Shown here: piece by piece, positions 1 to 64,000 of the stretch
How positions within the stretch are numbered: position 1 is the stretch's first letter
Layout of the letters: each line of letters opens with the position of its first letter
Source: an uncultured Candidatus Binatia bacterium
Lineage (GTDB): Bacteria; Desulfobacterota; Binatia; Bin18
Direction of reading: 5' to 3'
DNA: 64,000 nt
Assembly (NCBI GenBank): GCA_965200965.1
Contig: OZ241744.1
Span: forward strand, 1,728,001 to 1,792,000
The notes under the pieces: generated by a model
What the model was told of the DNA's origin: nothing
Seen by the model: the letters and a program-made list of their open reading frames with translations, nothing else
Database searches by the model: none
Position numbers and translations under genes: made by a program

Positions 1-2
1 GT

Positions 3-683
3 CAGATCATCATCTTCATGGGCAAAACCGATCCCGCCAACCTGAGTCGCTATCTCCAGCAGTCGCAGATTCTGGTGCCGCGCGACACCCCGGGGATCAA
101 CATCGTTCGTATGCTGTCGGTGTTCGGCTATGACGACGCCCCGCACGGTCATGCCGAGGTCGAGTTCAAAGACGTGCGGGTACCGGCCTCGAACATGATT
201 CTGGGCGAGGGCCGTGGGTTTGAGATCGCCCAGGGACGGCTCGGGCCGGGCCGCATCCACCACTGCATGCGGCTCATCGGTCAGGCGGAACGCGCCCTGG
301 AGAAAATGTGCCGGCGGGCCAAGTCGCGCATCGCGTTTGGCAAGCCGGTTTCAGAACGAACCGTGACCCAGGAGCGCATCGCCGAAGCCCGTATCTCCAT
401 TGAACAGGCCCGGCTGCTGACGCTCAAAGCCGCCCACATGATGGACACGGTCGGCAATAAGGCGGCTCGGGCCGAAATTGCGATGATCAAGGTCGCCGCG
501 CCGAACATGGCCCTCAAGGTGATTGACTGGGCCATGCAGGCCCACGGCGGGGGCGCGGTGGACGAAGAGTTCGGCCTGGCCAGAGCCTATGCCCAGGCCC
601 GGACACTGCGCTTTGCCGATGGCCCGGACGAGGTTCACCGTAACCAGATAGCACGCCTCGAGTTGCGCAGGTACGACGACTAA
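3..683 (+). CDS. acyl-CoA dehydrogenase (5'-truncated by window edge)
   Basis: C-terminal ACAD motifs [39 protein letters not shown]. Confidence 0.93.
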
Positions 684-723
684 GGGGAACCACCCCGGTC
701 AGACCAGGGCCGGAAATACGGAA

Positions 724-1515
724 TTAACTGTTGCCGAACAGGCGGTCCGAATCCATGTACTGCCCCGCCAGACCGGCCAACAGCGCCCCGACATCGGGCG
801 CGTCAAGCACCAGATTCCCCACCAGCACGGCGTCAACCTTGCCCAGCAGGGCCGCGCATTCGTCGGCGGTTGCGGCTTCATCCAGGGCCAGCACGGTCTT
901 GTGGCGGGGTATCAGGGCGCTGAGCCGCTCAATCTGTTTCATGTCTATCCGGCCCGAGGCTGAGCTGATCCCCAAGACAAACGCGCCAGCGCCCAGCGCC
1001 CGGTCCACCTCGGCCGGGGTCTGCACGGCGACCACCGGCGTCATATGGTTGGCGCTGGCGGCGCTCATCAGGCGGGTCAGGGCCTCAGGCTCCGGTCCTC
1101 CGGCCCAGACGGGCACCGCGTCCGCTCCACACAGCCGGGCGTGGTGAATCTGGTGGGGATGGATGATGAGGTCAAGCCGCAAGAGGGGCGCACTGACCGC
1201 CTCTGAAACCGCCCGCAGGTCTTCGAGCGAGGCACCAAACACGGTCGGCTCGGTGTACACGCCGACCGCGCCAACCTCGGCCTCATCACAGGCCCGAGCC
1301 AGCGCCACCAGGTCGGTCTGCGGCCAGCCCCGCCCGGTGTGGGGATCGAGCCGCTTGAGGGCCGCGATACAGGCGAGTTCCTGCTTATGGGTCGTAACAT
1401 ACTGGGCAAAGGCCCGGATGCTGGGGCGTACCTCGCTCACCGACAGCTGGGCCAGGCGTTCAAGCTCGGCGTCCTTTGCGGCGCGTAAGGCTTGCCAGTC
1501 CATACACCTGGTCAC
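724..1515 (-). CDS. indole-3-glycerol-phosphate synthase (TrpC)-like TIM-barrel protein, catalytic residues apparently lost
   Basis: IGPS-like pattern (VYTEPTVFGASLEDL, HQIHHARLCGADAV, DAVLVG) but IAALK, LLRLDLI, VVAVQ and GISS replace IAEIK, LRKDFI, LVEVH and GINNR. Confidence 0.8.
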   Translation of the reverse strand: MTRCMDWQALRAAKDAELERLAQLSVSEVRPSIRAFAQYVTTHKQELACIAALKRLDPHTGRGWPQTDLVALARACDEAEVGAVGVYTEPTVFGASLEDLRAVSEAVSAPLLRLDLIIHPHQIHHARLCGADAVPVWAGGPEPEALTRLMSAASANHMTPVVAVQTPAEVDRALGAGAFVLGISSASGRIDMKQIERLSALIPRHKTVLALDEAATADECAALLGKVDAVLVGNLVLDAPDVGALLAGLAGQYMDSDRLFGNS

Positions 1516-1554
1516 GAAAGGAAACGCTGACGACCGTTTCGCATGAGGATGCTC

Positions 1555-1851
1555 TCAGCGTTCACTGTTTCGGAAACGCGACAGATCGGGCAGGCCGGTC
1601 CGGGCGGTCACGCCGCCATCAACCCGGATCGCTTCACCGGCCAGAAACGACACCTCGTCAGAGACCGACACAGGACGGTGTAGGCGATATCCTCGGGCCC
1701 GCCCATCCGACCGGGCCGCGGGCCGCTTGCCGCTCAGGTCGGCAATCACCACCGCCGCGCCCTCCTGGACAGAACCGCCGGCAGTCGCCGCGCCAATACC
1801 AGAGCCGCCGGCGGTAATAACGGCTCCCCTGCGCGTGAATCGTCCGGCCAT
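1555..1851 (-). pseudogene. short-chain dehydrogenase (SDR) remnant with internal deletion
   Basis: N-terminal Rossmann motif AVITAGGSGIGAATA...EGAAVVIAD joined almost directly to C-terminal SDEVSFLAGEAIRVDGG; catalytic YxxxK core missing. Confidence 0.75.
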
Positions 1852-1928
1852 CGCCGTCTCCCCCTTCCGCCTGGTCCTGGCCGGAGTTAAAGCACCCTGA
1901 ACCGGCCAAGACAAGAGGACCGGGCCGG

Positions 1929-2870
1929 CTAGGGGGCGGAAGAAACGGTCACAGTAGGGGAAGAAAACGGCAGCTCCTGGCGGATAGCCACGCCGACCTG
2001 CTGAGCGCTGGCCGCCGACGGAAACGGCCCGAGCACTACCTGATACCAGCGGCTGGCCAGCCCGGGCGGGGCCAGCAGTTCGGCCTGGTAGCCCCTCTGG
2101 CGCAAAAGCTGGACCGCAGAGCTGGCCGACTCGGCCGACTCAAAAGCGGCGACCTGGAGCCGGTACGAGGCCGGGGCCTGGCGGGTGGACTCAGGCCCGG
2201 TCGGCAGGGCAGGCGGCAGGGCGTCGGCCAACTCGGGCCGGGCCGGACTTGCCGGCACCGGATGGTAGGGCAGGTCGGGCACCCGGGCAGCCAGATTGCG
2301 CGCCAAGTCGTCAACGGCCCGCTGTATCTGTTCATCGCTGATATCACGCAGCAGCAGCACCGCGTTCGGCACAATGCCGATGGGCGACAGGGGCAGGCCG
2401 CCAGACCGGAACCGGGTGGTGTACGACTCCTCAACCAGCGACCGGCCGCTCTGCGTGTCAATCAGCCGGATACCAGCGTCAAGCACGATGTCGGCGTACA
2501 AGCCCAGATACAGGCGCCTGGCCTGGGTCACGATCCCGTACACCAGAGCCTGACAGCCAAGGGTCTCGCCCAGCGCCCGGGCCGACAGCCCTCTCCAGTC
2601 CGGCGGCAGCCTGGCATCGATCTCGTGCAACTCGACATCGACAAAGCGTTTGGTGCTCAGGTGGCCGGCAAAACTGCGGCGCACCTGAGTGACAACCGCC
2701 GGCCGCCCGGTCCTGTTGCTGAAGGGCAGCACGCATACCCGCTTGGGGTTGGGGTCCTGCTGGCTCCAGGCCACAAAATGAGAAGATGGGGGGGCTGGCT
2801 TTTGCACCCCGCAGGCCGTACACACCAGGGCGAGGCACACGCCCCACACCAGACCAGCATACTTCTTCAT
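1929..2870 (-). CDS. lipoprotein (DUF799/CsgG-like N-domain) with C-terminal SPOR peptidoglycan-binding domain
   Basis: MKK + hydrophobic stretch + CTAC lipobox; RVCVLPFSN; SPOR-like YRLQVAAF...WYQVVLGPF. Confidence 0.75.
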   Translation of the reverse strand: MKKYAGLVWGVCLALVCTACGVQKPAPPSSHFVAWSQQDPNPKRVCVLPFSNRTGRPAVVTQVRRSFAGHLSTKRFVDVELHEIDARLPPDWRGLSARALGETLGCQALVYGIVTQARRLYLGLYADIVLDAGIRLIDTQSGRSLVEESYTTRFRSGGLPLSPIGIVPNAVLLLRDISDEQIQRAVDDLARNLAARVPDLPYHPVPASPARPELADALPPALPTGPESTRQAPASYRLQVAAFESAESASSAVQLLRQRGYQAELLAPPGLASRWYQVVLGPFPSAASAQQVGVAIRQELPFSSPTVTVSSAP

Positions 2871-3038
2871 CCTCACCTCCCATCCACACCGCATGCTGTG
2901 TCCTTTGTACAGCAATCCGGGCCGGGAAGAAACGGGCCACGGCCGCATTCTTGTCCTCCGGTTCCAAAGCGGCTAGACTGTGGGCTGCGCTGAACGACAC
3001 AAGCCCCGCGGCCTGCTCTCGTCCAGCCCTCCTCACCG

Positions 3039-3917
3039 ATGCTTACCTCCACCTTTCAACACCTGCGCGGCATTGGCGAAAAGACCGAGAAAAAAATCTG
3101 GGCGGCCGGTCTGAGCAACTGGCAGACCTTTCTGGACACGCCCCACCGGGCACCCTTGAATCCGTGGCAACGCGAGCAGGCCTGTCGCCAACTTGAACAG
3201 TCGCTGCGCCGCCTGCAATGCGGCGATGCCCAGTACTTCAGCCAGCGGCTGGCCCCGGCTCTCCACTGGCGGCTGTATCCCGAGTTCTGCCAACGGGTGG
3301 CCTATCTCGACATTGAGACGACCGGGACCTCTCCCCCTGCATGCGCGATTACCGTCATCGGTCTGTACGACGGGCAGCACCCCCAGGTCTATGTGCAGGG
3401 CCGTAACCTGGCCTGTTTTGGGGCGGATATTGGGGAGTTCACGCTGCTCGTGACCTACAATGGGCTGGCCTTTGACCTGCCGTTTCTCCGCCGTGAGTCA
3501 GGTCTGCCGCTCCGCCAGGCACATATTGACCTCCGCCACCCGCTGGCCGCCCTGGGCTATACCGGCGGGCTGAAAAAAATTGAGCAGCGGCTCGGCCTGG
3601 AACGCGAGGGCCCGCTGGCCCTGTTGGACGGCTGGTGCGCGGTGCTGCTGTGGCAGCATCATATGCAGGGACAGGCCGGTGCCCTTGAGACGCTGCTCCG
3701 TTACAACCTCGAAGACGTGATCCACCTGCCGGCCCTGCTGGCCGAGGTGTATAATACGCACGTCCGCGGCCTGCCCTTTGCGCTCCCCGTCCTGGAGTTT
3801 CCCCGGCCGCCGGCGATTCCGTTCAACTTTGACCCTGGGGTTGTCCGCAAGGTGCTGACAGCCACCGGCAAAATCTCCCCCAGCCACCTTGAGAGCAGTT
3901 CGTCCCGGGCGCACTGA
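3039..3917 (+). CDS. RNase H-like 3'-5' exonuclease (YprB/RNase_H_2 family)
   Basis: HhH-like GIGEKTEKK; DEDD motifs YLDIETTG, TYNGLAFDLPFL, GGLKKIE, RYNLEDV. Confidence 0.88.
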   Translation: MLTSTFQHLRGIGEKTEKKIWAAGLSNWQTFLDTPHRAPLNPWQREQACRQLEQSLRRLQCGDAQYFSQRLAPALHWRLYPEFCQRVAYLDIETTGTSPPACAITVIGLYDGQHPQVYVQGRNLACFGADIGEFTLLVTYNGLAFDLPFLRRESGLPLRQAHIDLRHPLAALGYTGGLKKIEQRLGLEREGPLALLDGWCAVLLWQHHMQGQAGALETLLRYNLEDVIHLPALLAEVYNTHVRGLPFALPVLEFPRPPAIPFNFDPGVVRKVLTATGKISPSHLESSSSRAH

Positions 3918-3948
3918 AAAAGTGGAGCCAGACAGAAGGGATAGCGTT

Positions 3949-4332
3949 ATGGCAGACGATTCTTCGGAAACAATTCCCCGCATCAAGGTATCAAGCGCCT
4001 ACCCTGGAGCGTGGTATATCGTTGAGGTCAATGGTGGTGAGGGCAAGCTCCACATGGAACTCCGCCGCCCGGTCGGCGAGGAGGACAACGATGTCTTTCA
4101 CCTGAATGTCCGCGCCCCGCTCCAGCCCTTTGAGGTGCAGAGCACCACGAGCGGCGGCGTCAAGCATACCCATGAGCGGATCGAGTCTGCCCATCTGAGC
4201 TTTTCCGGTCCCCGCACGGTGTGGCCCGACTTTGTGCGCTGCATCCAGGCCCTGGCCAGTATTTTTGATACCCTGGAAACCAGCCCGCTTGACCGGGAGA
4301 AGGTCAGAGAGCACTTTTTTAAGAAAAAGTAG
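3949..4332 (+). CDS. hypothetical protein
   Basis: 127-aa ORF with purine-rich RBS filling the gap between convergent genes; no recognised motif. Confidence 0.6.
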   Translation: MADDSSETIPRIKVSSAYPGAWYIVEVNGGEGKLHMELRRPVGEEDNDVFHLNVRAPLQPFEVQSTTSGGVKHTHERIESAHLSFSGPRTVWPDFVRCIQALASIFDTLETSPLDREKVREHFFKKK

Positions 4333-4340
4333 CCGGGCCG

Positions 4341-5435
4341 CTATTCGACCTGCATCTGTCGGGTACGGACGACCACATCGTCACGGTGGGTCTCAACCCG
4401 CACGCGGCGCTGCCCTCCATCGTCCTGTACCGCATAACCAATACTGTACTGCGCGCGTAACTCCCGGGATATCGTCCGGGTGGCCTGGGCCAGCGTGGCC
4501 CGGAGGTCCGGCAGGTCGGCCGTATTCAGCAGAAAATGTTTCCCGCCGGTCTGGGCACTCATCTGTTGCAAGGTTTTGACATCAACCCGCTGGGCACCCT
4601 GATTCGGCAGCATGGCATAGCGGCCAATCATAATCCGCCGTCGGTCGCCGAGATAGCTATGGGGATTGCCAATGCCGATGGTATAGATCAGCACCCCGGA
4701 GCGCCGGGCGGCGTCAAGCATGGCGTCAAGCGGGGTGAGGCTGGCGGTATCGTAGCCGTCGGTCATCACGATCAGGGCTTTTTTCTGGTGACGGCCGCGT
4801 GTGACCCGGCGCAGGCCGTCCACAACGGCGTCGTGCAGCGCCGTTCCCCCAATTGGCCGCAGTTGGCTCACCGCCTCGATGAGCAACATCCGGCTGTCGG
4901 TAAAGTCCTGGAGCAGGCTGAGTTGGTGGTTGAACTGTTCAAGAAAGACCTCATCGCCGCGTCTGATCTGGCCGATGAGACCCCGGAGGGCGTGACGGGC
5001 AGGGCCTCTTTTGGCACGCATACTGCCGCTGCCATCAACGAGAAGCCCCAGACTCACCGGCTCCCGGCGGCCGGTATTGAAGTAGACGATGTTCTGCGGC
5101 ACGCCATCAACATACAGGCGAAAGTCCCGGGGTTTGAGGTCTGGAATATAGGTGCCCTCAAAATCCGTCACCGTCACCGTCACAACACGTCTCGGCCAGT
5201 GGGCGAGAGGCGGGGCGGGGGGCGGGAGCGGACTTGTGAGCGTGTCAGAAGAGACGACCGGCGGCACGGTTTCCTGCCCGCCCTCGGCGTCCTGGGCCCG
5301 GACGCCCGACACCATCAACACCAGCGTCAGCAGGCTGATGAGCAAAGGTGACGCAATTGTCTGTATGGCCGTGGCCCTCCTGCCGGCGAGCTTAGCCCCT
5401 GGTCCGCCCAGGAACAAGGGGCGAGCGGGGTACAA
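4341..5435 (-). CDS. VWA-domain protein (VWFA-related, exported); true start may be downstream
   Basis: MIDAS DGSGSM, GGTALHDAV, MTDGYD, IYTIGIG, ELRAQYSIGY; signal peptide ending in VRA-QD. Confidence 0.88.
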   Translation of the reverse strand: MYPARPLFLGGPGAKLAGRRATAIQTIASPLLISLLTLVLMVSGVRAQDAEGGQETVPPVVSSDTLTSPLPPPAPPLAHWPRRVVTVTVTDFEGTYIPDLKPRDFRLYVDGVPQNIVYFNTGRREPVSLGLLVDGSGSMRAKRGPARHALRGLIGQIRRGDEVFLEQFNHQLSLLQDFTDSRMLLIEAVSQLRPIGGTALHDAVVDGLRRVTRGRHQKKALIVMTDGYDTASLTPLDAMLDAARRSGVLIYTIGIGNPHSYLGDRRRIMIGRYAMLPNQGAQRVDVKTLQQMSAQTGGKHFLLNTADLPDLRATLAQATRTISRELRAQYSIGYAVQDDGGQRRVRVETHRDDVVVRTRQMQVE

Positions 5436-5443
5436 GCCGGCTC

Positions 5444-6400
5444 TCAGCGTGCCTCACGGCGCAGCACCGCAATTTTGTCCCGAATCCCGGCCGCGTCGTC
5501 GGCACCCGGCACCAGGACCAAATAGCGGTCATAGGCCTGGGCCGCGGCCCGGAGGTTGCCGGTCTCCTCAAACGCTTGGCCGAGGTTGCGATGGACCGCG
5601 CCAAAGTTGGGGTCAAGGCGGAGCGCCATCATATACCCACCCATCGCCTCACTGAGCCGGCCGGCCATGCGGAACGCCTGACCGAGCATATTGCAGGCTT
5701 CGACATAATTTGGCTTGAGGCGCATGGCAATCAGAAAGGCCGCGGCCGCTCCCGGCCCATCCCGCCTGGCCAGCAGGCGTGTGCCGCGCCGAAAGTGGTC
5801 TTGAGCCGAGCCGGCGGCCGGCGTTGGGGTTGTGCCAGATTCGAGAGCCTGGCGGAGGGCGGCAGTTTCATCGCTGGCCGGAGTTGCTTCCAGATAGCGG
5901 CGGTAGGCTTCGCGCGCGCCCTCTCTATCGCCACGTCGTTCCAGGGCGTTACCCAGATTGTAATACGCCTGGGCGTTCAGCCGGGTTGCCCGGCGGAAGG
6001 CGGCAATCGCGCCGTCGAGGTCGCCCTGGTCATACAGGGCCAGACCGAGACTATGGGCGGCATCAACCCGGTCCGGCTGGAGGTCCAGCGCCCGTTGGAG
6101 GGCGCTGACAGCCGCCGGGATTTTGCGGTGGAAATAGTAGGCCATCCCCATGTTGGTCTGCGCTTCGACCAACTGAGGGTCTATCCGCAGAGCCCTGGCA
6201 TAGGCTTCAACCGCGGCTTCCCAGCGGCCCCGACTCAGGGCGTTGTTGCCGCGCTGCATCTGTTCCTGGACCGCGGGGTTGGGGTGGGACACGGGCGGGG
6301 CGAAAGGAGGGCCGGGCTGGCCGGCAGCCCGGCCAGCCAGCCCGACAAGGGCGAGCAGCCCCATCAGCAGTGTTGCGGCGTGGCGCATGGGGGTCATCAT
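5444..6400 (-). CDS. exported tetratricopeptide-repeat protein
   Basis: Signal peptide MRHAATLLMGLLALVGLAG followed by TPR units (AYARALRIDP, ALDLQPD, ALRLDPN); the upstream part of the listed ORF is antisense to the next gene. Confidence 0.85.
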   Translation of the reverse strand: MMTPMRHAATLLMGLLALVGLAGRAAGQPGPPFAPPVSHPNPAVQEQMQRGNNALSRGRWEAAVEAYARALRIDPQLVEAQTNMGMAYYFHRKIPAAVSALQRALDLQPDRVDAAHSLGLALYDQGDLDGAIAAFRRATRLNAQAYYNLGNALERRGDREGAREAYRRYLEATPASDETAALRQALESGTTPTPAAGSAQDHFRRGTRLLARRDGPGAAAAFLIAMRLKPNYVEACNMLGQAFRMAGRLSEAMGGYMMALRLDPNFGAVHRNLGQAFEETGNLRAAAQAYDRYLVLVPGADDAAGIRDKIAVLRREAR

Positions 6401-6481
6401 ACACCACAGGCCAGAGAGGCCAAGACGGGGGCTTGCCCTGCCTGGCCGGCTGTGATTGTGTCTGGAGCGAGGTTTACGCCT

Positions 6482-7051
6482 ATGCCGCCCGTTGAAACCA
6501 CGGCATCCCCACCGACCCTGTTGCTCAGCCTGCTTGTCCTGCTGCTCAGCCTTGGTGTGCTCGTGCCGCTGGTCGTCGTGCTGCTGGCCGCCTTCCAGGC
6601 TGCCTTTGGCGGCTTTTTTGAGCGGGCCGCCTTTCGGTGGGCGGGTCTGCGCTGCGGCCAGGGCGACGCCCTGGTTGAGCAGGGCGACTTTGCCGCCGCC
6701 GTCCGGCTGTTTGGCGAGGCGTTTTTTCTGCGCCCCATCCGCCGCGACGCCGAACTGCTGTCTGATATTGCCAATTACCACACCGGTCTGCTGAGCCGCC
6801 TGCTCACCATTGCCGACGAGATGGGGAAAGGCGTTACCCACCTGCCATCTCTGGCCGCGGTAGACCGTCTGCTGGCCGAGCGCCTTGAGATGCAACTCGC
6901 CTACTTTCGGGCATGCAAACGCCAAGACAGCGAGCAGCTGCGAGACAGCCAGGAGCGTCTCAAAAACAATCACAAGCTGACCCGGCTGGCCATCAACCGC
7001 CTGCTGGATGAAATCCGCTCCTCTCCGGAAGAGCGCATGCAGTATCACTAA
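6482..7051 (+). CDS. hypothetical membrane-anchored helical protein
   Basis: ATG at 6482, long Leu/Val TM segment, helical C-domain; stops 19 nt before next gene. Confidence 0.6.
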   Translation: MPPVETTASPPTLLLSLLVLLLSLGVLVPLVVVLLAAFQAAFGGFFERAAFRWAGLRCGQGDALVEQGDFAAAVRLFGEAFFLRPIRRDAELLSDIANYHTGLLSRLLTIADEMGKGVTHLPSLAAVDRLLAERLEMQLAYFRACKRQDSEQLRDSQERLKNNHKLTRLAINRLLDEIRSSPEERMQYH

Positions 7052-7070
7052 CCCCGTCCGTAGGAGCGCC

Positions 7071-8279
7071 ATGCTCGATGTCAACGCGATCAAGGCCGAT
7101 TTTCCGGGCGCTTCACAGCAGGTCTACCTGAATACCGCGGGCGTCGGCCTGCCCCCCCGCTCGGCCCTGGACGCCGTACAGCGGGTCTGCCGGCTGCTCG
7201 GCCAGGGCCCGGCCCGGTTGGGCTCTGGCGACTACGCCCGGGCGCTTGGCGAGTCGGCCGTCACAGCCAAAAACGAGGCCGCCCGACTGCTGCGCGTCAG
7301 TCCCCAGGAAATCGCGTTGATCGACGATACGACGATGGGGCTGAATATCGCCCTGGCTGCCCTGCCCTTTGCGCCGGGCGACAACATTGTGCTGTGTGAC
7401 CTGGAGTATCCCCAGGTGGCGATCAGCGCCGGCCACCCCCAGCGGCACAGCCAGGTCGAGGTCCGCGTCGCCCGTCATACCGGGGGTCTGGTCAGCGTTG
7501 ACGACTACGCCCGCCTCGTTGATGCACGCACCCGGCTGCTGCTGGTCAGCTCAGTCCAATGGATCAACGGCCTGCGGATGGACTTGGCCGGCTTCTCTCA
7601 ATTGGCCGAAGAGCGTGGGTGTTTCCTGGTGGTTGACGCCATTCAGCAGCTCGGAGCTCTCCCGCTCGACCTGAGCGGGCTCCGGGTCGATTTTCTGGCG
7701 GCCGGCGGCCAGAAATGGCTGAACGCGCCGTTTGGCACCGGACTCTTGTACATCTCACAGCGGCTCCACGACCAGCTTCAGCCCGGCCTCGCCCACGGCC
7801 TGTTTGCCTACGCCGACCCGCCCGGCGGCTGGATCACATACCTGGGAGACCCGGGCCTGACCCCGTTTGTGTCTCTGCCCCCGGCCCCCGACGCCCGGCG
7901 GTTTGAAATCCACGGGATGCCCAGGATGCTGGGCACGGCCGGCCTGGCCGCATCACTGGCCTATGTGAACCGCCTCGACCGGCACGCGCTCCGTGGGCAT
8001 ATCCTCAGCCTGGGCGATTTTCTGATTGAGGAGTTGACCCGAAGGCACATCCGGGTCTGGACGCCCCGCCCCGCGCGGCTGCGCTCCGGCATTATCACCT
8101 GCGCCCCTTTTCCCGACGCCGAGCGCGTCCATCAACTCGCCCACACCCTCGAGGCCCGGCAGATCTACCCGGCCGTCCGCTACTGTTCGGGGATCGGCGG
8201 GCTGCGTATCTCAATCCACTACTACACTGAGCGGGCCGACCTCGAAGCCCTGCTGGCCGCCCTGGACGAACAGAGGTGA
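7071..8279 (+). CDS. class V PLP-dependent aminotransferase / cysteine desulfurase-like enzyme
   Basis: YLNTAG, VVDAIQ, GGQKWL (PLP lysine), RISIHYY. Confidence 0.9.
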   Translation: MLDVNAIKADFPGASQQVYLNTAGVGLPPRSALDAVQRVCRLLGQGPARLGSGDYARALGESAVTAKNEAARLLRVSPQEIALIDDTTMGLNIALAALPFAPGDNIVLCDLEYPQVAISAGHPQRHSQVEVRVARHTGGLVSVDDYARLVDARTRLLLVSSVQWINGLRMDLAGFSQLAEERGCFLVVDAIQQLGALPLDLSGLRVDFLAAGGQKWLNAPFGTGLLYISQRLHDQLQPGLAHGLFAYADPPGGWITYLGDPGLTPFVSLPPAPDARRFEIHGMPRMLGTAGLAASLAYVNRLDRHALRGHILSLGDFLIEELTRRHIRVWTPRPARLRSGIITCAPFPDAERVHQLAHTLEARQIYPAVRYCSGIGGLRISIHYYTERADLEALLAALDEQR

Positions 8280-8320
8280 ATCGTCTTATCCGGGCGAGAG
8301 GAAGGCAAGACGATTCACCT
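8274..8320. repeat. dispersed hairpin family H, copy A (14-bp perfect stem, 19-nt loop), contains the upstream stop codon
   Basis: aggtgaatcgtctt-atccgggcgagaggaaggc-aagacgattcacct. Confidence 0.8.
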
Positions 8321-8340
8321 TTCCTGACCCGGCTCTCACC

Positions 8341-9060
8341 ATGACCCGGCTCTCACGGGATATCACCGCGGTCTTCTTTGACGCCGCCGGCACCCTGATA
8401 GCCGTCAACGGCTCTGTTGGCGGCATCTACGCCGACCTGGCCCGGCGGCACGGCAGAGCGGTGGACAGGGCCGATGTTGAAGCCGGCTTTGGCCGCGCAT
8501 TTGCCGCCGCCCCGGTCATGGCTTTTCCCGGGGCCGCGGCCGGCGATCTCCCGGGGCTGGAAAAACAGTGGTGGCGGGAGGTGGTCCGCCAGGTCTTTTC
8601 GCCGCTCGGGCCGTTTGCCGGCTTTGACAACTATTTTGACGAGTTGTACGGCTTTTTTGCCCAGCCGCGCGCCTGGCGGCTGTACCCGGACACCCGACCG
8701 ACGCTGGCCACCCTGCACGACCGAGGGCTGCGGCTGGGGGTCATCTCAAACTTTGACTCGCGGCTGTTTGGACTGCTTGACGGGCTGGGCATTGCCGGAT
8801 TTTTTGATCCGGTTGTCATTTCAACCCGGGCCGGAGCGGCCAAACCGCAGGCCGCCATCTTTGACCACGCCCTGGCCCACCACCGGCTGGCCCCCGAACA
8901 CGCCGTCCACGTCGGCGACAGCTATGAGATGGATATCCTGGGGGCCGAGGCGGCCGGCCTCCAGCCGGTCCTGATTGACCGCCGGGCCGAGGCGGCCGGG
9001 TCACACGCCCATCTCGTCACCAGCCTCACCCAGCTCCCGGCCCTGCTCAACCGTTCATAG
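8341..9060 (+). CDS. HAD-superfamily hydrolase (IA, REG-2-like)
   Basis: FFDAAGTL, VISNFD, AKP, HVGDSYEMD. Confidence 0.92.
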   Translation: MTRLSRDITAVFFDAAGTLIAVNGSVGGIYADLARRHGRAVDRADVEAGFGRAFAAAPVMAFPGAAAGDLPGLEKQWWREVVRQVFSPLGPFAGFDNYFDELYGFFAQPRAWRLYPDTRPTLATLHDRGLRLGVISNFDSRLFGLLDGLGIAGFFDPVVISTRAGAAKPQAAIFDHALAHHRLAPEHAVHVGDSYEMDILGAEAAGLQPVLIDRRAEAAGSHAHLVTSLTQLPALLNRS

Positions 9061-9079
9061 CCACCCATCCCCGCGCACT

Positions 9080-9108
9080 TTGCGCTTCCGCCCCGGGCTG
9101 GCTATAAC
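9080..9108 (+). promoter_or_regulatory. putative sigma70 promoter of cyclase gene
   Basis: TTGCGC-17 nt-TATAAC, upstream of AAGGAGG RBS. Confidence 0.5.
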
Positions 9109-9144
9109 GGCAGCCATATTCCGGGTTTGCACAAGGAGGATGTC

Positions 9145-10083
9145 ATGCCAGGACGTGAAGCTATTCCACGGGTCAGCAACTGGGGCCGCTGGGGTAAGGA
9201 CGACGAAAAAGGCACCGCCAATTTCATCACCCCGGAGGTGATTGTCGCCGCCGCCCGGCTGGTCAAAAAAGGCGCGGTTTTCTGCTGCTGTATTCCGATT
9301 GACCAGAACGGCCCGGTCTTTCCGACCCGCACCCCGCCGCAGCGTTTTATGTCGATTCTGAACGTGCCTGTCAGCGAGGTCGGGCTGGCCGGCTCGGCGA
9401 TTGCCAACGACGACTACATCACCATGTATCTTCAGGGCTCAACCCAGTGGGACAGCCTGGCCCATGTCGGCTACGACGGCACGTTCTACAACAACGCCGA
9501 CACCAGCACCGTCACCGCCCACGGCGGAGCGGCCAGAAACGACATCGGCAAGCTGTACCAGTCGTTTGTCACCCGTGGCGTGCTGCTCGACATGGTGCGC
9601 TACAAGGGCTGCGAAGCGGACGGCCACCTGCCCAGGGACTACCCGATTACCATCGCCGACCTTGACGGCTGCTGCCAGGCCCAGGGCGTTGAGGTCAGAA
9701 GCGGGGACGCCCTGTGTGTTCGCACCGGCTGGGTTCCGTACTGGTACACGCTGGAGACCGCGGAGGACAAGGACACCTATTTTCACGCCCAGCCGGGCCT
9801 GTCGGTAGCAACCGCGGAGTGGGTGTATCGCAAAGAGATCGCGTGCATCGCCGTGGACAATATCGCCGTTGAGCGCCTGCCCTCAGAAGTGGACGGCGAG
9901 TTCATCCCCTTCCATCAGGTCGCCATTCGGGACCTAGGTCTGACGCTGGGCGAGATCTTCACCTTTGAGGAACTGGCCAAGGACTGCGCGGCTGACGGTG
10001 TGTACGAGTTCCTGTGGGTCGCCCCGCCGCTGCACATCCCCAACGCAGTTGGCAGCCCCCTCAACCCCCTGGCGGTTAAATGA
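9145..10083 (+). CDS. cyclase-family metal-dependent hydrolase (kynurenine formamidase-like)
   Basis: NWGRWGKDDEKGT, STQWDSLAH, TRGVLLD, GSPLNPLA; RBS AAGGAGG. Confidence 0.9.
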   Translation: MPGREAIPRVSNWGRWGKDDEKGTANFITPEVIVAAARLVKKGAVFCCCIPIDQNGPVFPTRTPPQRFMSILNVPVSEVGLAGSAIANDDYITMYLQGSTQWDSLAHVGYDGTFYNNADTSTVTAHGGAARNDIGKLYQSFVTRGVLLDMVRYKGCEADGHLPRDYPITIADLDGCCQAQGVEVRSGDALCVRTGWVPYWYTLETAEDKDTYFHAQPGLSVATAEWVYRKEIACIAVDNIAVERLPSEVDGEFIPFHQVAIRDLGLTLGEIFTFEELAKDCAADGVYEFLWVAPPLHIPNAVGSPLNPLAVK

Positions 10084-10219
10084 GGAGACGGGGGTGCGTG
10101 ACGCCCGCCCTTAGAGTCGTAGGAGAAAATGATTTATGAACAAGAAATGAAGAAGCGCTTTTTGACCTTGCTGACTATGCGCTCTATGTGGCAAGCGTGA
10201 GGAACGCCGATTGAGCCGG

Positions 10220-11218
10220 CTATGAGTCTATGGGCAGACTTTTATACGCCGCCCGCTCCTCCAGTACCCTGTCAATTCCAGTCATCCATTCCAAATCTCT
10301 TCCAATAACGAGTTCGGTCATTGCCGCGTGGTGGGTATTTTTCATGGAGATAGGCTTCGCCGCAAGGCCGTGTTTTCTCGCAAGCTCTCTCACTTCTTCT
10401 GCGTTGTCGTAGGTCATAATAAAATCGCCTTTTATTTTCTCACACCCCGCGAAAAGAGTTTCGTGATCTAATTCAAAATGCGTATACAGGCGGCTTCCCG
10501 CTTTCTTGCCGCCGGCCGTATAGGGAGGATCGATAAAAAAGACGACCTCTTTGTTATCTTTGTATTGTTCCAATGTCTGAAAGGCGTCTCTGTGCTCAAA
10601 AAACAACCTGTCCCGCGTCAGGTGAATCTCTCGCAGACGCTTGGCAAGCGTAGCAGGATACCAGCGTGAAAGAACGCCTTTCCCCGCTTCTCCGTTTTTC
10701 AGAAATCCGGCTCCCGACGCCAGAATCCCCCCGTGAAATGTCCGGTTTTTTATGATGGTTTGAAAAGCCCTCTCTTTCATCAATTTTCTCTTTGCATTGA
10801 TCTCGCTAAGAGCGTTCTCTTTCGACATTTCAAAATTGAGTATTCTCGAGGCGAGCCATTCTGCTTCCCCATCAATAAGGGTCTGCCACACGGCCGCGAT
10901 CTCCTCATCAAGCTCAACCATCAACGCGGCTTCAACCAGGTTTTCAAAAACTGCTGTTAAAGAAACGATACCGCCGCCGGCAAAAAGTTCAATCAAAAGA
11001 TTCGGACGCTTTGGTTGGCTGCACAGCCACTCCCGAAGACGAGGAACAAACCAAGTCTTACCGCCCGGATAGCGAAATGGACTTCGCTGGGGAACAGACG
11101 CAACATTCACCGCCTTCATACCCGGCAAGGGTCCGGCCACCTCAGGAGAAGTCTCAAGCTCAGCCAAAGGTTCCGCGGCTTCACCGAACAGCGATTTTTG
11201 CATGGAACTATGCCCCAA
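10220..11218 (-). CDS. Dam-like (D12 class) N6-adenine DNA methyltransferase
   Basis: SPFRYPGGK, ELFAGGG (SAM-binding), FIDPPY; AT-richer than flanks. Confidence 0.9.
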   Translation of the reverse strand: MGHSSMQKSLFGEAAEPLAELETSPEVAGPLPGMKAVNVASVPQRSPFRYPGGKTWFVPRLREWLCSQPKRPNLLIELFAGGGIVSLTAVFENLVEAALMVELDEEIAAVWQTLIDGEAEWLASRILNFEMSKENALSEINAKRKLMKERAFQTIIKNRTFHGGILASGAGFLKNGEAGKGVLSRWYPATLAKRLREIHLTRDRLFFEHRDAFQTLEQYKDNKEVVFFIDPPYTAGGKKAGSRLYTHFELDHETLFAGCEKIKGDFIMTYDNAEEVRELARKHGLAAKPISMKNTHHAAMTELVIGRDLEWMTGIDRVLEERAAYKSLPIDS

Positions 11219-12095
11219 GCGAGCCTTCGTTGGTTGGTGTAGAGGGCTGTTTTTGGTCCACCTTTGACTGAAGCAATTTCACAAAATTCTCAACCCTGCC
11301 AACCCTCGGCCGGGTTATCGTGTTCAAAGCCTCTGAGAATTTTGTATAGACGACCCTAGTTTTTGTCAAGTTATATCTGGGGGCTGCAAGGTCGAGAACA
11401 AGGGCATACACCAGCCAAGCCACTTCAGCCTCAGATTTTGCCACTTCTTCCAAAGCGGGGAGGGTATTGAAGAAAGAATGGTCTAAAGCGACCGCCATTT
11501 TCTTCTTCCAAGCGTGAAGAATTCCGCCCTTAAACATCAGTTGAGGGGCTAAGCGTTTTCGAGACGATGACAGAAAGTCAGGACGGGGAGAGTTGGGGTG
11601 ATCTGTCCAGTCCATTGAGGCATTCGCCCGGCAATCCGACATGTAATGCGAGAATGGCTCTCGTACATTTCCAGAAATGTAAACAGCCTGAATCTCTAAG
11701 GAGCCAAAGTCGTATACCCTTCCATTATGGTCATAAGCAGCTAACACCAAGTCAATATTCCCGGCAGACTTCCCATCAGAATCAGCCAGTCTTACCTCGG
11801 TCAACGGAGTCCAGGCAGTTCCTTCAGGGAAGAAGAAATCCGCAGCATCAGCGACGACACGCCAATTTTCACGAAATCGGATTGGACAGGTAATGACCGC
11901 GCTGTCCCGGTGGGAAATGCTACAGACCCCGAGGGGATCTTTCGCCTTGTCCTTGGTGCAAGCCGGAACCTTATTGTTGAATGGACAAAGTTTGTTCCCC
12001 CGATGGAGTATTGCCTGCGGACTAAAATCTGTCGGCAAATGGCCGAAAACCTCCGCTAAGGGCCGATTTTCCTTTTGCATCTTTCCTCTGTCCAC
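11208..12095 (-). CDS. NotI-family restriction endonuclease
   Basis: AEVFG followed by Cys cluster CPF...CTK...GVCS...TCPIRF; PD-(D/E)xK-like GNIDLV...LEIQAVYISGN; overlaps the MTase start. Confidence 0.82.
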   Translation of the reverse strand: MDRGKMQKENRPLAEVFGHLPTDFSPQAILHRGNKLCPFNNKVPACTKDKAKDPLGVCSISHRDSAVITCPIRFRENWRVVADAADFFFPEGTAWTPLTEVRLADSDGKSAGNIDLVLAAYDHNGRVYDFGSLEIQAVYISGNVREPFSHYMSDCRANASMDWTDHPNSPRPDFLSSSRKRLAPQLMFKGGILHAWKKKMAVALDHSFFNTLPALEEVAKSEAEVAWLVYALVLDLAAPRYNLTKTRVVYTKFSEALNTITRPRVGRVENFVKLLQSKVDQKQPSTPTNEGSLGA

Positions 12096-12105
12096 GGGGC
12101 AGGCC

Positions 12106-12945
12106 CTATCTGGCCAGTGCCCGCAGGCGGGTGATGCGCTCTTCCAGCGGCGGGTGGGTGCTGAAGAAGCGGGCCAGCGACTGACCGCTCAGCGGATTGA
12201 CAATAAAGAAATGCGCCGTCTGGGGCGAGGCGTGCACTGGCCGGCGCTCTGAGGCCAGCCCCAGCTTTGACAGTGCCGAGGCCAGACCCAGCGGGTCGCC
12301 GCTCATTGCCGCCCCGGTCCGGTCCGCGGCAAACTCGCGGGTGCGGGAGATCGCCATCTGAATAATCGTGGCCGCCAGCGGGGCCACAAAGGCCATGACC
12401 AGCATCCCGACCATGCCCCCGCCGTCCTCGTCGTCCTCACTCCGGCCCAGGCCGAAGATCGCCGCCCACTGGGCCATGTTGGCCAGCATCATAATCACCC
12501 CGGCCAGGGTGGCGGCGACCGAGCTGATCAGGATGTCGCGGTTTTTGACATGAGCCAGTTCATGGGCCAGCACCCCGGTCAGCTCGCGCTCGTCCATCAG
12601 CCGCAGAATGCCCTCGGTCACGGCCACCGCGGCGTGCCTGGGGTCACGGCCGGTCGCAAAGGCGTTGGCCCCCTCGTCCGGAATGACATACAGCTTGGGC
12701 ATTGGCAGCCCGGCCCGCACGGTCAGGTTGTGGACGATCCGATGCAACTGCGGTGCCTGGGCCTCATTCACCTCCTGCGCCCTGTACATGCGCAGCACAA
12801 TTCTGTCCGAGAACCAGTAACTGCCGAAGTTCATCACAACGGCAAAGAGAAAGGCGATCACCAGACCGCCCTGACCGCCCATGTACTGGCCAAACAGCAG
12901 GATCAAGCCGGTCAGCGTACCCAACAGCATGGTTGTTCGCAGCAT
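12106..12945 (-). CDS. htpX: zinc metalloprotease HtpX
   Basis: [29 protein letters not shown]. Confidence 0.95.
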
Positions 12946-12991
12946 ACAGTCTCCTTCCTTGTCACTACGGTAAGACCGCCCCCCGGGGCTG

Positions 12992-13915
12992 TCAACTCGG
13001 CAGAAAGCGGCTCGTCAGCAGGCCCAGGATCAGCAAGGCTCCGTAGGCCAGGTGGAGCTGGGCGGACCGGGCGTCAATATCCCGGTCTTTGAGTTCCCCG
13101 GTCTGAAAGATCGTCCGCACCACCGGCACGGCCAGACCCACGGCCAGCAGGGTCAGCAGCACCGGCCACGGCGCAGAGCCGAACGCCACCAGCCCGACCG
13201 TCAGCACAAAAGCGCCGTATACCAGACCGGCCATCTCCCAGTTGGCCGCCCGCCGGCCAATGACGGTCGCCAGGGTGTTTTTGCCGTGCCCCCGGTCGGC
13301 CTCAATATCACGGATATTATTGGCCTGGAGGATCGCCGCCACCAGACAGCCGACCGGCAGCGACATCAGCAGCGGGGCCAGGGCGAAGGTCTCGCGCTGC
13401 ACATAATACGCGCCCATGATGATGACCGGCCCCATGAAGAGAAAAACGGTCGCTTCGCCCAAGGTGATGTAGGCCAGCGACAGCGGGTTGGCGGTATAAA
13501 AATAGCCGGCCAGCACACTCAGCAGCCCCAGGGCCAGGATCGGCCAGCCGCACAGCGCGACCAGGATGAGGCCACACAGGCTGCCCACCCCAAAGCTCAC
13601 AATCCCGCCCCAGTACACCTGCCCGGCCGACAGCAGCCGGCGTTGAATCACCTGGCTGCCGCTCTTGGACTCCAGGGTATCAACCCCGCTCTGGTGATCG
13701 TAGTAATCGTTAATCATATTGGTCCCAATGTGGATACACAGCGAACCGGACAGGGCCAGGAAAAAGCGCCCCCACCAGAAGGTGCCGTCGAGCGCACCGA
13801 GCACCGAGCCGATGAGGACCGGGGTCAGTGAGGCGGTAAACGAGAAGGGACGGCTGGCGGCAATCCAGCTCTGGACAGAACCCGGCCCGGGACCGGCAGG
13901 AAGGGTGCGGGACAT
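12992..13915 (-). CDS. menA: 1,4-dihydroxy-2-naphthoate polyprenyltransferase (UbiA family)
   Basis: [31 protein letters not shown]; multiple TM helices. Confidence 0.88.
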
Positions 13916-14049
13916 GACGGCCTCCTTGTCGGGCCTATTATGGGCGTGTTGCCGTGGGGGAGTCAAACGGCCCCGCGGCACTGCTGAACGGCTTGCCCGC
14001 CTGGAGTTGGCCGGCTACACCCTCGACTGACTGAAAGGAGGACTGAGAT

Positions 14050-14505
14050 ATGGCAACGGAAGAAATCGGCCGTCTGGATCACATTGGCATTGCCGTCCAC
14101 AGCATTGACCGGGCGCGGCTCTTTTTTGAAGAGGTGCTGGGCGCGCGGTTTCGTTTTCTCAGGACATCCCGCGACGGCAGTTTCCGGTTTGCGGTCTTTG
14201 ACCTGCACGACTTCACCCTTGAGTTGATTGAGCCGGTCACTGAAGACAGCTTTTTGACCAGGTATCTGGAAAAAAGGGGCGAAGGTGTCCACCACCTCAC
14301 CGTGCAGACCCCGGACCTGAAAAAGAAGGTCGCCGGCTTAGAGGCACAAGGGCTGCGGGTGGTGGATAAACACCTGGACGGACCCGATTTTCTCGAGGCG
14401 TTTATCTCGCCCAGGAACGCCTGCGGCGTGCTGTTCCAGTTGGCTGAGACCTGTCCGCCGCTGGATAATGCGCCGTACTGGCACAATGAGCAGGATGAAC
14501 CGTAG
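14050..14505 (+). CDS. VOC-family protein (methylmalonyl-CoA epimerase-like)
   Basis: LDHIGIAV, LELIEP, GEGVHHL, FISPRNACGVLFQL. Confidence 0.85.
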   Translation: MATEEIGRLDHIGIAVHSIDRARLFFEEVLGARFRFLRTSRDGSFRFAVFDLHDFTLELIEPVTEDSFLTRYLEKRGEGVHHLTVQTPDLKKKVAGLEAQGLRVVDKHLDGPDFLEAFISPRNACGVLFQLAETCPPLDNAPYWHNEQDEP

Positions 14506-14559
14506 GTCACGGCTCAAGCGACCTGGCAGCCCGGCGTATGGTGTGATAGCTACAGGGCC

Positions 14560-16104
14560 GTGAATGTGGCGGCACAGCAGGGCAGTCGGGGCAATGTCAG
14601 CGGCTTTGGGCTGGATATCAACGGCCCGGTCTTTCTGATTTCGTCCCTGACCATCCTGGTCTTTATTGCCGGGGCGCTGACCTTTCAGCAGGGCGCGACC
14701 GAGGTCTTTGGCGCGGTCCGGCTGTGGCTTACCACCCGCTGTGACTGGGTGTTCATGCTGAGCGTCAACATTGTGCTGCTGTTCTGCCTGTTTGTGATTG
14801 TCTCGCCGCTGGGCCGGATACGCCTCGGCGGCCACGCAGCGCGGCCCGCATACTCCAACCTGAGCTGGTTCGCCATGCTGTTTGCCGCGGGGATAGGCAT
14901 CGGCCTGATGTTCTTTGGCGTGCTGGAGCCGGTCTATTTCTTTCAGCATCCGCCGCTCGGCGTGGCCGCGACCCCGACCGAGGCGGTGCGCGCCCTGGGC
15001 ATTGCCGGGGCGGCTTTTCACTGGGGGCTGCACGGCTGGGCGATCTATGGGCTGGTGGGCCTGACCCTGGCCTTTTTCAGCTACAACCGGGGTTTGCCGC
15101 TGACCGTCCGCTCGGCCTTCTACCCGCTGCTGGGCGAGCGGGTGTGGGGGTGGCCCGGGCACACGGTCGATACCCTGGCCGTGTTTTCCACCGTGTTCGG
15201 GCTGGCGACCTCACTCGGCCTGGGTGTTGAGCAGCTCACGGCCGGGCTCAACTATCTGTTCGGCACACCCGCGGTCGGGGCGACCAAGGTGGCGCTGATC
15301 GGGCTGATCACCGCCACCGCCCTGGTCTCGGTGCTGACCGGGCTTGACGTGGGCATCAAGCGCCTCAGTCAGCTCAACCTGCTCATGGCGGTCGGGCTGA
15401 TACTGTTCATCATCACCGTTGGCCCGACCCTGGCGATAGGCGCGAGCGTCCTCAGCGGGCTGGGCACCTATGTGGTCAACATTCTGCCGCTCAGCAATTG
15501 GATAGGCCGCTCGGACACCGATTTTCTGCACAACTGGACCACCTTCTACTGGGCGTGGTGGATCGCCTGGTCGCCGTCGGTCGGCATTTTCATTGCCCGC
15601 ATCTCACGCGGTCGCACCGTCCGCGAGTTCATGATCGGCGTGTTGCTCGTGCCGACCCTGTTCAGCGTGGTGTGGATGAGTGCCTTTGGCGGCACCGCCA
15701 TCGAGCAGTTCATGGCCGACGGCTACACCGGCGTCACGGCCGCGGTCAGCGCCAACCGGCCGGAACTGTCGCTGTTCAAGATGTTCGAGCCGCTGCCGCT
15801 GACCGGGCTGCTGTCCCTGGTCAGCATCGTCCTGGTGGTCATCTTTTTTGTCACCTCCGCGGATTCGGGCGCGCTGGTGGTCGATACCCTGGCCGCCGGC
15901 GGCAAGGTGGATACGCCGGTCGCGCAGCGGGTGTTCTGGTGTGTGAGCGTGGGGCTGGTGGCCACCGCCCTGCTGCTCGGCGGGGGGCTGGACTCCTTGC
16001 GGGCCGCCGCGCTCGCCACCGGCTTTCCGCTTGCGTTTGTACTCATCGGCATGGCGGTCAGCGTGTATCGGGGCTTATCGGGATTTCAGGAGGCCCGGGA
16101 CTGA
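14560..16104 (+). CDS. BCCT family (betaine/choline/carnitine) transporter
   Basis: SWFAMLFAAGIGIGL, FHWGLHGW, WTTFYWAWWIAWSP, ISRGRTVREF. Confidence 0.95.
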   Translation: MNVAAQQGSRGNVSGFGLDINGPVFLISSLTILVFIAGALTFQQGATEVFGAVRLWLTTRCDWVFMLSVNIVLLFCLFVIVSPLGRIRLGGHAARPAYSNLSWFAMLFAAGIGIGLMFFGVLEPVYFFQHPPLGVAATPTEAVRALGIAGAAFHWGLHGWAIYGLVGLTLAFFSYNRGLPLTVRSAFYPLLGERVWGWPGHTVDTLAVFSTVFGLATSLGLGVEQLTAGLNYLFGTPAVGATKVALIGLITATALVSVLTGLDVGIKRLSQLNLLMAVGLILFIITVGPTLAIGASVLSGLGTYVVNILPLSNWIGRSDTDFLHNWTTFYWAWWIAWSPSVGIFIARISRGRTVREFMIGVLLVPTLFSVVWMSAFGGTAIEQFMADGYTGVTAAVSANRPELSLFKMFEPLPLTGLLSLVSIVLVVIFFVTSADSGALVVDTLAAGGKVDTPVAQRVFWCVSVGLVATALLLGGGLDSLRAAALATGFPLAFVLIGMAVSVYRGLSGFQEARD

Positions 16105-16154
16105 GCAGGATGGAGGAGGGGGGACGACACGCCCGCGCTGGAACAAGCCGCTCT

Positions 16155-16184
16155 GCCGGATTACGCTTCGCTCATCCGCTCTAC
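16155..16184 (-). repeat. GTAG-type REP palindrome overlapping the ParA-like gene stop
   Basis: minus strand GTAG-AG-CGGATGAGC-GAA-GCGTAATCCG-GC, near-identical to the REPs at 20576 and 22695. Confidence 0.75.
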
Positions 16185-17177
16185 CCTCTCGAGAATCTTC
16201 CGCGCCAGCAGCTCGAAATCCCGCCGTGCATCAGTCGCAGCCGCGGCATGGCTGCCAATCGCGCCGTCAGCCGAAGTCAGATGAAAAATGGGCTTGCGCG
16301 CTTCCTGCGCCAGTGGCACGAGGCTGCGGTAGTGCCTGACGGTAGCCAGGGCGTGTTCTCCATCCTGGTGCGGCGTCTCGGGATACGGACCGCAGCTATC
16401 CCCCAACAGGCTGCGGGCGTATTCCCGCGGCATGCGATTGACCCACTTGTCATACGCTCTGACGGGGCGGTCCAGGCGCACGCTGTGCTGTTGCACCACA
16501 TAGCCGATGGGCCGCATTGTTCCGTCCGGCAGCAGAAAGTCCGGTTGCTGCCAGTTATCCTTTCGTTTTTCCCAGTCCCCCCGCCAGCGGTTGAGGGTCG
16601 GGCCGAGATTGCGCAGACCCTGGAGTGAGAACAGGTCCGCGCCCAGCGGAACAACGATGTAGTCGGTTGCGATCAAGGCCGAGCGATTAATCGCGCCCAG
16701 ATTGGGGCCGACATCGGCCAGGATGACATCGGCCTGCATCTGCTCAGCCCCGGCCTGCATGACGGTCGAGAAGGCGGTCAAAATGCGGAAGGGACGGTGG
16801 AGGAGGGTAGAGCCCAAGGCGTTGGGCCATTCCGCGGACAGGGTATCTTCAAAACCGGCCAGGGCCAGGTCGCCCCGTATCAGGTACAGATCGGGGGGGG
16901 CGACCGGCGTGAGCTGCGGCGGCTTGAGGTCGCCCACTTTCGTCAGCGGTAAGACACAGCGCAAAATGGTGTTCGCAGACGTGTCGTCGTCTGTGTCCCA
17001 GAGTGTTTCCAGATGCTCTTCATCCAGAAAAGCGGCAGTGAGGTTCGCCTGCGGGTCAAGGTCACAGGCCAGCACCCGATGCCCCATGTCGGACAGCATC
17101 CAGGCCAGATGATAGACCAGCGATGTTTTACCTACGCCCCCCTTGTTGTTGAAAAAAGTCAGGACAGGCGCGGTCAT
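16161..17177 (-). CDS. ParA/MinD-like (SIMIBI) ATPase, orphan type
   Basis: Deviant Walker A NNKGGVGKT, DLDPQANLT, DVGPNLG; 4-nt overlap with upstream gene; no parB. Confidence 0.88.
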   Translation of the reverse strand: MTAPVLTFFNNKGGVGKTSLVYHLAWMLSDMGHRVLACDLDPQANLTAAFLDEEHLETLWDTDDDTSANTILRCVLPLTKVGDLKPPQLTPVAPPDLYLIRGDLALAGFEDTLSAEWPNALGSTLLHRPFRILTAFSTVMQAGAEQMQADVILADVGPNLGAINRSALIATDYIVVPLGADLFSLQGLRNLGPTLNRWRGDWEKRKDNWQQPDFLLPDGTMRPIGYVVQQHSVRLDRPVRAYDKWVNRMPREYARSLLGDSCGPYPETPHQDGEHALATVRHYRSLVPLAQEARKPIFHLTSADGAIGSHAAAATDARRDFELLARKILERVERMSEA

Positions 17178-18391
17178 TGTGCCAGCCTCCCGGCGCGTAT
17201 CGTTATCCGCACAAAGTTGGGAGAAACATCAAACTCAGGTTCTGCGTGTCCCGCGGCCGCCAGGCGCTGCCTGGCCAGGGATATGCCAATGCCAAAACGC
17301 TGAACAAACCCGAGGGTTTTCATGGCGTCTGCCAGGTTGGGGTTGCGATAATCGACTACTCCCGGCTCCCCGAACCGCTCAGCCGTTACCACTCCGAACG
17401 CGCCGCCGGGACTCATTACTTCGATACGGTCATTGAACCAGTAGACATGCACCGGCGCGTTGGTGGCTTCGTATGTCCTGTGCATCAGCGCGTTACGCAC
17501 GAACTGCCGCAAGGCTTCCAGGGGGTAGTGCGCGGTGCGGTGTTCAACAGGGCCGCTTGTGACATCGACTGCCACGCGATTATGCGCTGTGAGTTTTTCT
17601 TCGAGCTGGCGAAGCAGGTCTGGAAGCGCGCCGCGTATCTCTTGGGCATCAAGTATGTCATCGGCATGGCTCGTCCCGTGTATCCTGAGAAATTGTACAT
17701 ACGCGCCCGGCAGAAAATCCTGCGGGCTTTTGCCGATCGCCAGCAGGCCCAGCACGGTCGCGGTGGGCTGGTCGGCAGCAACGATCATTTTTGTCGCGGC
17801 CAGTTGCTCGTTGAGACTGCGGGCATTGGCGGCCAGCATCTCGTCGGAAAATGCCCGGACCAGGTATTCGTTCGTGAACTGGGTCAGGTTGAGGTCTGCC
17901 AGACCGGCCGGAGGAACAGGCTGGATGTCAAAGGGACGGTCGCCAGACCGCCGTTTTTCGTTGAGTATCCTTTCATCCTGTGCCGTGGCGATACCGCGGC
18001 GCGAGCCAGTGCGGATACAGATAGCGCCTTTGCAGCGCACCGGCGGTGAGTCGGAGGGTTCCACCACAACAAGCGCAAGCTCCTTGCCGTGCAGCCGGCG
18101 CTTTTCCACGCTGAGCGAGGGCGGGGGCAGGATCGTGCCGTCGGTTTTCATGTCGGCCAACTGCCGGAGCAACTGGTCAGTCACAGACAGCCCGCACGAG
18201 GTGCCATTGTCTCGTACCCCGATGAACACAAAACCGGGCGCTCTGTGGTCGGGCAAGTCATTGGCAAAGGCGCAGATGGCTTGTCTGATCCTTGAAGCGA
18301 CGCGCTCGGAGAACGCCTCCTTGAACTCGACGCGGTCGGCTTCTCCAGCCGTGATGATCTCCAGCACCTCGGTATCGGTGAACTGCCGCAT
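17174..18391 (-). CDS. AlbA_2 (Schlafen-like) domain + HATPase_c_4 protein
   Basis: EADRVEFKE...ICAFAND...FIGVRDNG; YPLEALRQFVRNALMHRTYE...DRIEVMSPG...RNPNL...GIGI. Confidence 0.88.
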   Translation of the reverse strand: MRQFTDTEVLEIITAGEADRVEFKEAFSERVASRIRQAICAFANDLPDHRAPGFVFIGVRDNGTSCGLSVTDQLLRQLADMKTDGTILPPPSLSVEKRRLHGKELALVVVEPSDSPPVRCKGAICIRTGSRRGIATAQDERILNEKRRSGDRPFDIQPVPPAGLADLNLTQFTNEYLVRAFSDEMLAANARSLNEQLAATKMIVAADQPTATVLGLLAIGKSPQDFLPGAYVQFLRIHGTSHADDILDAQEIRGALPDLLRQLEEKLTAHNRVAVDVTSGPVEHRTAHYPLEALRQFVRNALMHRTYEATNAPVHVYWFNDRIEVMSPGGAFGVVTAERFGEPGVVDYRNPNLADAMKTLGFVQRFGIGISLARQRLAAAGHAEPEFDVSPNFVRITIRAGRLAQ

Positions 18392-18645
18392 GGCCGGCTC
18401 CGTTCATTCTGAGCCAGATGACGCCCGGGGGCTGGCCCGCCCGTCCTTTTCGCCAATCACGGGCAGCCCGGAATCACACCAATCACGGTTCAGACCGCCC
18501 TCGGTCGTCCTGACACGCGCCTTGACCGCGGCCCCAACTCCTCAACCGCCGTCCCGGGGGGCTCCTCGGGGGAGCTCAGAGCAAAGAAAGTGAGTGGGCA
18601 TGTCCTGTCTTTGAGCGGGGTCAACTGTGAACGGTATCACCGGGA

Positions 18646-18936
18646 TTATTCTGCTACTGTGACGTGTTCGTTTGCCCAGCGGGCGGGGAACGTCATGAAG
18701 CCCATAGCGGTGGTGAAAAATTCACCGGGGAGTTGGACGGTGATGGTCTCGCCGTCTATCTTCCTGATGATGCCACGAATGGAGCCGGCGGGCTTGTTGA
18801 CATGCCGGGCTTGGACAAACCCTGAAGACGGGCCGTTTTGGGTGGTAAGCGTCACCAGGTATTCGTCAGGAAACGCGCCGGTGCCGATGTGGCAGGGGAT
18901 ATTGACCGATTGTTCAAGCTGAAAGACCTTTGTCAC
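18646..18936 (-). CDS. hypothetical small beta-rich protein
   Basis: 96-aa ORF, GTG start behind GAAGGAGG RBS. Confidence 0.6.
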   Translation of the reverse strand: MTKVFQLEQSVNIPCHIGTGAFPDEYLVTLTTQNGPSSGFVQARHVNKPAGSIRGIIRKIDGETITVQLPGEFFTTAMGFMTFPARWANEHVTVAE

Positions 18937-18999
18937 TGTTTTGCCCTCCTTCGCAATGGCCCCGGGTGTATCGCGTCGGTGCTGGTCACTGCAAGCCCT

Positions 19000-19030
19000 G
19001 TAGGTCGGCTGAGCCGGCGGGCGTGAGCCG
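19000..19030 (+). repeat. GTAG-type REP (single, truncated)
   Basis: GTAG-GT-CGGCTGAGC-CGGCGG-GCGTGAGCCG. Confidence 0.65.
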
Positions 19031-19072
19031 CTGGATCGCTCTGATCGTGGGGTTGTGCATGGGGTTCCTTCC
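19031..19072 (-). pseudogene. relic 5' end of a Type IIG R-M gene
   Basis: AGGAACCCC-ATG-MHNPTIRAIQ matches AGGAACTCC-ATG-MPLSTLRAIQ at 26364; runs straight into a REP. Confidence 0.55.
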
Positions 19073-19076
19073 TCAA

Positions 19077-20534
19077 CTACTCCACTTTAAACTTCTGATT
19101 TCCCTGTTGCGCCTTCAATGCCTCATACTTGGCAAAATCCAGAGAGGCTTCTCTGTCGTAAAAGGCTATCTTATTGGCCCATCCCCGATTGTGGTACGCC
19201 GCAGCAAAGTCAGGCTTTAGCGAAATGGCGCGGTCGTAGTCCGCAAGCGCCGCTTCGAGTTGCCCAAGATTTCTCTTGACATTGCCCCTACCGGAGTACG
19301 CTTCGGCGTAATTAGGGTCTAACCTGATAGCCTCCTCGTAGTCCGCAAGGGCTTCTGCGTTGCGTCCGAGTTCCTTCTTGACGTTGCCCCGGTTGTTATA
19401 CGCCGCAGCGTAACCGGGATTTAACCTAATAGCCTCATCGTAGTCCGCCAAGGCGGATTCATACTCCTTAAGTGCGAACCTGACAGCACCCCGGCTGTTG
19501 TACGCATCATAGTAATCAGGTTTTAGTTCAATAGCCTTATTGTAGTCCGCCAAGGCGGAGGCGTAATCCTTCTCGCTAAAGAACTTAATAACACCACGGT
19601 TGTAGTACGCTACGGCGTAATTAGGGTCTACCCTAATAGCCTCCTCGTAATCCGCAAGGGCTTCTGAGTACTCCTCCAAGAAGATTCTAAAATCGCCTCT
19701 CTGACAATAATTGTCACTTTGCACATTCTCCCGCATTGGTTCTCGACGCTTCTCCTTTCTGATTTCCGCGGTGTAGTAATGCGCTGCGAGTTCAGCGTTG
19801 TAGTCGGATTCGGCTGTGTTTCTCTCAAGAAAACCCGCCGAGTCGGGAAACAGCGTTTTCTCCGAAATGCCCACCCTGTCCAACTCTTGCAAGATCGTTT
19901 TCTGGTGCTCTCTGGAGACGATGATCTCCCGCTCGATCATACTTTCTTCTATTTCGGGTGCTCCAAACAGGAAGACGGACTGCTGTACCGTGAGGCGTTG
20001 GCTATCCAGGACAGGATTGCCGACAGCGGGCCGCCACATATGCCATTGATCATCTCGCTCAAAGAATTCCTTGAGTTCCTGCTTCAAGTCTTCTTGGGTG
20101 GTGACTTCTTGAATCGTGCCAGGCTGCTGGACGTTGACCACAAAGACCTTACCGTCTGTTTCCCCATCAGTTTTGCAGGCAAACCAGAGGGCAACCAGAG
20201 GATTGTAGGTAAAGTCTATCAGCCCGGTCGCTACCCCGTTGTGTTGGAGGTGGGCCATGCACTCCAGAGGCGTCAGATTGCTGTAGGCGTTGGGGTAGCG
20301 GAGATTCACTTCGTAAATAATCTGGTGGATGTAGCCTCTGAACAGGGCAAACACTAACCCAGGATGTTTCAACGGGCGCTTTCGCAGGCGGCGCAGGGCG
20401 CTGCTCTGCACCTTCCAGCTTTCATCCTTTTGGCCGCGGTAAATGTAGCGGCGCTCTTCGCCAGAGGCGGCAAGCTTGTCTATGACTGCGATGTAATCCG
20501 CCAAGCTGGTTATGGATTTTTGATCGTCGCTCAT
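19077..20534 (-). CDS. FRG-domain protein fused to 6 TPR repeats
   Basis: YIYRGQ...LQHNGVATGLIDFTYNPLVALWFAC...QQSVFL; 34-aa TPR units. Confidence 0.9.
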   Translation of the reverse strand: MSDDQKSITSLADYIAVIDKLAASGEERRYIYRGQKDESWKVQSSALRRLRKRPLKHPGLVFALFRGYIHQIIYEVNLRYPNAYSNLTPLECMAHLQHNGVATGLIDFTYNPLVALWFACKTDGETDGKVFVVNVQQPGTIQEVTTQEDLKQELKEFFERDDQWHMWRPAVGNPVLDSQRLTVQQSVFLFGAPEIEESMIEREIIVSREHQKTILQELDRVGISEKTLFPDSAGFLERNTAESDYNAELAAHYYTAEIRKEKRREPMRENVQSDNYCQRGDFRIFLEEYSEALADYEEAIRVDPNYAVAYYNRGVIKFFSEKDYASALADYNKAIELKPDYYDAYNSRGAVRFALKEYESALADYDEAIRLNPGYAAAYNNRGNVKKELGRNAEALADYEEAIRLDPNYAEAYSGRGNVKRNLGQLEAALADYDRAISLKPDFAAAYHNRGWANKIAFYDREASLDFAKYEALKAQQGNQKFKVE

Positions 20535-20578
20535 ACGCTTCCCTCCACCGCCCTGATTTGCCCCTCGGTCAGCCCGCA
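20531..20578 (-). pseudogene. relic 3' end of a Type IIG R-M gene, TGA overlapping FRG ATG
   Basis: encodes CGLTEGQIRAVEGSV* versus YGLTEEEVRAVEGSRA* of the intact gene ending at 22756. Confidence 0.7.
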
Positions 20579-20640
20579 GGGCGGGTTAGCCGGCGGGCGT
20601 AACCCGCCATGTCGGATTACGCTTCGCTAAGCCGACCTAC
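20576..20640. repeat. inverted REP doublet (REPIN/BIME-like)
   Basis: gcagggcgggttagccggcgggcgtaacccgcc-at-gtcggattacgcttcgctaagccgacctac; terminal CTA is the TAG stop of the TPR gene. Confidence 0.8.
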
Positions 20641-21836
20641 GCGCTTTCCAATTCATTGATTTTTGCTTCTGCATCCCGCACGAATTCATTCTTCCCCTGC
20701 TGTTGCGCCAATGTCAGCGCGTGTTTAAAATCCGTCAAGGCGTCCGCAGTGCGCCCGAGTGCCTGCTTGGCCTCGCCCCGGTTGCTGTATGCCTCAGCAA
20801 AGTCACGCTCTAGTTTGATGGCTCGATCATAGTCCACCAAGGCGGAGGCGTACTCCTTAAGCTCTACCTTGGCATTGCCCCGGTTGTAGTACATCTCAGC
20901 CAAATCAGGCTTTAGCTCGATGGCGCGGTCATGGTCCGCAAGTGCCGCTTCGGATTGCCCAAGCTTTGCCTTGACATTGCCCCGGTTGCCGTACGCCTCA
21001 GCATAATCAGGCTTTAGCTCGATGGCGCGGTCATAGTCCGCAACGGCCTCCGCATCGCGCCCGAGTGCCTGCTTGGTGTTGCCCCGGTTGCTGTACGCCT
21101 CAACAAAGCCAGACTTTAGCTCAATGGCGCGGTCATAGTCCGCCAAGGCTTCCGCGTTGCGCCCGAGTGCCTGCTTGGCAGTACCCCGGTTGTAGTACGC
21201 CTCAACAAAGTCAGGCTTTAGCTCAATGGCGCGATCATAGTCCGCAAGCGCCGCTTCAGGTTGCCCAAGCTCTGCCTTGGCGTTGCCCCGGTTGCTGTAC
21301 GCCTCAGCGTCATTAGGCTTTAGGGCGATAGCGCGGTCATAGTCGACAAGCGCCGCTTCATACTCCTTAAGATCGAAATTGGCGACGCCCCGGTTGCTGT
21401 ACGCCTCAGCAAAGCCAGGCTTGAGCTCAATGGCACGGTCATAGTCCGCCAAGGCGGAGGCGTACTCCTTAAGCTTTACCTTGGCATTGCCCCGGTTGTT
21501 GTACGCATTAGCATAATCAGGCTTGAGCTCAATGGCGCGGTCATAGTCCGCCAAGGCGGAGGCGTACTCCTTAAGCGCTGCCTTGGCATTGCCCCGGTTG
21601 TTGTACACCTCAGCGTCATCAGGCTTTAGCTCGATAGCGCGGTCATAGTCCGCAAGCGCCGCTTCATACTCCTTAAGATCGGAATTGGCGACGCCCCGGT
21701 TGCTGTACGCATCAGCAAAGTCAGGCTCTAGCCTGATAGCCTCACCGTAGTCAGCAATGGCTTTCTCGTATTTGCCCAGCGCGACTCTGAAATTGCCTCT
21801 TTGAAAATAATTGTCGCTTAGCGCTTTCTTATTCAT
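20637..21836 (-). CDS. 11-TPR protein (C-terminal half of a split FRG-TPR paralogue)
   Basis: 11 highly similar 102-bp TPR units; ATG at 21836 preceded by GGAGG (9-nt spacing), overlapping the FRG stop (ATGAATAA). Confidence 0.8.
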   Translation of the reverse strand: MNKKALSDNYFQRGNFRVALGKYEKAIADYGEAIRLEPDFADAYSNRGVANSDLKEYEAALADYDRAIELKPDDAEVYNNRGNAKAALKEYASALADYDRAIELKPDYANAYNNRGNAKVKLKEYASALADYDRAIELKPGFAEAYSNRGVANFDLKEYEAALVDYDRAIALKPNDAEAYSNRGNAKAELGQPEAALADYDRAIELKPDFVEAYYNRGTAKQALGRNAEALADYDRAIELKSGFVEAYSNRGNTKQALGRDAEAVADYDRAIELKPDYAEAYGNRGNVKAKLGQSEAALADHDRAIELKPDLAEMYYNRGNAKVELKEYASALVDYDRAIKLERDFAEAYSNRGEAKQALGRTADALTDFKHALTLAQQQGKNEFVRDAEAKINELESA

Positions 21837-22653
21837 TGCCCTGGTCCTCCGCTTTTCTGATCTCCTCGGTGTAGTAATGCTCTGCGAGTTCAGCGTTGTA
21901 GACGGATTCGGCCGTGTTTCTCTCAAGAAAACCCGCCCAGTCGGGAAACAACGTTTTCTCCGAAATGCTCACCCTGTCCAACTCTTGCAAGATCGTTTTC
22001 TTGTGCTCTCTGGAGACGATGATCTCCCGCTCAAGCATACCTTTTTTTATTTCGGGTGCTCCAAACAGGAAGACGGACTGCTGCACCGTGAGGCGTTGGC
22101 TATCCAGGGCAGGATTGCCGATGACAGGTTGCCACAGATGCCATTGTTCATCGATCTCAAAAAACGTCTTGAGTTCCTGCCCCAAAGCTCTTTTGGTCGT
22201 GACTTCTTGAATCGTGTTGGGCTGGACGTTGACCACAAAGACCTTGCCGGCTGTCTCCCCAGCGGTTTCGCAGGCAAACCAGAGGGCAACCAGGGGACTG
22301 TAGGTAAAGTCTATCAGCCCGGTCGCTACCCTGTGGTGTTGGAGATGGGCCATGCACTCCAGGGGCGTCATCGGCTCGCTGTAGGTGTTGGGGTAGCGGA
22401 GTTGTACTTCGTCAATAATCTGGTGGATGTAGCCTCTGAACAGGTATGATATCGTCATCCCTTCATAGTTACGACTATAATCACGGCCGTATCCAGATTG
22501 TTCCAGGCGACGCAGGGCGCTGCTCTTGACCCCCCAGCTTTCATCCTTTTGTCCGCGGTAAATGTAGCGGCGCTCTTCGTCAGAGGCGGGAAGCCCGTTT
22601 ATGACTTCGATGTATTCCGCCAAGCTGGTTATGGATTTTTGATCGTCGCTCAT
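21829..22653 (-). CDS. FRG-domain protein (N-terminal half of split paralogue)
   Basis: Near-identical to the N-terminus of 19077..20534 (MSDDQKSITSLA, YIYRGQKDESW, IDFTYSPLVALWFAC). Confidence 0.85.
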   Translation of the reverse strand: MSDDQKSITSLAEYIEVINGLPASDEERRYIYRGQKDESWGVKSSALRRLEQSGYGRDYSRNYEGMTISYLFRGYIHQIIDEVQLRYPNTYSEPMTPLECMAHLQHHRVATGLIDFTYSPLVALWFACETAGETAGKVFVVNVQPNTIQEVTTKRALGQELKTFFEIDEQWHLWQPVIGNPALDSQRLTVQQSVFLFGAPEIKKGMLEREIIVSREHKKTILQELDRVSISEKTLFPDWAGFLERNTAESVYNAELAEHYYTEEIRKAEDQGNE

Positions 22654-22697
22654 CGGCTTCTCTCCATCGTCCTGATTTGCTCCTTGATCAGCCCGTA
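22650..22697 (-). pseudogene. second relic 3' end of a Type IIG R-M gene, TGA overlapping FRG ATG
   Basis: encodes YGLIKEQIRTMERSR*. Confidence 0.6.
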
Positions 22698-22759
22698 GGG
22701 CGGGTTAGCCGTCAGGCGTAACCCGCCATGTCGGATTACGCTTCGCTAATCCGACCTAC
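22695..22759. repeat. inverted REP doublet (REPIN/BIME-like)
   Basis: GTAGGGCGGGTTAGC-CGTCAG-GCGTAACCCGCC-AT-GTCGGATTACGC-TTC-GCTAATCCGAC-CTAC; supplies the TAG stop of the IIG gene. Confidence 0.82.
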
Positions 22760-25700
22760 GCCCGACTGCCCTCCACCGCCCGCACTTCCTCCTCCGTCAA
22801 CCCATACAGCCCATACACCAGCCGGTCAATCTCGGCTTCCTGCTCGGCGGTGTCTGCCGAGGGGTCGGCGGCTTTGGCCTTGAGGATGCGGTCAAGCAGC
22901 CGGATGGACGGGCGCTGCTTGGCGGCTGATATCTCAGGGACGGGCAGGCGCTCTACGGCAAACCTTTTCCATCGAGTGACACCCATTCCAGAAGTCAGGC
23001 CCGTACTTTTCATAAACCACGTCATCAGATTAGAATTGAGGACAGCGCACAGATATTTGATTGCTCGCCCGGACATCATAAATGCGGTATCAGCGCAGAA
23101 CATTTCGCTCGCATCATAAGCGAATCGCCCTTGCTCAGTCAGGTCCATCCAGAACAGCTTTTCTTTGGTAAACTCCTTGTAAGCTCCCGAACTGTAATAA
23201 TCTACTTGCAGTTGCCACCATTGATAAGGCACCTGCCCCGTCTTTGGATTAGCTCCGCCCCGCCGCTTCAAAAGCTGCTTCTTGTGCGGTAACAGATGTT
23301 TTCGCACTGCGGGATATTCATTTTCTGCGATGTTGGAATGGCTGTATATCAGCCACACCCCCGCCCACTCTGCCCGATACCGCCGAATGTCCCGGCCCCG
23401 CAGCACCGGCTTGATGATGTCCGCGGAAGCCGGGTCTTCGTCAATCAACGCCTGCCTGGTGGTGTCGTCTATAATGAAGGCCGTGTTGTAGCCGGTCTTG
23501 ATGCCATAGTTGATCTTCACATCCCAGTCTTTCAGCGGCGTCCCTTTCGCCTCCATCTTATCCATGACGGACCATTCCAGGGCCGACAACGCACCCCACG
23601 GCTTTTCGCCTTGCGGGCGCAACACCCCCCACAGGCTTTCGGCCGGCGGAAAATCCTTGTCGGGCAAGCGGTCCATGTCTACCGCTCTGCCGGCTTCTCC
23701 GCTTTTGCCCTGCCGCGCAATCAGAACGCTGGTATCAACAATAGCGTTTTCAAAAACGTCTTTGCCCATTTCCAGCAGGCGCAGCGGTGTGTGTTGCTCG
23801 GAGAACCAGCGCCGCAGGGGCTTGCCGTATTCGGCCTTCAGCCAACTGTTTGAGGTGATGTAGGACAAGAGGCCGCGTTGCGGTGTCAGCAGTTGGCCGC
23901 CTCTCTCATAGAAAAGCTGATAGATGTCGCCGCTGCGGGCGAAGGTGGCAAAGCCGGCGTCTTTATAGAGTTTGCCCAGCTCGCCGGCGTTCTTCTGTAA
24001 CTGAACATACGGCGGATTGCCGATCACCACATCAAAGCCCTCAGCCACACCGAACATATACTCAGCGTCAAACCAGCCGGCGCGGGCGTTCTGGTCGTAG
24101 GGGTCCCACTGCGCGATCTTGTCGGCGTCATCCGCGGGAAACCCAAGGCTTTCCAATGCCTGCGCCAACGACTTCCGTAACTGCTTGTCTTTTCTCTTGT
24201 ACTCCAGCTTTTTCCGGCGCGTGGTGGCGTGAAAATGCCGCTCGCGGTTGTCCAGTAACTGACGCTCCACCTGCTGCGCTTTTGCGCTCGTCAGCATCCG
24301 CTCGCCCTTGAGACCCAGAAGCGTATCCGCAGCAATAAAGCGCGTTTCCAGGTTGGGCAGCGGCTTGAGGCCGAAATTGTCCGCGGCGGGGTCGGGCTCC
24401 TGCTCAATGGCCAGCGAGATGAAAAAACGCAGCTTGGCGATCTGGCAGGCGACCGGCTGAATGTCTACACCGAAGATGCTGTTCTGAATCAGGTACAGCT
24501 TGCGGCCAAAGTCGGAATCGCGGTAGCGTTCAAAAGTCTGGCTGATCTCGGTCAACTCGGCCTCGCGGTCGCCCTGGTCCCGGGTATCAAAGGCGGCTTG
24601 GGCCCGGTCCCGGGCGATCGCTTTTTGCAGCCCCTCCCAACGGGTGTTGTCAGGGTCAAGCCGGCGCAAGGCCAGGGTAAGCTTGTGCAGCACGCCCATT
24701 GGAAACGCCCCGGAGCCAACCGCGGGGTCCAGCACCTTGAGCCCGGCTATGGCCCGGACAACCGCGTCGGTCTCAGCCGCGTCAAACAACGCGCTGGCGT
24801 CGCTGAAGGCATCGGCATAGTCCAGCAGATAACGAAGGCGTTCCTGCCAGAACACGCGGTCGTTGTCGCTCGGCTGGCAGCGTTCGGCCAGGGCGGCGAC
24901 AAGGGCCTCATCAACCATGTAGTCCACCACCGGCCGCGGGGTGTAGTAAGAGCCGGTCTGCTTGCGGGCCGTGTCGCGGGTTTCGGGGTTGTAGGCGGCC
25001 AGCAGGTTTTCAAACACCTTGCCGAGCAGCTCAGGGTCAAGGGCGACTTCCTGCTCTATGGGCGTGTTCTCCTCAACCGTGAACTTGTAACTGTTGAACA
25101 GCGGAATAAGGCCGTGGTCATCAAAGAACAGCCGGTTGGGGATGGAATAGTCCCGCCGGTGGCGGGGGTTGTCGGTAAAACAGTCAATCCGCCAGCCCTG
25201 CTCCGAGGTGGCTTCTTCGCTGTCGAGGCAGTCAAACAGCCCGCCGTTGATGAACGGCGTCCGGCTGAACAGGGCCAGCAGTGCGTCGGGGTTGCGGAGT
25301 TCGGAGCGGTAGCGGTACAGCGAAAAATTGCGGTGGGTGGTACGCTTCCCGCTGCTGAAGCCGCGCTTGGTCCTCTCGGTGTTCAGGGTGGCGAAAAACA
25401 GGTTCTGGAGCACCGCCCGGTACCAGGAATCGCCGGTGTCCCGGTCGTAGTCGCGGAGCAGGGCCGCGACCTCGCTTTCGTTGAACAGCTCGTCCGCTAC
25501 CAGGCCCTTTTCCTTGATGAACCAGACAAACAACAGCCGGGTAATGAGACGGATGATGTGTTCTTCGGGCGACAGGGTTCTGGCCGGCGAGGTGTCACCA
25601 GATCGTCCTTTGGGAAACCGGGCCTCTGTGACGCCACGGCTGAACCAGTCGAACAACTGCCGGTAGAAGCGGCGGTTCAGTTCCCGCGTGTCCAGGGTGT

Positions 25701-26364
25701 CGAGCCAGGCGTTGAGCAGCCCGTCAAAATTGTGGGGGATATGGTGGCTGGTCATCCAGTCCAGCAGATTCTCCAGCGACAACCCGGCCAGGATGTCGAG
25801 GTGGGCACGGTGCGGGTCGGTGGGGTTGATTTCACGGATCAGCGACACGCGGCCCAGCACATCACGGCTGTGGTCGAGCGTGTTGCGTCGGCGATGGACA
25901 AAGGCCAGGCTGAGCCGGTCGTCAGAGCTGCGGAACAGGACCACCACAGGTGCGGGGAAACGCTTGTTGATCTCGCGGGTGAAAGCGGCGTAGCGGCTCC
26001 GGGGGTAGCTGGCCTGTTTCAAGGCAACGGCAAAGAACAGAAAGCTCTGCTGCCGGCCCTGCTCAAAGGCCGCCAGCCCGGAATCCAGCCGCGGGGGCTG
26101 GCTGGCGGCGATCTCATCGCTTGTCACCTGAAACAGCAGCCGGACCGAGGCGGCGTTCTCACACAAGGCCCGCTCTGAGTCTGTGCCCGGCCGCTCAGCC
26201 GGAAAAGCCCGCAGGAAGTCGTCAACAGCCCCGGTCTGCTCGCTCAGGCGGCGGTCACTGCGGTAGCCGAGGGCGGCCAGCAGCTCGGTGGCCGCGGCGG
26301 CAAAGTCCGGCCCGGCAGCGTTCTTCAAGGCGGTCTGGATGGCGCGGAGGGTGCTCAAGGGCAT
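22756..26364 (-). CDS. Type IIG / Eco57I-like N6-adenine R-M enzyme with TaqI-C-like specificity domain
   Basis: PFINGGLF, ELLGKVFENLL, GSYYTP, LDPAVGSGAF, VIGNPPY, GIKTG, EIDRLVYGLYGLT; start MPLSTL after RBS. Confidence 0.92.
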   Translation of the reverse strand: MPLSTLRAIQTALKNAAGPDFAAAATELLAALGYRSDRRLSEQTGAVDDFLRAFPAERPGTDSERALCENAASVRLLFQVTSDEIAASQPPRLDSGLAAFEQGRQQSFLFFAVALKQASYPRSRYAAFTREINKRFPAPVVVLFRSSDDRLSLAFVHRRRNTLDHSRDVLGRVSLIREINPTDPHRAHLDILAGLSLENLLDWMTSHHIPHNFDGLLNAWLDTLDTRELNRRFYRQLFDWFSRGVTEARFPKGRSGDTSPARTLSPEEHIIRLITRLLFVWFIKEKGLVADELFNESEVAALLRDYDRDTGDSWYRAVLQNLFFATLNTERTKRGFSSGKRTTHRNFSLYRYRSELRNPDALLALFSRTPFINGGLFDCLDSEEATSEQGWRIDCFTDNPRHRRDYSIPNRLFFDDHGLIPLFNSYKFTVEENTPIEQEVALDPELLGKVFENLLAAYNPETRDTARKQTGSYYTPRPVVDYMVDEALVAALAERCQPSDNDRVFWQERLRYLLDYADAFSDASALFDAAETDAVVRAIAGLKVLDPAVGSGAFPMGVLHKLTLALRRLDPDNTRWEGLQKAIARDRAQAAFDTRDQGDREAELTEISQTFERYRDSDFGRKLYLIQNSIFGVDIQPVACQIAKLRFFISLAIEQEPDPAADNFGLKPLPNLETRFIAADTLLGLKGERMLTSAKAQQVERQLLDNRERHFHATTRRKKLEYKRKDKQLRKSLAQALESLGFPADDADKIAQWDPYDQNARAGWFDAEYMFGVAEGFDVVIGNPPYVQLQKNAGELGKLYKDAGFATFARSGDIYQLFYERGGQLLTPQRGLLSYITSNSWLKAEYGKPLRRWFSEQHTPLRLLEMGKDVFENAIVDTSVLIARQGKSGEAGRAVDMDRLPDKDFPPAESLWGVLRPQGEKPWGALSALEWSVMDKMEAKGTPLKDWDVKINYGIKTGYNTAFIIDDTTRQALIDEDPASADIIKPVLRGRDIRRYRAEWAGVWLIYSHSNIAENEYPAVRKHLLPHKKQLLKRRGGANPKTGQVPYQWWQLQVDYYSSGAYKEFTKEKLFWMDLTEQGRFAYDASEMFCADTAFMMSGRAIKYLCAVLNSNLMTWFMKSTGLTSGMGVTRWKRFAVERLPVPEISAAKQRPSIRLLDRILKAKAADPSADTAEQEAEIDRLVYGLYGLTEEEVRAVEGSRA

Positions 26365-26392
26365 GGAGTTCCTGTCCTGCGTGCGGGCCAAG

Positions 26393-29300
26393 TCAGGCGG
26401 CACGGATGACGAGCCAGCTGACAAGTTCAAAGTCATCGTCGGGCGTGCCGGCACTGGAAGCCACCGGCAGCTTGAAATCGCGGTTGCTGCGCAGCTGGGC
26501 GACCTGGGTGGCGTGGTTCGCCTCGTCGATGTGGGCAAGCACCGCCTGCACCAGCCGGTCGTACCGGGCCATGTTCCGGCCGTGGCGGGTTTCGCGGTCA
26601 AACTGGTCGCACAGCCGTTGCAGCGGCTTGGTCCTGCCCTCTGCCGCGGCCTCAAATACGTCGAGCGCCTGCCGGGCGTTGGTGCAGCCGTGGCGGATGT
26701 CGCCGGTCTCGTGGATGTAGACCGCATAAAAGGGATGGATCGGGCTGGCCGCTTTTTCGCGCCTGTCCGTGCCGGCCCCACGCTGGCGCAGAAAAAATAT
26801 CGCGCCGGGTTGGGCCGGGCCGTCCGTGACCGCGTACACCCCGGCCGGCGTGGCTTCGAGTTCGGCCCGGTTTTTTTCGAGATAGCGCAGGAGCTGGGCA
26901 AAGAAATAATCCAGGGTGAAATCGCTCATCACCACGCCGTCGTCCAGCTCGTCGAGGTCCAGCACCTCTTCCTGCAACTGGCGGAGCTGCCGGTCACGGA
27001 AGTTCAACTCCATCTGGGCCTGCGCAAAGGTGAAGGTGTTCAGCGGGTCGTCATCACCGCTGGCCGCGGCGTCGGCCAGCGCCATGCGTGCCTCAACCCG
27101 GCTTTGCAGGCGGAGATAGACATCCATGTCTTTGGTCGGCCAGTAGTTAATCATCCGCACCCTTGTGTTGCGGCTGCCGATGCGCTCAATCCGCCCAAAG
27201 CGCTGGATGAGGCGGACCGGATTCCAGTGAATGTCATAGTTCAGCACGGTGTCGCAGTCCTGGAGGTTCTGCCCCTCTGAAATGCAGTCGGTGGCGATCA
27301 GCAGGTCAATGTCGCCCTCAACCCCCGCGGCCCGGCCCCGCGCCCGGGGGGCAAAGTTGCTCAGGATAGCGTTGAAATTGTTGTCGCCGTAACTGGTATG
27401 GGTCACATCGCCCGACACCATCGCCATGTGCAGCCCCAGTTCATCGGCCAGCCCGCGCAACTCCCGGTAGAGATATTCGGCCGTGTCCCTGAAGGTAGTG
27501 AACACCAGCAGCTTGCGGTTTGGCCGGCCGTCGCGGTCGGTCGGCGGGCAGGCCACCTTGTGGCGCAGCTCGCTCCGCATCTCGTTGAGCTTGCCGTCCC
27601 GCTCCGGCGTGATGGTCTTCAACTCGTCCAGGACCGCGCTCAGGGTGTGCCGGTCGCGGCGGACATCGGCCTGCCAGCGGGGCAGGTCCAGCTCCCGCAG
27701 GTGATACGGGCGGCGCGCCCGATTGACCAGGAACTCCTCATCGTCTTCGTCAGGCTCGGGCAGGATATCGCCCGGCATCTCCGCGCCGCGGTGTTCGTGG
27801 CCATGCTGCTCGTAGTCGGCGATCCTGGCCAGCAAGCTGTCCATTTTGTCAATGGTGCGGCCCAGGGTTTCCGCCAGAGCATAGGCCGAACTCTCCAGCC
27901 GCTTCAGAAAGTTCGTCCGCATCATGCCGAGCAGGAAGCGCTCGCGGTCTTCCTGATTGAAGTTTCTCTCCCGCTTTTCCCGGACCAGGACCTGCTTTGC
28001 CTTCTGGCTCACCAGGTACTCGGAGGGCCTGTAGATGGACAGGGCGAATTGGCCGATCTGCTCGGACAGGGCTGTGTACGACAGCGCCCCGTCCAGGTCG
28101 GTCGGCGGGTAGCGGTTGTCCGGCTGCCGGGTTGTGGGAAACTCGCCGATGGTCTGCATTTCTTCGGCGTAGAAGGTCTTGATCTGCCGCCGCGAGCGGG
28201 CGATGGACACGCCGCCGAGCAACTGGAAAAAATCGGCCCCGAGTTTTTCCAGCAGGTGCGCCTTATCTTTTGGCCCGGCCTTGTCCTGCCAGTCGCTGAA
28301 CGCCTTCTGGGCCCGGCCCAGCACCGTGCCGATATGGCTGATGCCCAGACTGTCGCGGAACACATCCTCGCGCTTTTCGGTCATAAGATAGATCTGGTTG
28401 CGCAGGTCAAGAAGCGAGGTGTTGACCGGGGTGGCCGACAGCATCAGCACCCTGGTTTGCGCCCCGTGCCGGATGACTTCTTCCAGCAGCCGTGCGTAGC
28501 GGCTGCGGCCCACCCGCCCGCTGGCGTCGGGCCGGGGCCTGGTGTCGTTGCGGAAGTTGTGCGACTCGTCAATCACCACCAGATCAAAATTGCTCCAGTT
28601 GAAGCGTGCCAGGTCAATATCCCCGGCCCTGCCGGTGTCGCGGGACAGGTCGGTGTGCGACAGCAGGCTGTAGCCGAAACGGTCGGCGAGAAAGGGGTTG
28701 TCGGTCTGGGCGTGGACAGCCGGATACAAGGCCCAGTTGTCACGCAGTTTTTTTGGGCATAGCACCAGCACCCGTTCGTTGCGCAGTTCAAAGAACTTGA
28801 TGACCGCCAGCGCGGTATAGGTCTTCCCCAAGCCCACGCTGTCGGCCAGGATGCAGCCCTTGTGGCGCAGCAGACGGGCGATGACGCTCTTGGCCCCGTC
28901 TTTCTGGAAGCCGTACAGCGCCTTCCAGATGGCGGTGTCGTACAGGTGGGTGTCGGACAGGTCGCGCTCGCCGGCCTGTCTGGCTTCCAGCTCGTCGCCG
29001 AACAGCTCAAACAGGGTCTTGTAGTAGACGAGTTCCGGCGCGTGGTCCTTGCCGAGGCGGGCCAGCGCGTCCAGTACCTCGTGTTTCACGTCGCTGGTCA
29101 GCGCGGTATCGGCCCAGATAGCGTCAAACCAGTGCCGCAGGTCGGCGCGTATCTCTTCGGAGGCGCTTGCCAGGTTGATTTCCATGTTGGTGCCGGGGCC
29201 GCAGCCCAGCCCCCTCCGGGTGAAATTCGAGCTGCCCACCACCGCCACACCCCCGGCGGCCCCAGACTCGGCGAGATACATCTTGCCGTGCAGAAAACTG

Positions 29301-29647
29301 GACTGACTGATGGAGCGGATTTTGACCCGCCCGCTCTGGACCCAGGCGGTGCAGTCCCGGGCGAGGTGTGTCTGCCGCAAGGTGTGGCTGGGCGACAACC
29401 GGCCTTCGGTCAGGCAGAAGGCTTTGGGGTCTTTTGGCCCGGGGTCCACTTCGCCGACCGAGGCCGGGTCGCCGAACAGAAACCGCACATCTTTGATGCC
29501 GCTCAGTTCGTGCTGGAGTGCCTCATAGCCGTAAATGCTGAAATAGGCCGAAACCAGGCGAAAGACTGTGGCGTCCGCCAGACCCTGGCGCAGGTAGTCA
29601 ACGACCGGGCGGGAGTGGTTGTCCAGAATGTGTTCGTATCTCTGCAT
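26393..29647 (-). CDS. PLD-nuclease + SNF2-family helicase
   Basis: HGKMY...GSSNFT (PLD), ADSVGLGKT, DESHNFRN, LSATP, SEGQNLQD, WNPVRLIQRFGRIER. Confidence 0.92.
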   Translation of the reverse strand: MQRYEHILDNHSRPVVDYLRQGLADATVFRLVSAYFSIYGYEALQHELSGIKDVRFLFGDPASVGEVDPGPKDPKAFCLTEGRLSPSHTLRQTHLARDCTAWVQSGRVKIRSISQSSFLHGKMYLAESGAAGGVAVVGSSNFTRRGLGCGPGTNMEINLASASEEIRADLRHWFDAIWADTALTSDVKHEVLDALARLGKDHAPELVYYKTLFELFGDELEARQAGERDLSDTHLYDTAIWKALYGFQKDGAKSVIARLLRHKGCILADSVGLGKTYTALAVIKFFELRNERVLVLCPKKLRDNWALYPAVHAQTDNPFLADRFGYSLLSHTDLSRDTGRAGDIDLARFNWSNFDLVVIDESHNFRNDTRPRPDASGRVGRSRYARLLEEVIRHGAQTRVLMLSATPVNTSLLDLRNQIYLMTEKREDVFRDSLGISHIGTVLGRAQKAFSDWQDKAGPKDKAHLLEKLGADFFQLLGGVSIARSRRQIKTFYAEEMQTIGEFPTTRQPDNRYPPTDLDGALSYTALSEQIGQFALSIYRPSEYLVSQKAKQVLVREKRERNFNQEDRERFLLGMMRTNFLKRLESSAYALAETLGRTIDKMDSLLARIADYEQHGHEHRGAEMPGDILPEPDEDDEEFLVNRARRPYHLRELDLPRWQADVRRDRHTLSAVLDELKTITPERDGKLNEMRSELRHKVACPPTDRDGRPNRKLLVFTTFRDTAEYLYRELRGLADELGLHMAMVSGDVTHTSYGDNNFNAILSNFAPRARGRAAGVEGDIDLLIATDCISEGQNLQDCDTVLNYDIHWNPVRLIQRFGRIERIGSRNTRVRMINYWPTKDMDVYLRLQSRVEARMALADAAASGDDDPLNTFTFAQAQMELNFRDRQLRQLQEEVLDLDELDDGVVMSDFTLDYFFAQLLRYLEKNRAELEATPAGVYAVTDGPAQPGAIFFLRQRGAGTDRREKAASPIHPFYAVYIHETGDIRHGCTNARQALDVFEAAAEGRTKPLQRLCDQFDRETRHGRNMARYDRLVQAVLAHIDEANHATQVAQLRSNRDFKLPVASSAGTPDDDFELVSWLVIRAA

Positions 29648-29672
29648 TGAGGCGTCTCTCGCCTGGACCTGC

Positions 29673-30605
29673 CTATCCGGCCCACCCCCCGGTTTGCACA
29701 TAGCGGGCCGCGGCCAGCCCCGCGGTTGCGCCGTCGCCGGCCGCGGAGACCAGCTGGCGCGACGACTCGGCACGCACATCGCCGGCCGCCAGGATGCCCG
29801 GTACCGCGGTCCGCATCTGGAGGTCGGTCAGAATCTGGCCCCGGGCGTTCAGGGCAACGCGCCCGTTGAGAAAGCCGGTGTTGGGCCTGAGACCGACATA
29901 GATGAAGACGCCGGCGGCCTCAAGGCGGGAGGACTGGCCGGTTTGCAGGTCTTCGAGGTGTACCCGCTCAACACCCTCGCCGCCCTCAATCGCCCGCAGC
30001 GCGGTATTCCACCGGAAGCGCAGTTTGTCGGCTTGCCGGGCGCGGTCCTGGAGGGCGCGGCAGGCCCGCAGCGTGTCCCGGCGGTGGACCAGCGTGACCG
30101 CTGAGGCATACCCGGTGAGGTGCAGGCCCTCGTCCAGTGCGGCATCACCACCGCCGACCACCACCACCGGCTTGTCCATGAAAAACGCGCCGTCGCAGGC
30201 CGCGCAGTGCGACACGCCCCTGCCGGCAAAGGCTGCCTCACCCGGAATGTCCAGGCTGGCAAAGCGCGAGCCGCTGGCCACAATCAGGGCCCTGGCCCGC
30301 AGCTCGCCGGCGTCGGTATCCAGTACCCTGTCCGCGCCCTCCAGCCGGACCGAGGCCACCTCGCTCAGTCGCATGTCCAGGCCAAAGCTCATGGCCTGCT
30401 GCTGCAACAGCGGCCCCAGCGTATAGCCGGCCACCCCGTCGGGAAAGCCGGGGTAGTTTTCAATCCGCTCGCAGTTGAGGACCTGGCCGCCGGCCGAAAA
30501 GCGTTCCAGCAGGACGGTCCGGCAGCCGGCCCGGGCCGCGTACAGGCCGGCGCTGAAGCCGGCCGCCCCGCCGCCGATAACGATAATGTCGCAGGTCCCA
30601 GCCAT
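29673..30605 (-). CDS. trxB: thioredoxin-disulfide reductase
   Basis: IGGGAAG, IENYPGF, GVSHCAACDG, VGGGDAA, AAGDV. Confidence 0.88.
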   Translation of the reverse strand: MAGTCDIIVIGGGAAGFSAGLYAARAGCRTVLLERFSAGGQVLNCERIENYPGFPDGVAGYTLGPLLQQQAMSFGLDMRLSEVASVRLEGADRVLDTDAGELRARALIVASGSRFASLDIPGEAAFAGRGVSHCAACDGAFFMDKPVVVVGGGDAALDEGLHLTGYASAVTLVHRRDTLRACRALQDRARQADKLRFRWNTALRAIEGGEGVERVHLEDLQTGQSSRLEAAGVFIYVGLRPNTGFLNGRVALNARGQILTDLQMRTAVPGILAAGDVRAESSRQLVSAAGDGATAGLAAARYVQTGGWAG

Positions 30606-30656
30606 AGTGATACCCCCCACCGGAACAGTCCCGAATCATACACAGGTTTGCGGGCC

Positions 30657-30800
30657 TCAGCCACGCGCCTCAGGCGGTCGTCCGAAAAACGGAATCAGCG
30701 CCAGCAGCATGGCGTAGGTCAGACCCATAGCTTGCAGATGCAGCAGGTCTTCACGCAGCCGCCAGCCGGCAACCTTGAAAAAATGGCCCAGGGGGGCGGT
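30657..30800 (-). pseudogene. possible YihY/BrkB-family N-terminal fragment
   Basis: WRLREDLLHLQAMGLTYAMLLALIPFF resembles the first YihY TM motif; ORF ends immediately after. Confidence 0.45.
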
Positions 30801-31018
30801 CAAGCAGGTCACAGCCGGCCAGTTCAGCACCCGGCCACTATAGCCCGATACACCGCCAAACCGAAGAGGCGCAGCCGCGTCTTTCCGCGCAACCGGCGGC
30901 ACGGTTGACATATGCCGCCAGAATGGGCTAAGCGTTGTGCCAAAGAAGCCTGAAAACGAAATCAGCCCTTGCGCAAGGCCGCCGAGGGTGCTCAGTTGGC
31001 CGGCAGGCGGGCGTCAAT

Positions 31019-34000
31019 ATGGCCCGAAAAGTGGAAAAAACAGAACGCTATCTGAATACGCGCCACGCCGGCCTCACCGGTCTGCTACTCCTGTGCGGCC
31101 TGCTGTTGACCCTTGCCCCCACGGCCAGGGCGCAAACAGCCACCTCCACGCCGGCCGCAACCCTCACCGTCACCACCCTTACGGATGACGCCAAAACGCC
31201 GGCACCGGGGTCTCTCCGCTATCAGGTGAACCGGGCCAAGGCCATGTCTACCTCGACGACAATCATTTTCGACCCGGCCCTCAGTGGCGGCACCATCACG
31301 CCCACCCGCCGGCTGGAGCTCTCTGGCAACATACATCTCCTCGCCCAGGATGCCGCCGGGATGTCCATTGGTATGACGCTCGATGGGTCACGGCTCCCGG
31401 CTGGCAATGATGTGCTGACCATCTCTTCCAACACCGCCACCGTTTCGGGATTCGATATCGTCAACTTCGCCGATGCGGGCATCGCCGTCTCAGGCTCTTG
31501 GAGATGCCCGGCCAAGGCACGGGTCACGATCTCCGATAATGTCCTGATAGTAGCCACTTCTACGGCCGTCGGGATTGAGGTGGGCAGTGGCACCCGCCGG
31601 TGCTCCGCCGTGACCATCAGCGAGAATCGGATCGCGGCGGATACGTCTGAGCCGGAAAGCCGAGGGGCCGGCATCTACATTACTGTCGAGGGGTTTAGCG
31701 CCAGGGCGGCCGCCACCGTGTCCGGTAATACTATCACCGGGGCCGGCATCCGCTTTGAAAACGCTGGCGACGGGGGTACCAATGAGATGACCGCCACCGT
31801 GTCCGGTAATACTATCACCGGGGCCGGCATCCGCTTTGAAAACACTGGCGGCAGGGGTATCTACAGGCTAAAGGCCACCGTGTCCGGTAATACTATCACC
31901 GGGGCCGGCATCCACTTTGAAGACGATGCCCGCCGCGGGGTTTTCCCCTATGATTATGATCCCGGTCATCGCAGGCTAAAGGCCACCGTGTCCGGTAATA
32001 CTATCACCGGGGCCGGCATCCACTTTGAAGACTATCTCCGCGGGGGGCTAACCGCCACCGTGTCCGGTAATACTACCACCGGGGCCGGCATCCACTTTGA
32101 AAACAAATACGGGGGAACAAACGCCACCGTGTCCGGTAATACTACCACCGGCATCCGCTTTGAAGGCAGCCTGTTCAGCGGGTGGGTAACTGCCACCGTG
32201 TCCGGTAATACTACCACCAGCACCGGCATCCACTTTGTAAACAGATCCGGCTCGGGGTCCAATCGGCTAAAGGCCACCGTGTCCGCCAATACTATCACCG
32301 GCACCGGCATCTCCTATGAAAACAGAGGCGGAGGGGGTGGCCAGCGGATAACCGCCACCGTGTCCAGTAATACGATCACCGGCACCGGCACCGGCATCGC
32401 CTTTGAAGACCGAGCCGGCGGAGGGGGCCATCGGATAACCGCCACCGTGTCCGGTAATACGATCACTGGCACAGGCACCGGCATCGCCTATGACAACAGA
32501 GGCGGAGGGGGTGGCCATACGGTAACTGCCACCGTGTCCGGTAATACGATCACTGGCACAGGCACCGGCATCGCCTATAGAAACAGATCCGGCGGGGGTG
32601 GCCAGCGGATGACCGCCACCGTGTCCAGTAATACGATCACCGGAGCGCGCTATGGGATTAGGATTACCAATGGAGGTGGCGGCGGGGGCAACAGACTCAC
32701 GGTCCGTGGATCCGACAACACGATCATCGGCAGCGGCATGTATGGGATTCAGCTTGTCGGAGGTAACGGCGGGGACAAAAGATTAACGGTCCGTGGATCC
32801 GGCAACACGGTCATCGGCAGCGGCACGGCGGATATCTTCGCATTAACCAGCCGATGGTCATCCACTGCTGTGAGCGGGCGTCTTGAGAACACCATCTTCA
32901 ACACCAAATCAGTCGTGGGAGGGAGCTTCACCGTCCACAGATACCAGGCCGCCACGCTCCCCAGCGGGGGTCTCACCGGCGGGTACCGGAACCAGGACGG
33001 CACGACCGAGGTCGTGACCATCCCCACCATTGAGGAAACCTATCTGTCCGCCCCGGCCCAGGTTGCCCCGCGCCAGGCGGTCGAGCGGGCCGTGGCCGTG
33101 GTCTCCAGGCAGGCCACCTCAACGGATTTCGGGGCCACCCCCCTCGTCGTCCGCCTCATTCCCCGGGATGCAGACGGGCGGGTGGTCAGCGGCGTAGCTG
33201 ACCACCCCGTGCGGGTGTGTTTACCCCTGCCGGCCGGCCTGTCGGACGCGCCCACTCCACAGCTCGCCTGGCTGGACGGCCCCGTCTGGCACCTCCTGTC
33301 CTCGGAGCGGTCAGAGGGGCAGATCTGCGCCGATTTCCGCGGGTTCCCGCTCTTTCTTGGCAGCACCGGCGTTCCGGACACCCCCGACAATCCCGGCGGT
33401 CCCGGCAACCCCGGCGGTGGCACCACCAACCCCGGCGGCCCCGGCAACCCCGCTCCGCCGCAGCACCAAGCCGCGGATGCTGAAGCCACAGCGCGCGGCA
33501 CGGAGAGCGCGGGCAGCAGTGCCCCCCTCGCCGGCCACCCCCCCTTGGTCGGTGTTCTGGAGAACCCCCGGCCAGCCTCCTCGCAGAGTGGCATCGGGCT
33601 GATCTCGGGCTGGGTGTGCGCCGGGGCGGTGGTTGAACTGGAGGTGGACGGCACGCCTCTCGGAGCAGCCGCCTCTGGCACGAGCCGGGCCGATGTGGCC
33701 GCCACTGGGGCCTGCGGGGGCCGGGCCGATGTCGGCTTTGGGCTGCTGTTCAACTGGAACCTGCTCGGTGACGGCCAACATACCATCCGGGCCTTGGCCG
33801 ATGGGGTCGAGTTCAGCCAGGCGACCTTCACCGTGACGACCCTGGGGGAGGAGTTCGTCCACGAGGGCAGCGGCACGGCCCTGGTGGCCGACTTTCCGTC
33901 TCCGGGCGAGCAGGCACGGCTGGTGTGGCAGGCGGGTCTCCAGAACTTCATGCTGGCCCCGCTTTCGGCCCCGGCGGCCCGGCCGGCCGGCGGGCTGGCA

Positions 34001-34444
34001 CCCGCCCCGGCCGGCGGCCCGCTCGGCGTCCTGGAAAACCCGGCCGGCGGCTCCTTCCAGAGCGGCCTCAGCGTGCTGTCGGGCTGGGTGTGTGAGGCCA
34101 CGGTGGTTGAGGTTGAACTCAACGGCGACAGCGCCCACCGGCTGGCGGCAGCCTATGGGACCGGCCGGGCCGATACGGCCGACGCTTGCGGCAACGCCGG
34201 CAGCAACGGCTTTGGGCTGCTGTTCAACTGGAACCTGCTCGGCGATGGGGTCCACACCGTGCGGGTGCTGGCCGACGGGGTGGAGTTTGGCCGGGCGACG
34301 TTCACCGTGACGACCTTCGGGGAAGAGTTCGTCCGGGAGGCCCGCGGGCGGGTGGTCGTGGCCGACTTTCCGTCCCCGGGCGAGACCGCCATGCTGGCTT
34401 GGCAGGAAGCCACCCAGACCTTTGTGATTACGCACCTGGAGTAA
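31019..34444 (+). CDS. large secreted protein: right-handed beta-helix with tandem repeats, PGGPGN linker, duplicated C-terminal domain
   Basis: Signal peptide (ARA-Q), VTTLTD..PGSLR N-motif, ATVSGNTITG repeats, two copies of GVLENP..SG(I/L)..SGWVC..FGLLFNWNLLGDG..DFPSPG. Confidence 0.85.
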   Translation: MARKVEKTERYLNTRHAGLTGLLLLCGLLLTLAPTARAQTATSTPAATLTVTTLTDDAKTPAPGSLRYQVNRAKAMSTSTTIIFDPALSGGTITPTRRLELSGNIHLLAQDAAGMSIGMTLDGSRLPAGNDVLTISSNTATVSGFDIVNFADAGIAVSGSWRCPAKARVTISDNVLIVATSTAVGIEVGSGTRRCSAVTISENRIAADTSEPESRGAGIYITVEGFSARAAATVSGNTITGAGIRFENAGDGGTNEMTATVSGNTITGAGIRFENTGGRGIYRLKATVSGNTITGAGIHFEDDARRGVFPYDYDPGHRRLKATVSGNTITGAGIHFEDYLRGGLTATVSGNTTTGAGIHFENKYGGTNATVSGNTTTGIRFEGSLFSGWVTATVSGNTTTSTGIHFVNRSGSGSNRLKATVSANTITGTGISYENRGGGGGQRITATVSSNTITGTGTGIAFEDRAGGGGHRITATVSGNTITGTGTGIAYDNRGGGGGHTVTATVSGNTITGTGTGIAYRNRSGGGGQRMTATVSSNTITGARYGIRITNGGGGGGNRLTVRGSDNTIIGSGMYGIQLVGGNGGDKRLTVRGSGNTVIGSGTADIFALTSRWSSTAVSGRLENTIFNTKSVVGGSFTVHRYQAATLPSGGLTGGYRNQDGTTEVVTIPTIEETYLSAPAQVAPRQAVERAVAVVSRQATSTDFGATPLVVRLIPRDADGRVVSGVADHPVRVCLPLPAGLSDAPTPQLAWLDGPVWHLLSSERSEGQICADFRGFPLFLGSTGVPDTPDNPGGPGNPGGGTTNPGGPGNPAPPQHQAADAEATARGTESAGSSAPLAGHPPLVGVLENPRPASSQSGIGLISGWVCAGAVVELEVDGTPLGAAASGTSRADVAATGACGGRADVGFGLLFNWNLLGDGQHTIRALADGVEFSQATFTVTTLGEEFVHEGSGTALVADFPSPGEQARLVWQAGLQNFMLAPLSAPAARPAGGLAPAPAGGPLGVLENPAGGSFQSGLSVLSGWVCEATVVEVELNGDSAHRLAAAYGTGRADTADACGNAGSNGFGLLFNWNLLGDGVHTVRVLADGVEFGRATFTVTTFGEEFVREARGRVVVADFPSPGETAMLAWQEATQTFVITHLE
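31712..32645 (+). repeat. intragenic array of 12 near-identical units (gccaccgtgtccggtaatactatcaccgg...ggcatc) with variable in-frame spacers
   Basis: Units start at about 31712, 31793, 31874, 31982, 32054, 32123, 32192, 32273, 32354, 32441, 32528, 32615; all periods are multiples of 3. Confidence 0.9.
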
Positions 34445-34569
34445 GGGGCCGGGAGTGCCGGCGGCCCCGTCCGCCTGATGTTCCTGTCCACGGTGCCCCG
34501 GCCTCGGGCGCGAGCGTCCGGGGCTGAAAATTGACACCACCACAGGCTTGCATCCAGGTCGCTGCCCGA

Positions 34570-34610
34570 TGAATCATCCTGTCTTCCTCTCGGTCGGTCA
34601 GGACGATTCA
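34570..34610. repeat. hairpin family H, copy B (reverse orientation)
   Basis: tgaatcatcct-gtcttcctctcggtcggtc-aggacgattca, just upstream of a TTGACA. Confidence 0.7.
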
Positions 34611-34657
34611 CCTTGACAAATACCACACGTTCGGGTAGGGCTTCGGGCAGCCAAGCC

Positions 34658-36781
34658 ATGCGTGGAAAACATCTGCTCCTGTTCGCTCCCCTCGCCCTGA
34701 TCGGGCTGTTGTTGCAGTCATACTTCTGGGTTCCGAGCTATGAAAAGCAGGCCGTTGGCAATCCGGCCCGGCTCCGCACCTATATTGCGGCTTCTATTGC
34801 TGACGCCAGAATTCTGAATCCCATCCTCAATGCGGATGGGGCCAGCAGTCAGATTACCAGCCTGGTGTTTGACGGGCTGCTTGACCTGGACGAGAACCTG
34901 AACCTGCGCGGCCGGCTGGCCACAGACTGGTCTCTTACCGAAAAAGCCTATCTGCTCGCCCGCCCGCAGCTCGCCCTGCCCGACGGCAGCCGGGCGACCG
35001 GAGCGCGCCTGCTGGCGTTCGTGTCCCGGGCCCGGGCAGATGGTGCCCTGCCCGAATTCGACGGCCTCCTCCTTTCCATGCGGCTGCTGCCGGCCGAGGA
35101 AAAAACCGAAACCCTCACGCTCCTGAACCCGGACGATCAGGGACAGCCGACACCACGCCGGCTTGACGTCAGCATTCGTGTGCCTGAGCGCATTGAGTTT
35201 ACCCTGGGGCGGGTTGAGCAGGATTTCTTTCAGCCGCTCATCGCCCTCTTGGGCGAAACCTATTTCCGGGACTTTCCCTACCACGACCACATCACGACGC
35301 CCCACGCCACTCTGGACGACAGCGTGCAGGCCCACTTTCCGGCCCTGTTGCCGGTGGCAGAGCATAACCCGGTCATTGCGTTTCGGTTGCGGCGGGGTGT
35401 CCGCTTTCACGACGGCCATCCGTTTGACGCCGGCGATGTCAAATTCACTTATGAGGCCATTATGAATCCGCGCAATATCTCGCCCCGGACTTCGGACTAC
35501 GAGCCGATCGAGCGGGTGGATATTCTCGACCCGTATACCGTCCACGTCACCTACAAACGCCTCTATTCGCCGGCTATCAACGCCTGGACGATGGGCATTC
35601 TCCCCGAACATCTGCTCAACGCCGCCGCGCTTGCAACCGAAATGGAGGCCCGGCAGGTGTCGGATACGGTGCGAGAGAACTTTGGGATGCGCGACAGTCA
35701 GTTCAACCGCTACCCGGTCGGGACCGGCCCCTTCCGCTTTGTTGAATGGCAGGGTGACGAGTTCATCCATCTCACCCGCAACACCGGCTATTGGGAGCGG
35801 GTCCCCGAGTACGCCGACTATTATTTTCGTGTCATTCCCGAACTGCTGACCCAGGAGGTCGAGTTCAGGAGCGGGGCGATTGACTCCTATGGAGTCCAGC
35901 CCCATCAGGTGGCGCGCTACAAACACGAGGATGCCTATCAGTCTTTTTCCAGCCTGGGCCTTGGCTACTCCTACATAGGCTATAACAACCGCCACCCCCT
36001 GTTTGCCGATACACGGGTCCGGCGGGCGCTTGGCATGGCGCTGAACATTGATGAGATCATCACCTATCTGCTCTACGGAGAAGGCGAACGGATCACCGGC
36101 CCCTATCCACGCCAGACCGAGTGGTATGACCCGGGCATTACACCGCTCGGCTATGACCCGGAGGCCGCCCAAGCTCTGCTTGCCGAAGCCGGCTGGCAGC
36201 GCAACGCCGAAGGCTGGCTCGAAAAAGACGGGCAGCGCTTTGAGTTCACCCTGATCAGCAACAACGGCAACCTCATCCGCTCCAACATCATGACCATCGC
36301 CCAGGACGCCTGGAAAAAAATCGGGGTGAAATGTCATACCCAGGTCTTTGAGTGGGCGGTCTTTCTCAAGGATTTTATCAATACCGGCTCGTTTGACGCC
36401 GTTGTCCTGGGCTGGAGCATGGGCATCGATCCCGACCTGTACCAGATTTTTCATTCGAGCCAGGCCGGCCCGCAGCAACTCAACTTTGTGGGCTATGCCA
36501 ACCCCGAGGCCGATGAACTGATCGTCCGCATTCGCCGGGAGTATGACCCTGCCCGCCAGCGCGTCCTCGCCCACCGCCTGCACCGCGTGATCGCCGAAGA
36601 CCAGCCCTACACCTTTCTGTATGTGGGGCTGTCAACCCGCGTCCTGGACAAAAAAATTGTCCTGGTCGAAAGAGAAGCCGACGGCGATGAACGCTATGAA
36701 AAAATCTACCCGACCAAGAGCGGCACCATCTCCTTCTATTTCAACAAGTGGCGGAAACTGGAGTTCACCCCCGCCTTCTAG
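34658..36781 (+). CDS. peptide ABC transporter substrate-binding protein (family 5) with a large insertion
   Basis: LNPIL, FRLRRGVRFHDGHPFDAGDVKFTY, PVGTGPF, RVRRAL. Confidence 0.93.
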   Translation: MRGKHLLLFAPLALIGLLLQSYFWVPSYEKQAVGNPARLRTYIAASIADARILNPILNADGASSQITSLVFDGLLDLDENLNLRGRLATDWSLTEKAYLLARPQLALPDGSRATGARLLAFVSRARADGALPEFDGLLLSMRLLPAEEKTETLTLLNPDDQGQPTPRRLDVSIRVPERIEFTLGRVEQDFFQPLIALLGETYFRDFPYHDHITTPHATLDDSVQAHFPALLPVAEHNPVIAFRLRRGVRFHDGHPFDAGDVKFTYEAIMNPRNISPRTSDYEPIERVDILDPYTVHVTYKRLYSPAINAWTMGILPEHLLNAAALATEMEARQVSDTVRENFGMRDSQFNRYPVGTGPFRFVEWQGDEFIHLTRNTGYWERVPEYADYYFRVIPELLTQEVEFRSGAIDSYGVQPHQVARYKHEDAYQSFSSLGLGYSYIGYNNRHPLFADTRVRRALGMALNIDEIITYLLYGEGERITGPYPRQTEWYDPGITPLGYDPEAAQALLAEAGWQRNAEGWLEKDGQRFEFTLISNNGNLIRSNIMTIAQDAWKKIGVKCHTQVFEWAVFLKDFINTGSFDAVVLGWSMGIDPDLYQIFHSSQAGPQQLNFVGYANPEADELIVRIRREYDPARQRVLAHRLHRVIAEDQPYTFLYVGLSTRVLDKKIVLVEREADGDERYEKIYPTKSGTISFYFNKWRKLEFTPAF

Positions 36782-36793
36782 GCCAGGACGCCT

Positions 36794-37756
36794 ATGTGGG
36801 TTTTCCTTTTTCGGGCGATGGTCCAGCGCCTCGCGCTCTTGGGCGTGATCTCGGTCCTGGCCTTCTCGATCGTCCACCTTGCGCCGGGTGAGCCGAGCGA
36901 GGTGGACCCGACCAATCCGCGCATGAAGCCCGAAGATATCGCGCGTATTCGCGCGGCCTTCCACCTGGACGAACCGCTCTATCTCCAGTACGCCTACTGG
37001 CTGCGCGACCTGACGACCGGCGAGCTGAAATCGTTCAAAGACAGCCAGTCCGTTCTGCCAAAAATCTGGCGGCGCTTTCTCAACTCCCTCCCCCTGTTTG
37101 TGTGCGCCACGCTCATTGTGTGGAGCCTGTCTTTTCCCACCGGCATCCAGGCCGCCATCCGGCGCGGCTCTGCGTTTGACCGCTCCACCACCTTTGTGGC
37201 CTATGCCTTCATCTCTATTCCGGGCTTTTTTCTGTCCTATCTCGTCATTCAGTGGGTCGTAGACCTCTTCAATGTGCCTGTCATCGGGATGCGCACCTTT
37301 GGTATGGAGAACGCCCAGCCGGCCTTTCGCTGGATGGACCGCCTGTGGCATCTGGTCGTCCCGTCCCTGATGTCGGCGGTTGCCGGCATTGCCATTCTGT
37401 CCCGCTATGTGCGGTCCCAGATGCTCGAAGTTGTACGTCAGGACTATGTGCGAACTGCGCGGGCCAAAGGGTTGACCGAAGACAGCGTGATCTATCGCCA
37501 CGCCTTGCGCAACGCACTGCTGCCGTTTGTGACCATGTTCGGTTTTTTGTTGCCGGGACTGATTGGCGGCTCGGTCATCTTTGAGCAGATTTTCGCCTGG
37601 CCCGGTTTAGGCCGGCTCGGCTACGAGGCTATCCTGGCCCGCGATTTTCCGGTTATCCTGACCCTCAACTTCATTGCCGCAACGCTGACCCTGGCCGGCA
37701 CTTTTGTTTCAGACGTGCTGTACGCGGTGGTTGATCCCCGCATCCGGCTGCATTAG
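36794..37756 (+). CDS. peptide ABC transporter permease (OppB/DppB-like)
   Basis: RSQMLEV..QDYVRTARAKGL, IFAWPGLG, DPRIR. Confidence 0.93.
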   Translation: MWVFLFRAMVQRLALLGVISVLAFSIVHLAPGEPSEVDPTNPRMKPEDIARIRAAFHLDEPLYLQYAYWLRDLTTGELKSFKDSQSVLPKIWRRFLNSLPLFVCATLIVWSLSFPTGIQAAIRRGSAFDRSTTFVAYAFISIPGFFLSYLVIQWVVDLFNVPVIGMRTFGMENAQPAFRWMDRLWHLVVPSLMSAVAGIAILSRYVRSQMLEVVRQDYVRTARAKGLTEDSVIYRHALRNALLPFVTMFGFLLPGLIGGSVIFEQIFAWPGLGRLGYEAILARDFPVILTLNFIAATLTLAGTFVSDVLYAVVDPRIRLH

Positions 37757-37758
37757 CA

Positions 37759-38724
37759 ATGGCTGAACCCGGCCCAGTACACACGGACGATCTGCCGGCG
37801 GCGGAAACGCCACTCCAGGAAGCCTGGCGGCTCTTTCGGCACGATCGGCTGGCCCTCGCTGGTTTGGGGGTCCTGGGGCTGCTGGTGCTCATGGCCGCGG
37901 CGGGAAAAATCCTGACCGAATGGATTGTGCTTTTTGACCCGGCTGGTGTGCGTCTGCCGGACAAATTCCTCCCGCCCCTGTCCGCGGTGTCGGCCGAGCT
38001 CATCCCGGCGGCCCACCACCCGCCGTGGGGTGTGTATCTGCTCGGCACCGACGAGCTGGGCCGGGATGTGTTTGCGCGTATGCTGCAAGGCTCGTTTGTC
38101 TCGCTGTCAATCGGCTTTATTGCGGTCGGGATTTCGGTCACTATCGGGATTATCCTGGGTGGCCTGGCCGGCTTTTACGGCAGCGTCAAGCTGGGCCCCA
38201 TCCCGGTCGAGACGCTGATCATGCGCTGTACCGATATCATGCTGTGCTTTCCGACCTTCTTTCTTATTCTGACCGTTGTGGCACTCCTGCCGCCGAGCAT
38301 CTACAACATCATGATTGTGATTGGCCTGACGAGCTGGATGGCTACGGCGCGCTTTGTGCGGGCCGAGTTCCTGGCCCTGCGCGAACAGGACTTTGTGGTG
38401 GCCGCCCATGCCCTGGGGCTACCGGCCAGCCGCATCATCTTTCGGCATATGGTTCCCAACGCCATTGCTCCGGTGCTGGTCTCGGCCACCATCGGGGTGG
38501 CCGGCGCTATCCTGACCGAGTCCGGTTTGAGCTTTCTCGGCTTTGGCGTGCAGCCACCGTATGCGACCTGGGGGAATATCCTGGCCGGCGGCCGCGGTTT
38601 CATTTTTGACGCGCCCTGGCTGTTTTTTATCCCAGGGCTGGCTATTTTCATTGTGGTCCTGGCGTTCAACCTGGTCGGCGAAGGTCTGCGCGAGGCGCTC
38701 AACCCCCGCTTACGGAACCGCTAG
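37759..38724 (+). CDS. peptide ABC transporter permease (OppC/DppC-like)
   Basis: LGTDELGRD, ESGLSFLGFG, FNLVGEGLREALNPR. Confidence 0.93.
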   Translation: MAEPGPVHTDDLPAAETPLQEAWRLFRHDRLALAGLGVLGLLVLMAAAGKILTEWIVLFDPAGVRLPDKFLPPLSAVSAELIPAAHHPPWGVYLLGTDELGRDVFARMLQGSFVSLSIGFIAVGISVTIGIILGGLAGFYGSVKLGPIPVETLIMRCTDIMLCFPTFFLILTVVALLPPSIYNIMIVIGLTSWMATARFVRAEFLALREQDFVVAAHALGLPASRIIFRHMVPNAIAPVLVSATIGVAGAILTESGLSFLGFGVQPPYATWGNILAGGRGFIFDAPWLFFIPGLAIFIVVLAFNLVGEGLREALNPRLRNR

Positions 38725-39747
38725 ATGACCGCTCCCCTGCTCGCCATTCACGACCTCCAGGTCTCATTCTTCACCGACAAGGGTGAGGTGCGGGCCGTTC
38801 GGGGTATTGACCTTGCGATCGAGCCGGGCCAGACATTGGCCCTGGTTGGCGAGTCCGGGTGTGGCAAGTCGGCGACTGCCCTTTCGATCATGCGCCTGAT
38901 TGAGTCTCCGGGCCGCATTGTCCACGGCTCACTGGTGTATCGGGGGCAGGACCTGGCCCGCCTGCCCGAACCGGCCCTGCGTGCCATTCGGGGCAAATCG
39001 ATTGGGATGATTTTCCAGGAACCCATGACCTCGCTGAATCCGGTGTTTTCCATTGGCAATCAGATCGGGGAAGTCCTCCGGCTCCACCAGGGGCTGTCTG
39101 AGCGGGCGGCGAAACACGAAGTGCTGCGCCTGCTCGAAACGGTCGGCATCCCCTCGCCGGCGCAGCGTTTCGGCCAATATCCGCACGAGTTGTCGGGCGG
39201 GATGAAACAACGGGTCATGATTGCCATAGCCCTGGCCTGCCGTCCCGAGCTGCTGATTGCCGACGAGCCGACCACCGCCTTGGATGTCACCGTTCAGGCC
39301 CAGATTCTCGAGCTGCTCAAGCGCCTCCAGGACGAGATTGGCATGGCGATTCTCCTCATTACCCACAACCTCGGTGTCGTGGCCCAGTTTGCCCAGGTCG
39401 TCGCTGTCATGTACGCGGGGAAGATCATTGAACGCGCCCCGGTCCGCGCCTTGTTTCACAACCCGGTCCATCCCTACACCCAGGCCCTCCTCCAGGCCCT
39501 CCCGCAAAGACACAGCGTGTCATCCGGTCGGGAGGAAGGCGACACGATGTGTCCTCGGCGCGGTCGCCGCGCCGGGCGGCTTGCGGCCATCACCGGCACG
39601 GTTCCCTCACCCTTGTCCTATCCGCGGGGGTGCGCTTTTGCCGCTCGCTGCCCCGCGGTTCTCGATGATTGCCCAAGCCAACAGCCACAGATGACGAGCG
39701 TCGGGCCGGCTCACGAGACCGCCTGCTGGCTGCACAACAAGGAGTGA
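38725..39747 (+). CDS. peptide ABC transporter ATPase (OppD/DppD-like)
   Basis: [27 protein letters not shown]-terminal Cys motif. Confidence 0.94.
39516..39546. repeat. hairpin family H, copy C, in-frame inside the OppD-like gene
   Basis: cgtgtc-atccggtcgggaggaaggc-gacacg. Confidence 0.75.
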
Positions 39748-39787
39748 ACGTGTCATCCGGTCGGAAGGAAGGCGACGCGTTCACTCC
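39741..39787. repeat. hairpin family H, copy D, contains the OppD-like stop codon
   Basis: ggagtgaacgtgtc-atccggtcggaaggaaggc-gacgcgttcactcc. Confidence 0.8.
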
Positions 39788-39818
39788 TCCGGCCGGCGGC
39801 ACCCAGCGAGGAAGAGCC

Positions 39819-40814
39819 ATGGCAGACGACCCGACTCCCCCCGCCTCGGCCCTGGTTGAGGTGCAAAACCTCAAGAAATACTACCCGGTGCGCAGCGGTG
39901 TCTTCTCGCGTATCTCGGCCTGGGTGAAGGCGGTTGACGATGTGTCGTTTGCCATTCAGCCCCAAGAAACGTTTGGGCTGGTCGGCGAGTCAGGCTGTGG
40001 CAAAACTACCGTCGGCAGAACCCTGCTGCGTCTCATTGAACCCACCGCCGGAGCGGTGTTTTTTCAAGGGCAGGACTTGTGTCAATTTACCCCGGCCGAG
40101 CTGCGTCAGGCTCGGCGGCAGATGCAGATCATCTTCCAGGACCCCTACGGCTCGCTCAATCCACGCATGACCGTTGGGGCGATTATCGGGGAGGCGCTGA
40201 AAGTCCACGCCCTGGCCCGGGGCGACGCGCTTGACCGTCAGGTGAGCGAACTCCTGGAACGGGTCGGCCTCTCGCCACGGTATCGGTCGCGCTACCCGCA
40301 CGAATTTTCGGGTGGCCAGCGTCAGCGCATCGGCATTGCCCGCGCCTTGGCCCTGCAACCGCACTTTATTGTCTGTGACGAGCCGGTCTCGGCGCTCGAC
40401 GTATCCATCCAGGCCCAGATTCTCAATCTCCTCCAGGACTTGCAGCACGATTTTGGGCTGTCGTATCTGTTTATCTCGCACGACTTGAGCGTTGTCGAAC
40501 ATATCGCCGACCGGGTGGCGGTCATGTATCTCGGCAAGCTGGTTGAAGTCGCCCCGGTCGGCGAACTCTTTCGCAACCCCCGGCATCCGTACACCCTGGC
40601 GCTCATGTCCGCCAACCCCGTGCCAGACCCGGGCGTGCCGACCGAACGCACTCTCCTGACCGGCGATGTGCCCTCGCCCCTCAACCCGCCCTCAGGCTGT
40701 CCGTTTCATACCCGCTGTCCGCAGGTCATGGACCACTGCAAGACCGTCCCGCCCCCGCTCGCGCGGCCAAACGGCCCCGAACACCAGGTGTGGTGCCATT
40801 TGTACACCGCATGA
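39819..40814 (+). CDS. peptide ABC transporter ATPase (OppF/DppF-like)
   Basis: [46 protein letters not shown]. Confidence 0.94.
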
Positions 40815-41004
40815 CCGTGGCCGGCTGACGGGTCAAGGTCAAACTCACGAGAAAATGGGAAGGGCAGCCGCCGTCAGCGGATATGTCGAGGTGGGATGTT
40901 CTACTTGTGCGCACTTTGCAAAAGCGGCTATACAGATATGTGTGAGCCATGTCCATGTGGAAGGCTGGTTCTCAAGAAAGGCCAGTACCCCGGACGGAGG
41001 TAGA

Positions 41005-41922
41005 ATGCGGGACGAAATAGCCGAGCCCCGAGCAAAATACGGCGGGCGGTGGACCAAGGAAAAGTTGGAGATACTGGAAAAGTATCTGGACGCCTATACG
41101 ACCGCACTAAAAAATAAGCCGTTCAAGCTGCTATACATAGACGCCTTCGCCGGTACTGGCTACCTGGAACTCGGTCAAGACGATCAGGACGCCAAGGACA
41201 TCTTTGACGCCTTCGCCGGTACTGACTACCTGGAACTCGGTCAAGACGATCAGGACGCCAGGGACCTCTTTGACGGTTCGGCAAGAAGAGCCGTCGACAT
41301 TGACGACAAACCGTTCGACAAGCTGATTTTTGTTGAAAAAGACCCGAAACGATGTGCTGAATTGAAGAACCTGAGAAGAGATTCCTCCAATAGAAATATC
41401 TGGATTGAGAATTCGGATGCAAACGATTATCTGAGGAATCTTCAGCAAAATTGGCAAGAATGGCGCGGGATCCTTTTTCTTGATCCGTTCGGTACACAAG
41501 TTGAATGGTCCACCATTGAAACGATAGCGAGCTTTCATGCTCTGGACACCTGGATTCTATTCCCGGTCTCTGCAATCTCACGGATACTGCCAAAGTTGAA
41601 GCGACTTGAGGATATTGACGCTAAATGGGGTCGCAAGCTGACAAAGGTCTATGGCGATAAAAGCTGGCAAGATCTGTACCGCCCCGAACCACGGGGTCTA
41701 TTCCCCTCGACCGAGCATGAGAGGACTCCCGGCGTTGGCGAGCTTCTCACAATCTACAAGAACAGCTTAGCTGACTTGTTCGGTAACAGGTTTCTCCAGG
41801 AATCCCGAACCTTAAAGAACTCCAGGAACGCGCCAATGTTTGAATTCCTGTTCTGCGTTGGCAATGAGAAGGGAATTGGCCCTGCGAAACGTATAGCTGA
41901 ACATATCCTGGAGCATATGTAG
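41005..41922 (+). CDS. tcmP: three-Cys-motif partner protein (SAM-methyltransferase-like fold)
   Basis: [28 protein letters not shown]; directly upstream of DUF5131; AT-richer DNA. Confidence 0.85.
41140..41271 (+). repeat. 66-bp tandem duplication inside tcmP
   Basis: [22 protein letters not shown] / [22 protein letters not shown]. Confidence 0.92.
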
Positions 41923-41924
41923 CG

Positions 41925-42665
41925 ATGGCGGCACACTCCGCAATTGAGTGGACCCAGGCCACCTGGAATCCCGTGACCGGCTGCACCAAAATCAGCCAGG
42001 GGTGCAAGCGCTGCTATGCGGAACGCCTGTCCACCAGGCTGCGGGCGATGGGGGTCAACAAATACCGATCGGGCTTTTCCGTCACCCTGCATCGCGCTGT
42101 GCTGGGCGACCCCGTGCGCTGGCGGAAGCCGCGCCTCGTCTTTGTCAATTCCATGTCCGACCTGTTTCACCAGTCTGTCGAGACGGGTTTCATTGAAGCG
42201 GTGTTCGCGGTCATGAACCGTGCCTCTCAGCACACGTTTCAGGTCCTCACCAAACGCCCGAGCCGTGTGGCTCGGCTGAAGGGCCGGCTGTCCTGGACGC
42301 CGAACATCTGGCTCGGCACCAGCATCGAATCCGAGCGGTGGCTGGACCGGCTCACCTGGCTCACGGCCACCAGTGCCTCCACGAAGTTTGTCTCGCTTGA
42401 ACCCTTGCTCGGACCGCTCCCCCACCTGCCACTGGACGGGATCGACTGGGTGATCGTTGGGGGGGAATCCGGCCCGGGCGCACGGCCGATGGAAGCCGAC
42501 TGGGCGCGGGACATCCGTGACGCCTGCCTCCGGCACGGCGTGCCGTTCTTCTTCAAGCAGTGGGGAGGCCGGACGCCCAAGGCCGGCGGGCGGTTCCTCG
42601 ATGGCCGGGAGCATAACGAGATGCCCGGAAAGAAAGAACGTCTCACCTTCCTCTCGAGCGGATGA
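41925..42665 (+). CDS. DUF5131 (phage Gp37/Gp68) radical-SAM-like protein
   Basis: [52 protein letters not shown]. Confidence 0.93.
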
Positions 42666-42672
42666 GACGTTC
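42636..42672. repeat. hairpin family H, copy E (reverse), overlapping the DUF5131 stop
   Basis: gaacgtctc-accttcctctcgagcggat-gagacgttc. Confidence 0.78.
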
Positions 42673-42912
42673 CCTCTTTGTCTCAGCTCGCGCATGCTGA
42701 GTGGCGAACCTGATTGGCTGGGGATTGGTCTGCCTCTAAATCCACCGTGCCTATAAGCGCCATATGCGGCTGCTTGCGGGCTTTGACCTCGAGCGAGAGG
42801 CCAGGATGGCGGACATGGCGGCCAACCATGCTGTTCTGCCTGCCGTGATTGATGTGCAGAACTACAGAAAGGAGCAGCGGAATGAACGGAAAACACGCGA
42901 GGAGGAATACTG

Positions 42913-43344
42913 ATGTTTGACGTTGTGACCGCTGCCTATGTGCAATCCGGTGTCGCCCTTGCTGTCGGCATGGCTCAGGTTGGCATAATCTGGATGGGCA
43001 TCAAGAAAATGTCTGAGGCGAGCGAGAGCCGTGCGCGACAGGTGGACCACTCCATGCGCACCCAGGCAGACCGCCATGAAGAAGCCATGCGCACCCAGAC
43101 AGCACGCCATGAAGAAACCATGCGCACCCAGGCAGACCGCCATGAAGAAGCCATGCGCACCCAGACAGCACGCCATGAAGAAACCATGCGTACCCAGACA
43201 GCACACCATGAAGAAGCCATGCGCACCCAGGCAGACCAGCACGCCGAAACAATGGAAGCCCTGCGGCAACAGGGGGAAGCCTTGCGTACGCTGATTGAAC
43301 GCACCGCGCCCAGCGCGGGGGCTGGAAGACAGGAGGCCCAATGA
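42913..43344 (+). CDS. membrane-anchored protein with six 11-aa (33-bp) His/Met-rich repeats, copy 1
   Basis: GGAGGA RBS; TM GVALAVGMAQVGIIWMGI; MRTQ(AD/TA)RHEE(A/T) units. Confidence 0.75.
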   Translation: MFDVVTAAYVQSGVALAVGMAQVGIIWMGIKKMSEASESRARQVDHSMRTQADRHEEAMRTQTARHEETMRTQADRHEEAMRTQTARHEETMRTQTAHHEEAMRTQADQHAETMEALRQQGEALRTLIERTAPSAGAGRQEAQ

Positions 43345-43364
43345 TCCCCCTCCTCTTCTTGCTC

Positions 43365-43540
43365 CTGGTCAATGAAGGCCGTTGGCATTTGTTTGTGGAA
43401 GAGGTCACTCATAGGGTTGACGATATCAGGCGCGGCGTGCGCCACGCGAGCGGCTGGGCGAGGCGTTCGGGGCGGAGGGTCAGGTTGAAGCCCTGCTCAA
43501 AGGGGTGGCCGGCCACACCGCGGAAGCGTTCGGCAAAGCG
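43365..43540 (-). pseudogene. frameshifted internal fragment of a second DUF5131 gene
   Basis: RFAERFRGVAGHPFEQGFNLTLRPERLAQPLAWRTPRLI /fs/ VNPMSDLFHKQMPTAFIDQ. Confidence 0.8.
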
Positions 43541-43633
43541 ACAACGTATTCGGGGTTATCAATCCTCGATTGATCTGCACTTCCTCCGCTGGAAACACTC
43601 TTTCCTTGGGATGGCCCTTGCCTCTTTACATAT

Positions 43634-43930
43634 CTAGTCATTGCTTACCAGGTACCGCTTGCAGTATCGCCTCATAGAATCCATCGATATCTCTCCTCTG
43701 GCAGGAGCCTCCTTGTACGGGTCCTCCTCATGTGTCATATCCCTCAGCTTCCATGCGGAGAACTGGCCGAACACCTCGTCAATTTCAGCAAGAAAATCCC
43801 GAATCTTCTCGTCCTCGATAGGCGTCTCTGTGACCGCTTTTTTCTGTGGGACAGGACTACTCTTATGCCGTTTGAAGACATGGTATACGTCAGGGACGAC
43901 CGGCCCGTAGGTCCAGGCTTCAATTTTTTG
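43634..43930 (-). pseudogene. 5'-truncated Panacea/SocA (DUF4065) antitoxin-like gene
   Basis: IEAWTYGPVVPDVY...FSAWKLRDMTHEEDP; N-terminal LQKLLYY helix absent. Confidence 0.75.
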
Positions 43931-44109
43931 ACCCCAGCAATCCTTGCCTGCTGATGATAGAGTCCGGCAAGCAAAACTGTTGACCTTTCCGTGAAGGTTT
44001 TGTGTTTTAGAACTGTGTTTGAAAATAGAGATCAAGGCCGTAAAAATCCGGCCCGAAAAATTCTGATAATTTTTTGAGGGTTTTTAATCTATTTGCAGGA
44101 GGAACGCCG

Positions 44110-44475
44110 ATGTTTGACGCTGTGACCGCTGCCTATGTGCAATCCGGTGTCGCCCTTGCTGTCGGCATGGCTCAGGTTGGCATAATCTGGATAGGCATCA
44201 AGACAATGTCTGAGGCGAGCGAGAGCCGTGCGCGACAGGTGGACCACTCCATGCGCACCCAGGCAGACCGCCATGAAGAAGCCATGCGCACCCAGGCAGA
44301 CCGCCATGAAGAAACCATGCGCACCCAGGCAGCACGCCATGAAGAAGCCATGCGCACCCAGGCAGACCAGCACGCCGAAACAATGGAAGCCCTGCGGCAA
44401 CAGGGGGAAGCCTTGCGCACGCTGATTGAACGCACCGCGCCCAGCACGGGGGCTGGAAGACAGGAGGCCCAATGA
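44110..44475 (+). CDS. membrane-anchored protein with four 11-aa His/Met-rich repeats, copy 2
   Basis: Near-identical to 42913..43344 with two fewer repeat units. Confidence 0.75.
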   Translation: MFDAVTAAYVQSGVALAVGMAQVGIIWIGIKTMSEASESRARQVDHSMRTQADRHEEAMRTQADRHEETMRTQAARHEEAMRTQADQHAETMEALRQQGEALRTLIERTAPSTGAGRQEAQ

Positions 44476-44735
44476 TCCCCCTCCTCACCGCGGCCCTTGT
44501 CGTAGACGGGCGGACGGTTCAAGAGAATACCTTCACGGTTACGACAGTGGGAGAGGAGTTTGTGACCGGGCTCGAGCGGGATGTTGTGGTTGCAGACTTC
44601 CCGAGCGCGGGGGAGTCTATCACGCTCCGCTGGCAGCAAGGCGTGCAAGGCTTTGCCCTCGTCCCAACGGAGACCGCGCAGGAGTGGGGGTGTTGCCGGT
44701 CTCGTCTGGTGGGAGCGGAGGCCGGGTGGGGCTAG
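44472..44735 (+). pseudogene. isolated fragment of the C-terminal domain family seen in 31019..34444
   Basis: VDGRTVQENTFTVTTVGEEFV...VVVADFPSAGESITLRWQQGVQGF matches DGVEFGRATFTVTTFGEEFV...VVVADFPSPGETAMLAWQEATQTF. Confidence 0.7.
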
Positions 44736-45169
44736 TCCGGGGGCTGAGCCGTCTCGGCGTCCGGGGGCGCGGCTGATGCGGATTGGGTTGTGGCTTTGGT
44801 CTTTTTGCTCTCGGATACGGGGCGCACGCGCTCACCTTTCAGCCGGGCGGCTTTCCCCCGCAGCCCGCGGAGATAGTACAGCTTGGCCCGCCGGACTTTG
44901 CCGCGCACCGTCACCTCGATCTTGTCAATCCGGGGCGAGTGGAGCGGAAAGACGCGCTCAACACCAACGCCGTAGGAAATTTTCCGAACCGTAAATGTGG
45001 CCCGGTTGCCGCCATTGGCTTGACAGATCACTACCCCCTCAAAGACCTGAATCCGTTCCTTGTCGCCCTCAACGATTCTGGCGTGGACGCGGACCGTATC
45101 GCCGGGCTTGAAGTCGGGCAAATCCGTTCGCAGTTGGCTGGCTTCAAGCTGATGAATGCTCTTGTTCAT
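44732..45169 (-). CDS. rplS: 50S ribosomal protein L19
   Basis: [42 protein letters not shown]. Confidence 0.98.
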
Positions 45170-45339
45170 GGCCGTGTTCCTCTCTGTGAGCCGCGGGCGA
45201 CCGGCAGGGCAGGGCGACTTCCGGCGGACAGGGATTGCGCTGCCCGCTGTTGGTCAAAATCGCTCGTTGTGCTCGCTGAAGGCCGGTGGCTGAATGCCAG
45301 GGGTGCCGGGGTCTTCTCGTGTCTCTCTAAGAGCCGGTC

Positions 45340-45368
45340 AGCTTAGCCTGCCCCTGTCGGTCGGTCAA
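45340..45368 (-). promoter_or_regulatory. putative sigma70 promoter for rplS
   Basis: minus strand TTGACC-17 nt-TAAGCT. Confidence 0.55.
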
Positions 45369-45399
45369 GCGACCGCCCGGTGAACGAAGAGAGCAGCGT

Positions 45400-45963
45400 T
45401 CACTCCGGCGTGCCCAGCAGCCGGTCCAGGATAATCGCCGCGGCCGCCCGGACGGACAGGTGGTTGTACACGCCCGGTCCGTGGATTGGCTCAAGAAAGT
45501 CGTCGGCCCGGTCGAGGAGCTGTTCAGTCAGCCCCCAGCCGGTACCCAACAGGATGAGCAGTGGAGGTCCCGGGCGCTCAACCCGGCGGCGCAACTCGGC
45601 AAAGGAAAGACGCGCGCCGCCGTCTCTGGCCGAGGTGGCAATCAGCCGTGGCCGCTCCCCGGCCTCGCGCTGCACCGCCTCAAGCGTGTCATCGAGGCGT
45701 GAGCTGAGGGTAACGATTTCGAGGGCGTCTTTGCGGGTGACGTTATAGGTGCTGCCATAGCCGAACTGCCAGTGGTGTATGATTTTTTCGGCCAGGGCGC
45801 GGAGGGTCGGAACCGGATTGACGACAAAGAAGCGTTTGACCCCATAGGTCTTTGCCGAGCGGGATATATCGTGGATATCCATATTGGTGATCGAGGTGGT
45901 GACCACCTTGCGCTGTTTATTATAGACAGGGTGATGGAGGAGGGCCACATAGAGCTCAGCCAT
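45400..45963 (-). CDS. SPOUT-family RNA methyltransferase (trmD-associated)
   Basis: [38 protein letters not shown]. Confidence 0.9.
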
Positions 45964-46735
45964 GCGCGTCACCACAGGGGGGCGATACTCTCTTCCTGAT
46001 GAGATGGTCATCGTCGCCGGCCTCTCCGGCCAGCCAGTGTTTCTCTTCCGGGCTGAGGGGGGCCGTGTTCAACAGTTCGGGACGGCGCTCACGGGTCCGC
46101 AGCAACGCTTGACGGCGGCGCCAGCCGGCAATGGCGGCATGGTTGCCGGACAGCAGCACCGCCGGCACGCGCAGACCCCTGAACTCCTCGGGTCGGGTAT
46201 ACTGGGGGTATTCCAACAGCCCAACGCTGAACGACTCTTCCTGGGTTGATTCCTGGCGGCCAACCACCCCGGGGACGAGACGGGCCACCGCGTCAATGAC
46301 GGCCAGGGCGGCGATTTCTCCCCCGCTCAGCACATAGTCGCCGACCGAGAGTTCTTCATCGACCGCCGCCCGGACCCGCTCATCAACTCCTTCATAGCGT
46401 CCGCATACCAGCACCAGCGCCCCTTGGGCGGCCAGTTGGCCGACCTTGTGCTGGGTCAGCGGTACGCCCTGGGGGGAGAGCAGAATCCGTTTCGGCCGCG
46501 GCAGGCGGCGACACACATCTTCAAGCGCGGCAAAGATCGGCTCGGGCTTCATGACCATGCCAGCGCCACCGCCATACGGCGCATCGTCGGTGGCGCGGTG
46601 TGTTCCGGCGGCGTAGTCGCGCAAATTATGGACATGACACGCCACGAGCCGGCGGTCTTGGGCCTTTTTCAGCAGGCCGACAGACAGCGGCGAGGCAAAC
46701 AGCTCGGGAAAGATGGTGATGACGTGGAACTGCAT
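45956..46735 (-). CDS. trmD: tRNA (guanine-N1)-methyltransferase
   Basis: [43 protein letters not shown]. Confidence 0.98.
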
Positions 46736-46739
46736 AATC

Positions 46740-47288
46740 TCAGTTGAGCAGCCCGTCCACAGGCGCAATCACCGCGTGTCGGCCCGGAATGTCAATGCTG
46801 CGGACAATGGCTTGAATAACGGGAATCAGGTACTCTTTCCTGCCCCGGCGCACAACCCACACATCATGCCCGCCGGAGAAGAAGACCTGGCGTACCGTGC
46901 CGATGTGTTGGCCGGCGGTGGTCAGGACCGCAAGCCCGAGCACCTGGTAATAGTAGAACTCGTTGTCTTGGAGCGGGGGGAGTTGGCGCTCATGGACCGC
47001 AAGGGTGTGGCCGCACAGGGCCTGGGCCTGCTCACGGGAGACTACCCCCGCAAAGGCGACGAGCAGAAAAGGGGGGCGAGGGCGCAGCGTGGCGATCCGG
47101 GCCGGGGTCGCTTGCCGGCCGCGGTCCTGGAGTTGGACCGTCAGCCCTTGTTTGAGGGTCGGGCACGGAAACGCGCAGGGCCGCAGCCGGAGTTCTCCGC
47201 CCAGACCGTGGGTCTTGACCAGACGGCCGAGCGAAACAAGGCGGTCGGCACCCGGCGTGTCATTTTTCTTCGACGATTTCAAGGACAA
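46740..47288 (-). CDS. rimM: 16S rRNA processing protein RimM (start uncertain)
   Basis: [34 protein letters not shown]. Confidence 0.92.
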
Positions 47289-47496
47289 CTTTACGGTTTG
47301 TCCGTGAGGCGGCGGCGTTGAGCAGCGTGCGGATCGACTTGGCGGTCCGTCCCTGTTTGCCAATAATCCGACCCAGATCGTCTTTTGCCACGCGGAGTTC
47401 GAGAATCGAGGCGGTCTCGCCCGGTATTTCGTTTACCTCGACTTCATCAGGATGGTTCACCAGCGCCTTGGCCAGGTATATGACGAGATCCTTCAT
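47260..47496 (-). CDS. khpA: KH-domain RNA-binding protein (KhpA/YlqC)
   Basis: DLGRIIGKQGRTAKSIRTLL; lies between rpsP and rimM. Confidence 0.93.
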   Translation of the reverse strand: MKDLVIYLAKALVNHPDEVEVNEIPGETASILELRVAKDDLGRIIGKQGRTAKSIRTLLNAAASRTNRKVVLEIVEEK

Positions 47497-47515
47497 AGGC
47501 TGTTCCCCGTGCGCT

Positions 47516-47764
47516 TCAGGCGACAGGTTCCTGCCCGGCCTTTTTTATCAGCCGAGCAACAGTGTCGGTCGGTTGAGCGCCGTTTTGGAGCCATTTGTTC
47601 AGTTTGTCTGTTTTGAACTGCACGACGGCCGGGTCCTTGGTCGGATCGTAAAATCCGAGCTGTTCAATAAAACGGCCGTCGCGTGGAGCGCGCGAGTCAG
47701 CCGCGACAATACGATAGAAAGGTCGCTTTTTGGCCCCGTGGCGGGCCAGCCGGATTTTGACCAT
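47516..47764 (-). CDS. rpsP: 30S ribosomal protein S16
   Basis: [32 protein letters not shown]. Confidence 0.98.
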
Positions 47765-47774
47765 AGCTTTCCTC

Positions 47775-49250
47775 TTACCCCCAGAATGACAGCGATTTGC
47801 GCGCTTTATGGGCCTTTTTGGCCAGTTTGCTCATTTTGCCCGGCCGGCCCCCTGAATTTTTGCCCGACTTGCCGGCCTTTTTTTGGGTCAACTGGCCGAG
47901 GTCAAGCCCGCCGCCCATATCGCCGAGCTGGGGGCCCGCGACGTTGAACCGGGAGAGACGGCGCATCATCTTCTTGGCCTCGGCGTACTGCTTGAGAAAG
48001 CGATTGACCTCGGTCACCCGGGTCCCGCTGCCCTTGGCAATCCGCCGCCGCCGGCTGCCGTTCAGGAGCTCGGGCCGCCGGCGCTCCTGCCTGGTCATGG
48101 ACGAGATAATGGCTTCAATGCGCTTGAAGTCCTGTTCGGCTTGGTCCAGGTCGGTGTTCTGCGCGGCTTTTTTGCCGCCCGGGAGCAGGGACATCAGGTC
48201 GGAGATTGATCCCATTTTTTTGAGCATGCGCATCTGCTCGGCAAAATCGGCCAGGGTGAACTGGTTTTTGCGCAGCTTTTTTTCGAGCGCCGCGGCCTGG
48301 TCCTGGTCGTAGACCTTTTCAGCCTTTTCGACCAGGGAGAGCACATCGCCCATGCCCAGGATACGCGACGCAGCCCGATCGGGATAAAAGGCTTCGAGGG
48401 CGTCAAGCTTTTCACCGATGCCGATGAAGACGATTGGCTTGCCGGTCACTGAGCGCAGCGACAGGGCCGCCCCGCCTCGGGCGTCGCCCTCGACCTTGGT
48501 CAGGATAACGCCGTCAAGCGTGAGTTGGGAGTGGAAGCCTTGGGCGACATTGACCGCCTCCTGGCCGGTCATGGCGTCGGCCACCAGCAGGGTCTGATGG
48601 GGATTGACCGCGGTCTTGAGCTGAGCGAGCTGCCCCATCAGCTCGGTGTCGACCTGCTGGCGGCCGGCGGTGTCGATGATGACCACATCCGCCCCCTCGC
48701 GCCGGGCGGCGTCAACACCGGCGGCCGCAATCCTGACCGGGTCGGTAGCCGAACCGTCGTTGGGCGTCGGATACACCGGCACCCCGAGATCTGCGCCAAG
48801 GATGCGCAACTGGTCAATCGCGGCCGGACGGAAGGTATCGGCTGGAACCAGGTAGGGCGCGCGGGCCTGTTCCCGTTGCAGATAGCCGGCCAGCTTGCCG
48901 GCAGTGGTGGTCTTGCCCGAGCCGTTCAGACCGACGAGTAAAACCACCACCGGCGGAGCGGCCGACAGGTTCAACTCGGTGCGCTGCCCGCCCAGTAACT
49001 CGATCAACTCGTCGTTGACGACCTTGACGAGTTGCTGGCCGGGCGACAGACCGGCCGTGACCTCCTGGCCCACGACCTGGGTCTTGACCCGCTCAACAAA
49101 GTCTCGGACCACCCGAAAGTTCACATCGGCTTCAAGCAGCGCCAGGCGGACCTCGCGCAAAGCCTGGTCAATGTTCCTGTCGGTCAGCCGTCCCGGTCCG
49201 CGCACACGGCGCAGGACGGCATCCAGCTTTTCACTCAGCGCTTCAAACAT
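47775..49250 (-). CDS. ffh: signal recognition particle protein
   Basis: [47 protein letters not shown]. Confidence 0.98.
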
Positions 49251-49346
49251 AGGCTCCCCCCACATACAGAAAGGCGGCTGGAAAGTCAATCAATTTGGCC
49301 GCCGGCTTGCTTGCGTGGAAAAAGGAAATGCGCTAGCTGTAGACGG

Positions 49347-49796
49347 ATGACGGCTCGAGAAAAATTTCTGGTCGGTGTCGTCCTGATGGTGGGCGCGGTC
49401 GGCTATCTGATGTACACCGGCATCCGCGAAACAAGCACCTATTATCTGACCCTGGAAGAGTTTCTGCCCCAAAAGGAAGCCTTGGCAAACGCCGGCGTGC
49501 GCGTCGCTGGGCGGGTCCGCAGCGGTTCGGTCGACTGGAACCCCAAAAACCTCAGGCTCTCCTTCACCATGATCGGCTTTGACCACAACGGCCAGCCGGC
49601 CGATGCGCCGGGCCTGGCCGTTCGCTATCAAGGCGTGCTGCCCGACATGTTTGCCGAGGAACGGGATGTGATCGTGGAGGGACAGTACGCCCCTGGGGCA
49701 GACACGCTCCAGGCCACGACCGTCATGACCAGTTGCCCGTCCAAGTATGAGGCCGAACTTGAACAGGACGGGACGGGCGCAGCCTCGCCGTCCTGA
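49347..49796 (+). CDS. ccmE: cytochrome c maturation heme chaperone, CxxxY variant
   Basis: N-terminal TM, YQGVLPDMF, TSCPSKY. Confidence 0.9.
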   Translation: MTAREKFLVGVVLMVGAVGYLMYTGIRETSTYYLTLEEFLPQKEALANAGVRVAGRVRSGSVDWNPKNLRLSFTMIGFDHNGQPADAPGLAVRYQGVLPDMFAEERDVIVEGQYAPGADTLQATTVMTSCPSKYEAELEQDGTGAASPS

Positions 49797-49811
49797 GCGC
49801 TTTCCCTCCGC

Positions 49812-51801
<1,990 letters not shown>

Positions 51802-51812
<11 letters not shown>

Positions 51813-52257
51813 GCGTCTGCTCCTCGTGTTGTGCGTCTTCGGGGCCACGCTGGGCACTGCCCCGCGCCCCAGCCAGACCGCACTGGAGGAAGCCCTCACC
51901 TGCCAGTGCGGCTGCGGGCTGACGGTCCATAGCTGCAACCATCTGCAATGCGGTTTTGCCATCCCCCGCAAAAAAGAGATCGGCCAATTCCTGGCTGAGG
52001 GCAAAAGTCGAGAAGAGATTCTGGCCGCCTTTGTCGCCGACTACGGAGAAAAAGTGCTGTCCGCTCCCACCACCAGCGGCTTTAATCTGGCGGCCTGGAT
52101 TACGCCGTTTGCGGTCATCCTGCTTGGAGGGCTGGTGATTGGGGTGATGAGCCTGCGCTGGGCCAGGCGGCCGCGGCCTGGCCCGCACCCTGCCCCGGCC
52201 GCGTCAGACGCCTACCGGGACCAACTCAACAAAGAGTTGGCAGACTTTGACGGCTGA
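51802..52257 (+). CDS. ccmH: cytochrome c biogenesis protein CcmH-like
   Basis: LTCQCGC...CNHLQC, FVADYGEKVLSAP...FNLAAW.TP. Confidence 0.8.
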
Positions 52258-52288
52258 GCGGGACGCCCCCCCCCGCAGCGAGATTCGT

Positions 52289-52591
52289 ATGTCTTTTCTC
52301 CTGTATTTTTCCGGTCTGGCGCTCATCGCCAGCATCGCCACCCTGGTTGCCCTGCCGCTGCTGCGTCCAGACCGGGCCAGGGCCGAGCGGTCACAGGCCG
52401 CCCCACCCGACCTGGAACGCTGGGAAGGACAGAAGCGACAAGCCTATGCAGCTCTCAAGGAGGCCGAGTTCGACCGCCAGACGGGCAAGCTCAGCGACGA
52501 GGACTATCGCCTGCTGCGTGAGAAATATGAAGCGCGGGCGCTGGAAGCCCTGGCCCAGCTCGACCGGCTGGGCCAGGCTAACGAATCTTGA
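52289..52591 (+). CDS. CcmI-like short membrane protein
   Basis: TM + ALKEAEFDRQTGKLSDEDYRLL; lies inside the ccm cluster. Confidence 0.65.
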   Translation: MSFLLYFSGLALIASIATLVALPLLRPDRARAERSQAAPPDLERWEGQKRQAYAALKEAEFDRQTGKLSDEDYRLLREKYEARALEALAQLDRLGQANES

Positions 52592-52781
52592 GGTTAAACG
52601 CTTGGGGGCCTTTTTCGCCGGGGCGGACCTGAAACTCCACCTCGTCGCCCTCCCGCAAGTCCTCAAAATATATTTTGGGTACCAGACGGGAACTGTGGAA
52701 AAACACATCCTCATTGCCCTCATCGGGGGTGATAAAACCGAAGCCCTTCGCCTTGATGATCTTTTTGATTGTCCCGGTCAT
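52578..52781 (-). CDS. cold-shock domain protein
   Basis: KGFGFITPDEG.EDVFFH, VEF...GEKGPQA; GGAGG RBS. Confidence 0.93.
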   Translation of the reverse strand: MTGTIKKIIKAKGFGFITPDEGNEDVFFHSSRLVPKIYFEDLREGDEVEFQVRPGEKGPQAFNLKIR

Positions 52782-52879
52782 ACATCCTCCCTGTTCACAC
52801 TCCATCAAAGAACACCGCCCGGCCCGTGTCAAGCAAAGCGCGATCCGTGCTTCGGCGTGGTGCGTCTGGTGCCAGGGCG

Positions 52880-53584
52880 ATGAAGGCGTGTGTTGTGGCG
52901 GCCAGGAATGTCCACAAAACATTTGCCTGGACGCCAGTGCTGCGCGGCATTTCGTGTACGCTTGGGGCCGGACAGGCGCTCGCCATATTTGGTCCCAACG
53001 GTGCCGGCAAGACGACCTTGCTGCGGGTTCTGGCCAGCCTGATCACGCCCTCGTCGGGCAGCCTGCGCCTGTTCGCCCTGCCGGCCCACGACCCGCGCGT
53101 GCGCAGACGTATCGGCTTTCTGGGCCATGACAGCCTGCTCTACCCCGACCTGAGTCCCGCCGAAAACCTGCGCTTTTATGCCCACGCCTATCGTCTCGAC
53201 AACGCGCCGGCCCGCATCAGGGCCATGCTCAAGTACGTTGGCCTCCAAGACTGGGCCATCACCCCGATTCGGAGCCTGTCGCGCGGCATGGAACAACGCC
53301 TGGCCCTGGCCCGCGCCCTGTTGCACGAGCCGGACCTGCTGCTGCTTGACGAGCCCTACGCCGGCTTAGACCACGAGGCGGCACGGCTGTTCCACACCGC
53401 ACTGCTGGAGGCCAAACAGGCCGGAAAAACAATCGTGTTCAGCAGCCACGATTTTGAACGTGGTCTGGCCCTGTGCAGCCGCGTCCTGATTCTCAACCAG
53501 GGCCGCATCGTCTGGCAGTCCACGGCCGGCCCGCCTTCTGTCGCCGAACTGAGTGCCCGCTACACCGCTCTCACCCGCCAGTAG
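52880..53584 (+). CDS. ccmA: heme ABC exporter ATPase
   Basis: GPNGAGKTT, LSRGMEQR, LLDEP; context. Confidence 0.88.
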   Translation: MKACVVAARNVHKTFAWTPVLRGISCTLGAGQALAIFGPNGAGKTTLLRVLASLITPSSGSLRLFALPAHDPRVRRRIGFLGHDSLLYPDLSPAENLRFYAHAYRLDNAPARIRAMLKYVGLQDWAITPIRSLSRGMEQRLALARALLHEPDLLLLDEPYAGLDHEAARLFHTALLEAKQAGKTIVFSSHDFERGLALCSRVLILNQGRIVWQSTAGPPSVAELSARYTALTRQ

Positions 53585-53609
53585 GCGCATGGCAGCCGGG
53601 ACTGAGTGC

Positions 53610-54263
53610 ATGTGGGCGATTGTGTGGAAGGATATCCGGCTTGAACTACGGACCAAAGAGCGGCTGGCCTCGTTCTTTGTGCTGGCGATCCTGATCGTGC
53701 TGGCGTGGGTCTTCGCCCTCGGTCCAGAGCGGGTGCGCAATCCACAGGTCGGCGCGGCGGTGTTGTGGGTCGGTCTGCTGTTTGCCGGCATGTTGAGCCT
53801 GCGACAGACCTTTCTGATTGAACAGGAGCGGGGCTGTCTGTCCGGCCTGCTGCTGTGCCCGCTTGAGCCGAGCGACATCTTTGTGGCCAAGTTGATCGGC
53901 AACATCGTTTTTCTGTCACTGGTCGAGGTGATTGTCGTACCGCTCACCATCGTGTTCTGCGGCCTGCCGGTGTCGTGGTCTTTGCTCGGCCTGCCGCTTC
54001 TCATCCTGCTCGGCATCATTGGCTTTTCGGCCCTGGGGACGCTGTTCGCCGCCCTGGCCGTGCGCACCCGAGCCGGTGAGGTCCTCTTTCCCCTGGTAGT
54101 ATTGCCGCTCCTAGTCCCCCTGCTGCTGTCCGCGGTCCAAGCCACCGGCGCGCTGCTGAGCGGAGGAGACTGGACCGGGATGTGGCTGCGGGTCCTGGTC
54201 GCTTGCGATGTCGTCTTTGTGGTGGCCGGCTGGCTGCTGTTTGGTCAGACGGTGAAGGAGTGA
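53610..54263 (+). CDS. ccmB: heme exporter permease
   Basis: KDIRLELRTKE, EQERGCLSGLLLCP, LFPLVVLPLLVP. Confidence 0.9.
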   Translation: MWAIVWKDIRLELRTKERLASFFVLAILIVLAWVFALGPERVRNPQVGAAVLWVGLLFAGMLSLRQTFLIEQERGCLSGLLLCPLEPSDIFVAKLIGNIVFLSLVEVIVVPLTIVFCGLPVSWSLLGLPLLILLGIIGFSALGTLFAALAVRTRAGEVLFPLVVLPLLVPLLLSAVQATGALLSGGDWTGMWLRVLVACDVVFVVAGWLLFGQTVKE

Positions 54264-54297
54264 ACGTCTCGCCTTCCTTTCGATCTGACGAAACGTT
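54258..54297. repeat. hairpin family H, copy F (reverse), overlapping the ccmB stop
   Basis: gagtgaacgtctc-gccttcctttcgatctgac-gaaacgtt. Confidence 0.65.
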
Positions 54298-54319
54298 TTC
54301 ATGAATGAGAGAAACCGAC

Positions 54320-55000
54320 ATGAAAAAACTCGCACCCTTTGCCGAGACTGTCCTGCCCTGGCTGAGTTGTGTGGCCATGCTGGCCGCCCTGGGCATGATT
54401 TTTGTATACGTCCCCACCGAGAGAAACCTGGGAGTCGTGCAACGCATTTTCTATTATCACCTGCCGGCAGCCTGGAATGCGTTTGCCGGCTTTGTCATCG
54501 TGGCCGGGGCAAGCGTCTCGTTTCTGTGGAAGGGCGAGCGCAGGGCCGACCTGCTCGCCCGGGCCGCGGCCGAGGTCGGCATGGTGTTTTGCACCCTGTT
54601 CATCGTCACCGGCTCGGTCTGGGCCAAAGCCAGCTGGGGCGTGTGGTGGACCTGGGACCCCCGGCTGACGATGACACTCGTCCTGTGGGTCGTGTATGCT
54701 GCCTATGTGCTGCTGCGCCAAGTTGGCGGCGACACCGAACACATCGCCCGTTACGCCGCGGTGCTGGGCCTCGTCGGGGTCGTGAACATCCCGCTGATCT
54801 ACATCTCCATCCGTCTGTGGCGGGGCATTCATCCCAGGGTCGAAAGCATGGCCCCGTCAATGGCCTGGACCCTGCTGGTGTGCAGCGGGGCTTTTGTGGT
54901 GTTGTTCGCCTGGCTCCTGTGGTTACGCCTGCGCAGCCTGCACCTGACCGCCGAGCTAGGGGCGTTGCGGCGTCAGGCGTGGCAGGTCTGGGAGAGGTAA
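54320..55000 (+). CDS. ccmC: heme exporter protein CcmC
   Basis: QRIFYYHLP, TGSVWAKASWGVWWTWDPRLT, RGIHP. Confidence 0.95.
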   Translation: MKKLAPFAETVLPWLSCVAMLAALGMIFVYVPTERNLGVVQRIFYYHLPAAWNAFAGFVIVAGASVSFLWKGERRADLLARAAAEVGMVFCTLFIVTGSVWAKASWGVWWTWDPRLTMTLVLWVVYAAYVLLRQVGGDTEHIARYAAVLGLVGVVNIPLIYISIRLWRGIHPRVESMAPSMAWTLLVCSGAFVVLFAWLLWLRLRSLHLTAELGALRRQAWQVWER

Positions 55001-55004
55001 GGCT

Positions 55005-55148
55005 ATGTGGTATCTGTTCGGCGCGTTCAGCGCCTTCTGGTTGATCGTGTTTGGCTACATGCTGTCGGTGTCCCGCAAGCAGGCCCGGCTGGCCCAAGAG
55101 CTGGAGACCCTGCGCAAGACCCTGGAGGACAGGGAGCCTCGCGGCTGA
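55005..55148 (+). CDS. ccmD: CcmD-family small membrane protein (47 aa; absent from the ORF track)
   Basis: MWYLFGAFSAFWLIVFGYMLSVSRKQARLAQELETLRKTLEDREPRG*, immediately after ccmC. Confidence 0.8.
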   Translation: MWYLFGAFSAFWLIVFGYMLSVSRKQARLAQELETLRKTLEDREPRG

Positions 55149-55194
55149 TCCTCGCGCCTTGATCATTTCAACCACAGGTGATATTGGACCCGGA

Positions 55195-57804
55195 ATGCAG
55201 GAGAATATCCGAGAAGCATTGAACGCACTGGTTGCCAGTGGCGATCTCTCGCTCATTGAGCGGATTGAGCTACCGGCCCGTGAAGAACGGCGATTGCCAA
55301 TCCCAGAGGCTTTTCGACGCGGCGCGCCGGGCAACTTCCTGGCAACTGTTGAGACAACGGGCACGGGCCTGTGGCGACATCAATCTCTGGCGCTTGAACA
55401 TGTCGCAGCGGGGAAAAATGTCGTGGTGTCAACTGGAACAGCGTCGGGCAAATCGCTTGTCTTCCAGGCTGCCAGTTTACGCCTCCTCACTGAAGAGCCC
55501 GAGGCGAGGATTGTGGTCTTCTATCCACTCAAGGCGCTGGCCGCTGATCAGATGCGCTCATGGCAGCGGGCAATTGAGAAGACCGACTTAGCGGAAGGGA
55601 CGGTCGGGATGATCCACGGCGGGGTGCGGCCAGACGAGCGAGACAGAATTATAGATAGGGCGCGCATCGTTCTCATGACGCCGGATGTCTGCCACGCTTG
55701 GTTCATGCGTCAAGTCTCAACCAAAAGTATCCGCCGGTTCCTCTCTCATTTGCAACTCGTGGTGCTTGACGAAGCACACGTTCTTGAGGCCGTATTCGGC
55801 AGTAACGTTGCCTATCTTCTGCGACGTATGCAGGCTGCCCGCGCAATCGTTGTGCGGAACCGGAAGACGCTACCGCTGCAAATCATTGCGGCCAGCGCCA
55901 CGATTGCCAACCCCGGTGAGCACCTCACGTTGCTCACCGGGGTTCCCTTCGTTTTGGTGGACGAATCAGACAACGGTTCGTCCACTTATGAGCGTAGCCT
56001 GCTGCATATTTCCATGCCCGATGTCTCCTATAATGTCGTCAGCGATCTCCTGAGTTCGCTCCTCAAGACCTCAAATCAGGAGGGCAGCTTCATTGCGTTC
56101 GCTGATTCACGCCAGGGAGTTGAAAAAATTGTTGACCCTCTGGCCCATGACGGAGTGCGCCCCTATCGAGCTGGCTATGAAGAAAAGGACCGGGCGGATA
56201 TTGAGCGGGCGCTACAAAACGGCGAGCTTCTAGGGGTGGTGTCCACATCGGCACTTGAGCTCGGCATCAACATCCCGCATTTTTCTACGGGTTTGAACGT
56301 AGACGTACCGAATTCTCGGAAAGCGTTTCGTCAACGGGTTGGACGGATTGGACGATCGCAGCCGGGCGTATTCGCCGTGCTTGCGGCCCCGCAAGCCTTC
56401 CAGCGTCACGGCAGCACCTTCAGGGATTATTGGCAGGGGTCAGTCGAACCGTCACATTTATACCTCGAAAACCGCTTCATGCAGTTCATGCACGCGCGAT
56501 GCCTCTCTGATGAACTAGATGCCTTAGGAGTGCGGAAGACACGCCCACCCGCCAGCGTGACTTGGCCTGACGGCTTCTCCAAGGTCTACGATTTCGCTCG
56601 CCCGGGCGGCGCGCGGCCCCGAGAGTTTGATCCGATCGCTCAGATCGGAGGGAACGATCCACATCTGAATTACCCGCTCAGGAACGTTGGAGAAATCAGC
56701 TTTAAGCTACAGGGCGTACAGAGTATGCCTGGTGGTGACGGAATTGGCTCCATCACGCTGCCGCAGGCTATCCGCGAGGCATACCCCGGTGGGGTCTATC
56801 TTCATCTTGCGCGCCGCTATCGTGTCGTCGAGTGGAAGAACTCTGCTTTCGAACGTTTCATCCGGCTTGCTAAAACGAATGCCACCTATTCCCGCCCTCT
56901 GCTGCAAACATATGTGAATGCTGCCGTTGAGGACCGGGGCATTATCGCTGGGCATTACAAGAAATGTGAGGCGGGTTTCCTGTATGAGTGCGAGCTCCAA
57001 GTGACCGAACGTGTGATCGGGTACAGCCAGGGCAACACCAACCACCTCTACAAGGACCTTCGCCAGGAAAACCCCAGACTGACGGCAAAGACTCGTGATT
57101 TCCGAACCACCGGGGTCGTTCTGCGAATTGCTCAGCCTTGGGTTCGTGAGCAGGGGCTGAAGGTACAGATTGCGACCGCGCTCAAGGACGCAGTCCTCAG
57201 AGAGTACAGCGTCTCGCCACAGGACATTGACTGTGTAGCAACGCACATCGCATTGGTGCGGAGTGGCATGCGTGAAGCCATCAGCGATGCAATCGTCATC
57301 TACGACGGCACATACGGCAGCCTGCGACTGACGGAGCCTATTTTCACAGACCTTGGACGCCTGATTGAACGATTTGAACATGCGGCCGCGCTGACCGAAG
57401 ATGATCGAGACGCGCCTCTGCCAAAAGATGTCGTGAGAAACTTGAGGGAATGGTGGGAAGAATTGTCCGATACCGCCATCCCGTCTGTTGACGGCAATGT
57501 TATCCCAGATGGATTCATTCAGGTGCTGAAGCGCGGCAGTCGCGTTTCAATGCACGATGCAAAAGGCGTTCTTCACGACATCGAGATTCTTGCTCCAGAA
57601 ATGTTTGATCCTCAGTCCCTTGGTTATCAGGGGCCCATCACACTCGTTTATCAATACCGTCCCGACGGCTCTCCGTCGGGCAACAACTCCATGAAAGTCG
57701 CCTCCGACAAGGTAGTGCCTACAGGCGGCGAGTGGAGTTGGGTCTTGTGGTCGCCGACGACGGGAGAATTCAAGGAAGAATCCGAGGCAGACGATCAAAC
57801 CTGA
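55195..57804 (+). CDS. DEAH-box SF2 helicase, Hrq1/MrfA(YprA)-like, with degenerate DUF1998-type C-terminus
   Basis: TGTASGKS, YPLKALAADQ, DEAH, SAT, TSALELGINI, QRVGRIGR, IYDGTYGS; AT-richer than flanks. Confidence 0.88.
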   Translation: MQENIREALNALVASGDLSLIERIELPAREERRLPIPEAFRRGAPGNFLATVETTGTGLWRHQSLALEHVAAGKNVVVSTGTASGKSLVFQAASLRLLTEEPEARIVVFYPLKALAADQMRSWQRAIEKTDLAEGTVGMIHGGVRPDERDRIIDRARIVLMTPDVCHAWFMRQVSTKSIRRFLSHLQLVVLDEAHVLEAVFGSNVAYLLRRMQAARAIVVRNRKTLPLQIIAASATIANPGEHLTLLTGVPFVLVDESDNGSSTYERSLLHISMPDVSYNVVSDLLSSLLKTSNQEGSFIAFADSRQGVEKIVDPLAHDGVRPYRAGYEEKDRADIERALQNGELLGVVSTSALELGINIPHFSTGLNVDVPNSRKAFRQRVGRIGRSQPGVFAVLAAPQAFQRHGSTFRDYWQGSVEPSHLYLENRFMQFMHARCLSDELDALGVRKTRPPASVTWPDGFSKVYDFARPGGARPREFDPIAQIGGNDPHLNYPLRNVGEISFKLQGVQSMPGGDGIGSITLPQAIREAYPGGVYLHLARRYRVVEWKNSAFERFIRLAKTNATYSRPLLQTYVNAAVEDRGIIAGHYKKCEAGFLYECELQVTERVIGYSQGNTNHLYKDLRQENPRLTAKTRDFRTTGVVLRIAQPWVREQGLKVQIATALKDAVLREYSVSPQDIDCVATHIALVRSGMREAISDAIVIYDGTYGSLRLTEPIFTDLGRLIERFEHAAALTEDDRDAPLPKDVVRNLREWWEELSDTAIPSVDGNVIPDGFIQVLKRGSRVSMHDAKGVLHDIEILAPEMFDPQSLGYQGPITLVYQYRPDGSPSGNNSMKVASDKVVPTGGEWSWVLWSPTTGEFKEESEADDQT

Positions 57805-58039
57805 CGGAACGAAATTTCAGAAAAGCGTCATATCCATGTTGAAGAGCACCCGTTCGGCGTAGCGGATGGTAATGCACTGCCGCCGTAACAGAATCATCCA
57901 GGGAAAGCGCCTGCCAGCCAACAAGTCGGCGGATTTCCCCCTTTCCGGTCTGGAGGCGCTCGCAATAATGGATTTCCGTACAGACTCATAGATTTGATCT
58001 GGGGGAATTTTCATGCGGCTTTCGTGAACCGGGACGGCG

Positions 58040-59404
58040 CTATGTGCCTGCCAGCTCGTGCCGCGCCTCCTCTACTATCCCTTCAACAAGGGCGCGATAC
58101 TCGCTTAGCCTGGCCTTGGTCGTGGCCTCAAAGCGCAGGACCAGAACCGGCTGGGTGTTGGACGCCCGGACCAAGCCCCAGCCGTGGTCAAATGTGACCC
58201 GCACGCCGTCAATATCCGTGATGGTATGGCTGGCGCGCAAACGCTGACAGACCCTGGCGGCAAGGGCGAACTTCAGCTCATCCGGGCAGGCCAGCCGGAT
58301 TTCGGGCGTGTTCACACGCGAGGGCAGCTCGGCCAGCAGTCGCTCCAGGCTGGATTTGCTCAGCAGTTCCAGCAGCCGGCACGATGCATAGATCGCGTCG
58401 TCATAGCCGAAATAGCGGTCGGCAAAAAACAGGTGGCCGCTCAGTTCCCCACCCAGCAGCGCCCCGGTCTGACGCATCTTGGCTTTGAGCAGGGCATGGC
58501 CGGCCTTCCACATCACGGGCCGTCCGCCCCGGGCCGCCACCTCGTCAAACAGGGCTTGGGAGCACTTGACCTCAGACACAATCACCGCTCCGGGGTGGCT
58601 GGCCAGAATGTCACGGGCGAACAGGATCAGCAGCTCGTCGCCCCAGATAATGCGCCCGGTCGGCCCGACCACGCCCAGGCGGTCGGCGTCCCCGTCGTAG
58701 GCCAGGCCGACCTCAGCCCCAGCCTCTTTGACCGCGCCGATCAACTGGGCCAGGTTTTCGGGCACAGTCGGGTCAGGGTGATGGTTGGGAAAATGGCCGT
58801 CCAGCTCACAAAACAACTCTGTCACCCGACAGCCCAGGTCCCGCAGGATCGGCGGCACAAGCGGTCCGGCGGTTGCATTGCCGGCGTCAACCACGACCGA
58901 CACCTCGCGTTCCAGACGCCCAAACTGCCGGCTTAGAAACGCCTGGTAGGGCCTGATGATCGCGGTCGGGACCTGTCGCCCCCGGCCCGAAAGGTGCGCG
59001 CGATCAATCAAAGACCGCAAGTGCTGGATATCCGGGCCGTGCAGCGTGGTCTTGCCGAGACAGATTTTGAAGCCGTTGTGGTCGGCCGGGTTATGGCTGC
59101 CGGTGACCTGAATCCCTCCGTCCAGATCGTAATGGTGCAGCGAGAAATACAGCAGCGGGGTCGGACACACCCCGATATCCAACACCTCAAGCCCGGTTGC
59201 GCACAGGCCGTCCCGCAGGGCCGCGGCATAGGGCTCGGAGCTGAGCCGACAGTCCCGGCCAACCGCAACCCGCGACTTACCCTGCCGCACGAGGAGGCTG
59301 CCATAGGCCCGGCCGAGCACAAACGCAAAGTCGGCGTCAAAGTCCTGCTCAGCTACGCCCCGAATATCGTACTCGCGGAAAATAGCCGGGTTGACAGGCT
59401 TCAT
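58040..59404 (-). CDS. phosphomannomutase/phosphoglucomutase (AlgC-like)
   Basis: IFREYDIRG, TGSHNP, DGDADR, GELSGH, VRASNTQP. Confidence 0.95.
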   Translation of the reverse strand: MKPVNPAIFREYDIRGVAEQDFDADFAFVLGRAYGSLLVRQGKSRVAVGRDCRLSSEPYAAALRDGLCATGLEVLDIGVCPTPLLYFSLHHYDLDGGIQVTGSHNPADHNGFKICLGKTTLHGPDIQHLRSLIDRAHLSGRGRQVPTAIIRPYQAFLSRQFGRLEREVSVVVDAGNATAGPLVPPILRDLGCRVTELFCELDGHFPNHHPDPTVPENLAQLIGAVKEAGAEVGLAYDGDADRLGVVGPTGRIIWGDELLILFARDILASHPGAVIVSEVKCSQALFDEVAARGGRPVMWKAGHALLKAKMRQTGALLGGELSGHLFFADRYFGYDDAIYASCRLLELLSKSSLERLLAELPSRVNTPEIRLACPDELKFALAARVCQRLRASHTITDIDGVRVTFDHGWGLVRASNTQPVLVLRFEATTKARLSEYRALVEGIVEEARHELAGT

Positions 59405-60405
59405 AGCGTCTCCGTCGGTCCGATCATGCGGCCGGCCAGCCGCAGGGCGGCCTGCATACTGCGTGGGTCGGCCGTGCCGCGCCCGGCAATATCAAAGGCG
59501 GTACCGTGGTCGGGCGAGGTGCGGACGATCGGCAGGCCGATGGTGACGTTCACCCCGTCGGTCCACGACAGCAGTTTGAGCGGGATCAGACCCTGATCGT
59601 GGTAGAGACAGATCACGGCGTCAAACTCGCCGCCGGCCGCCCGGACAAATACCGAATCGGCCGGCAGGGGACCGACCACCACCAGACCCAGCTCGCCGGC
59701 GTGGCGAACCGCGGGGCGTATCAGACGGTCTTCCTCGTCACCAAACAGGCCACCCTCGCCGGCGTGGGGGTTCAGCCCGGCCACCGCCAGGCGCGGCTGA
59801 TTCAGGCCGTGAAAGCGGGCCAAGTGGCGGGCGGTGAGGACCAGCGTACTCAGAATGCGGCGGCTGGACAGGGCGGCAACCACCTGCATGAACGGAATAT
59901 GGGTCGTGACCAGCACAACCCGCAGACGGCTGCCGACCAGCATCATGCGCACATCCGGGCTGTGGGTGAGGCTGGCCAGGAGTTCGGTATGGCCGGGATA
60001 GTCGCGCTTGGCCGCCCGCCACATGACCTTGCTGATCGGGGCTGTCACCAGCGCCTCAATGGCTTTGTCGCGTGCCAGGCGCACCCCGGCCTCAACATAG
60101 CGATACGATGCCTCGCCGCCGGCCACGGTCGGTCGGCCGGGAACTCGCTGCTGGGCCGGGAGCTGGGAGAAGGGGATGACTGGCAACACGCCGGGGTCTG
60201 GGGGATATGGTTGGGCCGCCACCCAAGGGAGCACGCTGAGCGGCAGGCCAAGGCGGCGGGCGGTTTCTGCCAGAACGACCGGATCGCCTAAGACGACAAG
60301 ACGCGGCCCGGGGGTCTGGGCCGACTTGAGCACAATCTCAGGCCCGATCCCGGCCGGGTCGCCCATGGTGACGCCGATGAGCCGCGGGGCGGATTGTCCG
60401 TGCAT
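59401..60405 (-). CDS. pdxA: 4-hydroxythreonine-4-phosphate dehydrogenase
   Basis: GDPAGIGPE, PGHTE, LNPHAGE, YHDQGLIP, RTSPDHGTAFDIAG. Confidence 0.96.
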   Translation of the reverse strand: MHGQSAPRLIGVTMGDPAGIGPEIVLKSAQTPGPRLVVLGDPVVLAETARRLGLPLSVLPWVAAQPYPPDPGVLPVIPFSQLPAQQRVPGRPTVAGGEASYRYVEAGVRLARDKAIEALVTAPISKVMWRAAKRDYPGHTELLASLTHSPDVRMMLVGSRLRVVLVTTHIPFMQVVAALSSRRILSTLVLTARHLARFHGLNQPRLAVAGLNPHAGEGGLFGDEEDRLIRPAVRHAGELGLVVVGPLPADSVFVRAAGGEFDAVICLYHDQGLIPLKLLSWTDGVNVTIGLPIVRTSPDHGTAFDIAGRGTADPRSMQAALRLAGRMIGPTETL

Positions 60406-60512
60406 GCGCTCAAGCCTCGCGCCCGGAGAGACAAAGCACCAAAACCACGGCAGACTCAAGTCTCCGTCTGCTCCCCCGCCAGCGTGTTCAGCCGGGTCGG
60501 CGCGGCCAGAGC

Positions 60513-61748
60513 TTATTCAGCCTCCTCGTCTCTGTCCTCCTCATCCGCAAACAGACGGCTGAAGAAGCCCTCTTCTTGGGGCTGCTGGTCCTGGTCACCA
60601 AGCGCAGCGAGTTCGTCGTCCTCTTCCTCATCCGCAAACAGACGGCTGAAGAAGCCTCGTGCTGGGGGCTGGTCCTGGCCGGCGGGCGCGTTCGGCTCGG
60701 CCATGTCCTGACCCTCGGCGTAGTCGGCCGCTTCGTCCAGGGGATCTTCCTCGGCCCCTTGGGCGCGCTGCGCACCCGTGTAGGGCGCGCCTTCCGGGTC
60801 GGTGAGAAAATCCTCAATATGATGACGGAAGCGCAGCTCGTCCTGGAACCAGCGTCGATAGCGCTTGCTCAACTCTGTATTGTAGAGCTGGGAGCGGATC
60901 CCTTCCTGGACCTCGGCGAGAGGCTTCACCCCGGCGATATCGCGTTCTTCGACCTTGATCAGATGGACCCCGGTTGAAGTCTCAAAAGGCGGGCTTATCT
61001 CCCCCTCTGGGATCGAAAAGGCCATCTCTTCAATGGCGGGGTCCATCTGGCCGCGCTCAAAAAATCCGAGATCGCCGCCCTGGTCCGCGCCCGGCCCAAG
61101 AGAGTAGGTCAAGGCCAGGGTCGCAAAGTCCTCGCCCCGGTTTGCCCGGTCGTGCAGCGTCTCGAGCAAGGTTGTCATTTTCAGCATCTCGCCCGGGTCG
61201 GCACCGGGCGACACAGGCAGGAAAATATGCCGAATACGGACTTGGTCGGGGATGGCGTAGTCGTCCTGGTGGGCCTGGTAATAACGCTGGACAGCCTCGT
61301 TGGTAATACTGATCCGGGAGCTGACCTCTTTATTCATCAACAGCGCCTGCTCAATTTCCTGGGCGATCTGTTTGCGGTACTGCTCTATGGTCAAGCCTTG
61401 ATCGGCCAGGGCCGCGGCGAGCTGTTCATCGTCGAGTTCACCCTGGCTCTTAATCCGTTCGATATAGCTATCGACATCCTCGGCGGTGGCCTTCAGGCCC
61501 TGCGCATCAACCTCATTCTCGATCATTTTGTTCATGAGCAGAGCGTCAAGAAAGTCGCGCCGGGTCATGTCGGCCGCCCCCTGGGGATACATCATGGCCG
61601 CCCGGTTGTTCATCTGGCTACCGAAGGTATCGAGTTCCCGGAGCGTGATCGGCTGCCCGTCAACGGTGGCGACAATACGGTTGAGGGTTTCGGCCTGAGC
61701 GACCGTTGCCATAGCCAGGACGGCAAACACCAAAGCGAGACTCTTCAT
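60513..61748 (-). CDS. surA: SurA-like periplasmic chaperone/parvulin PPIase with acidic tail
   Basis: Signal peptide, NRIVATVDGQPIT, VRIRHI, GGDLGFF, GVHLIKV; mfd-surA-pdxA synteny. Confidence 0.82.
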   Translation of the reverse strand: MKSLALVFAVLAMATVAQAETLNRIVATVDGQPITLRELDTFGSQMNNRAAMMYPQGAADMTRRDFLDALLMNKMIENEVDAQGLKATAEDVDSYIERIKSQGELDDEQLAAALADQGLTIEQYRKQIAQEIEQALLMNKEVSSRISITNEAVQRYYQAHQDDYAIPDQVRIRHIFLPVSPGADPGEMLKMTTLLETLHDRANRGEDFATLALTYSLGPGADQGGDLGFFERGQMDPAIEEMAFSIPEGEISPPFETSTGVHLIKVEERDIAGVKPLAEVQEGIRSQLYNTELSKRYRRWFQDELRFRHHIEDFLTDPEGAPYTGAQRAQGAEEDPLDEAADYAEGQDMAEPNAPAGQDQPPARGFFSRLFADEEEDDELAALGDQDQQPQEEGFFSRLFADEEDRDEEAE

Positions 61749-61810
61749 GCTTGTCTCCCACAGGAGAGCGCTCAGCGTTCTCCTTGACTGGGGGGCCTGC
61801 GGCTTGCAGG

Positions 61811-64000
61811 TTAACACGCCTCGCCCAGCTCGCGCAAGAGCGTCTTGACCGACCGGATGACATCCTCACCCGGCGTGAGACCCAGGCTCAGGCGGAAGTC
61901 GGGCGTCACGTTCGACGGCCGCGTGTCGTGCTGGATAAAGGCGATGAGCCGCTCGGGCTTGATCGGCGAATCGGGGTGAAAGTGGACGGTGAGCAACTCG
62001 GCGCGTTTTGCGACCGCGGTGATCAGACAGGCGCGCAACACCCGGCGCAAGTCCATGACCTCAATCAGCGACAAGACGAGTTCGGGCAGGGGACCGAAGC
62101 GGTCTTCCAGCTCCTCGCCGAGTTCTTCCAACTCGTCCCGGGTTTGGACATTGGCCAATTTCTTGTAGAACACCAGGCGTTGGTTGACGTCCGGGATGTA
62201 GGCTTCGGGGATATAGGCGGGAATGCCGAGTTGAATCTCCGGCTCAATCTGGACCTGTATCTGGCCGCCCCTGAGTTCGGCGACGGTTTCTTCCAACATC
62301 TGGGCGTACAACTCAAAGCCGACCGCGGCGACATTGCCCGACTGTTCTTTGCCCAGCAGGTTGCCAGCACCCCGAATTTCCAGATCGTGGGCGGCCAGAC
62401 GAAAGCCGCCGCCGAGATCGTCCAACTCCTCAAGCACCTCCAGGCGCCGGCTGGCATCCTTGGTCAGCCGGTGCTGGCCGGGGATCAGCAGGTAGGCATA
62501 GGCGCGCTGGGCCGAGCGGCCGACCCGGCCCCGGAGTTGGTAGAGCTGGGCCAGGCCGAACTGGTCGGCCCGGTTGATAAGAATCGTGTTCGCCGTCGGA
62601 ATATCGAGACCTGACTCAATGATCGAGGAACACAGCAGCACATTAGTGCGGTGGTGGAGAAAGTCGAGCATGACCGTCTCGAGCTCGCGTTCGGCTATCT
62701 GGCCGTGACCGACCGCCAGGCTGGCTTCGGGCACCAGCTCGCGCAGATGGTCGGCCATACGCTCAATGCTCTCCACCCGGTTGTGGACAAAAAAGACTTG
62801 GCCGCCCCGCTCCAGCTCACGCAGGATGGCCGACCGGATCAGGTCCTCATCAAAGCGCGTCACATAGGTCCGAATGGCCTGCCGGTCAACCGGCGGGGTC
62901 TCGATCACGCTCAGGTCACGCAGACCGATCAGGCCCATGTTGAGGGTGCGGGGAATCGGGGTGGCGGACAGGGTCAGCACATCAACGAGGTGGCGCAGCT
63001 TCTTGATCTTTTCCTTGTGGGCTACCCCAAAGCGGTGCTCTTCGTCAATCACGATCAGCCCCAGGCGTTTAAACACAATGTCGCGCTGGAGTAGCCGGTG
63101 GGTGCCGATGACAATATCGACCTGACCGCCGGCCAAGCCGCGGACCACGGCTCTGACCTCCTGGGGCGAACGAAAACGGTTCAGCACCTCAACCCGCACC
63201 GGATACCCGGCAAAACGGCGGGCAAAGGTCTCGCCGTGCTGCTGAGCCAGCACGGTGGTCGGGACTAACACGGCCACCTGTTTGCCGGCCATCACGCTCA
63301 GAAAGGCGGCCCGCAGGGCGACTTCGGTTTTTCCGTAGCCGACATCGCCGCACACCAGCCGGTCCATCGGCTTGGGGCTGCTGAGGTCGGCCAGGACATC
63401 ATCAATGGCCAGCCGCTGGCCACGCGTTTCCTCAAACGGAAAGCCGGCCACAAACTCTCTATACTCCGGCCCATCCACCGCCAGGGTCGGGCGCTGGGTG
63501 GCCTCGCGTACTGCGTGCATCTCCAGCAGCTCTCGCGCCATAGCCAGAATGGCTTCTCGGGTTTTGCGTTTGACCCGCTCCCATTTGTCGAGCGCGCTCA
63601 GACGGTCAAGGGCCGGGCGGCGCTCGCCGCTCCCGGCGTACTTCTGGACCAGGTTGATCCGCTCAACCGGCAGGTACAGCCGGTCTCTGTCGGCGTACTC
63701 AAGCTGGAGATAGTCGCCCTCGGTGTCGGCCACCGACAGATGACGCAACCCCTGGTAGCGGCCGATGCCGTGGTCAATATGCACGACATAATCACCGACC
63801 TGCAGCTGACCCAGCCCGGTCAGATAATCGGCAACAGGCCGGGGCCGGGCGCGGCGGCGGTGGCGGCGCTCGCCAAAGATGTCTTCCTCGGCGATAAACA
63901 CCAGGCCGTCGGCCGGCAGCGCAAAGCCCTGCGAGACGGAACCGAGCAGAATAGCGACGCCGGGTGGCTGGCCGGGCCTGGCCGAGCGCTGGGACCACTC
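61811..64000 (-). CDS. mfd: transcription-repair coupling factor (5' part beyond window)
   Basis: GDYVVHIDHGIG, CGDVGYGKTEVA, DEEHRFG, SATPIPRTL, QLRGRVGRS, TRCF C-domain. Confidence 0.98.
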   Translation of the reverse strand, partial: EWSQRSARPGQPPGVAILLGSVSQGFALPADGLVFIAEEDIFGERRHRRRARPRPVADYLTGLGQLQVGDYVVHIDHGIGRYQGLRHLSVADTEGDYLQLEYADRDRLYLPVERINLVQKYAGSGERRPALDRLSALDKWERVKRKTREAILAMARELLEMHAVREATQRPTLAVDGPEYREFVAGFPFEETRGQRLAIDDVLADLSSPKPMDRLVCGDVGYGKTEVALRAAFLSVMAGKQVAVLVPTTVLAQQHGETFARRFAGYPVRVEVLNRFRSPQEVRAVVRGLAGGQVDIVIGTHRLLQRDIVFKRLGLIVIDEEHRFGVAHKEKIKKLRHLVDVLTLSATPIPRTLNMGLIGLRDLSVIETPPVDRQAIRTYVTRFDEDLIRSAILRELERGGQVFFVHNRVESIERMADHLRELVPEASLAVGHGQIAERELETVMLDFLHHRTNVLLCSSIIESGLDIPTANTILINRADQFGLAQLYQLRGRVGRSAQRAYAYLLIPGQHRLTKDASRRLEVLEELDDLGGGFRLAAHDLEIRGAGNLLGKEQSGNVAAVGFELYAQMLEETVAELRGGQIQVQIEPEIQLGIPAYIPEAYIPDVNQRLVFYKKLANVQTRDELEELGEELEDRFGPLPELVLSLIEVMDLRRVLRACLITAVAKRAELLTVHFHPDSPIKPERLIAFIQHDTRPSNVTPDFRLSLGLTPGEDVIRSVKTLLRELGEAC

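Follow-up and report, generated by a model that had tools for sequence, protein, structure and literature searches.

REP hairpins as probable, non-exclusive join points in a strain-variable gene cluster behind a Type IIG restriction gene

The genes behind the Type IIG restriction-methyltransferase (IIG) gene in our window, a 64-kb stretch of genome G000, form a strain-variable cluster, and REP hairpins in this RAYT-less genome probably acted as frequent, non-exclusive join points for its duplications and gene swaps. All genes from 16161 to 29647 share one orientation, as the first-pass annotation had recorded, and the array consists of the following features.

16155 to 16184, minus strand: single REP unit A, 30 nt, GTAG plus bulged hairpin, decayed, with the ParA-like gene's stop TAA (16161 to 16163) inside
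16161 to 17177, minus strand: ParA-like ATPase (Pfam AAA_31), 338 aa
17174 to 18391, minus strand: SLFN_AlbA_2 plus HATPase_c_4 protein, 405 aa
18646 to 18936, minus strand: orf96, a 96-aa ORF without Pfam or PADLOC match
19000 to 19032, plus strand: single REP unit B, 33 nt, decayed
19031 to 19073, minus strand: IIG start stub, resembling the IIG ribosome-binding site and first 10 codons and ending at the REP hairpin foot
19077 to 20534, minus strand: fused FRG-TPR gene, 485 aa, PADLOC PDC-S15-like
20535 to 20575, minus strand: IIG 3' tail stub, 41 nt, beginning at the CTGC end of the next doublet
20576 to 20640, both strands: head-to-head REP doublet (B on plus, 20576 to 20608; A on minus, 20611 to 20640)
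20637 to 21836, minus strand: TPR protein, 399 aa
21829 to 22653, minus strand: FRG-domain protein, 274 aa, PADLOC PDC-S15-like
22654 to 22694, minus strand: IIG 3' tail stub, 41 nt, beginning at the CTAC of the next doublet
22695 to 22759, both strands: head-to-head REP doublet (B on plus, 22695 to 22727; A on minus, 22730 to 22759)
22756 to 26364, minus strand: Type IIG restriction-methyltransferase, 1202 aa
26393 to 29647, minus strand: PLD plus SNF2 helicase partner of the IIG gene

From the IIG gene onward, the order is IIG tail, doublet, tail stub, FRG and TPR genes, doublet, tail stub, and fused FRG-TPR gene, followed by the IIG start stub, a REP, orf96, the AlbA and ParA genes, and a last REP. 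As in Type IIG hotspots, a fused REase-MTase is followed by variable cargo between conserved flanks. The cargo likely consists of defense genes, judging from Pfam and PADLOC similarity, the latter to candidate models. The proposal that each block carries different cargo did not hold, as two blocks are one FRG/TPR module present twice, in paralogous copies with 87% nucleotide identity that come out as sisters in a five-sequence tree (support, 0.96). Their homology starts 2 nt upstream of the 20576 doublet, and the fused gene is likely the derived form. The stub beside this doublet matches the IIG tail at 30 of 41 positions and the G007 tail at 34 of 41; the stub at 22654 matches the IIG tail at 28 of 41, with TAC in the place of the tail's Tyr codon. 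A score equal to that of the IIG start stub occurred in 1 of 3,000 random windows. The orthologue of orf96 in G007 and G006 lies directly upstream of a gene of 198 to 200 aa (dCTP-deaminase-like in G007). Within the IIG gene, the stretch least conserved relative to G007 (28/80 identical) is likely the target-recognition region, and this candidate region is swapped in one conspecific contig (22933 to 23347). Promoter and terminator scanning of the array performed near chance level and was uninformative on co-transcription.

The array repeats are ordinary RAYT-cognate REPs. The units have a 5' GTAG followed by a hairpin, and the family is multicopy and extragenic, with a bias to gene 3' ends. 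The four palindromic sites originally seen at gene boundaries are real, except that the outer end of the 20576 doublet reads GCAG and has no GTAG; the statement that the 64-kb window holds no others also stands, with no further unit above 10 bits. Three sites do overlap stop codons as described, the TAG codons of the TPR and IIG genes being the minus-strand GTAGs of the 20576 and 22695 doublets, respectively, and the ParA-like TAA lying within its unit. The 22695 doublet folds well (z = −5.7; 0/200 shuffles equally good), and the single units at 16155 and 19000 (z = −1.1 and −1.7) are decayed. Inverted doublets number two in the window and were found at 49 of 60 sampled G005 and G006 sites. 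The 22695 doublet is missing at the equivalent junction in G007, a difference whose direction is not polarized.

The link to RAYT was correctly anticipated, as unit A at 22730 to 22759 is an exact copy of the 30-mer bracketing RAYT genes in G001 and G006. Inverted copies of the array REP bracket a RAYT gene in G001, G006, and G024, in a different gene context in each, and at 0 of 27 other RAYT-like loci examined; the cognate 171-aa RAYT matches 4ER8 with an E value of 3e-44. The suggested search for a RAYT with this flanking REP thus succeeded in relatives and not in G000, a single-contig genome that is 99.3% complete, where PF01797, NF047646, the cognate protein, and local tblastn found no RAYT. 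None was found in G007 either. The idea of a recombinase acting in trans is not borne out, there being neither a RAYT nor an integron integrase above cut-off in G000.

Mapped genome-wide, as had been proposed, the REP family of G000 comprises 54 units in 47 clusters, of which 43 sites were kept after removal of 4 weak ones (3 within genes and 1 without GTAG). Convergent gene pairs flank 15 of the 43, compared with 251 of 1,920 intergenic regions, and divergent pairs flank 3. At 11 of the 43 sites, the REP takes in a neighboring stop codon; such overlap is therefore not peculiar to the array. Outside the window, a PADLOC match stood beside 16 of 39 REP sites (the scan covering all neighbors but two, an ankyrin protein and a tandem paralogue) versus 9 of 70 random sites drawn from G007 contig 1 rather than G000, with housekeeping look-alikes counted on both sides (P = 0.002). 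G000 REPs are thus about threefold enriched beside defense-like genes. The young REPs of the RAYT-bearing congener G006 have no defense bias: 2 of 30 sampled sites had a PADLOC-matching neighbor, one of them an oxidoreductase (samples were the first 30 listed of 65 matches in G005 and 84 in G006, with 1.5-kb flanks).

Compared with G007 over its contig 1 (G000 1.545 to 3.515 Mb), 19 of 27 REP-bearing intergenic regions differed versus 369 of 1,012 others. Duplication boundaries, called by donor and boundary criteria since a plain flank test mostly gave REPs inside larger tandem units, fell at 7 of 201 REP GTAG-side ends. This exceeds the all-intergenic background of 0.6% (P = 2e-4) and does not differ significantly from the variable-region background of 2.1% (P = 0.13), so REPs may merely share unstable DNA. 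Because REP sites are clustered, the P values overstate significance.

At the array itself, four junctions are no more than 2 nt away from the end of a REP. They are the joint of the doublet with the IIG tail stub, the point where homology of the two FRG blocks sets in, the joint of the IIG start stub with the hairpin foot, and, in run X3, that of orf96 with the hairpin foot (20606 to 18656; one contig, depth 5.2). The X3 joint goes back 1951 positions and fits a circle, a tandem duplication, or an altered gene order alike. In one conspecific contig, the FRG-TPR gene and its REP are swapped for 709 other bases. Run X1 breaks at 20541, a non-REP join, its right break falling where the conserved tail stub ends and the REP is 35 nt away. 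G007 contains fusions of the AlbA start to the TPR gene and to the IIG tail, also non-REP joins. The prediction that cargo changes would break exactly at GTAG/CTAC is not borne out as a rule, with breaks at 18990, 20541, and 20606/18656 and within genes in G007. The broader claim that REPs are joining points stands insofar as several junctions fall on REP ends and strain blocks are bounded at or near REPs, with other junctions lying elsewhere. A contig end in X13 was considered as a 16155-to-22732 joint and rejected, its simplest reading being the 16155 REP mapped onto the 22730 copy; X13 depth over the FRG copies is uneven and no measure of copy number. Small-share runs X5 to X9 (X5 being fragments only) were left out of habitat and strain claims.

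Beyond the array, an IIG stub with FRG and TPR genes occurs without a REP in G005 and G006, and at locus L273, which lacks the array REP, FRG and TPR-like genes follow an IIG-type gene. The layout of tail, cargo, REP, and stub is seen again in G007 at a type III-like methyltransferase, with a TIR gene as cargo, at G005 locus L260, and at the G000 site at 83 kb; cargo of 0.65 to 1.5 kb separates tail from REP-stub at three loci other than the array. G006 has a doublet-gene-doublet where G005 has a single doublet.

It is unlikely, if a serious possibility, that the REPs are bystanders that insert at gene 3' ends, sometimes with 20 to 60 nt of target duplicated, and are then retained in accessory DNA, with IIG-tail homology, TPR repeats, and microhomology shuffling the array. 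This would suit the classic 3'-end spread with its convergent sites, REP gain or loss without cargo change (sites S20, S29, S30, S37, and S39), the short duplications flanking doublets in G005 and G006, the X1 right break, the REP-free stubs with FRG, and the failure to exceed the variable-region background. It sits poorly with four junctions at a single locus so close to REP ends and with kilobase-scale cargo at three others, neither being a simple target duplication. More doubtful, in our estimation, is gene capture by RAYT and REPs, in which the transposase would nick a REP doublet and join it to the upstream gene's tail, with cassettes of tail stub, cargo, and REP excised and integrated into defense arrays; here, the enzyme would have been lost, and the array would be a remnant that host recombination continues to rearrange. 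Such a homology-assisted machine, joining CTAC ends into restriction-modification (R-M) gene tails and stacking modules of cargo, REP, and tail stub without an integrase, is improbable overall. In its favor are the recurring layout, twice at R-M genes, and the X3 joint, which would fit a circle as well as the other arrangements; in addition, E. coli TnpA-REP is described as cutting between C and T within some distance of the REP, with flanking-gene capture proposed (PMC3333891). Against it are the missing RAYT in G000 and G007, the scarcity of PADLOC neighbors in RAYT-bearing G006, joint offsets of 0 to 4 nt with no constant cut between C and T, and the cleanest REP-to-REP case, whose cargo is a luciferase-like monooxygenase and includes no defense gene. 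If true, domesticated RAYTs would have a function in the host, with the repeated tail stub as its genomic signature.

If attC sites of an integron or CALIN had been taken for REPs, co-oriented genes with palindromes between them would likewise be seen; this reading is largely refuted and extremely improbable. The window has 0 Rfam matches at gathering thresholds, the two tyrosine recombinases reach at most 78 bits against an integron integrase cut-off of 265, the palindrome is identical to the RAYT-flanking REP, and cargo changes do not share one fixed base of the site. The attC-like analogy originally drawn also gives way to the duplicated blocks, the relatives' stub-plus-FRG arrangements, and the many cargo-free REP gains and losses. 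A dedicated integron-like cassette system is not supported, because some junctions are not at REPs, the module occurs REP-free in relatives, G006 shows so few defense neighbors, and the excess of boundaries is not significant against the variable-region background.

If REPs were join points among others, as we prefer, a new module would enter or duplicate by two crossovers, the first within the conserved tail of the IIG gene and the second at a REP end, leaving tail, cargo, REP doublet, and tail stub in that order. At the REP, the break could come from host hairpin processing, REP-to-REP recombination, or RAYT nicking in a RAYT-bearing ancestor. Remaining joins may have arisen via short microhomology or TPR repeats, making REPs one route of several. 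As the evidence stands, the repeat is a known one, and so is its role at a hot spot. The array touches the open question of the host role of REPs and domesticated transposases: its signature is concrete and countable, and strain variants plus congeners with and without RAYT make REP-driven defense-island turnover testable. In titles and abstract starts, with subscription journals thinly covered, we found no description of tail-stub/REP cassettes at R-M genes.

Among known systems, TnpA-REP has been proposed to diversify prochlorosin genes, a likeness in that a RAYT system would diversify adjoining genes; that RAYT belongs to another group, and its authors themselves note a lack of strong evidence either way on causation (10.1101/2020.03.09.984088). 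Integron cassette arrays (attC/IntI) include defense cassettes (10.1101/2024.07.02.601719) and share co-oriented accessory genes, single-stranded DNA hairpins between them, and strain-variable blocks; here, however, no IntI passed the cut-off, the Rfam search of the window gave no attC, blocks are multigene or duplicated, and junctions are heterogeneous. E. coli TnpA-REP is a group 2, subclass 2.2 RAYT (PDB 4ER8), and E. coli REP/BIME elements resemble the array REPs in their GTAG and long bulged hairpin, head-to-head heterodimers, RAYT gene between inverted REPs, and persistence after RAYT loss (PMC3333891, PMC8266576, PMC6006769), as well as in GTAG providing stop codons (PMC3733652). REP clusters are also described as recombination hot spots (PMC11708052). 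Unlike E. coli REPs, the G000 family has only 43 sites and a strong bias to R-M/defense neighbors, its cognate RAYT occupies three gene contexts in three relatives, and gene-tail stubs are duplicated after the array doublets.

Shyamala, Schneider and Ames reportedly identified REP sequences in 1990 as join points of tandem duplications. The array is alike in having a duplication junction on a REP, and it differs in that its modules are small (1.5 to 2 kb), accessory, located at a restriction-gene tail, and found in natural strains.

The array carries four GTAG-type hairpin repeats (REPs) at gene boundaries, where the first-pass annotation had placed them, comprising two doublets and two decayed single units. 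That annotation was also right that the 64-kb window holds no further REP unit.

REP sites of the array
16155-16184, decayed single REP unit
19000-19032, decayed single REP unit
20576-20640, REP doublet, unit A + unit B, head-to-head, 65 nt, folding z=-3.0
22695-22759, REP doublet, unit A (30 nt) + unit B (33 nt), head-to-head, 65 nt, folding z=-5.7

The three reported stop-codon overlaps were likewise present: the Type IIG restriction-methyltransferase (IIG) and TPR genes take their TAG from a REP GTAG, and the 16155 unit encloses the TAA of the ParA-like gene. The array encodes a PLD-SNF2 helicase, the Type IIG enzyme, FRG, TPR, fused FRG-TPR, a 96-aa orphan, AlbA-HATPase, and a ParA-like ATPase. 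FRG is a candidate defence gene by its match to PADLOC candidate PDC-S15, and a review describes Frg as potentially an antiviral NADase that belongs to the ART superfamily (PMC9503650). The window also contains a low-GC NotI-family endonuclease and D12 methyltransferase pair (10220-12095), missing from the corresponding place in relatives G005 and G004; a 1141-aa ORF (31019-34444) that contains ~12 repeats, each 69-108 nt long, and matches no Pfam family at 1e-5; and a second, non-GTAG inverted-repeat family of ~45-55 nt (8270, 34570, 39516, 39747, 42627, and 54256; 26 matches in the genome).

Each REP-bounded block had been thought to carry different cargo. Instead, the two FRG blocks are paralogous FRG/TPR modules, 87% identical and sisters relative to the copy in G007, a relative ~90% identical genome-wide. 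The split FRG/TPR form is present in G007, G002, and G005, and the fusion is therefore likely the derived form. The homology shared by the blocks sets in 2 nt upstream of the GTAG of the doublet. Behind each doublet, starting at its CTAC or CTGC end, stands a 41-nt duplicate of the IIG tail, which matches that tail at 28/41 (22695 doublet) or 30/41 (20576 doublet) positions; 0/20000 random windows matched equally well. A stub of the IIG start lies 3' of FRG-TPR and terminates at the hairpin foot of the 19000 REP. In G007, the IIG tail continues directly into FRG, with a single tail and no REP.

Contigs of close strains from sequencing runs X1, X3, and X13 (runs X1-X4 are labeled sponge metagenome) were mapped onto the locus. 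In X3, the orf96 end (18656) directly adjoins the hairpin B foot (20606; one contig, depth 5.2). In X1, 18991-20540 (the 19000 REP and FRG-TPR) is swapped for 709 other bases, with the left break 9 nt outside the 19000 REP and the right one where the conserved tail stub ends, 35 nt away from the doublet. The G007 array has a REP-containing unit repeated three times, and its novel joints fall inside the AlbA, TPR, and IIG genes, where the closest REP is ~260 nt away or there is none in the vicinity. X13 has IIG segment 22933-23347 substituted. G005 and G006 carry the IIG tail stub, FRG, and TPR without a REP, directly behind an upstream flank gene judged by eye to be thioredoxin-reductase-like, and in an unrelated contig (L273) FRG and TPR-like genes come after an IIG-type gene, with the window's REP absent. 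G007 has, at L031:6226-11429, a gene of 116-160 aa that lacks a Pfam match and is present in four copies, amplified with AlbA-start/TPR fusions.

A REP profile scan of the source genome, G000, with the reversed genome as control, gave 54 units in 47 clusters, or 43 sites after 4 weak clusters were removed. Their placement is that of ordinary REPs: 15 of 43 lie between convergent genes (versus 251/1920 intergenic regions) and 3 of 43 between divergent genes (versus 432/1920). A neighbor's stop codon falls inside the REP at 11/43 sites, a known REP trait according to an extract of PMC3733652. The REP pattern matches 22 times in G000 and 3-84 times per genome in the 7 congeners searched. Many doublets in G005/G006 (L201-L260) sit within a ~125-nt outer element with CTAG-like inverted ends, apparently a MITE carrying the doublet, and an IS110-family element in G005 splits unit B at the identical base in L235 (~1460) and L240 (~1560). 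In G000, a REP precedes each of the tandem CCDC90-like genes at 2994557-2996537 (L068; tandem also in G007), and the stretch 3365871-3373640 begins or ends with CRISPR-like repeats, unlike G007's in sequence, its opposite end holding a Cas6 gene with a REP.

REP-bearing intergenic regions were changed relative to G007 in 19/27 cases, against 369/1012 other regions. A PADLOC match (E<=1e-10) stood beside 16/39 REP sites outside the window versus 9/70 random G007 intergenic sites (p=0.002, with REP sites clustered in G000), and 23/39 are therefore not beside such genes; in RAYT-bearing G006, such neighbors flanked 2/30 sampled perfect copies, many of which ride within a larger MITE-like element. 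R-M or methyltransferase neighbors occurred at 8/39 versus 2/70 sites.

We think it probable that modules enter or duplicate through two crossovers, the first within the conserved tail of IIG and the second often at a REP end, where breaks may come from processing of the hairpin, from recombination of one REP with another, or from earlier nicking by the RAYT (cognate transposase); other joins would form via microhomology. The order of gene tail, cargo, REP, and tail stub is seen again in G007 (at a type III-like methyltransferase), in G005 (L260), and in G000 (83 kb), and G006 has doublet-gene-doublet in place of a single doublet in G005. That the REPs are bystanders seems unlikely. That reading is consistent with five sites where a REP was gained or lost with cargo unchanged. 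Duplications begin at 7/201 REP ends (the window's own stubs outside these 7), above the all-intergenic background of 0.6% (p=2e-4) and with no significant excess over the variable-region background of 2.1% (p=0.13). A tandem type III methyltransferase in G007 (L050:4880-12549; copies of 1052 and 1057 aa, plus a 77-residue start joined to a REP) has a REP after each copy; G000 has a single copy, its stop supplied by GTAG.

Dedicated capture by a RAYT is likewise unlikely in our judgment, slightly more so than bystander REPs. The recombinase in trans that had been proposed was not found in G000 (single contig, 99.3% complete), which lacks a RAYT; in G001, G006, and G024, a 171-aa RAYT is flanked on both sides by inverted unit A copies, which in G001 and G006 include one identical to the window's 30-mer. 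The window's REP was at 0/27 other RAYT-like loci fetched. The RAYT-REP unit occupies three distinct gene contexts (L075, L077, and L078), adjoining toxin-antitoxin-like genes, which would suggest movement as a unit; at L075, the REP end is present as tandem 18-nt repeats. The tail-stub signature and strain variants render the capture idea testable.

The integron-like cassette reading was rejected, as in the 99.3% complete single contig of G000 no integron integrase scores above the cut-off. The array is a real feature of RAYT/REP type whose role is that of a hot spot, and REPs as join points of duplications are long known from the literature seen in excerpt. The congeners' 171-aa RAYT is a sequence relative of E. 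coli TnpA-REP (4ER8; E=3e-44), which, in the portions of PMC3333891 and PMC8266576 that concern it, cleaves single-stranded DNA at C|T on either side of the REP and recombines BIMEs in vitro, gene capture being those authors' proposal, without demonstration.

What the first reader, a model, noticed from the sequence alone, without database searches (positions are those of the whole stretch)
19031..22697. Fossil ends of additional Type IIG genes abut the REPs and are coupled to the FRG genes
Seen: the 48 nt between each REP doublet and the FRG start encode CGLTEGQIRAVEGSV* (20531-20578) and YGLIKEQIRTMERSR* (22650-22697). These match the C-terminus of the intact IIG enzyme (YGLTEEEVRAVEGSRA*), and their TGA overlaps the FRG ATG (ATGA). 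After the fused FRG-TPR gene, AGGAACCCC-ATG-MHNPTIRAIQ (19060-19031) matches the IIG start AGGAACTCC-ATG-MPLSTLRAIQ and runs straight into a REP. Inference: FRG-TPR was originally translationally coupled to a IIG gene, and tandem IIG genes were lost or replaced with REPs at the junctions. This suggests a IIG + FRG-TPR functional unit and a REP-linked route for turning over R-M specificities.
Basis: partly seen in the sequence, partly recalled or inferred. Interest (0 to 1): 0.8.

Follow-up and report, generated by a model that had tools for sequence, protein, structure and literature searches.

The report
Displaced restriction-gene tails heading defence cassettes
Two FRG-TPR candidate defence cassettes in a sponge-associated bacterium each begin with a leftover copy of the last 15 codons of the neighbouring restriction enzyme gene, likely the scar of cargo genes being stacked behind that gene's conserved end by ordinary recombination rather than of a repeat-driven way to change restriction specificity.

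Summary
Both 48-nt pieces and the 10-codon start are real Type IIG fragments, among the best non-self matches in the 3.6-Mb genome. The coupling inference is confirmed: an intact IIG overlaps an FRG-TPR start in two relatives (G007, G075), and one sequencing run (X5) joins the IIG end straight to FRG1, lacking exactly the 109-nt REP doublet plus remnant.

The rest is not supported. The tails are the normal leaders of FRG-TPR and hold its ribosome-binding site; they head 12 of 14 FRG genes of two clades, mostly with no IIG body and no REP. Neither G000 nor G007 has a Y1 transposase match. The putative specificity region changes by swapping two segments inside one gene (5 x 5 variants among 11 alleles) while the tail stays at least 81% identical. 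FRG-TPR and IIG often occur apart, so they are no obligate unit.

Stacked IIG tails around varied defence and toxin-antitoxin-like cargo recur across the family and phylum. This resembles Rhs C-terminal displacement and R-M insertion with long target duplication. One extra IIG copy before the orf96-dcd module is likely. Verdict: new variant of a known process.

The parts
26393..29641 (-). PLD (HKD)-SNF2 helicase, 1082 aa, partner gene upstream of the IIG
   Evidence: Pfam PLDc_2, SNF2, Helicase_C; PADLOC 'HKD+Snf2' E 4e-104; same order in G007, G034, G075
22756..26364 (-). Type IIG restriction-methyltransferase, 1202 aa; variable segments aa 1003-1064 and 1071-1148; constant tail aa 1149-1202
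   Evidence: Pfam Eco57I, TaqI_C; PADLOC REase_MTase_IIG; allele comparison; variable region 49.7% GC against 60.8% for the gene
22695..22759 (-). REP doublet 1 (two inverted GTAG-headed hairpins); its GTAG holds the IIG stop
   Evidence: fold z -4.4; absent together with remnant 1 from a contig of run X5
22650..22697 (-). IIG tail remnant 1, leader of FRG1
   Evidence: 26/38 to own IIG tail, 34/48 to the G007 IIG end, 39/48 to remnant 2; anti-SD pairing -6.4 kcal/mol
21829..22653 (-). FRG1, 274 aa, FRG domain; candidate defence effector
   Evidence: Pfam FRG; PADLOC PDC-S15 E 3e-33
20637..21836 (-). TPR1, separate TPR gene overlapping the FRG1 stop by 8 nt; the split is the ancestral state
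   Evidence: same split in G007 and 7 other orthologues
20576..20640 (-). REP doublet 2; its GTAG holds the TPR1 stop
   Evidence: G007 has a single REP after its TPR
20531..20578 (-). IIG tail remnant 2, leader of FRG2
   Evidence: 39/48 to the intact G007 IIG end, same last codons and overlap; anti-SD pairing -11.3 kcal/mol
19077..20534 (-). FRG2-TPR2 fusion, 485 aa, last TPR helix cut short
   Evidence: 485 aa in 4 of 4 cluster members; FRG part 79% identical to FRG1
19031..19074 (-). Diverged copy of the IIG start (ribosome-binding site plus 10 codons)
   Evidence: 27/39, best non-self hit in the genome; 0 of 3000 shuffles; covered by contigs of runs X1, X8, X10, X11
19000..19031 (-). Single decayed REP hairpin; its 3' flank resembles the first codons of the tails
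   Evidence: does not fold better than shuffles, z 0.97
18567..18936 (-). orf96 and a 20-codon relic of a dCTP-deaminase-like gene; the pair is intact in G007
   Evidence: run X1 has 757 nt where the window has 184

Best explanation
The two 48-nt pieces are leftover 3' ends of the Type IIG gene that head two tandem FRG-TPR cassettes, likely left by recombination at the gene's conserved end and likely kept because they hold the cassettes' ribosome-binding sites. Shown: the ancestral-type arrangement, helicase > IIG overlapping FRG > TPR > REP, is intact in G007, and IIG joins FRG1 directly in run X5. Shown: alleles of this IIG exchange two variable segments between conserved flanks, the last flank being the tail. 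Inferred general mechanism: incoming DNA that carries a new IIG 3' part plus its own downstream genes recombines into the resident gene. The old tail and its cargo are pushed downstream, and later deletions erode everything except the tail bases next to the cargo start. Inferred local history: (1) a duplication of tail + FRG-TPR + REP created junction 2, with its breakpoint at a short likeness between the REP's 3' flank and the tail's Tyr-Gly-Leu codons; (2) unequal exchange between the two 258-nt repeats copied the REP + tail block in front of FRG1, or removed it in X5; (3) a second IIG copy once began after TPR2 and was deleted up to a REP. The REPs are passengers and recombination substrates, not the driver. 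FRG is predicted from the literature to be an NAD+-consuming ADP-ribosyltransferase-fold effector; nothing here tests that.
For: G007: IIG ends GLTDEEIRAVEGSV* over the FRG ATG. X5 contig (1727 nt, depth 47.7) skips 22657-22765, giving IIG ...VEGSR* over the FRG1 ATG; 2 cluster members also end VEGSR. A second X5 contig differs from junction 1 at 12 of 118 letters, the same number by which junction 2 differs. Tails in register head 9 of 10 FRG genes of the window's clade and 3 of 4 of a second clade, but 1 of the 17 other FRG rows. Tail lengths run from about 30 to 170 nt with no fixed breakpoint. At the orthologous trxB locus G005 keeps only a 30-codon tail before FRG-TPR, G006 less, G004 a helicase stub. 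G034 shows IIG > cargo > tail > membrane-like gene + ThsB-like TIR > tail > FRG-TPR with no match to this REP. Extra tails at 5 of 14 loci with a IIG body and at 4 of 14 regions fetched from the phylum. 5 x 5 variable-segment types among 11 alleles, tails 81-100% identical.
Against: The remnants are closer to each other (39/48) and to the G007 end (34 and 39/48) than to the window's own IIG end (30 and 31/48), so they are no recent copies of the present gene and may come from other alleles or paralogues. The start remnant needs a second IIG copy at some time. Both tails begin exactly at the REP's last four bases, as a site-specific join would. The excess of orphan tails over an internal control is not significant (9 of 21 against 1 of 11; Fisher p 0.11, or 0.06 without two broken genes). 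The direction of the 109-nt change in X5 is not fixed. Simple deletion of a IIG body also leaves a tail before a kept gene. No insertion was caught with an empty site in a near-identical strain.
Confidence: 0.7

Rival explanations
1. One reading: the locus once held two or three complete IIG genes in tandem, each coupled to its own FRG-TPR, and their bodies were deleted between REPs.
For: Real start remnant after TPR2. G007 has a divergent 60-codon IIG tail just before the same orf96. Remnants differ from the own IIG end.
Against: No start remnant at junctions 1 or 2. X5 joins IIG and FRG1 directly. No genome of 41 searched shows two full IIG genes side by side at this locus. The junctions are 90% identical over 258 nt, as one duplicated junction would be.
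Confidence: 0.15
2. A REP-associated HUH transposase (RAYT) cuts and joins at the REP's CTAC/GTAG end and moves tail + FRG-TPR cassettes or swaps IIG genes.
For: Both tails start at the last four bases of a GTAG-headed inverted doublet. Y1 proteins occur in 34 of 55 family genomes.
Against: No PF01797 match in G000 (99% complete) or G007. About 27 REP loci only, few of them doublets. A REP at 1 of 11 other orphan tail-FRG junctions, of another family and about 90 nt from the start. Breakpoints vary.
Confidence: 0.07
3. FRG-TPR is a dedicated partner of the helicase-IIG system, for example a back-up effector that fires when the IIG is inhibited, and the overlap keeps their amounts matched.
For: Two FRG clades about 26% identical each overlap an intact IIG (G007, G075). 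Three further orthologues follow another N6-methylase gene.
Against: 2 of 11 long IIG-type frames carry FRG; others carry DUF4258/DUF2283 pairs or nothing. FRG-TPR persists intact without this IIG in 9 loci. In the window the coupling is broken in most strains seen.
Confidence: 0.08

Closest known systems
Rhs C-terminal displacement (Jackson et al. 2009, PMC2935791; passages read)
   Same: An intact gene followed by fragments of its own conserved sequence, of variable length, each heading a different payload; proposed homologous recombination that shunts the incumbent end downstream.
   Different: In Rhs the displaced piece is a conserved core plus a variable tip that can be reused. Here the displaced piece is the constant tail behind the variable region, too short to hold specificity, and the payload is separate downstream genes.
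R-M insertion with long target duplication (Furuta, Abe and Kobayashi 2010, PMC2853133; passages read)
   Same: Integrase-free inserts flanked by direct repeats over 30 bp that often span a start or stop; the text names one case whose target is a Type IIG gene (its Supplementary Figure 7d, not seen).
   Different: There the insert is an R-M system; here the R-M gene is the target and the inserts are FRG-TPR, TIR or toxin-antitoxin-like genes. The repeats here are only 63-81% identical.
Allelic TRD exchange in Type IIG genes and domain movement (PMC2853133 passages; PMC3077401 passages; PMC3467074 abstract)
   Same: Two variable C-terminal segments between conserved flanks in otherwise near-identical alleles, as described for Campylobacter; seen here in 11 alleles.
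   Different: Recognition sequences are unknown here; movement between the two segment positions was not tested.
REPIN / RAYT systems (search listing only; features recalled)
   Same: Inverted GTAG-headed REP doublets outside genes.
   Different: Low copy number, no Y1 transposase match in this genome, and no sign that the REPs move the cassettes.
FRG domain / PADLOC PDC-S15 (PMC9503650; passages read)
   Same: Both FRG proteins match PF08867 and 13-14 PDC-S15 models. The paper calls Frg an ART-superfamily domain, a potential antiviral effector that might act as an NADase.
   Different: Here FRG is paired or fused with TPR repeats. No solved relative was found by sequence and activity is untested.

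Membership tests
Type IIG R-M gene fragment | Sequence homology to IIG termini beyond chance | tested here: met
Type IIG R-M gene fragment | Derived from additional complete genes at junctions 1 and 2 | tested here: not met
   X5 direct join; G007; no start remnants there
3'-end displacement array (Rhs type) | Intact gene followed by copies of its conserved part, variable in length | tested here: met
3'-end displacement array (Rhs type) | Displaced pieces keep a reusable variable tip | tested here: not met
   window remnants are 16 codons of the constant tail; the variable segments end at aa 1148
3'-end displacement array (Rhs type) | Circular intermediate or single crossover | not testable with these tools
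   only contigs of runs were available
Insertion with long target duplication | Direct repeats over 30 bp flank the insert, no integrase | tested here: met
   38-48-nt tail repeats; no integrase among the genes of the locus scanned
Insertion with long target duplication | Insert holds R and M genes | tested here: not met
   inserts are REP + tail, or FRG-TPR
Insertion with long target duplication | Empty site in a close relative | tested here: inconclusive
   X5 lacks the 109-nt block but the direction is not fixed; no empty site for a whole FRG-TPR unit
REPIN-RAYT mobilised element | Inverted GTAG REP doublet | tested here: met
REPIN-RAYT mobilised element | Cognate RAYT in the genome | tested here: not met
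   PF01797: 0 matches in G000 and G007
Translationally coupled IIG-FRG pair | A translated upstream frame ends on the FRG start | tested here: not met
   in the window no in-frame start before the last 5 codons; met in G007, G075 and X5
FRG / PDC-S15 | Profile match | tested here: met
FRG / PDC-S15 | ART fold and NADase or anti-phage activity | tested here: inconclusive
   fold pLDDT 36; no solved relative; activity not testable

The most novel reading that the evidence does not exclude
The constant last helix of Type IIG genes is a phylum-wide, integrase-free landing pad: each recombination that brings a new specificity segment can also bring the donor's downstream defence or toxin-antitoxin genes, pre-wired to the tail's ribosome-binding site, so that cassettes stack up in order of arrival behind the enzyme, like an integron without an integrase.
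Probability: 0.35. Interest if true: 0.6.

Novelty: new variant of a known kind. Interest (0 to 1): 0.35.

Why it matters
It gives a legible, testable route by which defence genes gather behind restriction-modification genes without an integrase: short IIG-tail repeats mark cassette borders and could be used to mine new defence genes and to order them in time. It also flags FRG-TPR as a mobile candidate defence pair in sponge symbionts. It does not show a new kind of element or a REP-driven switch of specificity.

Tried and rejected
Chance matches: rejected. Start remnant as a decayed TPR end plus REP: rejected. Assembly artefact: unlikely, since contigs of other studies cover junction 1 (X11), junction 2 (X1) and the start remnant (X1, X11); X8 may be the source sample. 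FRG1/TPR1 split as a sequencing frameshift: rejected. A DNA search with the start remnant in 55 family genomes found only the REP part. The metagenome scan with the FRG alignment gave 3 distant loci, one in a helicase-IIG neighbourhood but not coupled. Two more distant FRG-TPR loci from other lineages showed no IIG tail by eye; one lies about 1 kb behind a Type ISP gene. The FRG fold failed (pLDDT 36), so no fold search was run; the solved-structure search gave only E > 0.1. The orphan-tail excess is not significant. My note that remnant 1 is less decayed in X2, X3 and X5 was dropped: those letters equal junction 2's. No complex prediction was run, since no binding is claimed. Literature searches found no paper on IIG-tail arrays or IIG-FRG-TPR coupling; the library lacks most subscription papers. 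Look-ups of earlier findings by place, by sequence and by one word set returned nothing.
Full report
Setting. The window lies in a single 3.62-Mb contig, 61.5% GC. Close FRG relatives sit in records titled Candidatus Binatia, and 4 of the 13 runs that hold the stretch are labelled sponge metagenome. On the minus strand the locus reads: thioredoxin-reductase-like gene (trxB), PLD-SNF2 helicase, Type IIG enzyme, REP doublet, tail 1, FRG1, TPR1, REP doublet, tail 2, FRG2-TPR2, IIG start remnant, one REP, orf96, a dCTP-deaminase relic, Schlafen/AlbA ATPase, ParA-like gene. The genome has one such IIG, two close FRG genes and one distant FRG.

The observation. All three matches are there. Against 7.24 million positions the tail matches (30/38, 26/38) are the best and joint second-best non-self hits, and the start match (27/39) is the best. 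The start segment beats 3000 of 3000 shuffles and is not a decayed TPR end plus REP; it does not match the G007 start significantly. A profile from 91 of 117 homologous tails scores remnant 2 third in the genome. The first codons of each remnant coincide with the REP end and flank, the ATGA follows from FRG's second codon, and the tail frames lack a usable start.

Coupling is real. In G007 (same genus) the orthologous locus has an intact 1205-aa IIG ending GLTDEEIRAVEGSV* over the FRG ATG, then TPR and one REP. G075 has an intact IIG overlapping a fused FRG-TPR of a second clade. A 1727-nt contig of run X5 skips exactly window 22657-22765, so its IIG ends VEGSR* on the FRG1 start. Another X5 contig differs from junction 1 at 12 of 118 letters, the number by which junction 2 differs; I read it as junction 2. 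A contig of X3 joins the IIG end, a REP block 31 nt shorter, a tail and an FRG allele lacking FRG1's 7-residue insert. So the two 258-nt repeats (90% identical) likely recombine among strains. These are contigs of four runs from two studies; they show presence, not frequency.

The tail is the leader of FRG-TPR. PF08867 has 31 matches in 22 of 55 family genomes. Two well-supported FRG-TPR clades hold 10 and 4 rows. A IIG tail in register heads 9 of 10 and 3 of 4 of them (misses: G062, G006), against 1 of the 17 other rows, tested against 2400 gene starts of G000. Seven orthologues 62-65% identical to FRG1 lie in at least four different neighbourhoods; five 20-kb loci were tested for the IIG by tblastn, four without a match, and the three others showed no long DNA match to the G007 IIG. 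Tail lengths run from about 30 to 170 nt, and a REP lies within 220 nt at 1 of 11 orphan junctions. Behind trxB, G005 keeps a 30-codon tail before FRG-TPR, G006 a few codons, G004 a helicase stub. The tail carries the Shine-Dalgarno site (-11.3 and -6.4 kcal/mol), which likely explains why it survives; this is inference.

Specificity changes inside one gene. Among 11 alleles (9 of the 12 cluster members, plus P0002 and P0003) residues 1003-1064 fall into 5 types and 1071-1148 into 5 types, in mixed combinations, while the tail is 81-100% identical. The variable part is 49.7% GC against 60.8%. That these segments set the recognition sequence follows from the TaqI_C match and from PMC2853133, which reports two such variable regions in a Campylobacter IIG (passages). 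No REP is needed for this.

REPs. About 27 loci match in the genome, few as doublets. PF01797 has no match in G000 or G007, though it has in 34 of 55 family genomes. The third REP and two solo copies end in a flank much like the tail's first codons. One microhomology-guided duplication, later copied, therefore explains both junctions more simply than two site-specific events.

The wider pattern. The last 60 residues of the IIG match 21 places in 16 of 55 family genomes, 9 in frames of at most 140 codons; an internal 60-residue control matches 11 places, 1 in a short frame (Fisher p 0.11). Extra tails lie behind 5 of 14 loci with a IIG body. G034 has IIG, cargo, tail, a gene pair with a ThsB-like TIR, tail, FRG-TPR. 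G009 has tails around a DUF4258/DUF2283 pair. In 151 genomes drawn from the phylum, 15 of 38 tail matches lie in frames of at most 110 codons. Of 14 regions fetched around them, 4 hold two or more tails around DUF4238/AAA_15/DUF3226, YhcG, RhuM/nucleotidyltransferase or DUF2283 cargo; one is a frameshifted IIG, two lie at contig ends, the rest are single tails. G007 itself has a second tail before orf96-dcd, 97-98% like its own IIG over the first 95 nt and divergent after.

What counts against my reading. The remnants are closer to G007's end than to the own IIG end. The orphan-tail excess is not significant, the direction of the X5 difference is open, and plain deletion of a IIG body would also leave a tail.

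Comparison and verdict. The pattern works like Rhs C-terminal displacement (PMC2935791, passages) and like R-M insertion with long target duplication (PMC2853133, passages; its supplementary figure on a IIG target was not seen and may bear on novelty), but meets the full definition of neither. FRG is described as an ART-superfamily domain and possible NADase (PMC9503650, passages); my fold failed. Ten literature searches found no account of IIG-tail arrays. Earlier notes of this scan describe like scars at other genes; they are unchecked leads. The finding is real and unusually legible, a new variant of a known process. Interest 0.35.

Noticed in passing
window 22921-23358 (IIG aa 1003-1148); P0001, P0002, P0003, P0121-P0130: Two putative specificity segments shuffle in mixed combinations among strains: 5 x 5 types in 11 alleles, one type of each shared with another species of the genus.
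   Followed up: yes
L012 5400-8600 (G007): Three tandem units of a small repeat-rich ORF plus the 5' part of the Schlafen/AlbA gene, joined to TPR 3' ends or to a IIG tail; some joints make in-frame AlbA-TPR hybrids.
   Followed up: partly
window 43052-43237 and 44249-44385: Two ORFs with 33-nt repeats like those of the small ORF that G007 carries four times in the IIG locus; no Pfam match for the G007 copy.
   Followed up: no
window 18646-18936; L061, L062, L063, L057: orf96 (no Pfam or PADLOC match) is paired with a dCTP-deaminase-like gene in 5 of 6 other genomes that have it, at unrelated loci; a candidate two-gene defence module, broken in the window.
   Followed up: partly
L091, L106, L107, L114: FRG genes of other clades directly follow sequence that looks like the C-terminus of Type I HsdS (motif recalled, not tested), so FRG may ride behind specificity genes generally.
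   Followed up: no
L130 11214-12073, L080 1706-2686, L053 10270-10677: A 135-aa gene without Pfam match travels with a ThsB-like TIR gene behind IIG tails in two genomes and follows an FRG-TPR pair in a Poribacteria record.
   Followed up: no
window 16140-16178: The REP and flank at the end of the ParA-like gene are 90% identical to the REP and flank after TPR in G007.
   Followed up: no
window 10220-12095: NotI-family endonuclease gene with a D12-class adenine methyltransferase gene: a second R-M-like pair 7 kb from the locus.
   Followed up: no
window 30935-34444: 1169-aa protein with 69-87-nt repeats and no Pfam match, probably surface-exposed.
   Followed up: no

Follow-up and report, generated by a model that had tools for sequence, protein, structure and literature searches.

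The stretch of DNA analysed here (the window) comprises 64,000 nucleotides of the genome of a sponge-symbiont Candidatus Binatia bacterium and contains two FRG and TPR units in tandem on the minus strand, referred to below as copy A and copy B. The two FRG domains matched Pfam PF08867 with E-values of 8e-18 and 1e-17 at the positions given in an earlier note on this DNA, which had described them as tandem paralogues. The defence-island setting proposed in that note was also found, in that the FRG-TPR pair lies directly behind genes for a Type IIG restriction-modification (R-M) enzyme and a PLD-SNF2 helicase. A third FRG gene in the same genome stands without TPR. The features of the locus are as follows.

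26393..29674, minus strand: PLD(HKD)-SNF2 helicase, the upstream gene of the island (Pfam PLDc_2, SNF2 and Helicase_C; PADLOC HKD+Snf2, E 4e-104)
22756..26364, minus strand: Type IIG R-M enzyme (Eco57I-like, TaqI_C), immediately preceding the FRG-TPR module (Pfam; PADLOC REase_MTase_IIG, E 5e-126)
22690..22759, minus strand: GTAG-type double hairpin between the R-M stop and the copy A leader (115 nt folding at -47 kcal/mol; blastn finds it 28 times in this genome)
22650..22695, minus strand: copy A leader, a fossil of the last codons of the Type IIG gene, whose TGA overlaps the FRG ATG
21829..22653, minus strand: stand-alone FRG gene of copy A (274 aa), with a predicted ADP-ribosyltransferase (ART) fold
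21829..21850, minus strand: copy A coupling junction, with GGAGG (21850-21846), ATG at 21836 and the FRG stop TAA ending at 21829; 8-nt overlap
20637..21836, minus strand: TPR gene of copy A, with 11 units in 399 aa
20531..20640, minus strand: second hairpin and R-M-tail leader before copy B, where the duplicated unit starts (92% identity with its copy A counterpart; R-M tail score 51)
19077..20534, minus strand: copy B, fused protein of FRG and 6 TPRs, 485 aa
18999..19040, plus strand: hairpin of the GTAG type that faces the copy B 3' end (from sequence and fold)

Both FRG domains had been thought to be attached to a TPR array, which holds for copy B but not for copy A, where the FRG gene (22653-21829) ends at a TAA and the TPR gene (21836-20637) is read in another frame. 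The TPR gene of copy A starts within the ATGAATAA overlap with the FRG stop and has its own ribosome-binding site. This organization, missed at first reading, is a two-gene operon, which is how the module normally occurs in this clade: the split form was present in 58 of 59 close loci in GTDB (Binatia and Poribacteria), with TPR sequence directly behind FRG in 57 of the 58 split loci and the remaining locus ending at a contig edge. The two coupled genes thus occur as a pair, as in type II toxin-antitoxin systems. Readings of copy A as a pseudogene with a frameshift, as an artefact of assembly or as a case of programmed frameshifting that yields a fused protein are highly improbable. Such an explanation could draw on the copy A and copy B junctions, which differ by only 2 nt in the alignment (that of copy B being longer), and on the absence of stops from the TPR frame over the 30 codons ahead of its ATG; however, the split does not appear to be an error, because contigs of runs X1 and X2, from two studies, bridge the copy A junction with zero differences and because nearly all close loci are split. 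Furthermore, the same overlap (-7 geometry), ATG and purine-rich site were found in 8 of 8 Binatia loci, and in Poribacteria the distance of the TPR start from the FRG stop varies between -58 and +155, so that no fixed frameshift could serve. Copy B keeps an in-frame Met (19736) at the site matching the TPR gene start of copy A.

The FRG domains score 65 bits in both copies against a Pfam gathering score of 25, with YRGQ at residues 32-35 as the N-terminal (F/Y)RG motif, and both carry R33, G34, Q105, H106, T111, D115, R187, Q191 and D238, which are 96-100% conserved among 139 distant homologues. In PADLOC, the two copies matched the PDC-S15 profile with E-values of 1e-32 and 3e-33 (13-14 PDC-S15 profiles matched), an assignment that is a profile match only, to which the PADLOC coverage rules were not applied; this supports the suspected link to defence. 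The S prefix denotes a single-gene PDC. When the FRG model was searched with Foldseek, the top matches were ARTs and RES NADases, each of them weak (best E 0.08), and in VIA 49 of the 50 matches listed were ART-fold entries by title, some of the titles being assigned to the ART family on our own presumption (Z 2.9-5.7, rmsd 2.8-6.0; best match Z 5.7, rmsd 3.2, 119 aligned residues, for a query model of pLDDT 74). These scores lie below the level that either tool calls clear. The FRG domain is therefore only predicted to have an ART fold, from weak but consistent matches, and the NAD-processing fold that the earlier note had suggested holds up in that form, together with the prediction of an NADase in the available text of PMC9503650; an ART fold does not tell an NADase from a transferase. 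A PDB sequence search with the FRG profile returned nothing (best E 0.42), NCBIfam has no model for FRG, and the Atlas search returned FRG clusters only. The family comprises 4,726 clusters at 50% identity, and no activity of an FRG protein was found in the literature searched.

The copy B model (pLDDT 93.8, pTM 0.81) found TPR proteins only among the matches listed and was uninformative on its FRG part. Solved TPR solenoids aligned to this model from residue 244, taking in the last FRG helix (247-263), which is thus predicted to continue the TPR superhelix. If this helix is part of the superhelix, the split in copy A falls inside one solenoid. The two FRG domains are less alike than the "near-identical" of the first description, as 206 of 259 residues (79.5%) are the same, and their dN/dS was 0.63, compared with a median of 0.19 for the remaining 44 pairs that ten FRG genes of the Binatia clade can form. 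The FRG effector is not especially conserved between copies A and B.

The counts of 11 TPR units in copy A and 6 in copy B were borne out. The copy A array consists of a conserved first unit, nine homogenised internal units and a capping unit. Of the highly similar 102-bp repeats reported earlier, the 102-bp period stands, as does the high similarity for copy A, whose internal units are 60-93% identical in DNA (mean 75%), but not for copy B, whose units are 55-70% identical (mean 60%) and were not reported by Tandem Repeats Finder. A mosaic origin of the repeats has moderate support from permutation of the sequences: at the level of sites, p was <0.001 (20 units), and with codon blocks it was 0.05-0.07 for copy A alone and about 0.01 for copy A together with locus L027. 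TPR copy number differs between strains and between species, as had been expected. Variation between units is concentrated at positions 2, 5, 9, 12 and 13, which we take to be the groove positions. The groove of the first TPR has E/D-F-Q-N in 9 of 9 Binatia partners, and internal units are variable; between-genome figures for the last and internal units were left out owing to register shifts in L030, L031 and L034.

The history of the module can be read in part from its leaders. The copy A leader aligned to the R-M tail with a score of 45, which none of 5000 random genome segments reached, and a fossil of this tail was found in 10 of 10 Binatia leaders examined (9 at p<0.01) and, at p<0.01, in 25 of 47 Poribacteria leaders. 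These remnants show that the ancestral place of the FRG-TPR unit was behind a Type IIG R-M gene. The GTAG-type double hairpin, which by its appearance is presumably REP-like, had no Rfam match at E<=0.1, and the hairpin repeat was absent from the eight other Binatia leaders as printed. A regulatory RNA leader common to several loci was also considered, but the R-M coding tail together with the hairpin repeat accounts for the leader here. A single-copy reading of run X5 was dropped, since the joint (20641-22728), with 30 letters on the short side, is explained by the shared hairpin. A recognised defence gene lay within about 6 kb in only 16 of 60 split loci, a count for which PADLOC covered 112 of 299 neighbour representatives without a matched control, and most Poribacteria loci sit among housekeeping genes. 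Distant relatives are mostly fused FRG-TPR proteins (101 of 150 representatives), and the split clade itself contains recurrent fusions, whose junctions are of six kinds. We infer that the ancestor was fused, that it was split once in sponge-symbiont lineages and that re-fusion followed repeatedly, copy B being one such case. The tree used is a quick, midpoint-rooted one without a clade test, its rows labelled 'split' among P0001-P0055 denoting stand-alone proteins seen without the gene downstream, and the count of 110 stand-alone to 10 fused proteins is biased by a 480-aa limit and was not used as a frequency. A search of viral contigs with two patterns found no relative.

The decay of the operon in relatives points to the TPR protein as a restraint on FRG. 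Among 58 evaluable operons, 14 had a broken FRG core, with the TPR frame intact in 13 of those 14, and no intact FRG without N-terminal TPRs was present among the 58. The asymmetry has a binomial p of 3e-6, or 1e-3 on a conservative count of 12 versus 3, with kinship not corrected for, and all of the lesions lie outside Binatia. An intact TPR beside a dead FRG also fits an FRG-independent role of the TPR, and TPR genes beside dead FRGs have dN/dS of 0.17-0.32, which is compatible with either. The TPR array had earlier been proposed as a sensor; a sensing role may stand, but the pattern of decay points to more than a sensor. We give about an even chance to the reading in which the module is an abortive toxin linked to R-M, with a TPR partner that restrains FRG and likely senses infection. 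The FRG domain, likely consuming NAD+, would be toxic, and the TPR solenoid would hold it inactive, either as a second coupled gene (copy A), whose separate chains would re-dock within a single solenoid, or as a fused domain (copy B). A phage protein, sensed through the variable internal repeats, would release FRG from the TPR, and the infected cell would be stopped; the module might in this way act as a back-up for the Type IIG enzyme. The Poribacteria TPR genes, however, show purifying and not diversifying selection (median dN/dS 0.245), which counts against this reading. A further-reaching version is possible but doubtful, namely that these proteins form an undescribed, NTPase-free NLR-like receptor family, in which an NAD-destroying FRG toxin would be clamped by the first TPR repeat, shuffling of the inner repeats would change the phage protein that is sensed, and changes of 1-5 nt at a single junction would flip the two-chain toxin-antitoxin form to the one-chain receptor and back, with both forms adjacent here and switching between strains.

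It is rather unlikely that, instead, FRG is inactive alone and is switched on by the TPR after binding of a phage protein. Fused proteins are common among distant relatives, TPR sensors are well known from Avs systems, and other FRG genes stand alone without TPR, so that FRG is not always dependent on TPR restraint, all of which would suit an activator. However, the loss of an activator would be harmless, and TPR-first lesions should therefore be at least as common as FRG-first lesions, yet 13 FRG-only lesions were found against 0 to 3 TPR-first, despite the longer TPR gene. A selfish toxin-antitoxin pair that stabilised the R-M island and spreads with it, without phage sensing and with repeat variation as neutral slippage, could account for that asymmetry, for the coupled layout with the toxin gene in front, for the persistence of the module at many unrelated sites after loss of the R-M gene, and for the transposases and hairpin repeats close by. 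Nevertheless, we consider it unlikely, because repeated fusion would remove the differential decay that addiction needs, yet fused proteins turn up again and again and predominate in the wider family, and because repeat variation concentrates at the presumed groove positions.

The intact TPR genes next to dead FRGs could also mean that the TPR is a repeat protein of sponge symbionts with its own job, such as host or protein interaction, and that FRG is dispensable or decaying. The clade is confined to sponge-associated lineages (by record titles), other homogenised TPR genes are present in the same genome, and dN/dS is about 0.6 among A, B and L027. We regard this as very unlikely, since purifying selection acts on FRG throughout the clade (median dN/dS 0.17-0.19) with its invariant residues kept, the copy A TPR protein opens directly with repeat 1 and has no visible signal peptide, and the first repeat is conserved where the FRG helix would be met. 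FRG is a large family with a predicted activity, for which this genome offers the enzyme separated from its partner as well as a natural fusion of the two. The locus would also illustrate on a small scale how one gene can pass between toxin-antitoxin and fused-receptor forms, and its R-M tail fossil shows that a leader can preserve a defence origin after the island is lost.

FRG as a defence candidate is already in print, both as PADLOC PDC-S15 and as a predicted NADase. In the available part of PMC9503650, which cites Burroughs and Aravind 2020, Frg is a potential antiviral effector of the ART superfamily that might be an NADase; the predicted fold, predicted activity and antiviral role are shared with the present proteins, whereas the TPR partner, the split operon and re-fusion, which are features of the present loci, are not mentioned in that part. 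In the main text of Payne et al. (bioRxiv 10.1101/2024.01.29.577857), PDCs are genes situated within a BREX, DISARM or type I R-M locus, which defines the candidates and not every homologue; PDC-S15 is not named in that main text, and the supplements may describe FRG-TPR architectures. The present loci share with PDC-S15, which is a candidate only, the profile match (best E 3e-33) and a link to R-M, but in them a TPR is the obligate partner of FRG, as a separate gene or a fused domain, and the unit lies behind, not inside, the helicase and Type IIG pair. A split and re-fusing FRG-TPR operon was not found in the literature searched, the bioRxiv PDC supplements lying outside that search. Fungal NLR repeats (PMC12222747) show the same greater likeness within than between genes, length polymorphism and shuffling, although the identity here is lower than their >80%, the present proteins have no nucleotide-binding domain, and positive selection was not shown here.

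The RES-Xre NAD+-degrading toxin-antitoxin systems (MbcTA, NatRT and ParST) also combine an ART-like toxin with a coupled partner gene, and MbcT and NatT were at ranks 3-5 in Foldseek, with VIA Z of 3.6 for MbcT and 2.9 for ParT. In contrast, the partner here, a TPR solenoid, has no DNA-binding domain and is encoded downstream of the toxin-like gene, and none of the three FRG/TPR proteins had a RES or Xre/MbcA Pfam match at E<=0.001. DSR2 and the fused toxin-antitoxin CapRel are defences in which an effector is joined to a helical-repeat sensor. As described in the available part of PMC12803255, Avs TPR-like sensors bind phage proteins and thereby relieve autoinhibition, and with Avs and Dsr1 the present proteins would share an enzymatic effector and a TPR-like repeat with a possible double role, restraint of the effector and sensing of a phage protein. 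Unlike Avs, DSR2 and CapRel, they have no STAND NTPase, SIR2 or toxSAS domain in the Pfam scan, nor a STAND NTPase or other P-loop domain in the model, and their TPRs are short, canonical 34-aa repeats, carried with FRG on two separate chains in most of the close relatives.

Three open frames, where the earlier note had described two, were found on the minus strand at 19077..22653:

20534-19077, minus strand: copy B, 485 aa, FRG fused to six TPR units
22653-21829, minus strand: copy A FRG gene (FRG-A), 274 aa
21836-20637, minus strand: copy A TPR gene (TPR-A), 399 aa, 11 units, in a frame other than that of FRG-A

The ATG of TPR-A overlaps the FRG-A stop (ATGAATAA), with GGAGG nine bases upstream of the ATG. 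Pfam matched FRG in both copies and TPRs in copy B and TPR-A. The copies align from ~110 nt upstream of the start through the first TPR, and their junction differs by 2 nt. The tandem is a real feature that had been partly misdescribed: the tandem and its 6 and 11 units were given correctly, but the FRG of copy A is not attached to its TPRs, and the FRG domains, said to be near-identical, share only 206 of 259 residues (dN/dS 0.63). Highly similar repeats were found in copy A (internal units 60-93% identical in DNA) and not in copy B (55-70%). The defence link was supported: a PLD-SNF2 helicase gene and a Type IIG restriction-modification (R-M) gene stand upstream of the module, and FRG matches the PADLOC candidate PDC-S15; AlbA_2 and ParA-like genes follow downstream. 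The G+C content of the module is 52-56% vs 61% for the genome. Its hairpins are REP-like in appearance.

Several other genes in the window were observed. A 96-aa ORF directly behind copy B (18646-18936, minus) had no match in Pfam, PADLOC or NCBIfam; its Atlas look-alikes, at 0.93 and with low recognition, were clusters of unnamed 90-94-aa proteins, one of which has members from phages. An AlbA_2/Schlafen-RecG-C protein coupled to a ParA-like ATPase (16161-18391, minus) also occurs in locus L021, near the FRG operon. Arrays of 33-bp repeats of a short coiled-coil type (43052-44385) have counterparts in L021 too. An unusual pairing of a NotI-family endonuclease with a D12-class adenine methylase (10220-12095, minus; best PADLOC match PD-Lambda-5_B) is separated from the island by housekeeping genes, and a 1169-aa beta-helix-like protein with 69-87-bp repeats is encoded at 30935-34444 (plus).

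It is very improbable that the split copy A is an artefact or a frameshift. Runs X1 and X2, which come from separate samples and studies, both have contigs that bridge positions 21547-21999 without difference, although X1 may be the assembly's source and X2 has a depth of 2. A close copy was present in three of seven congeneric genomes and split in all three; a close FRG also occurs at 59 GTDB loci (L027-L085; by title Ca. Binatia, Poribacteria, one Entotheonella and one Thermodesulfobacteriota), which may include congeners so that the counts are not additive, and of these 58 were split and one (L036) was fused. TPR sequence stood directly behind FRG in 57 of the 58, the remaining locus (L039) ending 67 nt past the stop. 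A -7 overlap was common to eight Binatia loci, while the TPR start in Poribacteria ranged from -58 to +155, which excludes a fixed programmed frameshift. The split arrangement is real and usual among close relatives, and judged by these relatives the window organism most likely belongs to the sponge-associated Binatia. Tandem modules like those of the window are common: several FRG-TPR modules of different subfamilies adjoin in L035, L054, L059, L061, L070, L071, L072, L073, L076, L077 and L082.

Strains also differ at this place in whether the gene is split or fused. In runs X5 and X8, both from one study, an A-like TPR1 stands behind a B-type fused junction (joint 21833-19734), with single-base insertions at 21840 and 21849. 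The repeat number varies, a point that the earlier note had raised: a 947-nt contig of X4 covers 1653 nt of the window with about seven units fewer, and the TPR partners have 3 to 11 units in Binatia and up to 25 in Poribacteria. Among the best 150 representatives (50% clustering), TPRs were fused behind FRG in 101, another long tail was present in 19, and 30 were short. In a quick FRG tree (midpoint root, without a clade test), the outgroups were fused, fused proteins with six different junction sequences were scattered among stand-alone ones in the Binatia-like group, and copy B grouped with a stand-alone protein (support 86). We infer a history of fission and fusion in which copy B is best read as a probable re-fusion, because its linker retains the Met and is read in the frame that, in split loci, precedes the TPR start.

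In L027, a relative's locus, the Type IIG gene is intact and shares ATGA with the start of FRG. The C-terminal end of such a gene is still encoded in the leaders of A, B and eight Binatia loci (10/10), mostly in a frame whose TGA lies across the FRG ATG (nine at p<0.01 and the tenth at 0.046, against 5000 random segments); when tails from Poribacteria served as query, p<0.01 was reached by 25 of 47 leaders of that group, which are kin and not independent. These remnants show that the operon originated as the coupled downstream neighbour of a Type IIG gene, including at sites where it is now surrounded by housekeeping genes. Its neighbours today are varied: 16 of 60 split loci have, within ~6 kb, a gene of the R-M, N6-methylase, helicase, Pycsar, TIR or PDC kind, a raw rate without matched control loci (PADLOC on 112 of 299 neighbour representatives, Pfam on 36 proteins). 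At L037, L038, L061 and L082, which are four different contexts, a Pycsar pair (PycTIR + PycC) immediately precedes the FRG-TPR genes, and at three different sites (L029, L032, L033) a 944-1074-aa N6-methylase-like protein is interposed between the leader and the old R-M context, immediately upstream of the operon. The organism's own genome holds a third, distant FRG gene without TPRs (L026:775-8914), coupled to a GmrSD-N gene and neighboured by a SMODS nucleotidyltransferase, a patatin and a type I specificity subunit.

The FRG-A model (pLDDT 74) weakly but consistently points to an ADP-ribosyltransferase (ART) fold. Foldseek matched cholera toxin A1 (E 0.08), MbcT, NatT, Arr and PARPs, and in a VIA search 49 of 50 rows had titles of ART-fold proteins (best row: Z 5.7, rmsd 3.2, 119 residues). 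The link to NAD-processing folds named in the earlier note thus gained weak, consistent support, and PMC9503650 assigns Frg to the ART superfamily, as an effector of potential antiviral action that may be an NADase. R33, G34, Q105, H106, T111, D115, R187, Q191 and D238 are 96-100% conserved among 139 distant homologues, and both copies have them; copy B has Gln where Lys is 98% conserved. The sub-lineage of A, B and L027 changes the enzyme faster than its relatives, with dN/dS of ~0.6 vs 0.19 in the Binatia clade and 0.17 in Poribacteria.

Solved TPR solenoids align to the fused copy B model (pLDDT 93.8, pTM 0.81) from residue 244, so that the last FRG helix is predicted to continue the TPR superhelix, the split falling between that helix and unit 1. 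Unit 1 stands outside homogenisation: that of copy A is 80% identical to unit 1 of L027 vs ~50% to its own internal units, identity among nine Binatia partners is 70% for unit 1 vs 54% for unit 2, and E/D-F-Q-N at positions 2, 5, 6 and 9 is retained in all nine. Among the internal units, variation peaks at positions 2, 5, 9, 12, 13 and 17, most of which we take to line the ligand groove, as in TPRs generally. Such unit comparisons give moderate support to the mosaic repeats and recombination proposed in the earlier note. In the organism's own genome, contig C1 encodes what looks by eye like TIR with homogenised TPR repeats (~1918200-1919700) as well as a stand-alone homogenised TPR gene (~1267400-1268900). 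Both share ~65% DNA identity with array A and are further effector-TPR genes built in this way. At L050:6749-10882 and L055:6768-9452 the TPR partner is continuous with the gene that follows it (helicase-like tail; DUF2779).

Lesions were counted in 58 split loci (60 minus L053 and L067, with TPR off contig). The FRG core was broken in 14, by stops, frameshifts, deletions and one IS1595 insertion, and the TPR frame beside it was intact in 13 and broken in one (L074). An intact FRG without N-terminal TPRs occurred in none of the 58, and the partner C-terminus was altered in L050, L055 and L069. With lesions proportional to gene length, p was 3e-6, or 1e-3 for 12 vs 3 (kinship ignored); all lesions lay outside Binatia. 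Such FRG-first decay is expected where a gene keeps a harmful neighbour in check, as in toxin-antitoxin and R-M pairs, and fits a TPR protein restraining a harmful FRG. A TPR protein with its own role in symbiosis would yield the same pattern, an explanation we consider improbable.

We give about an even chance to the prediction that FRG is an NAD-consuming abortive effector that TPR unit 1 would clamp, that would be released once the variable repeats bind a phage protein, and that would back up the R-M enzyme. A clamp-and-sense model that adds switching between forms is possible but doubtful. It is unlikely that the TPRs act purely as an activator of FRG, and an addiction module without sensing is a still weaker candidate.

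A literature search, in a collection with few subscription journals, found no report of an FRG-TPR system, of a split operon or of measured FRG activity, and a word search of PMC12366544 gave no FRG. FRG was already known as a predicted defence candidate; bioRxiv 10.1101/2024.01.29.577857 describes PDCs as candidate genes that lie within BREX, DISARM or type I R-M loci. The split and re-fused operon is probably new, and the module is a variant of a predicted kind of defence gene. DSR2 and fused CapRel are defences that join an effector to a helical-repeat sensor. TPR-like phage sensors are known (PMC12803255), and fungal NLRs, as described in PMC12222747, have homogenised repeats like the TPR array of this module.
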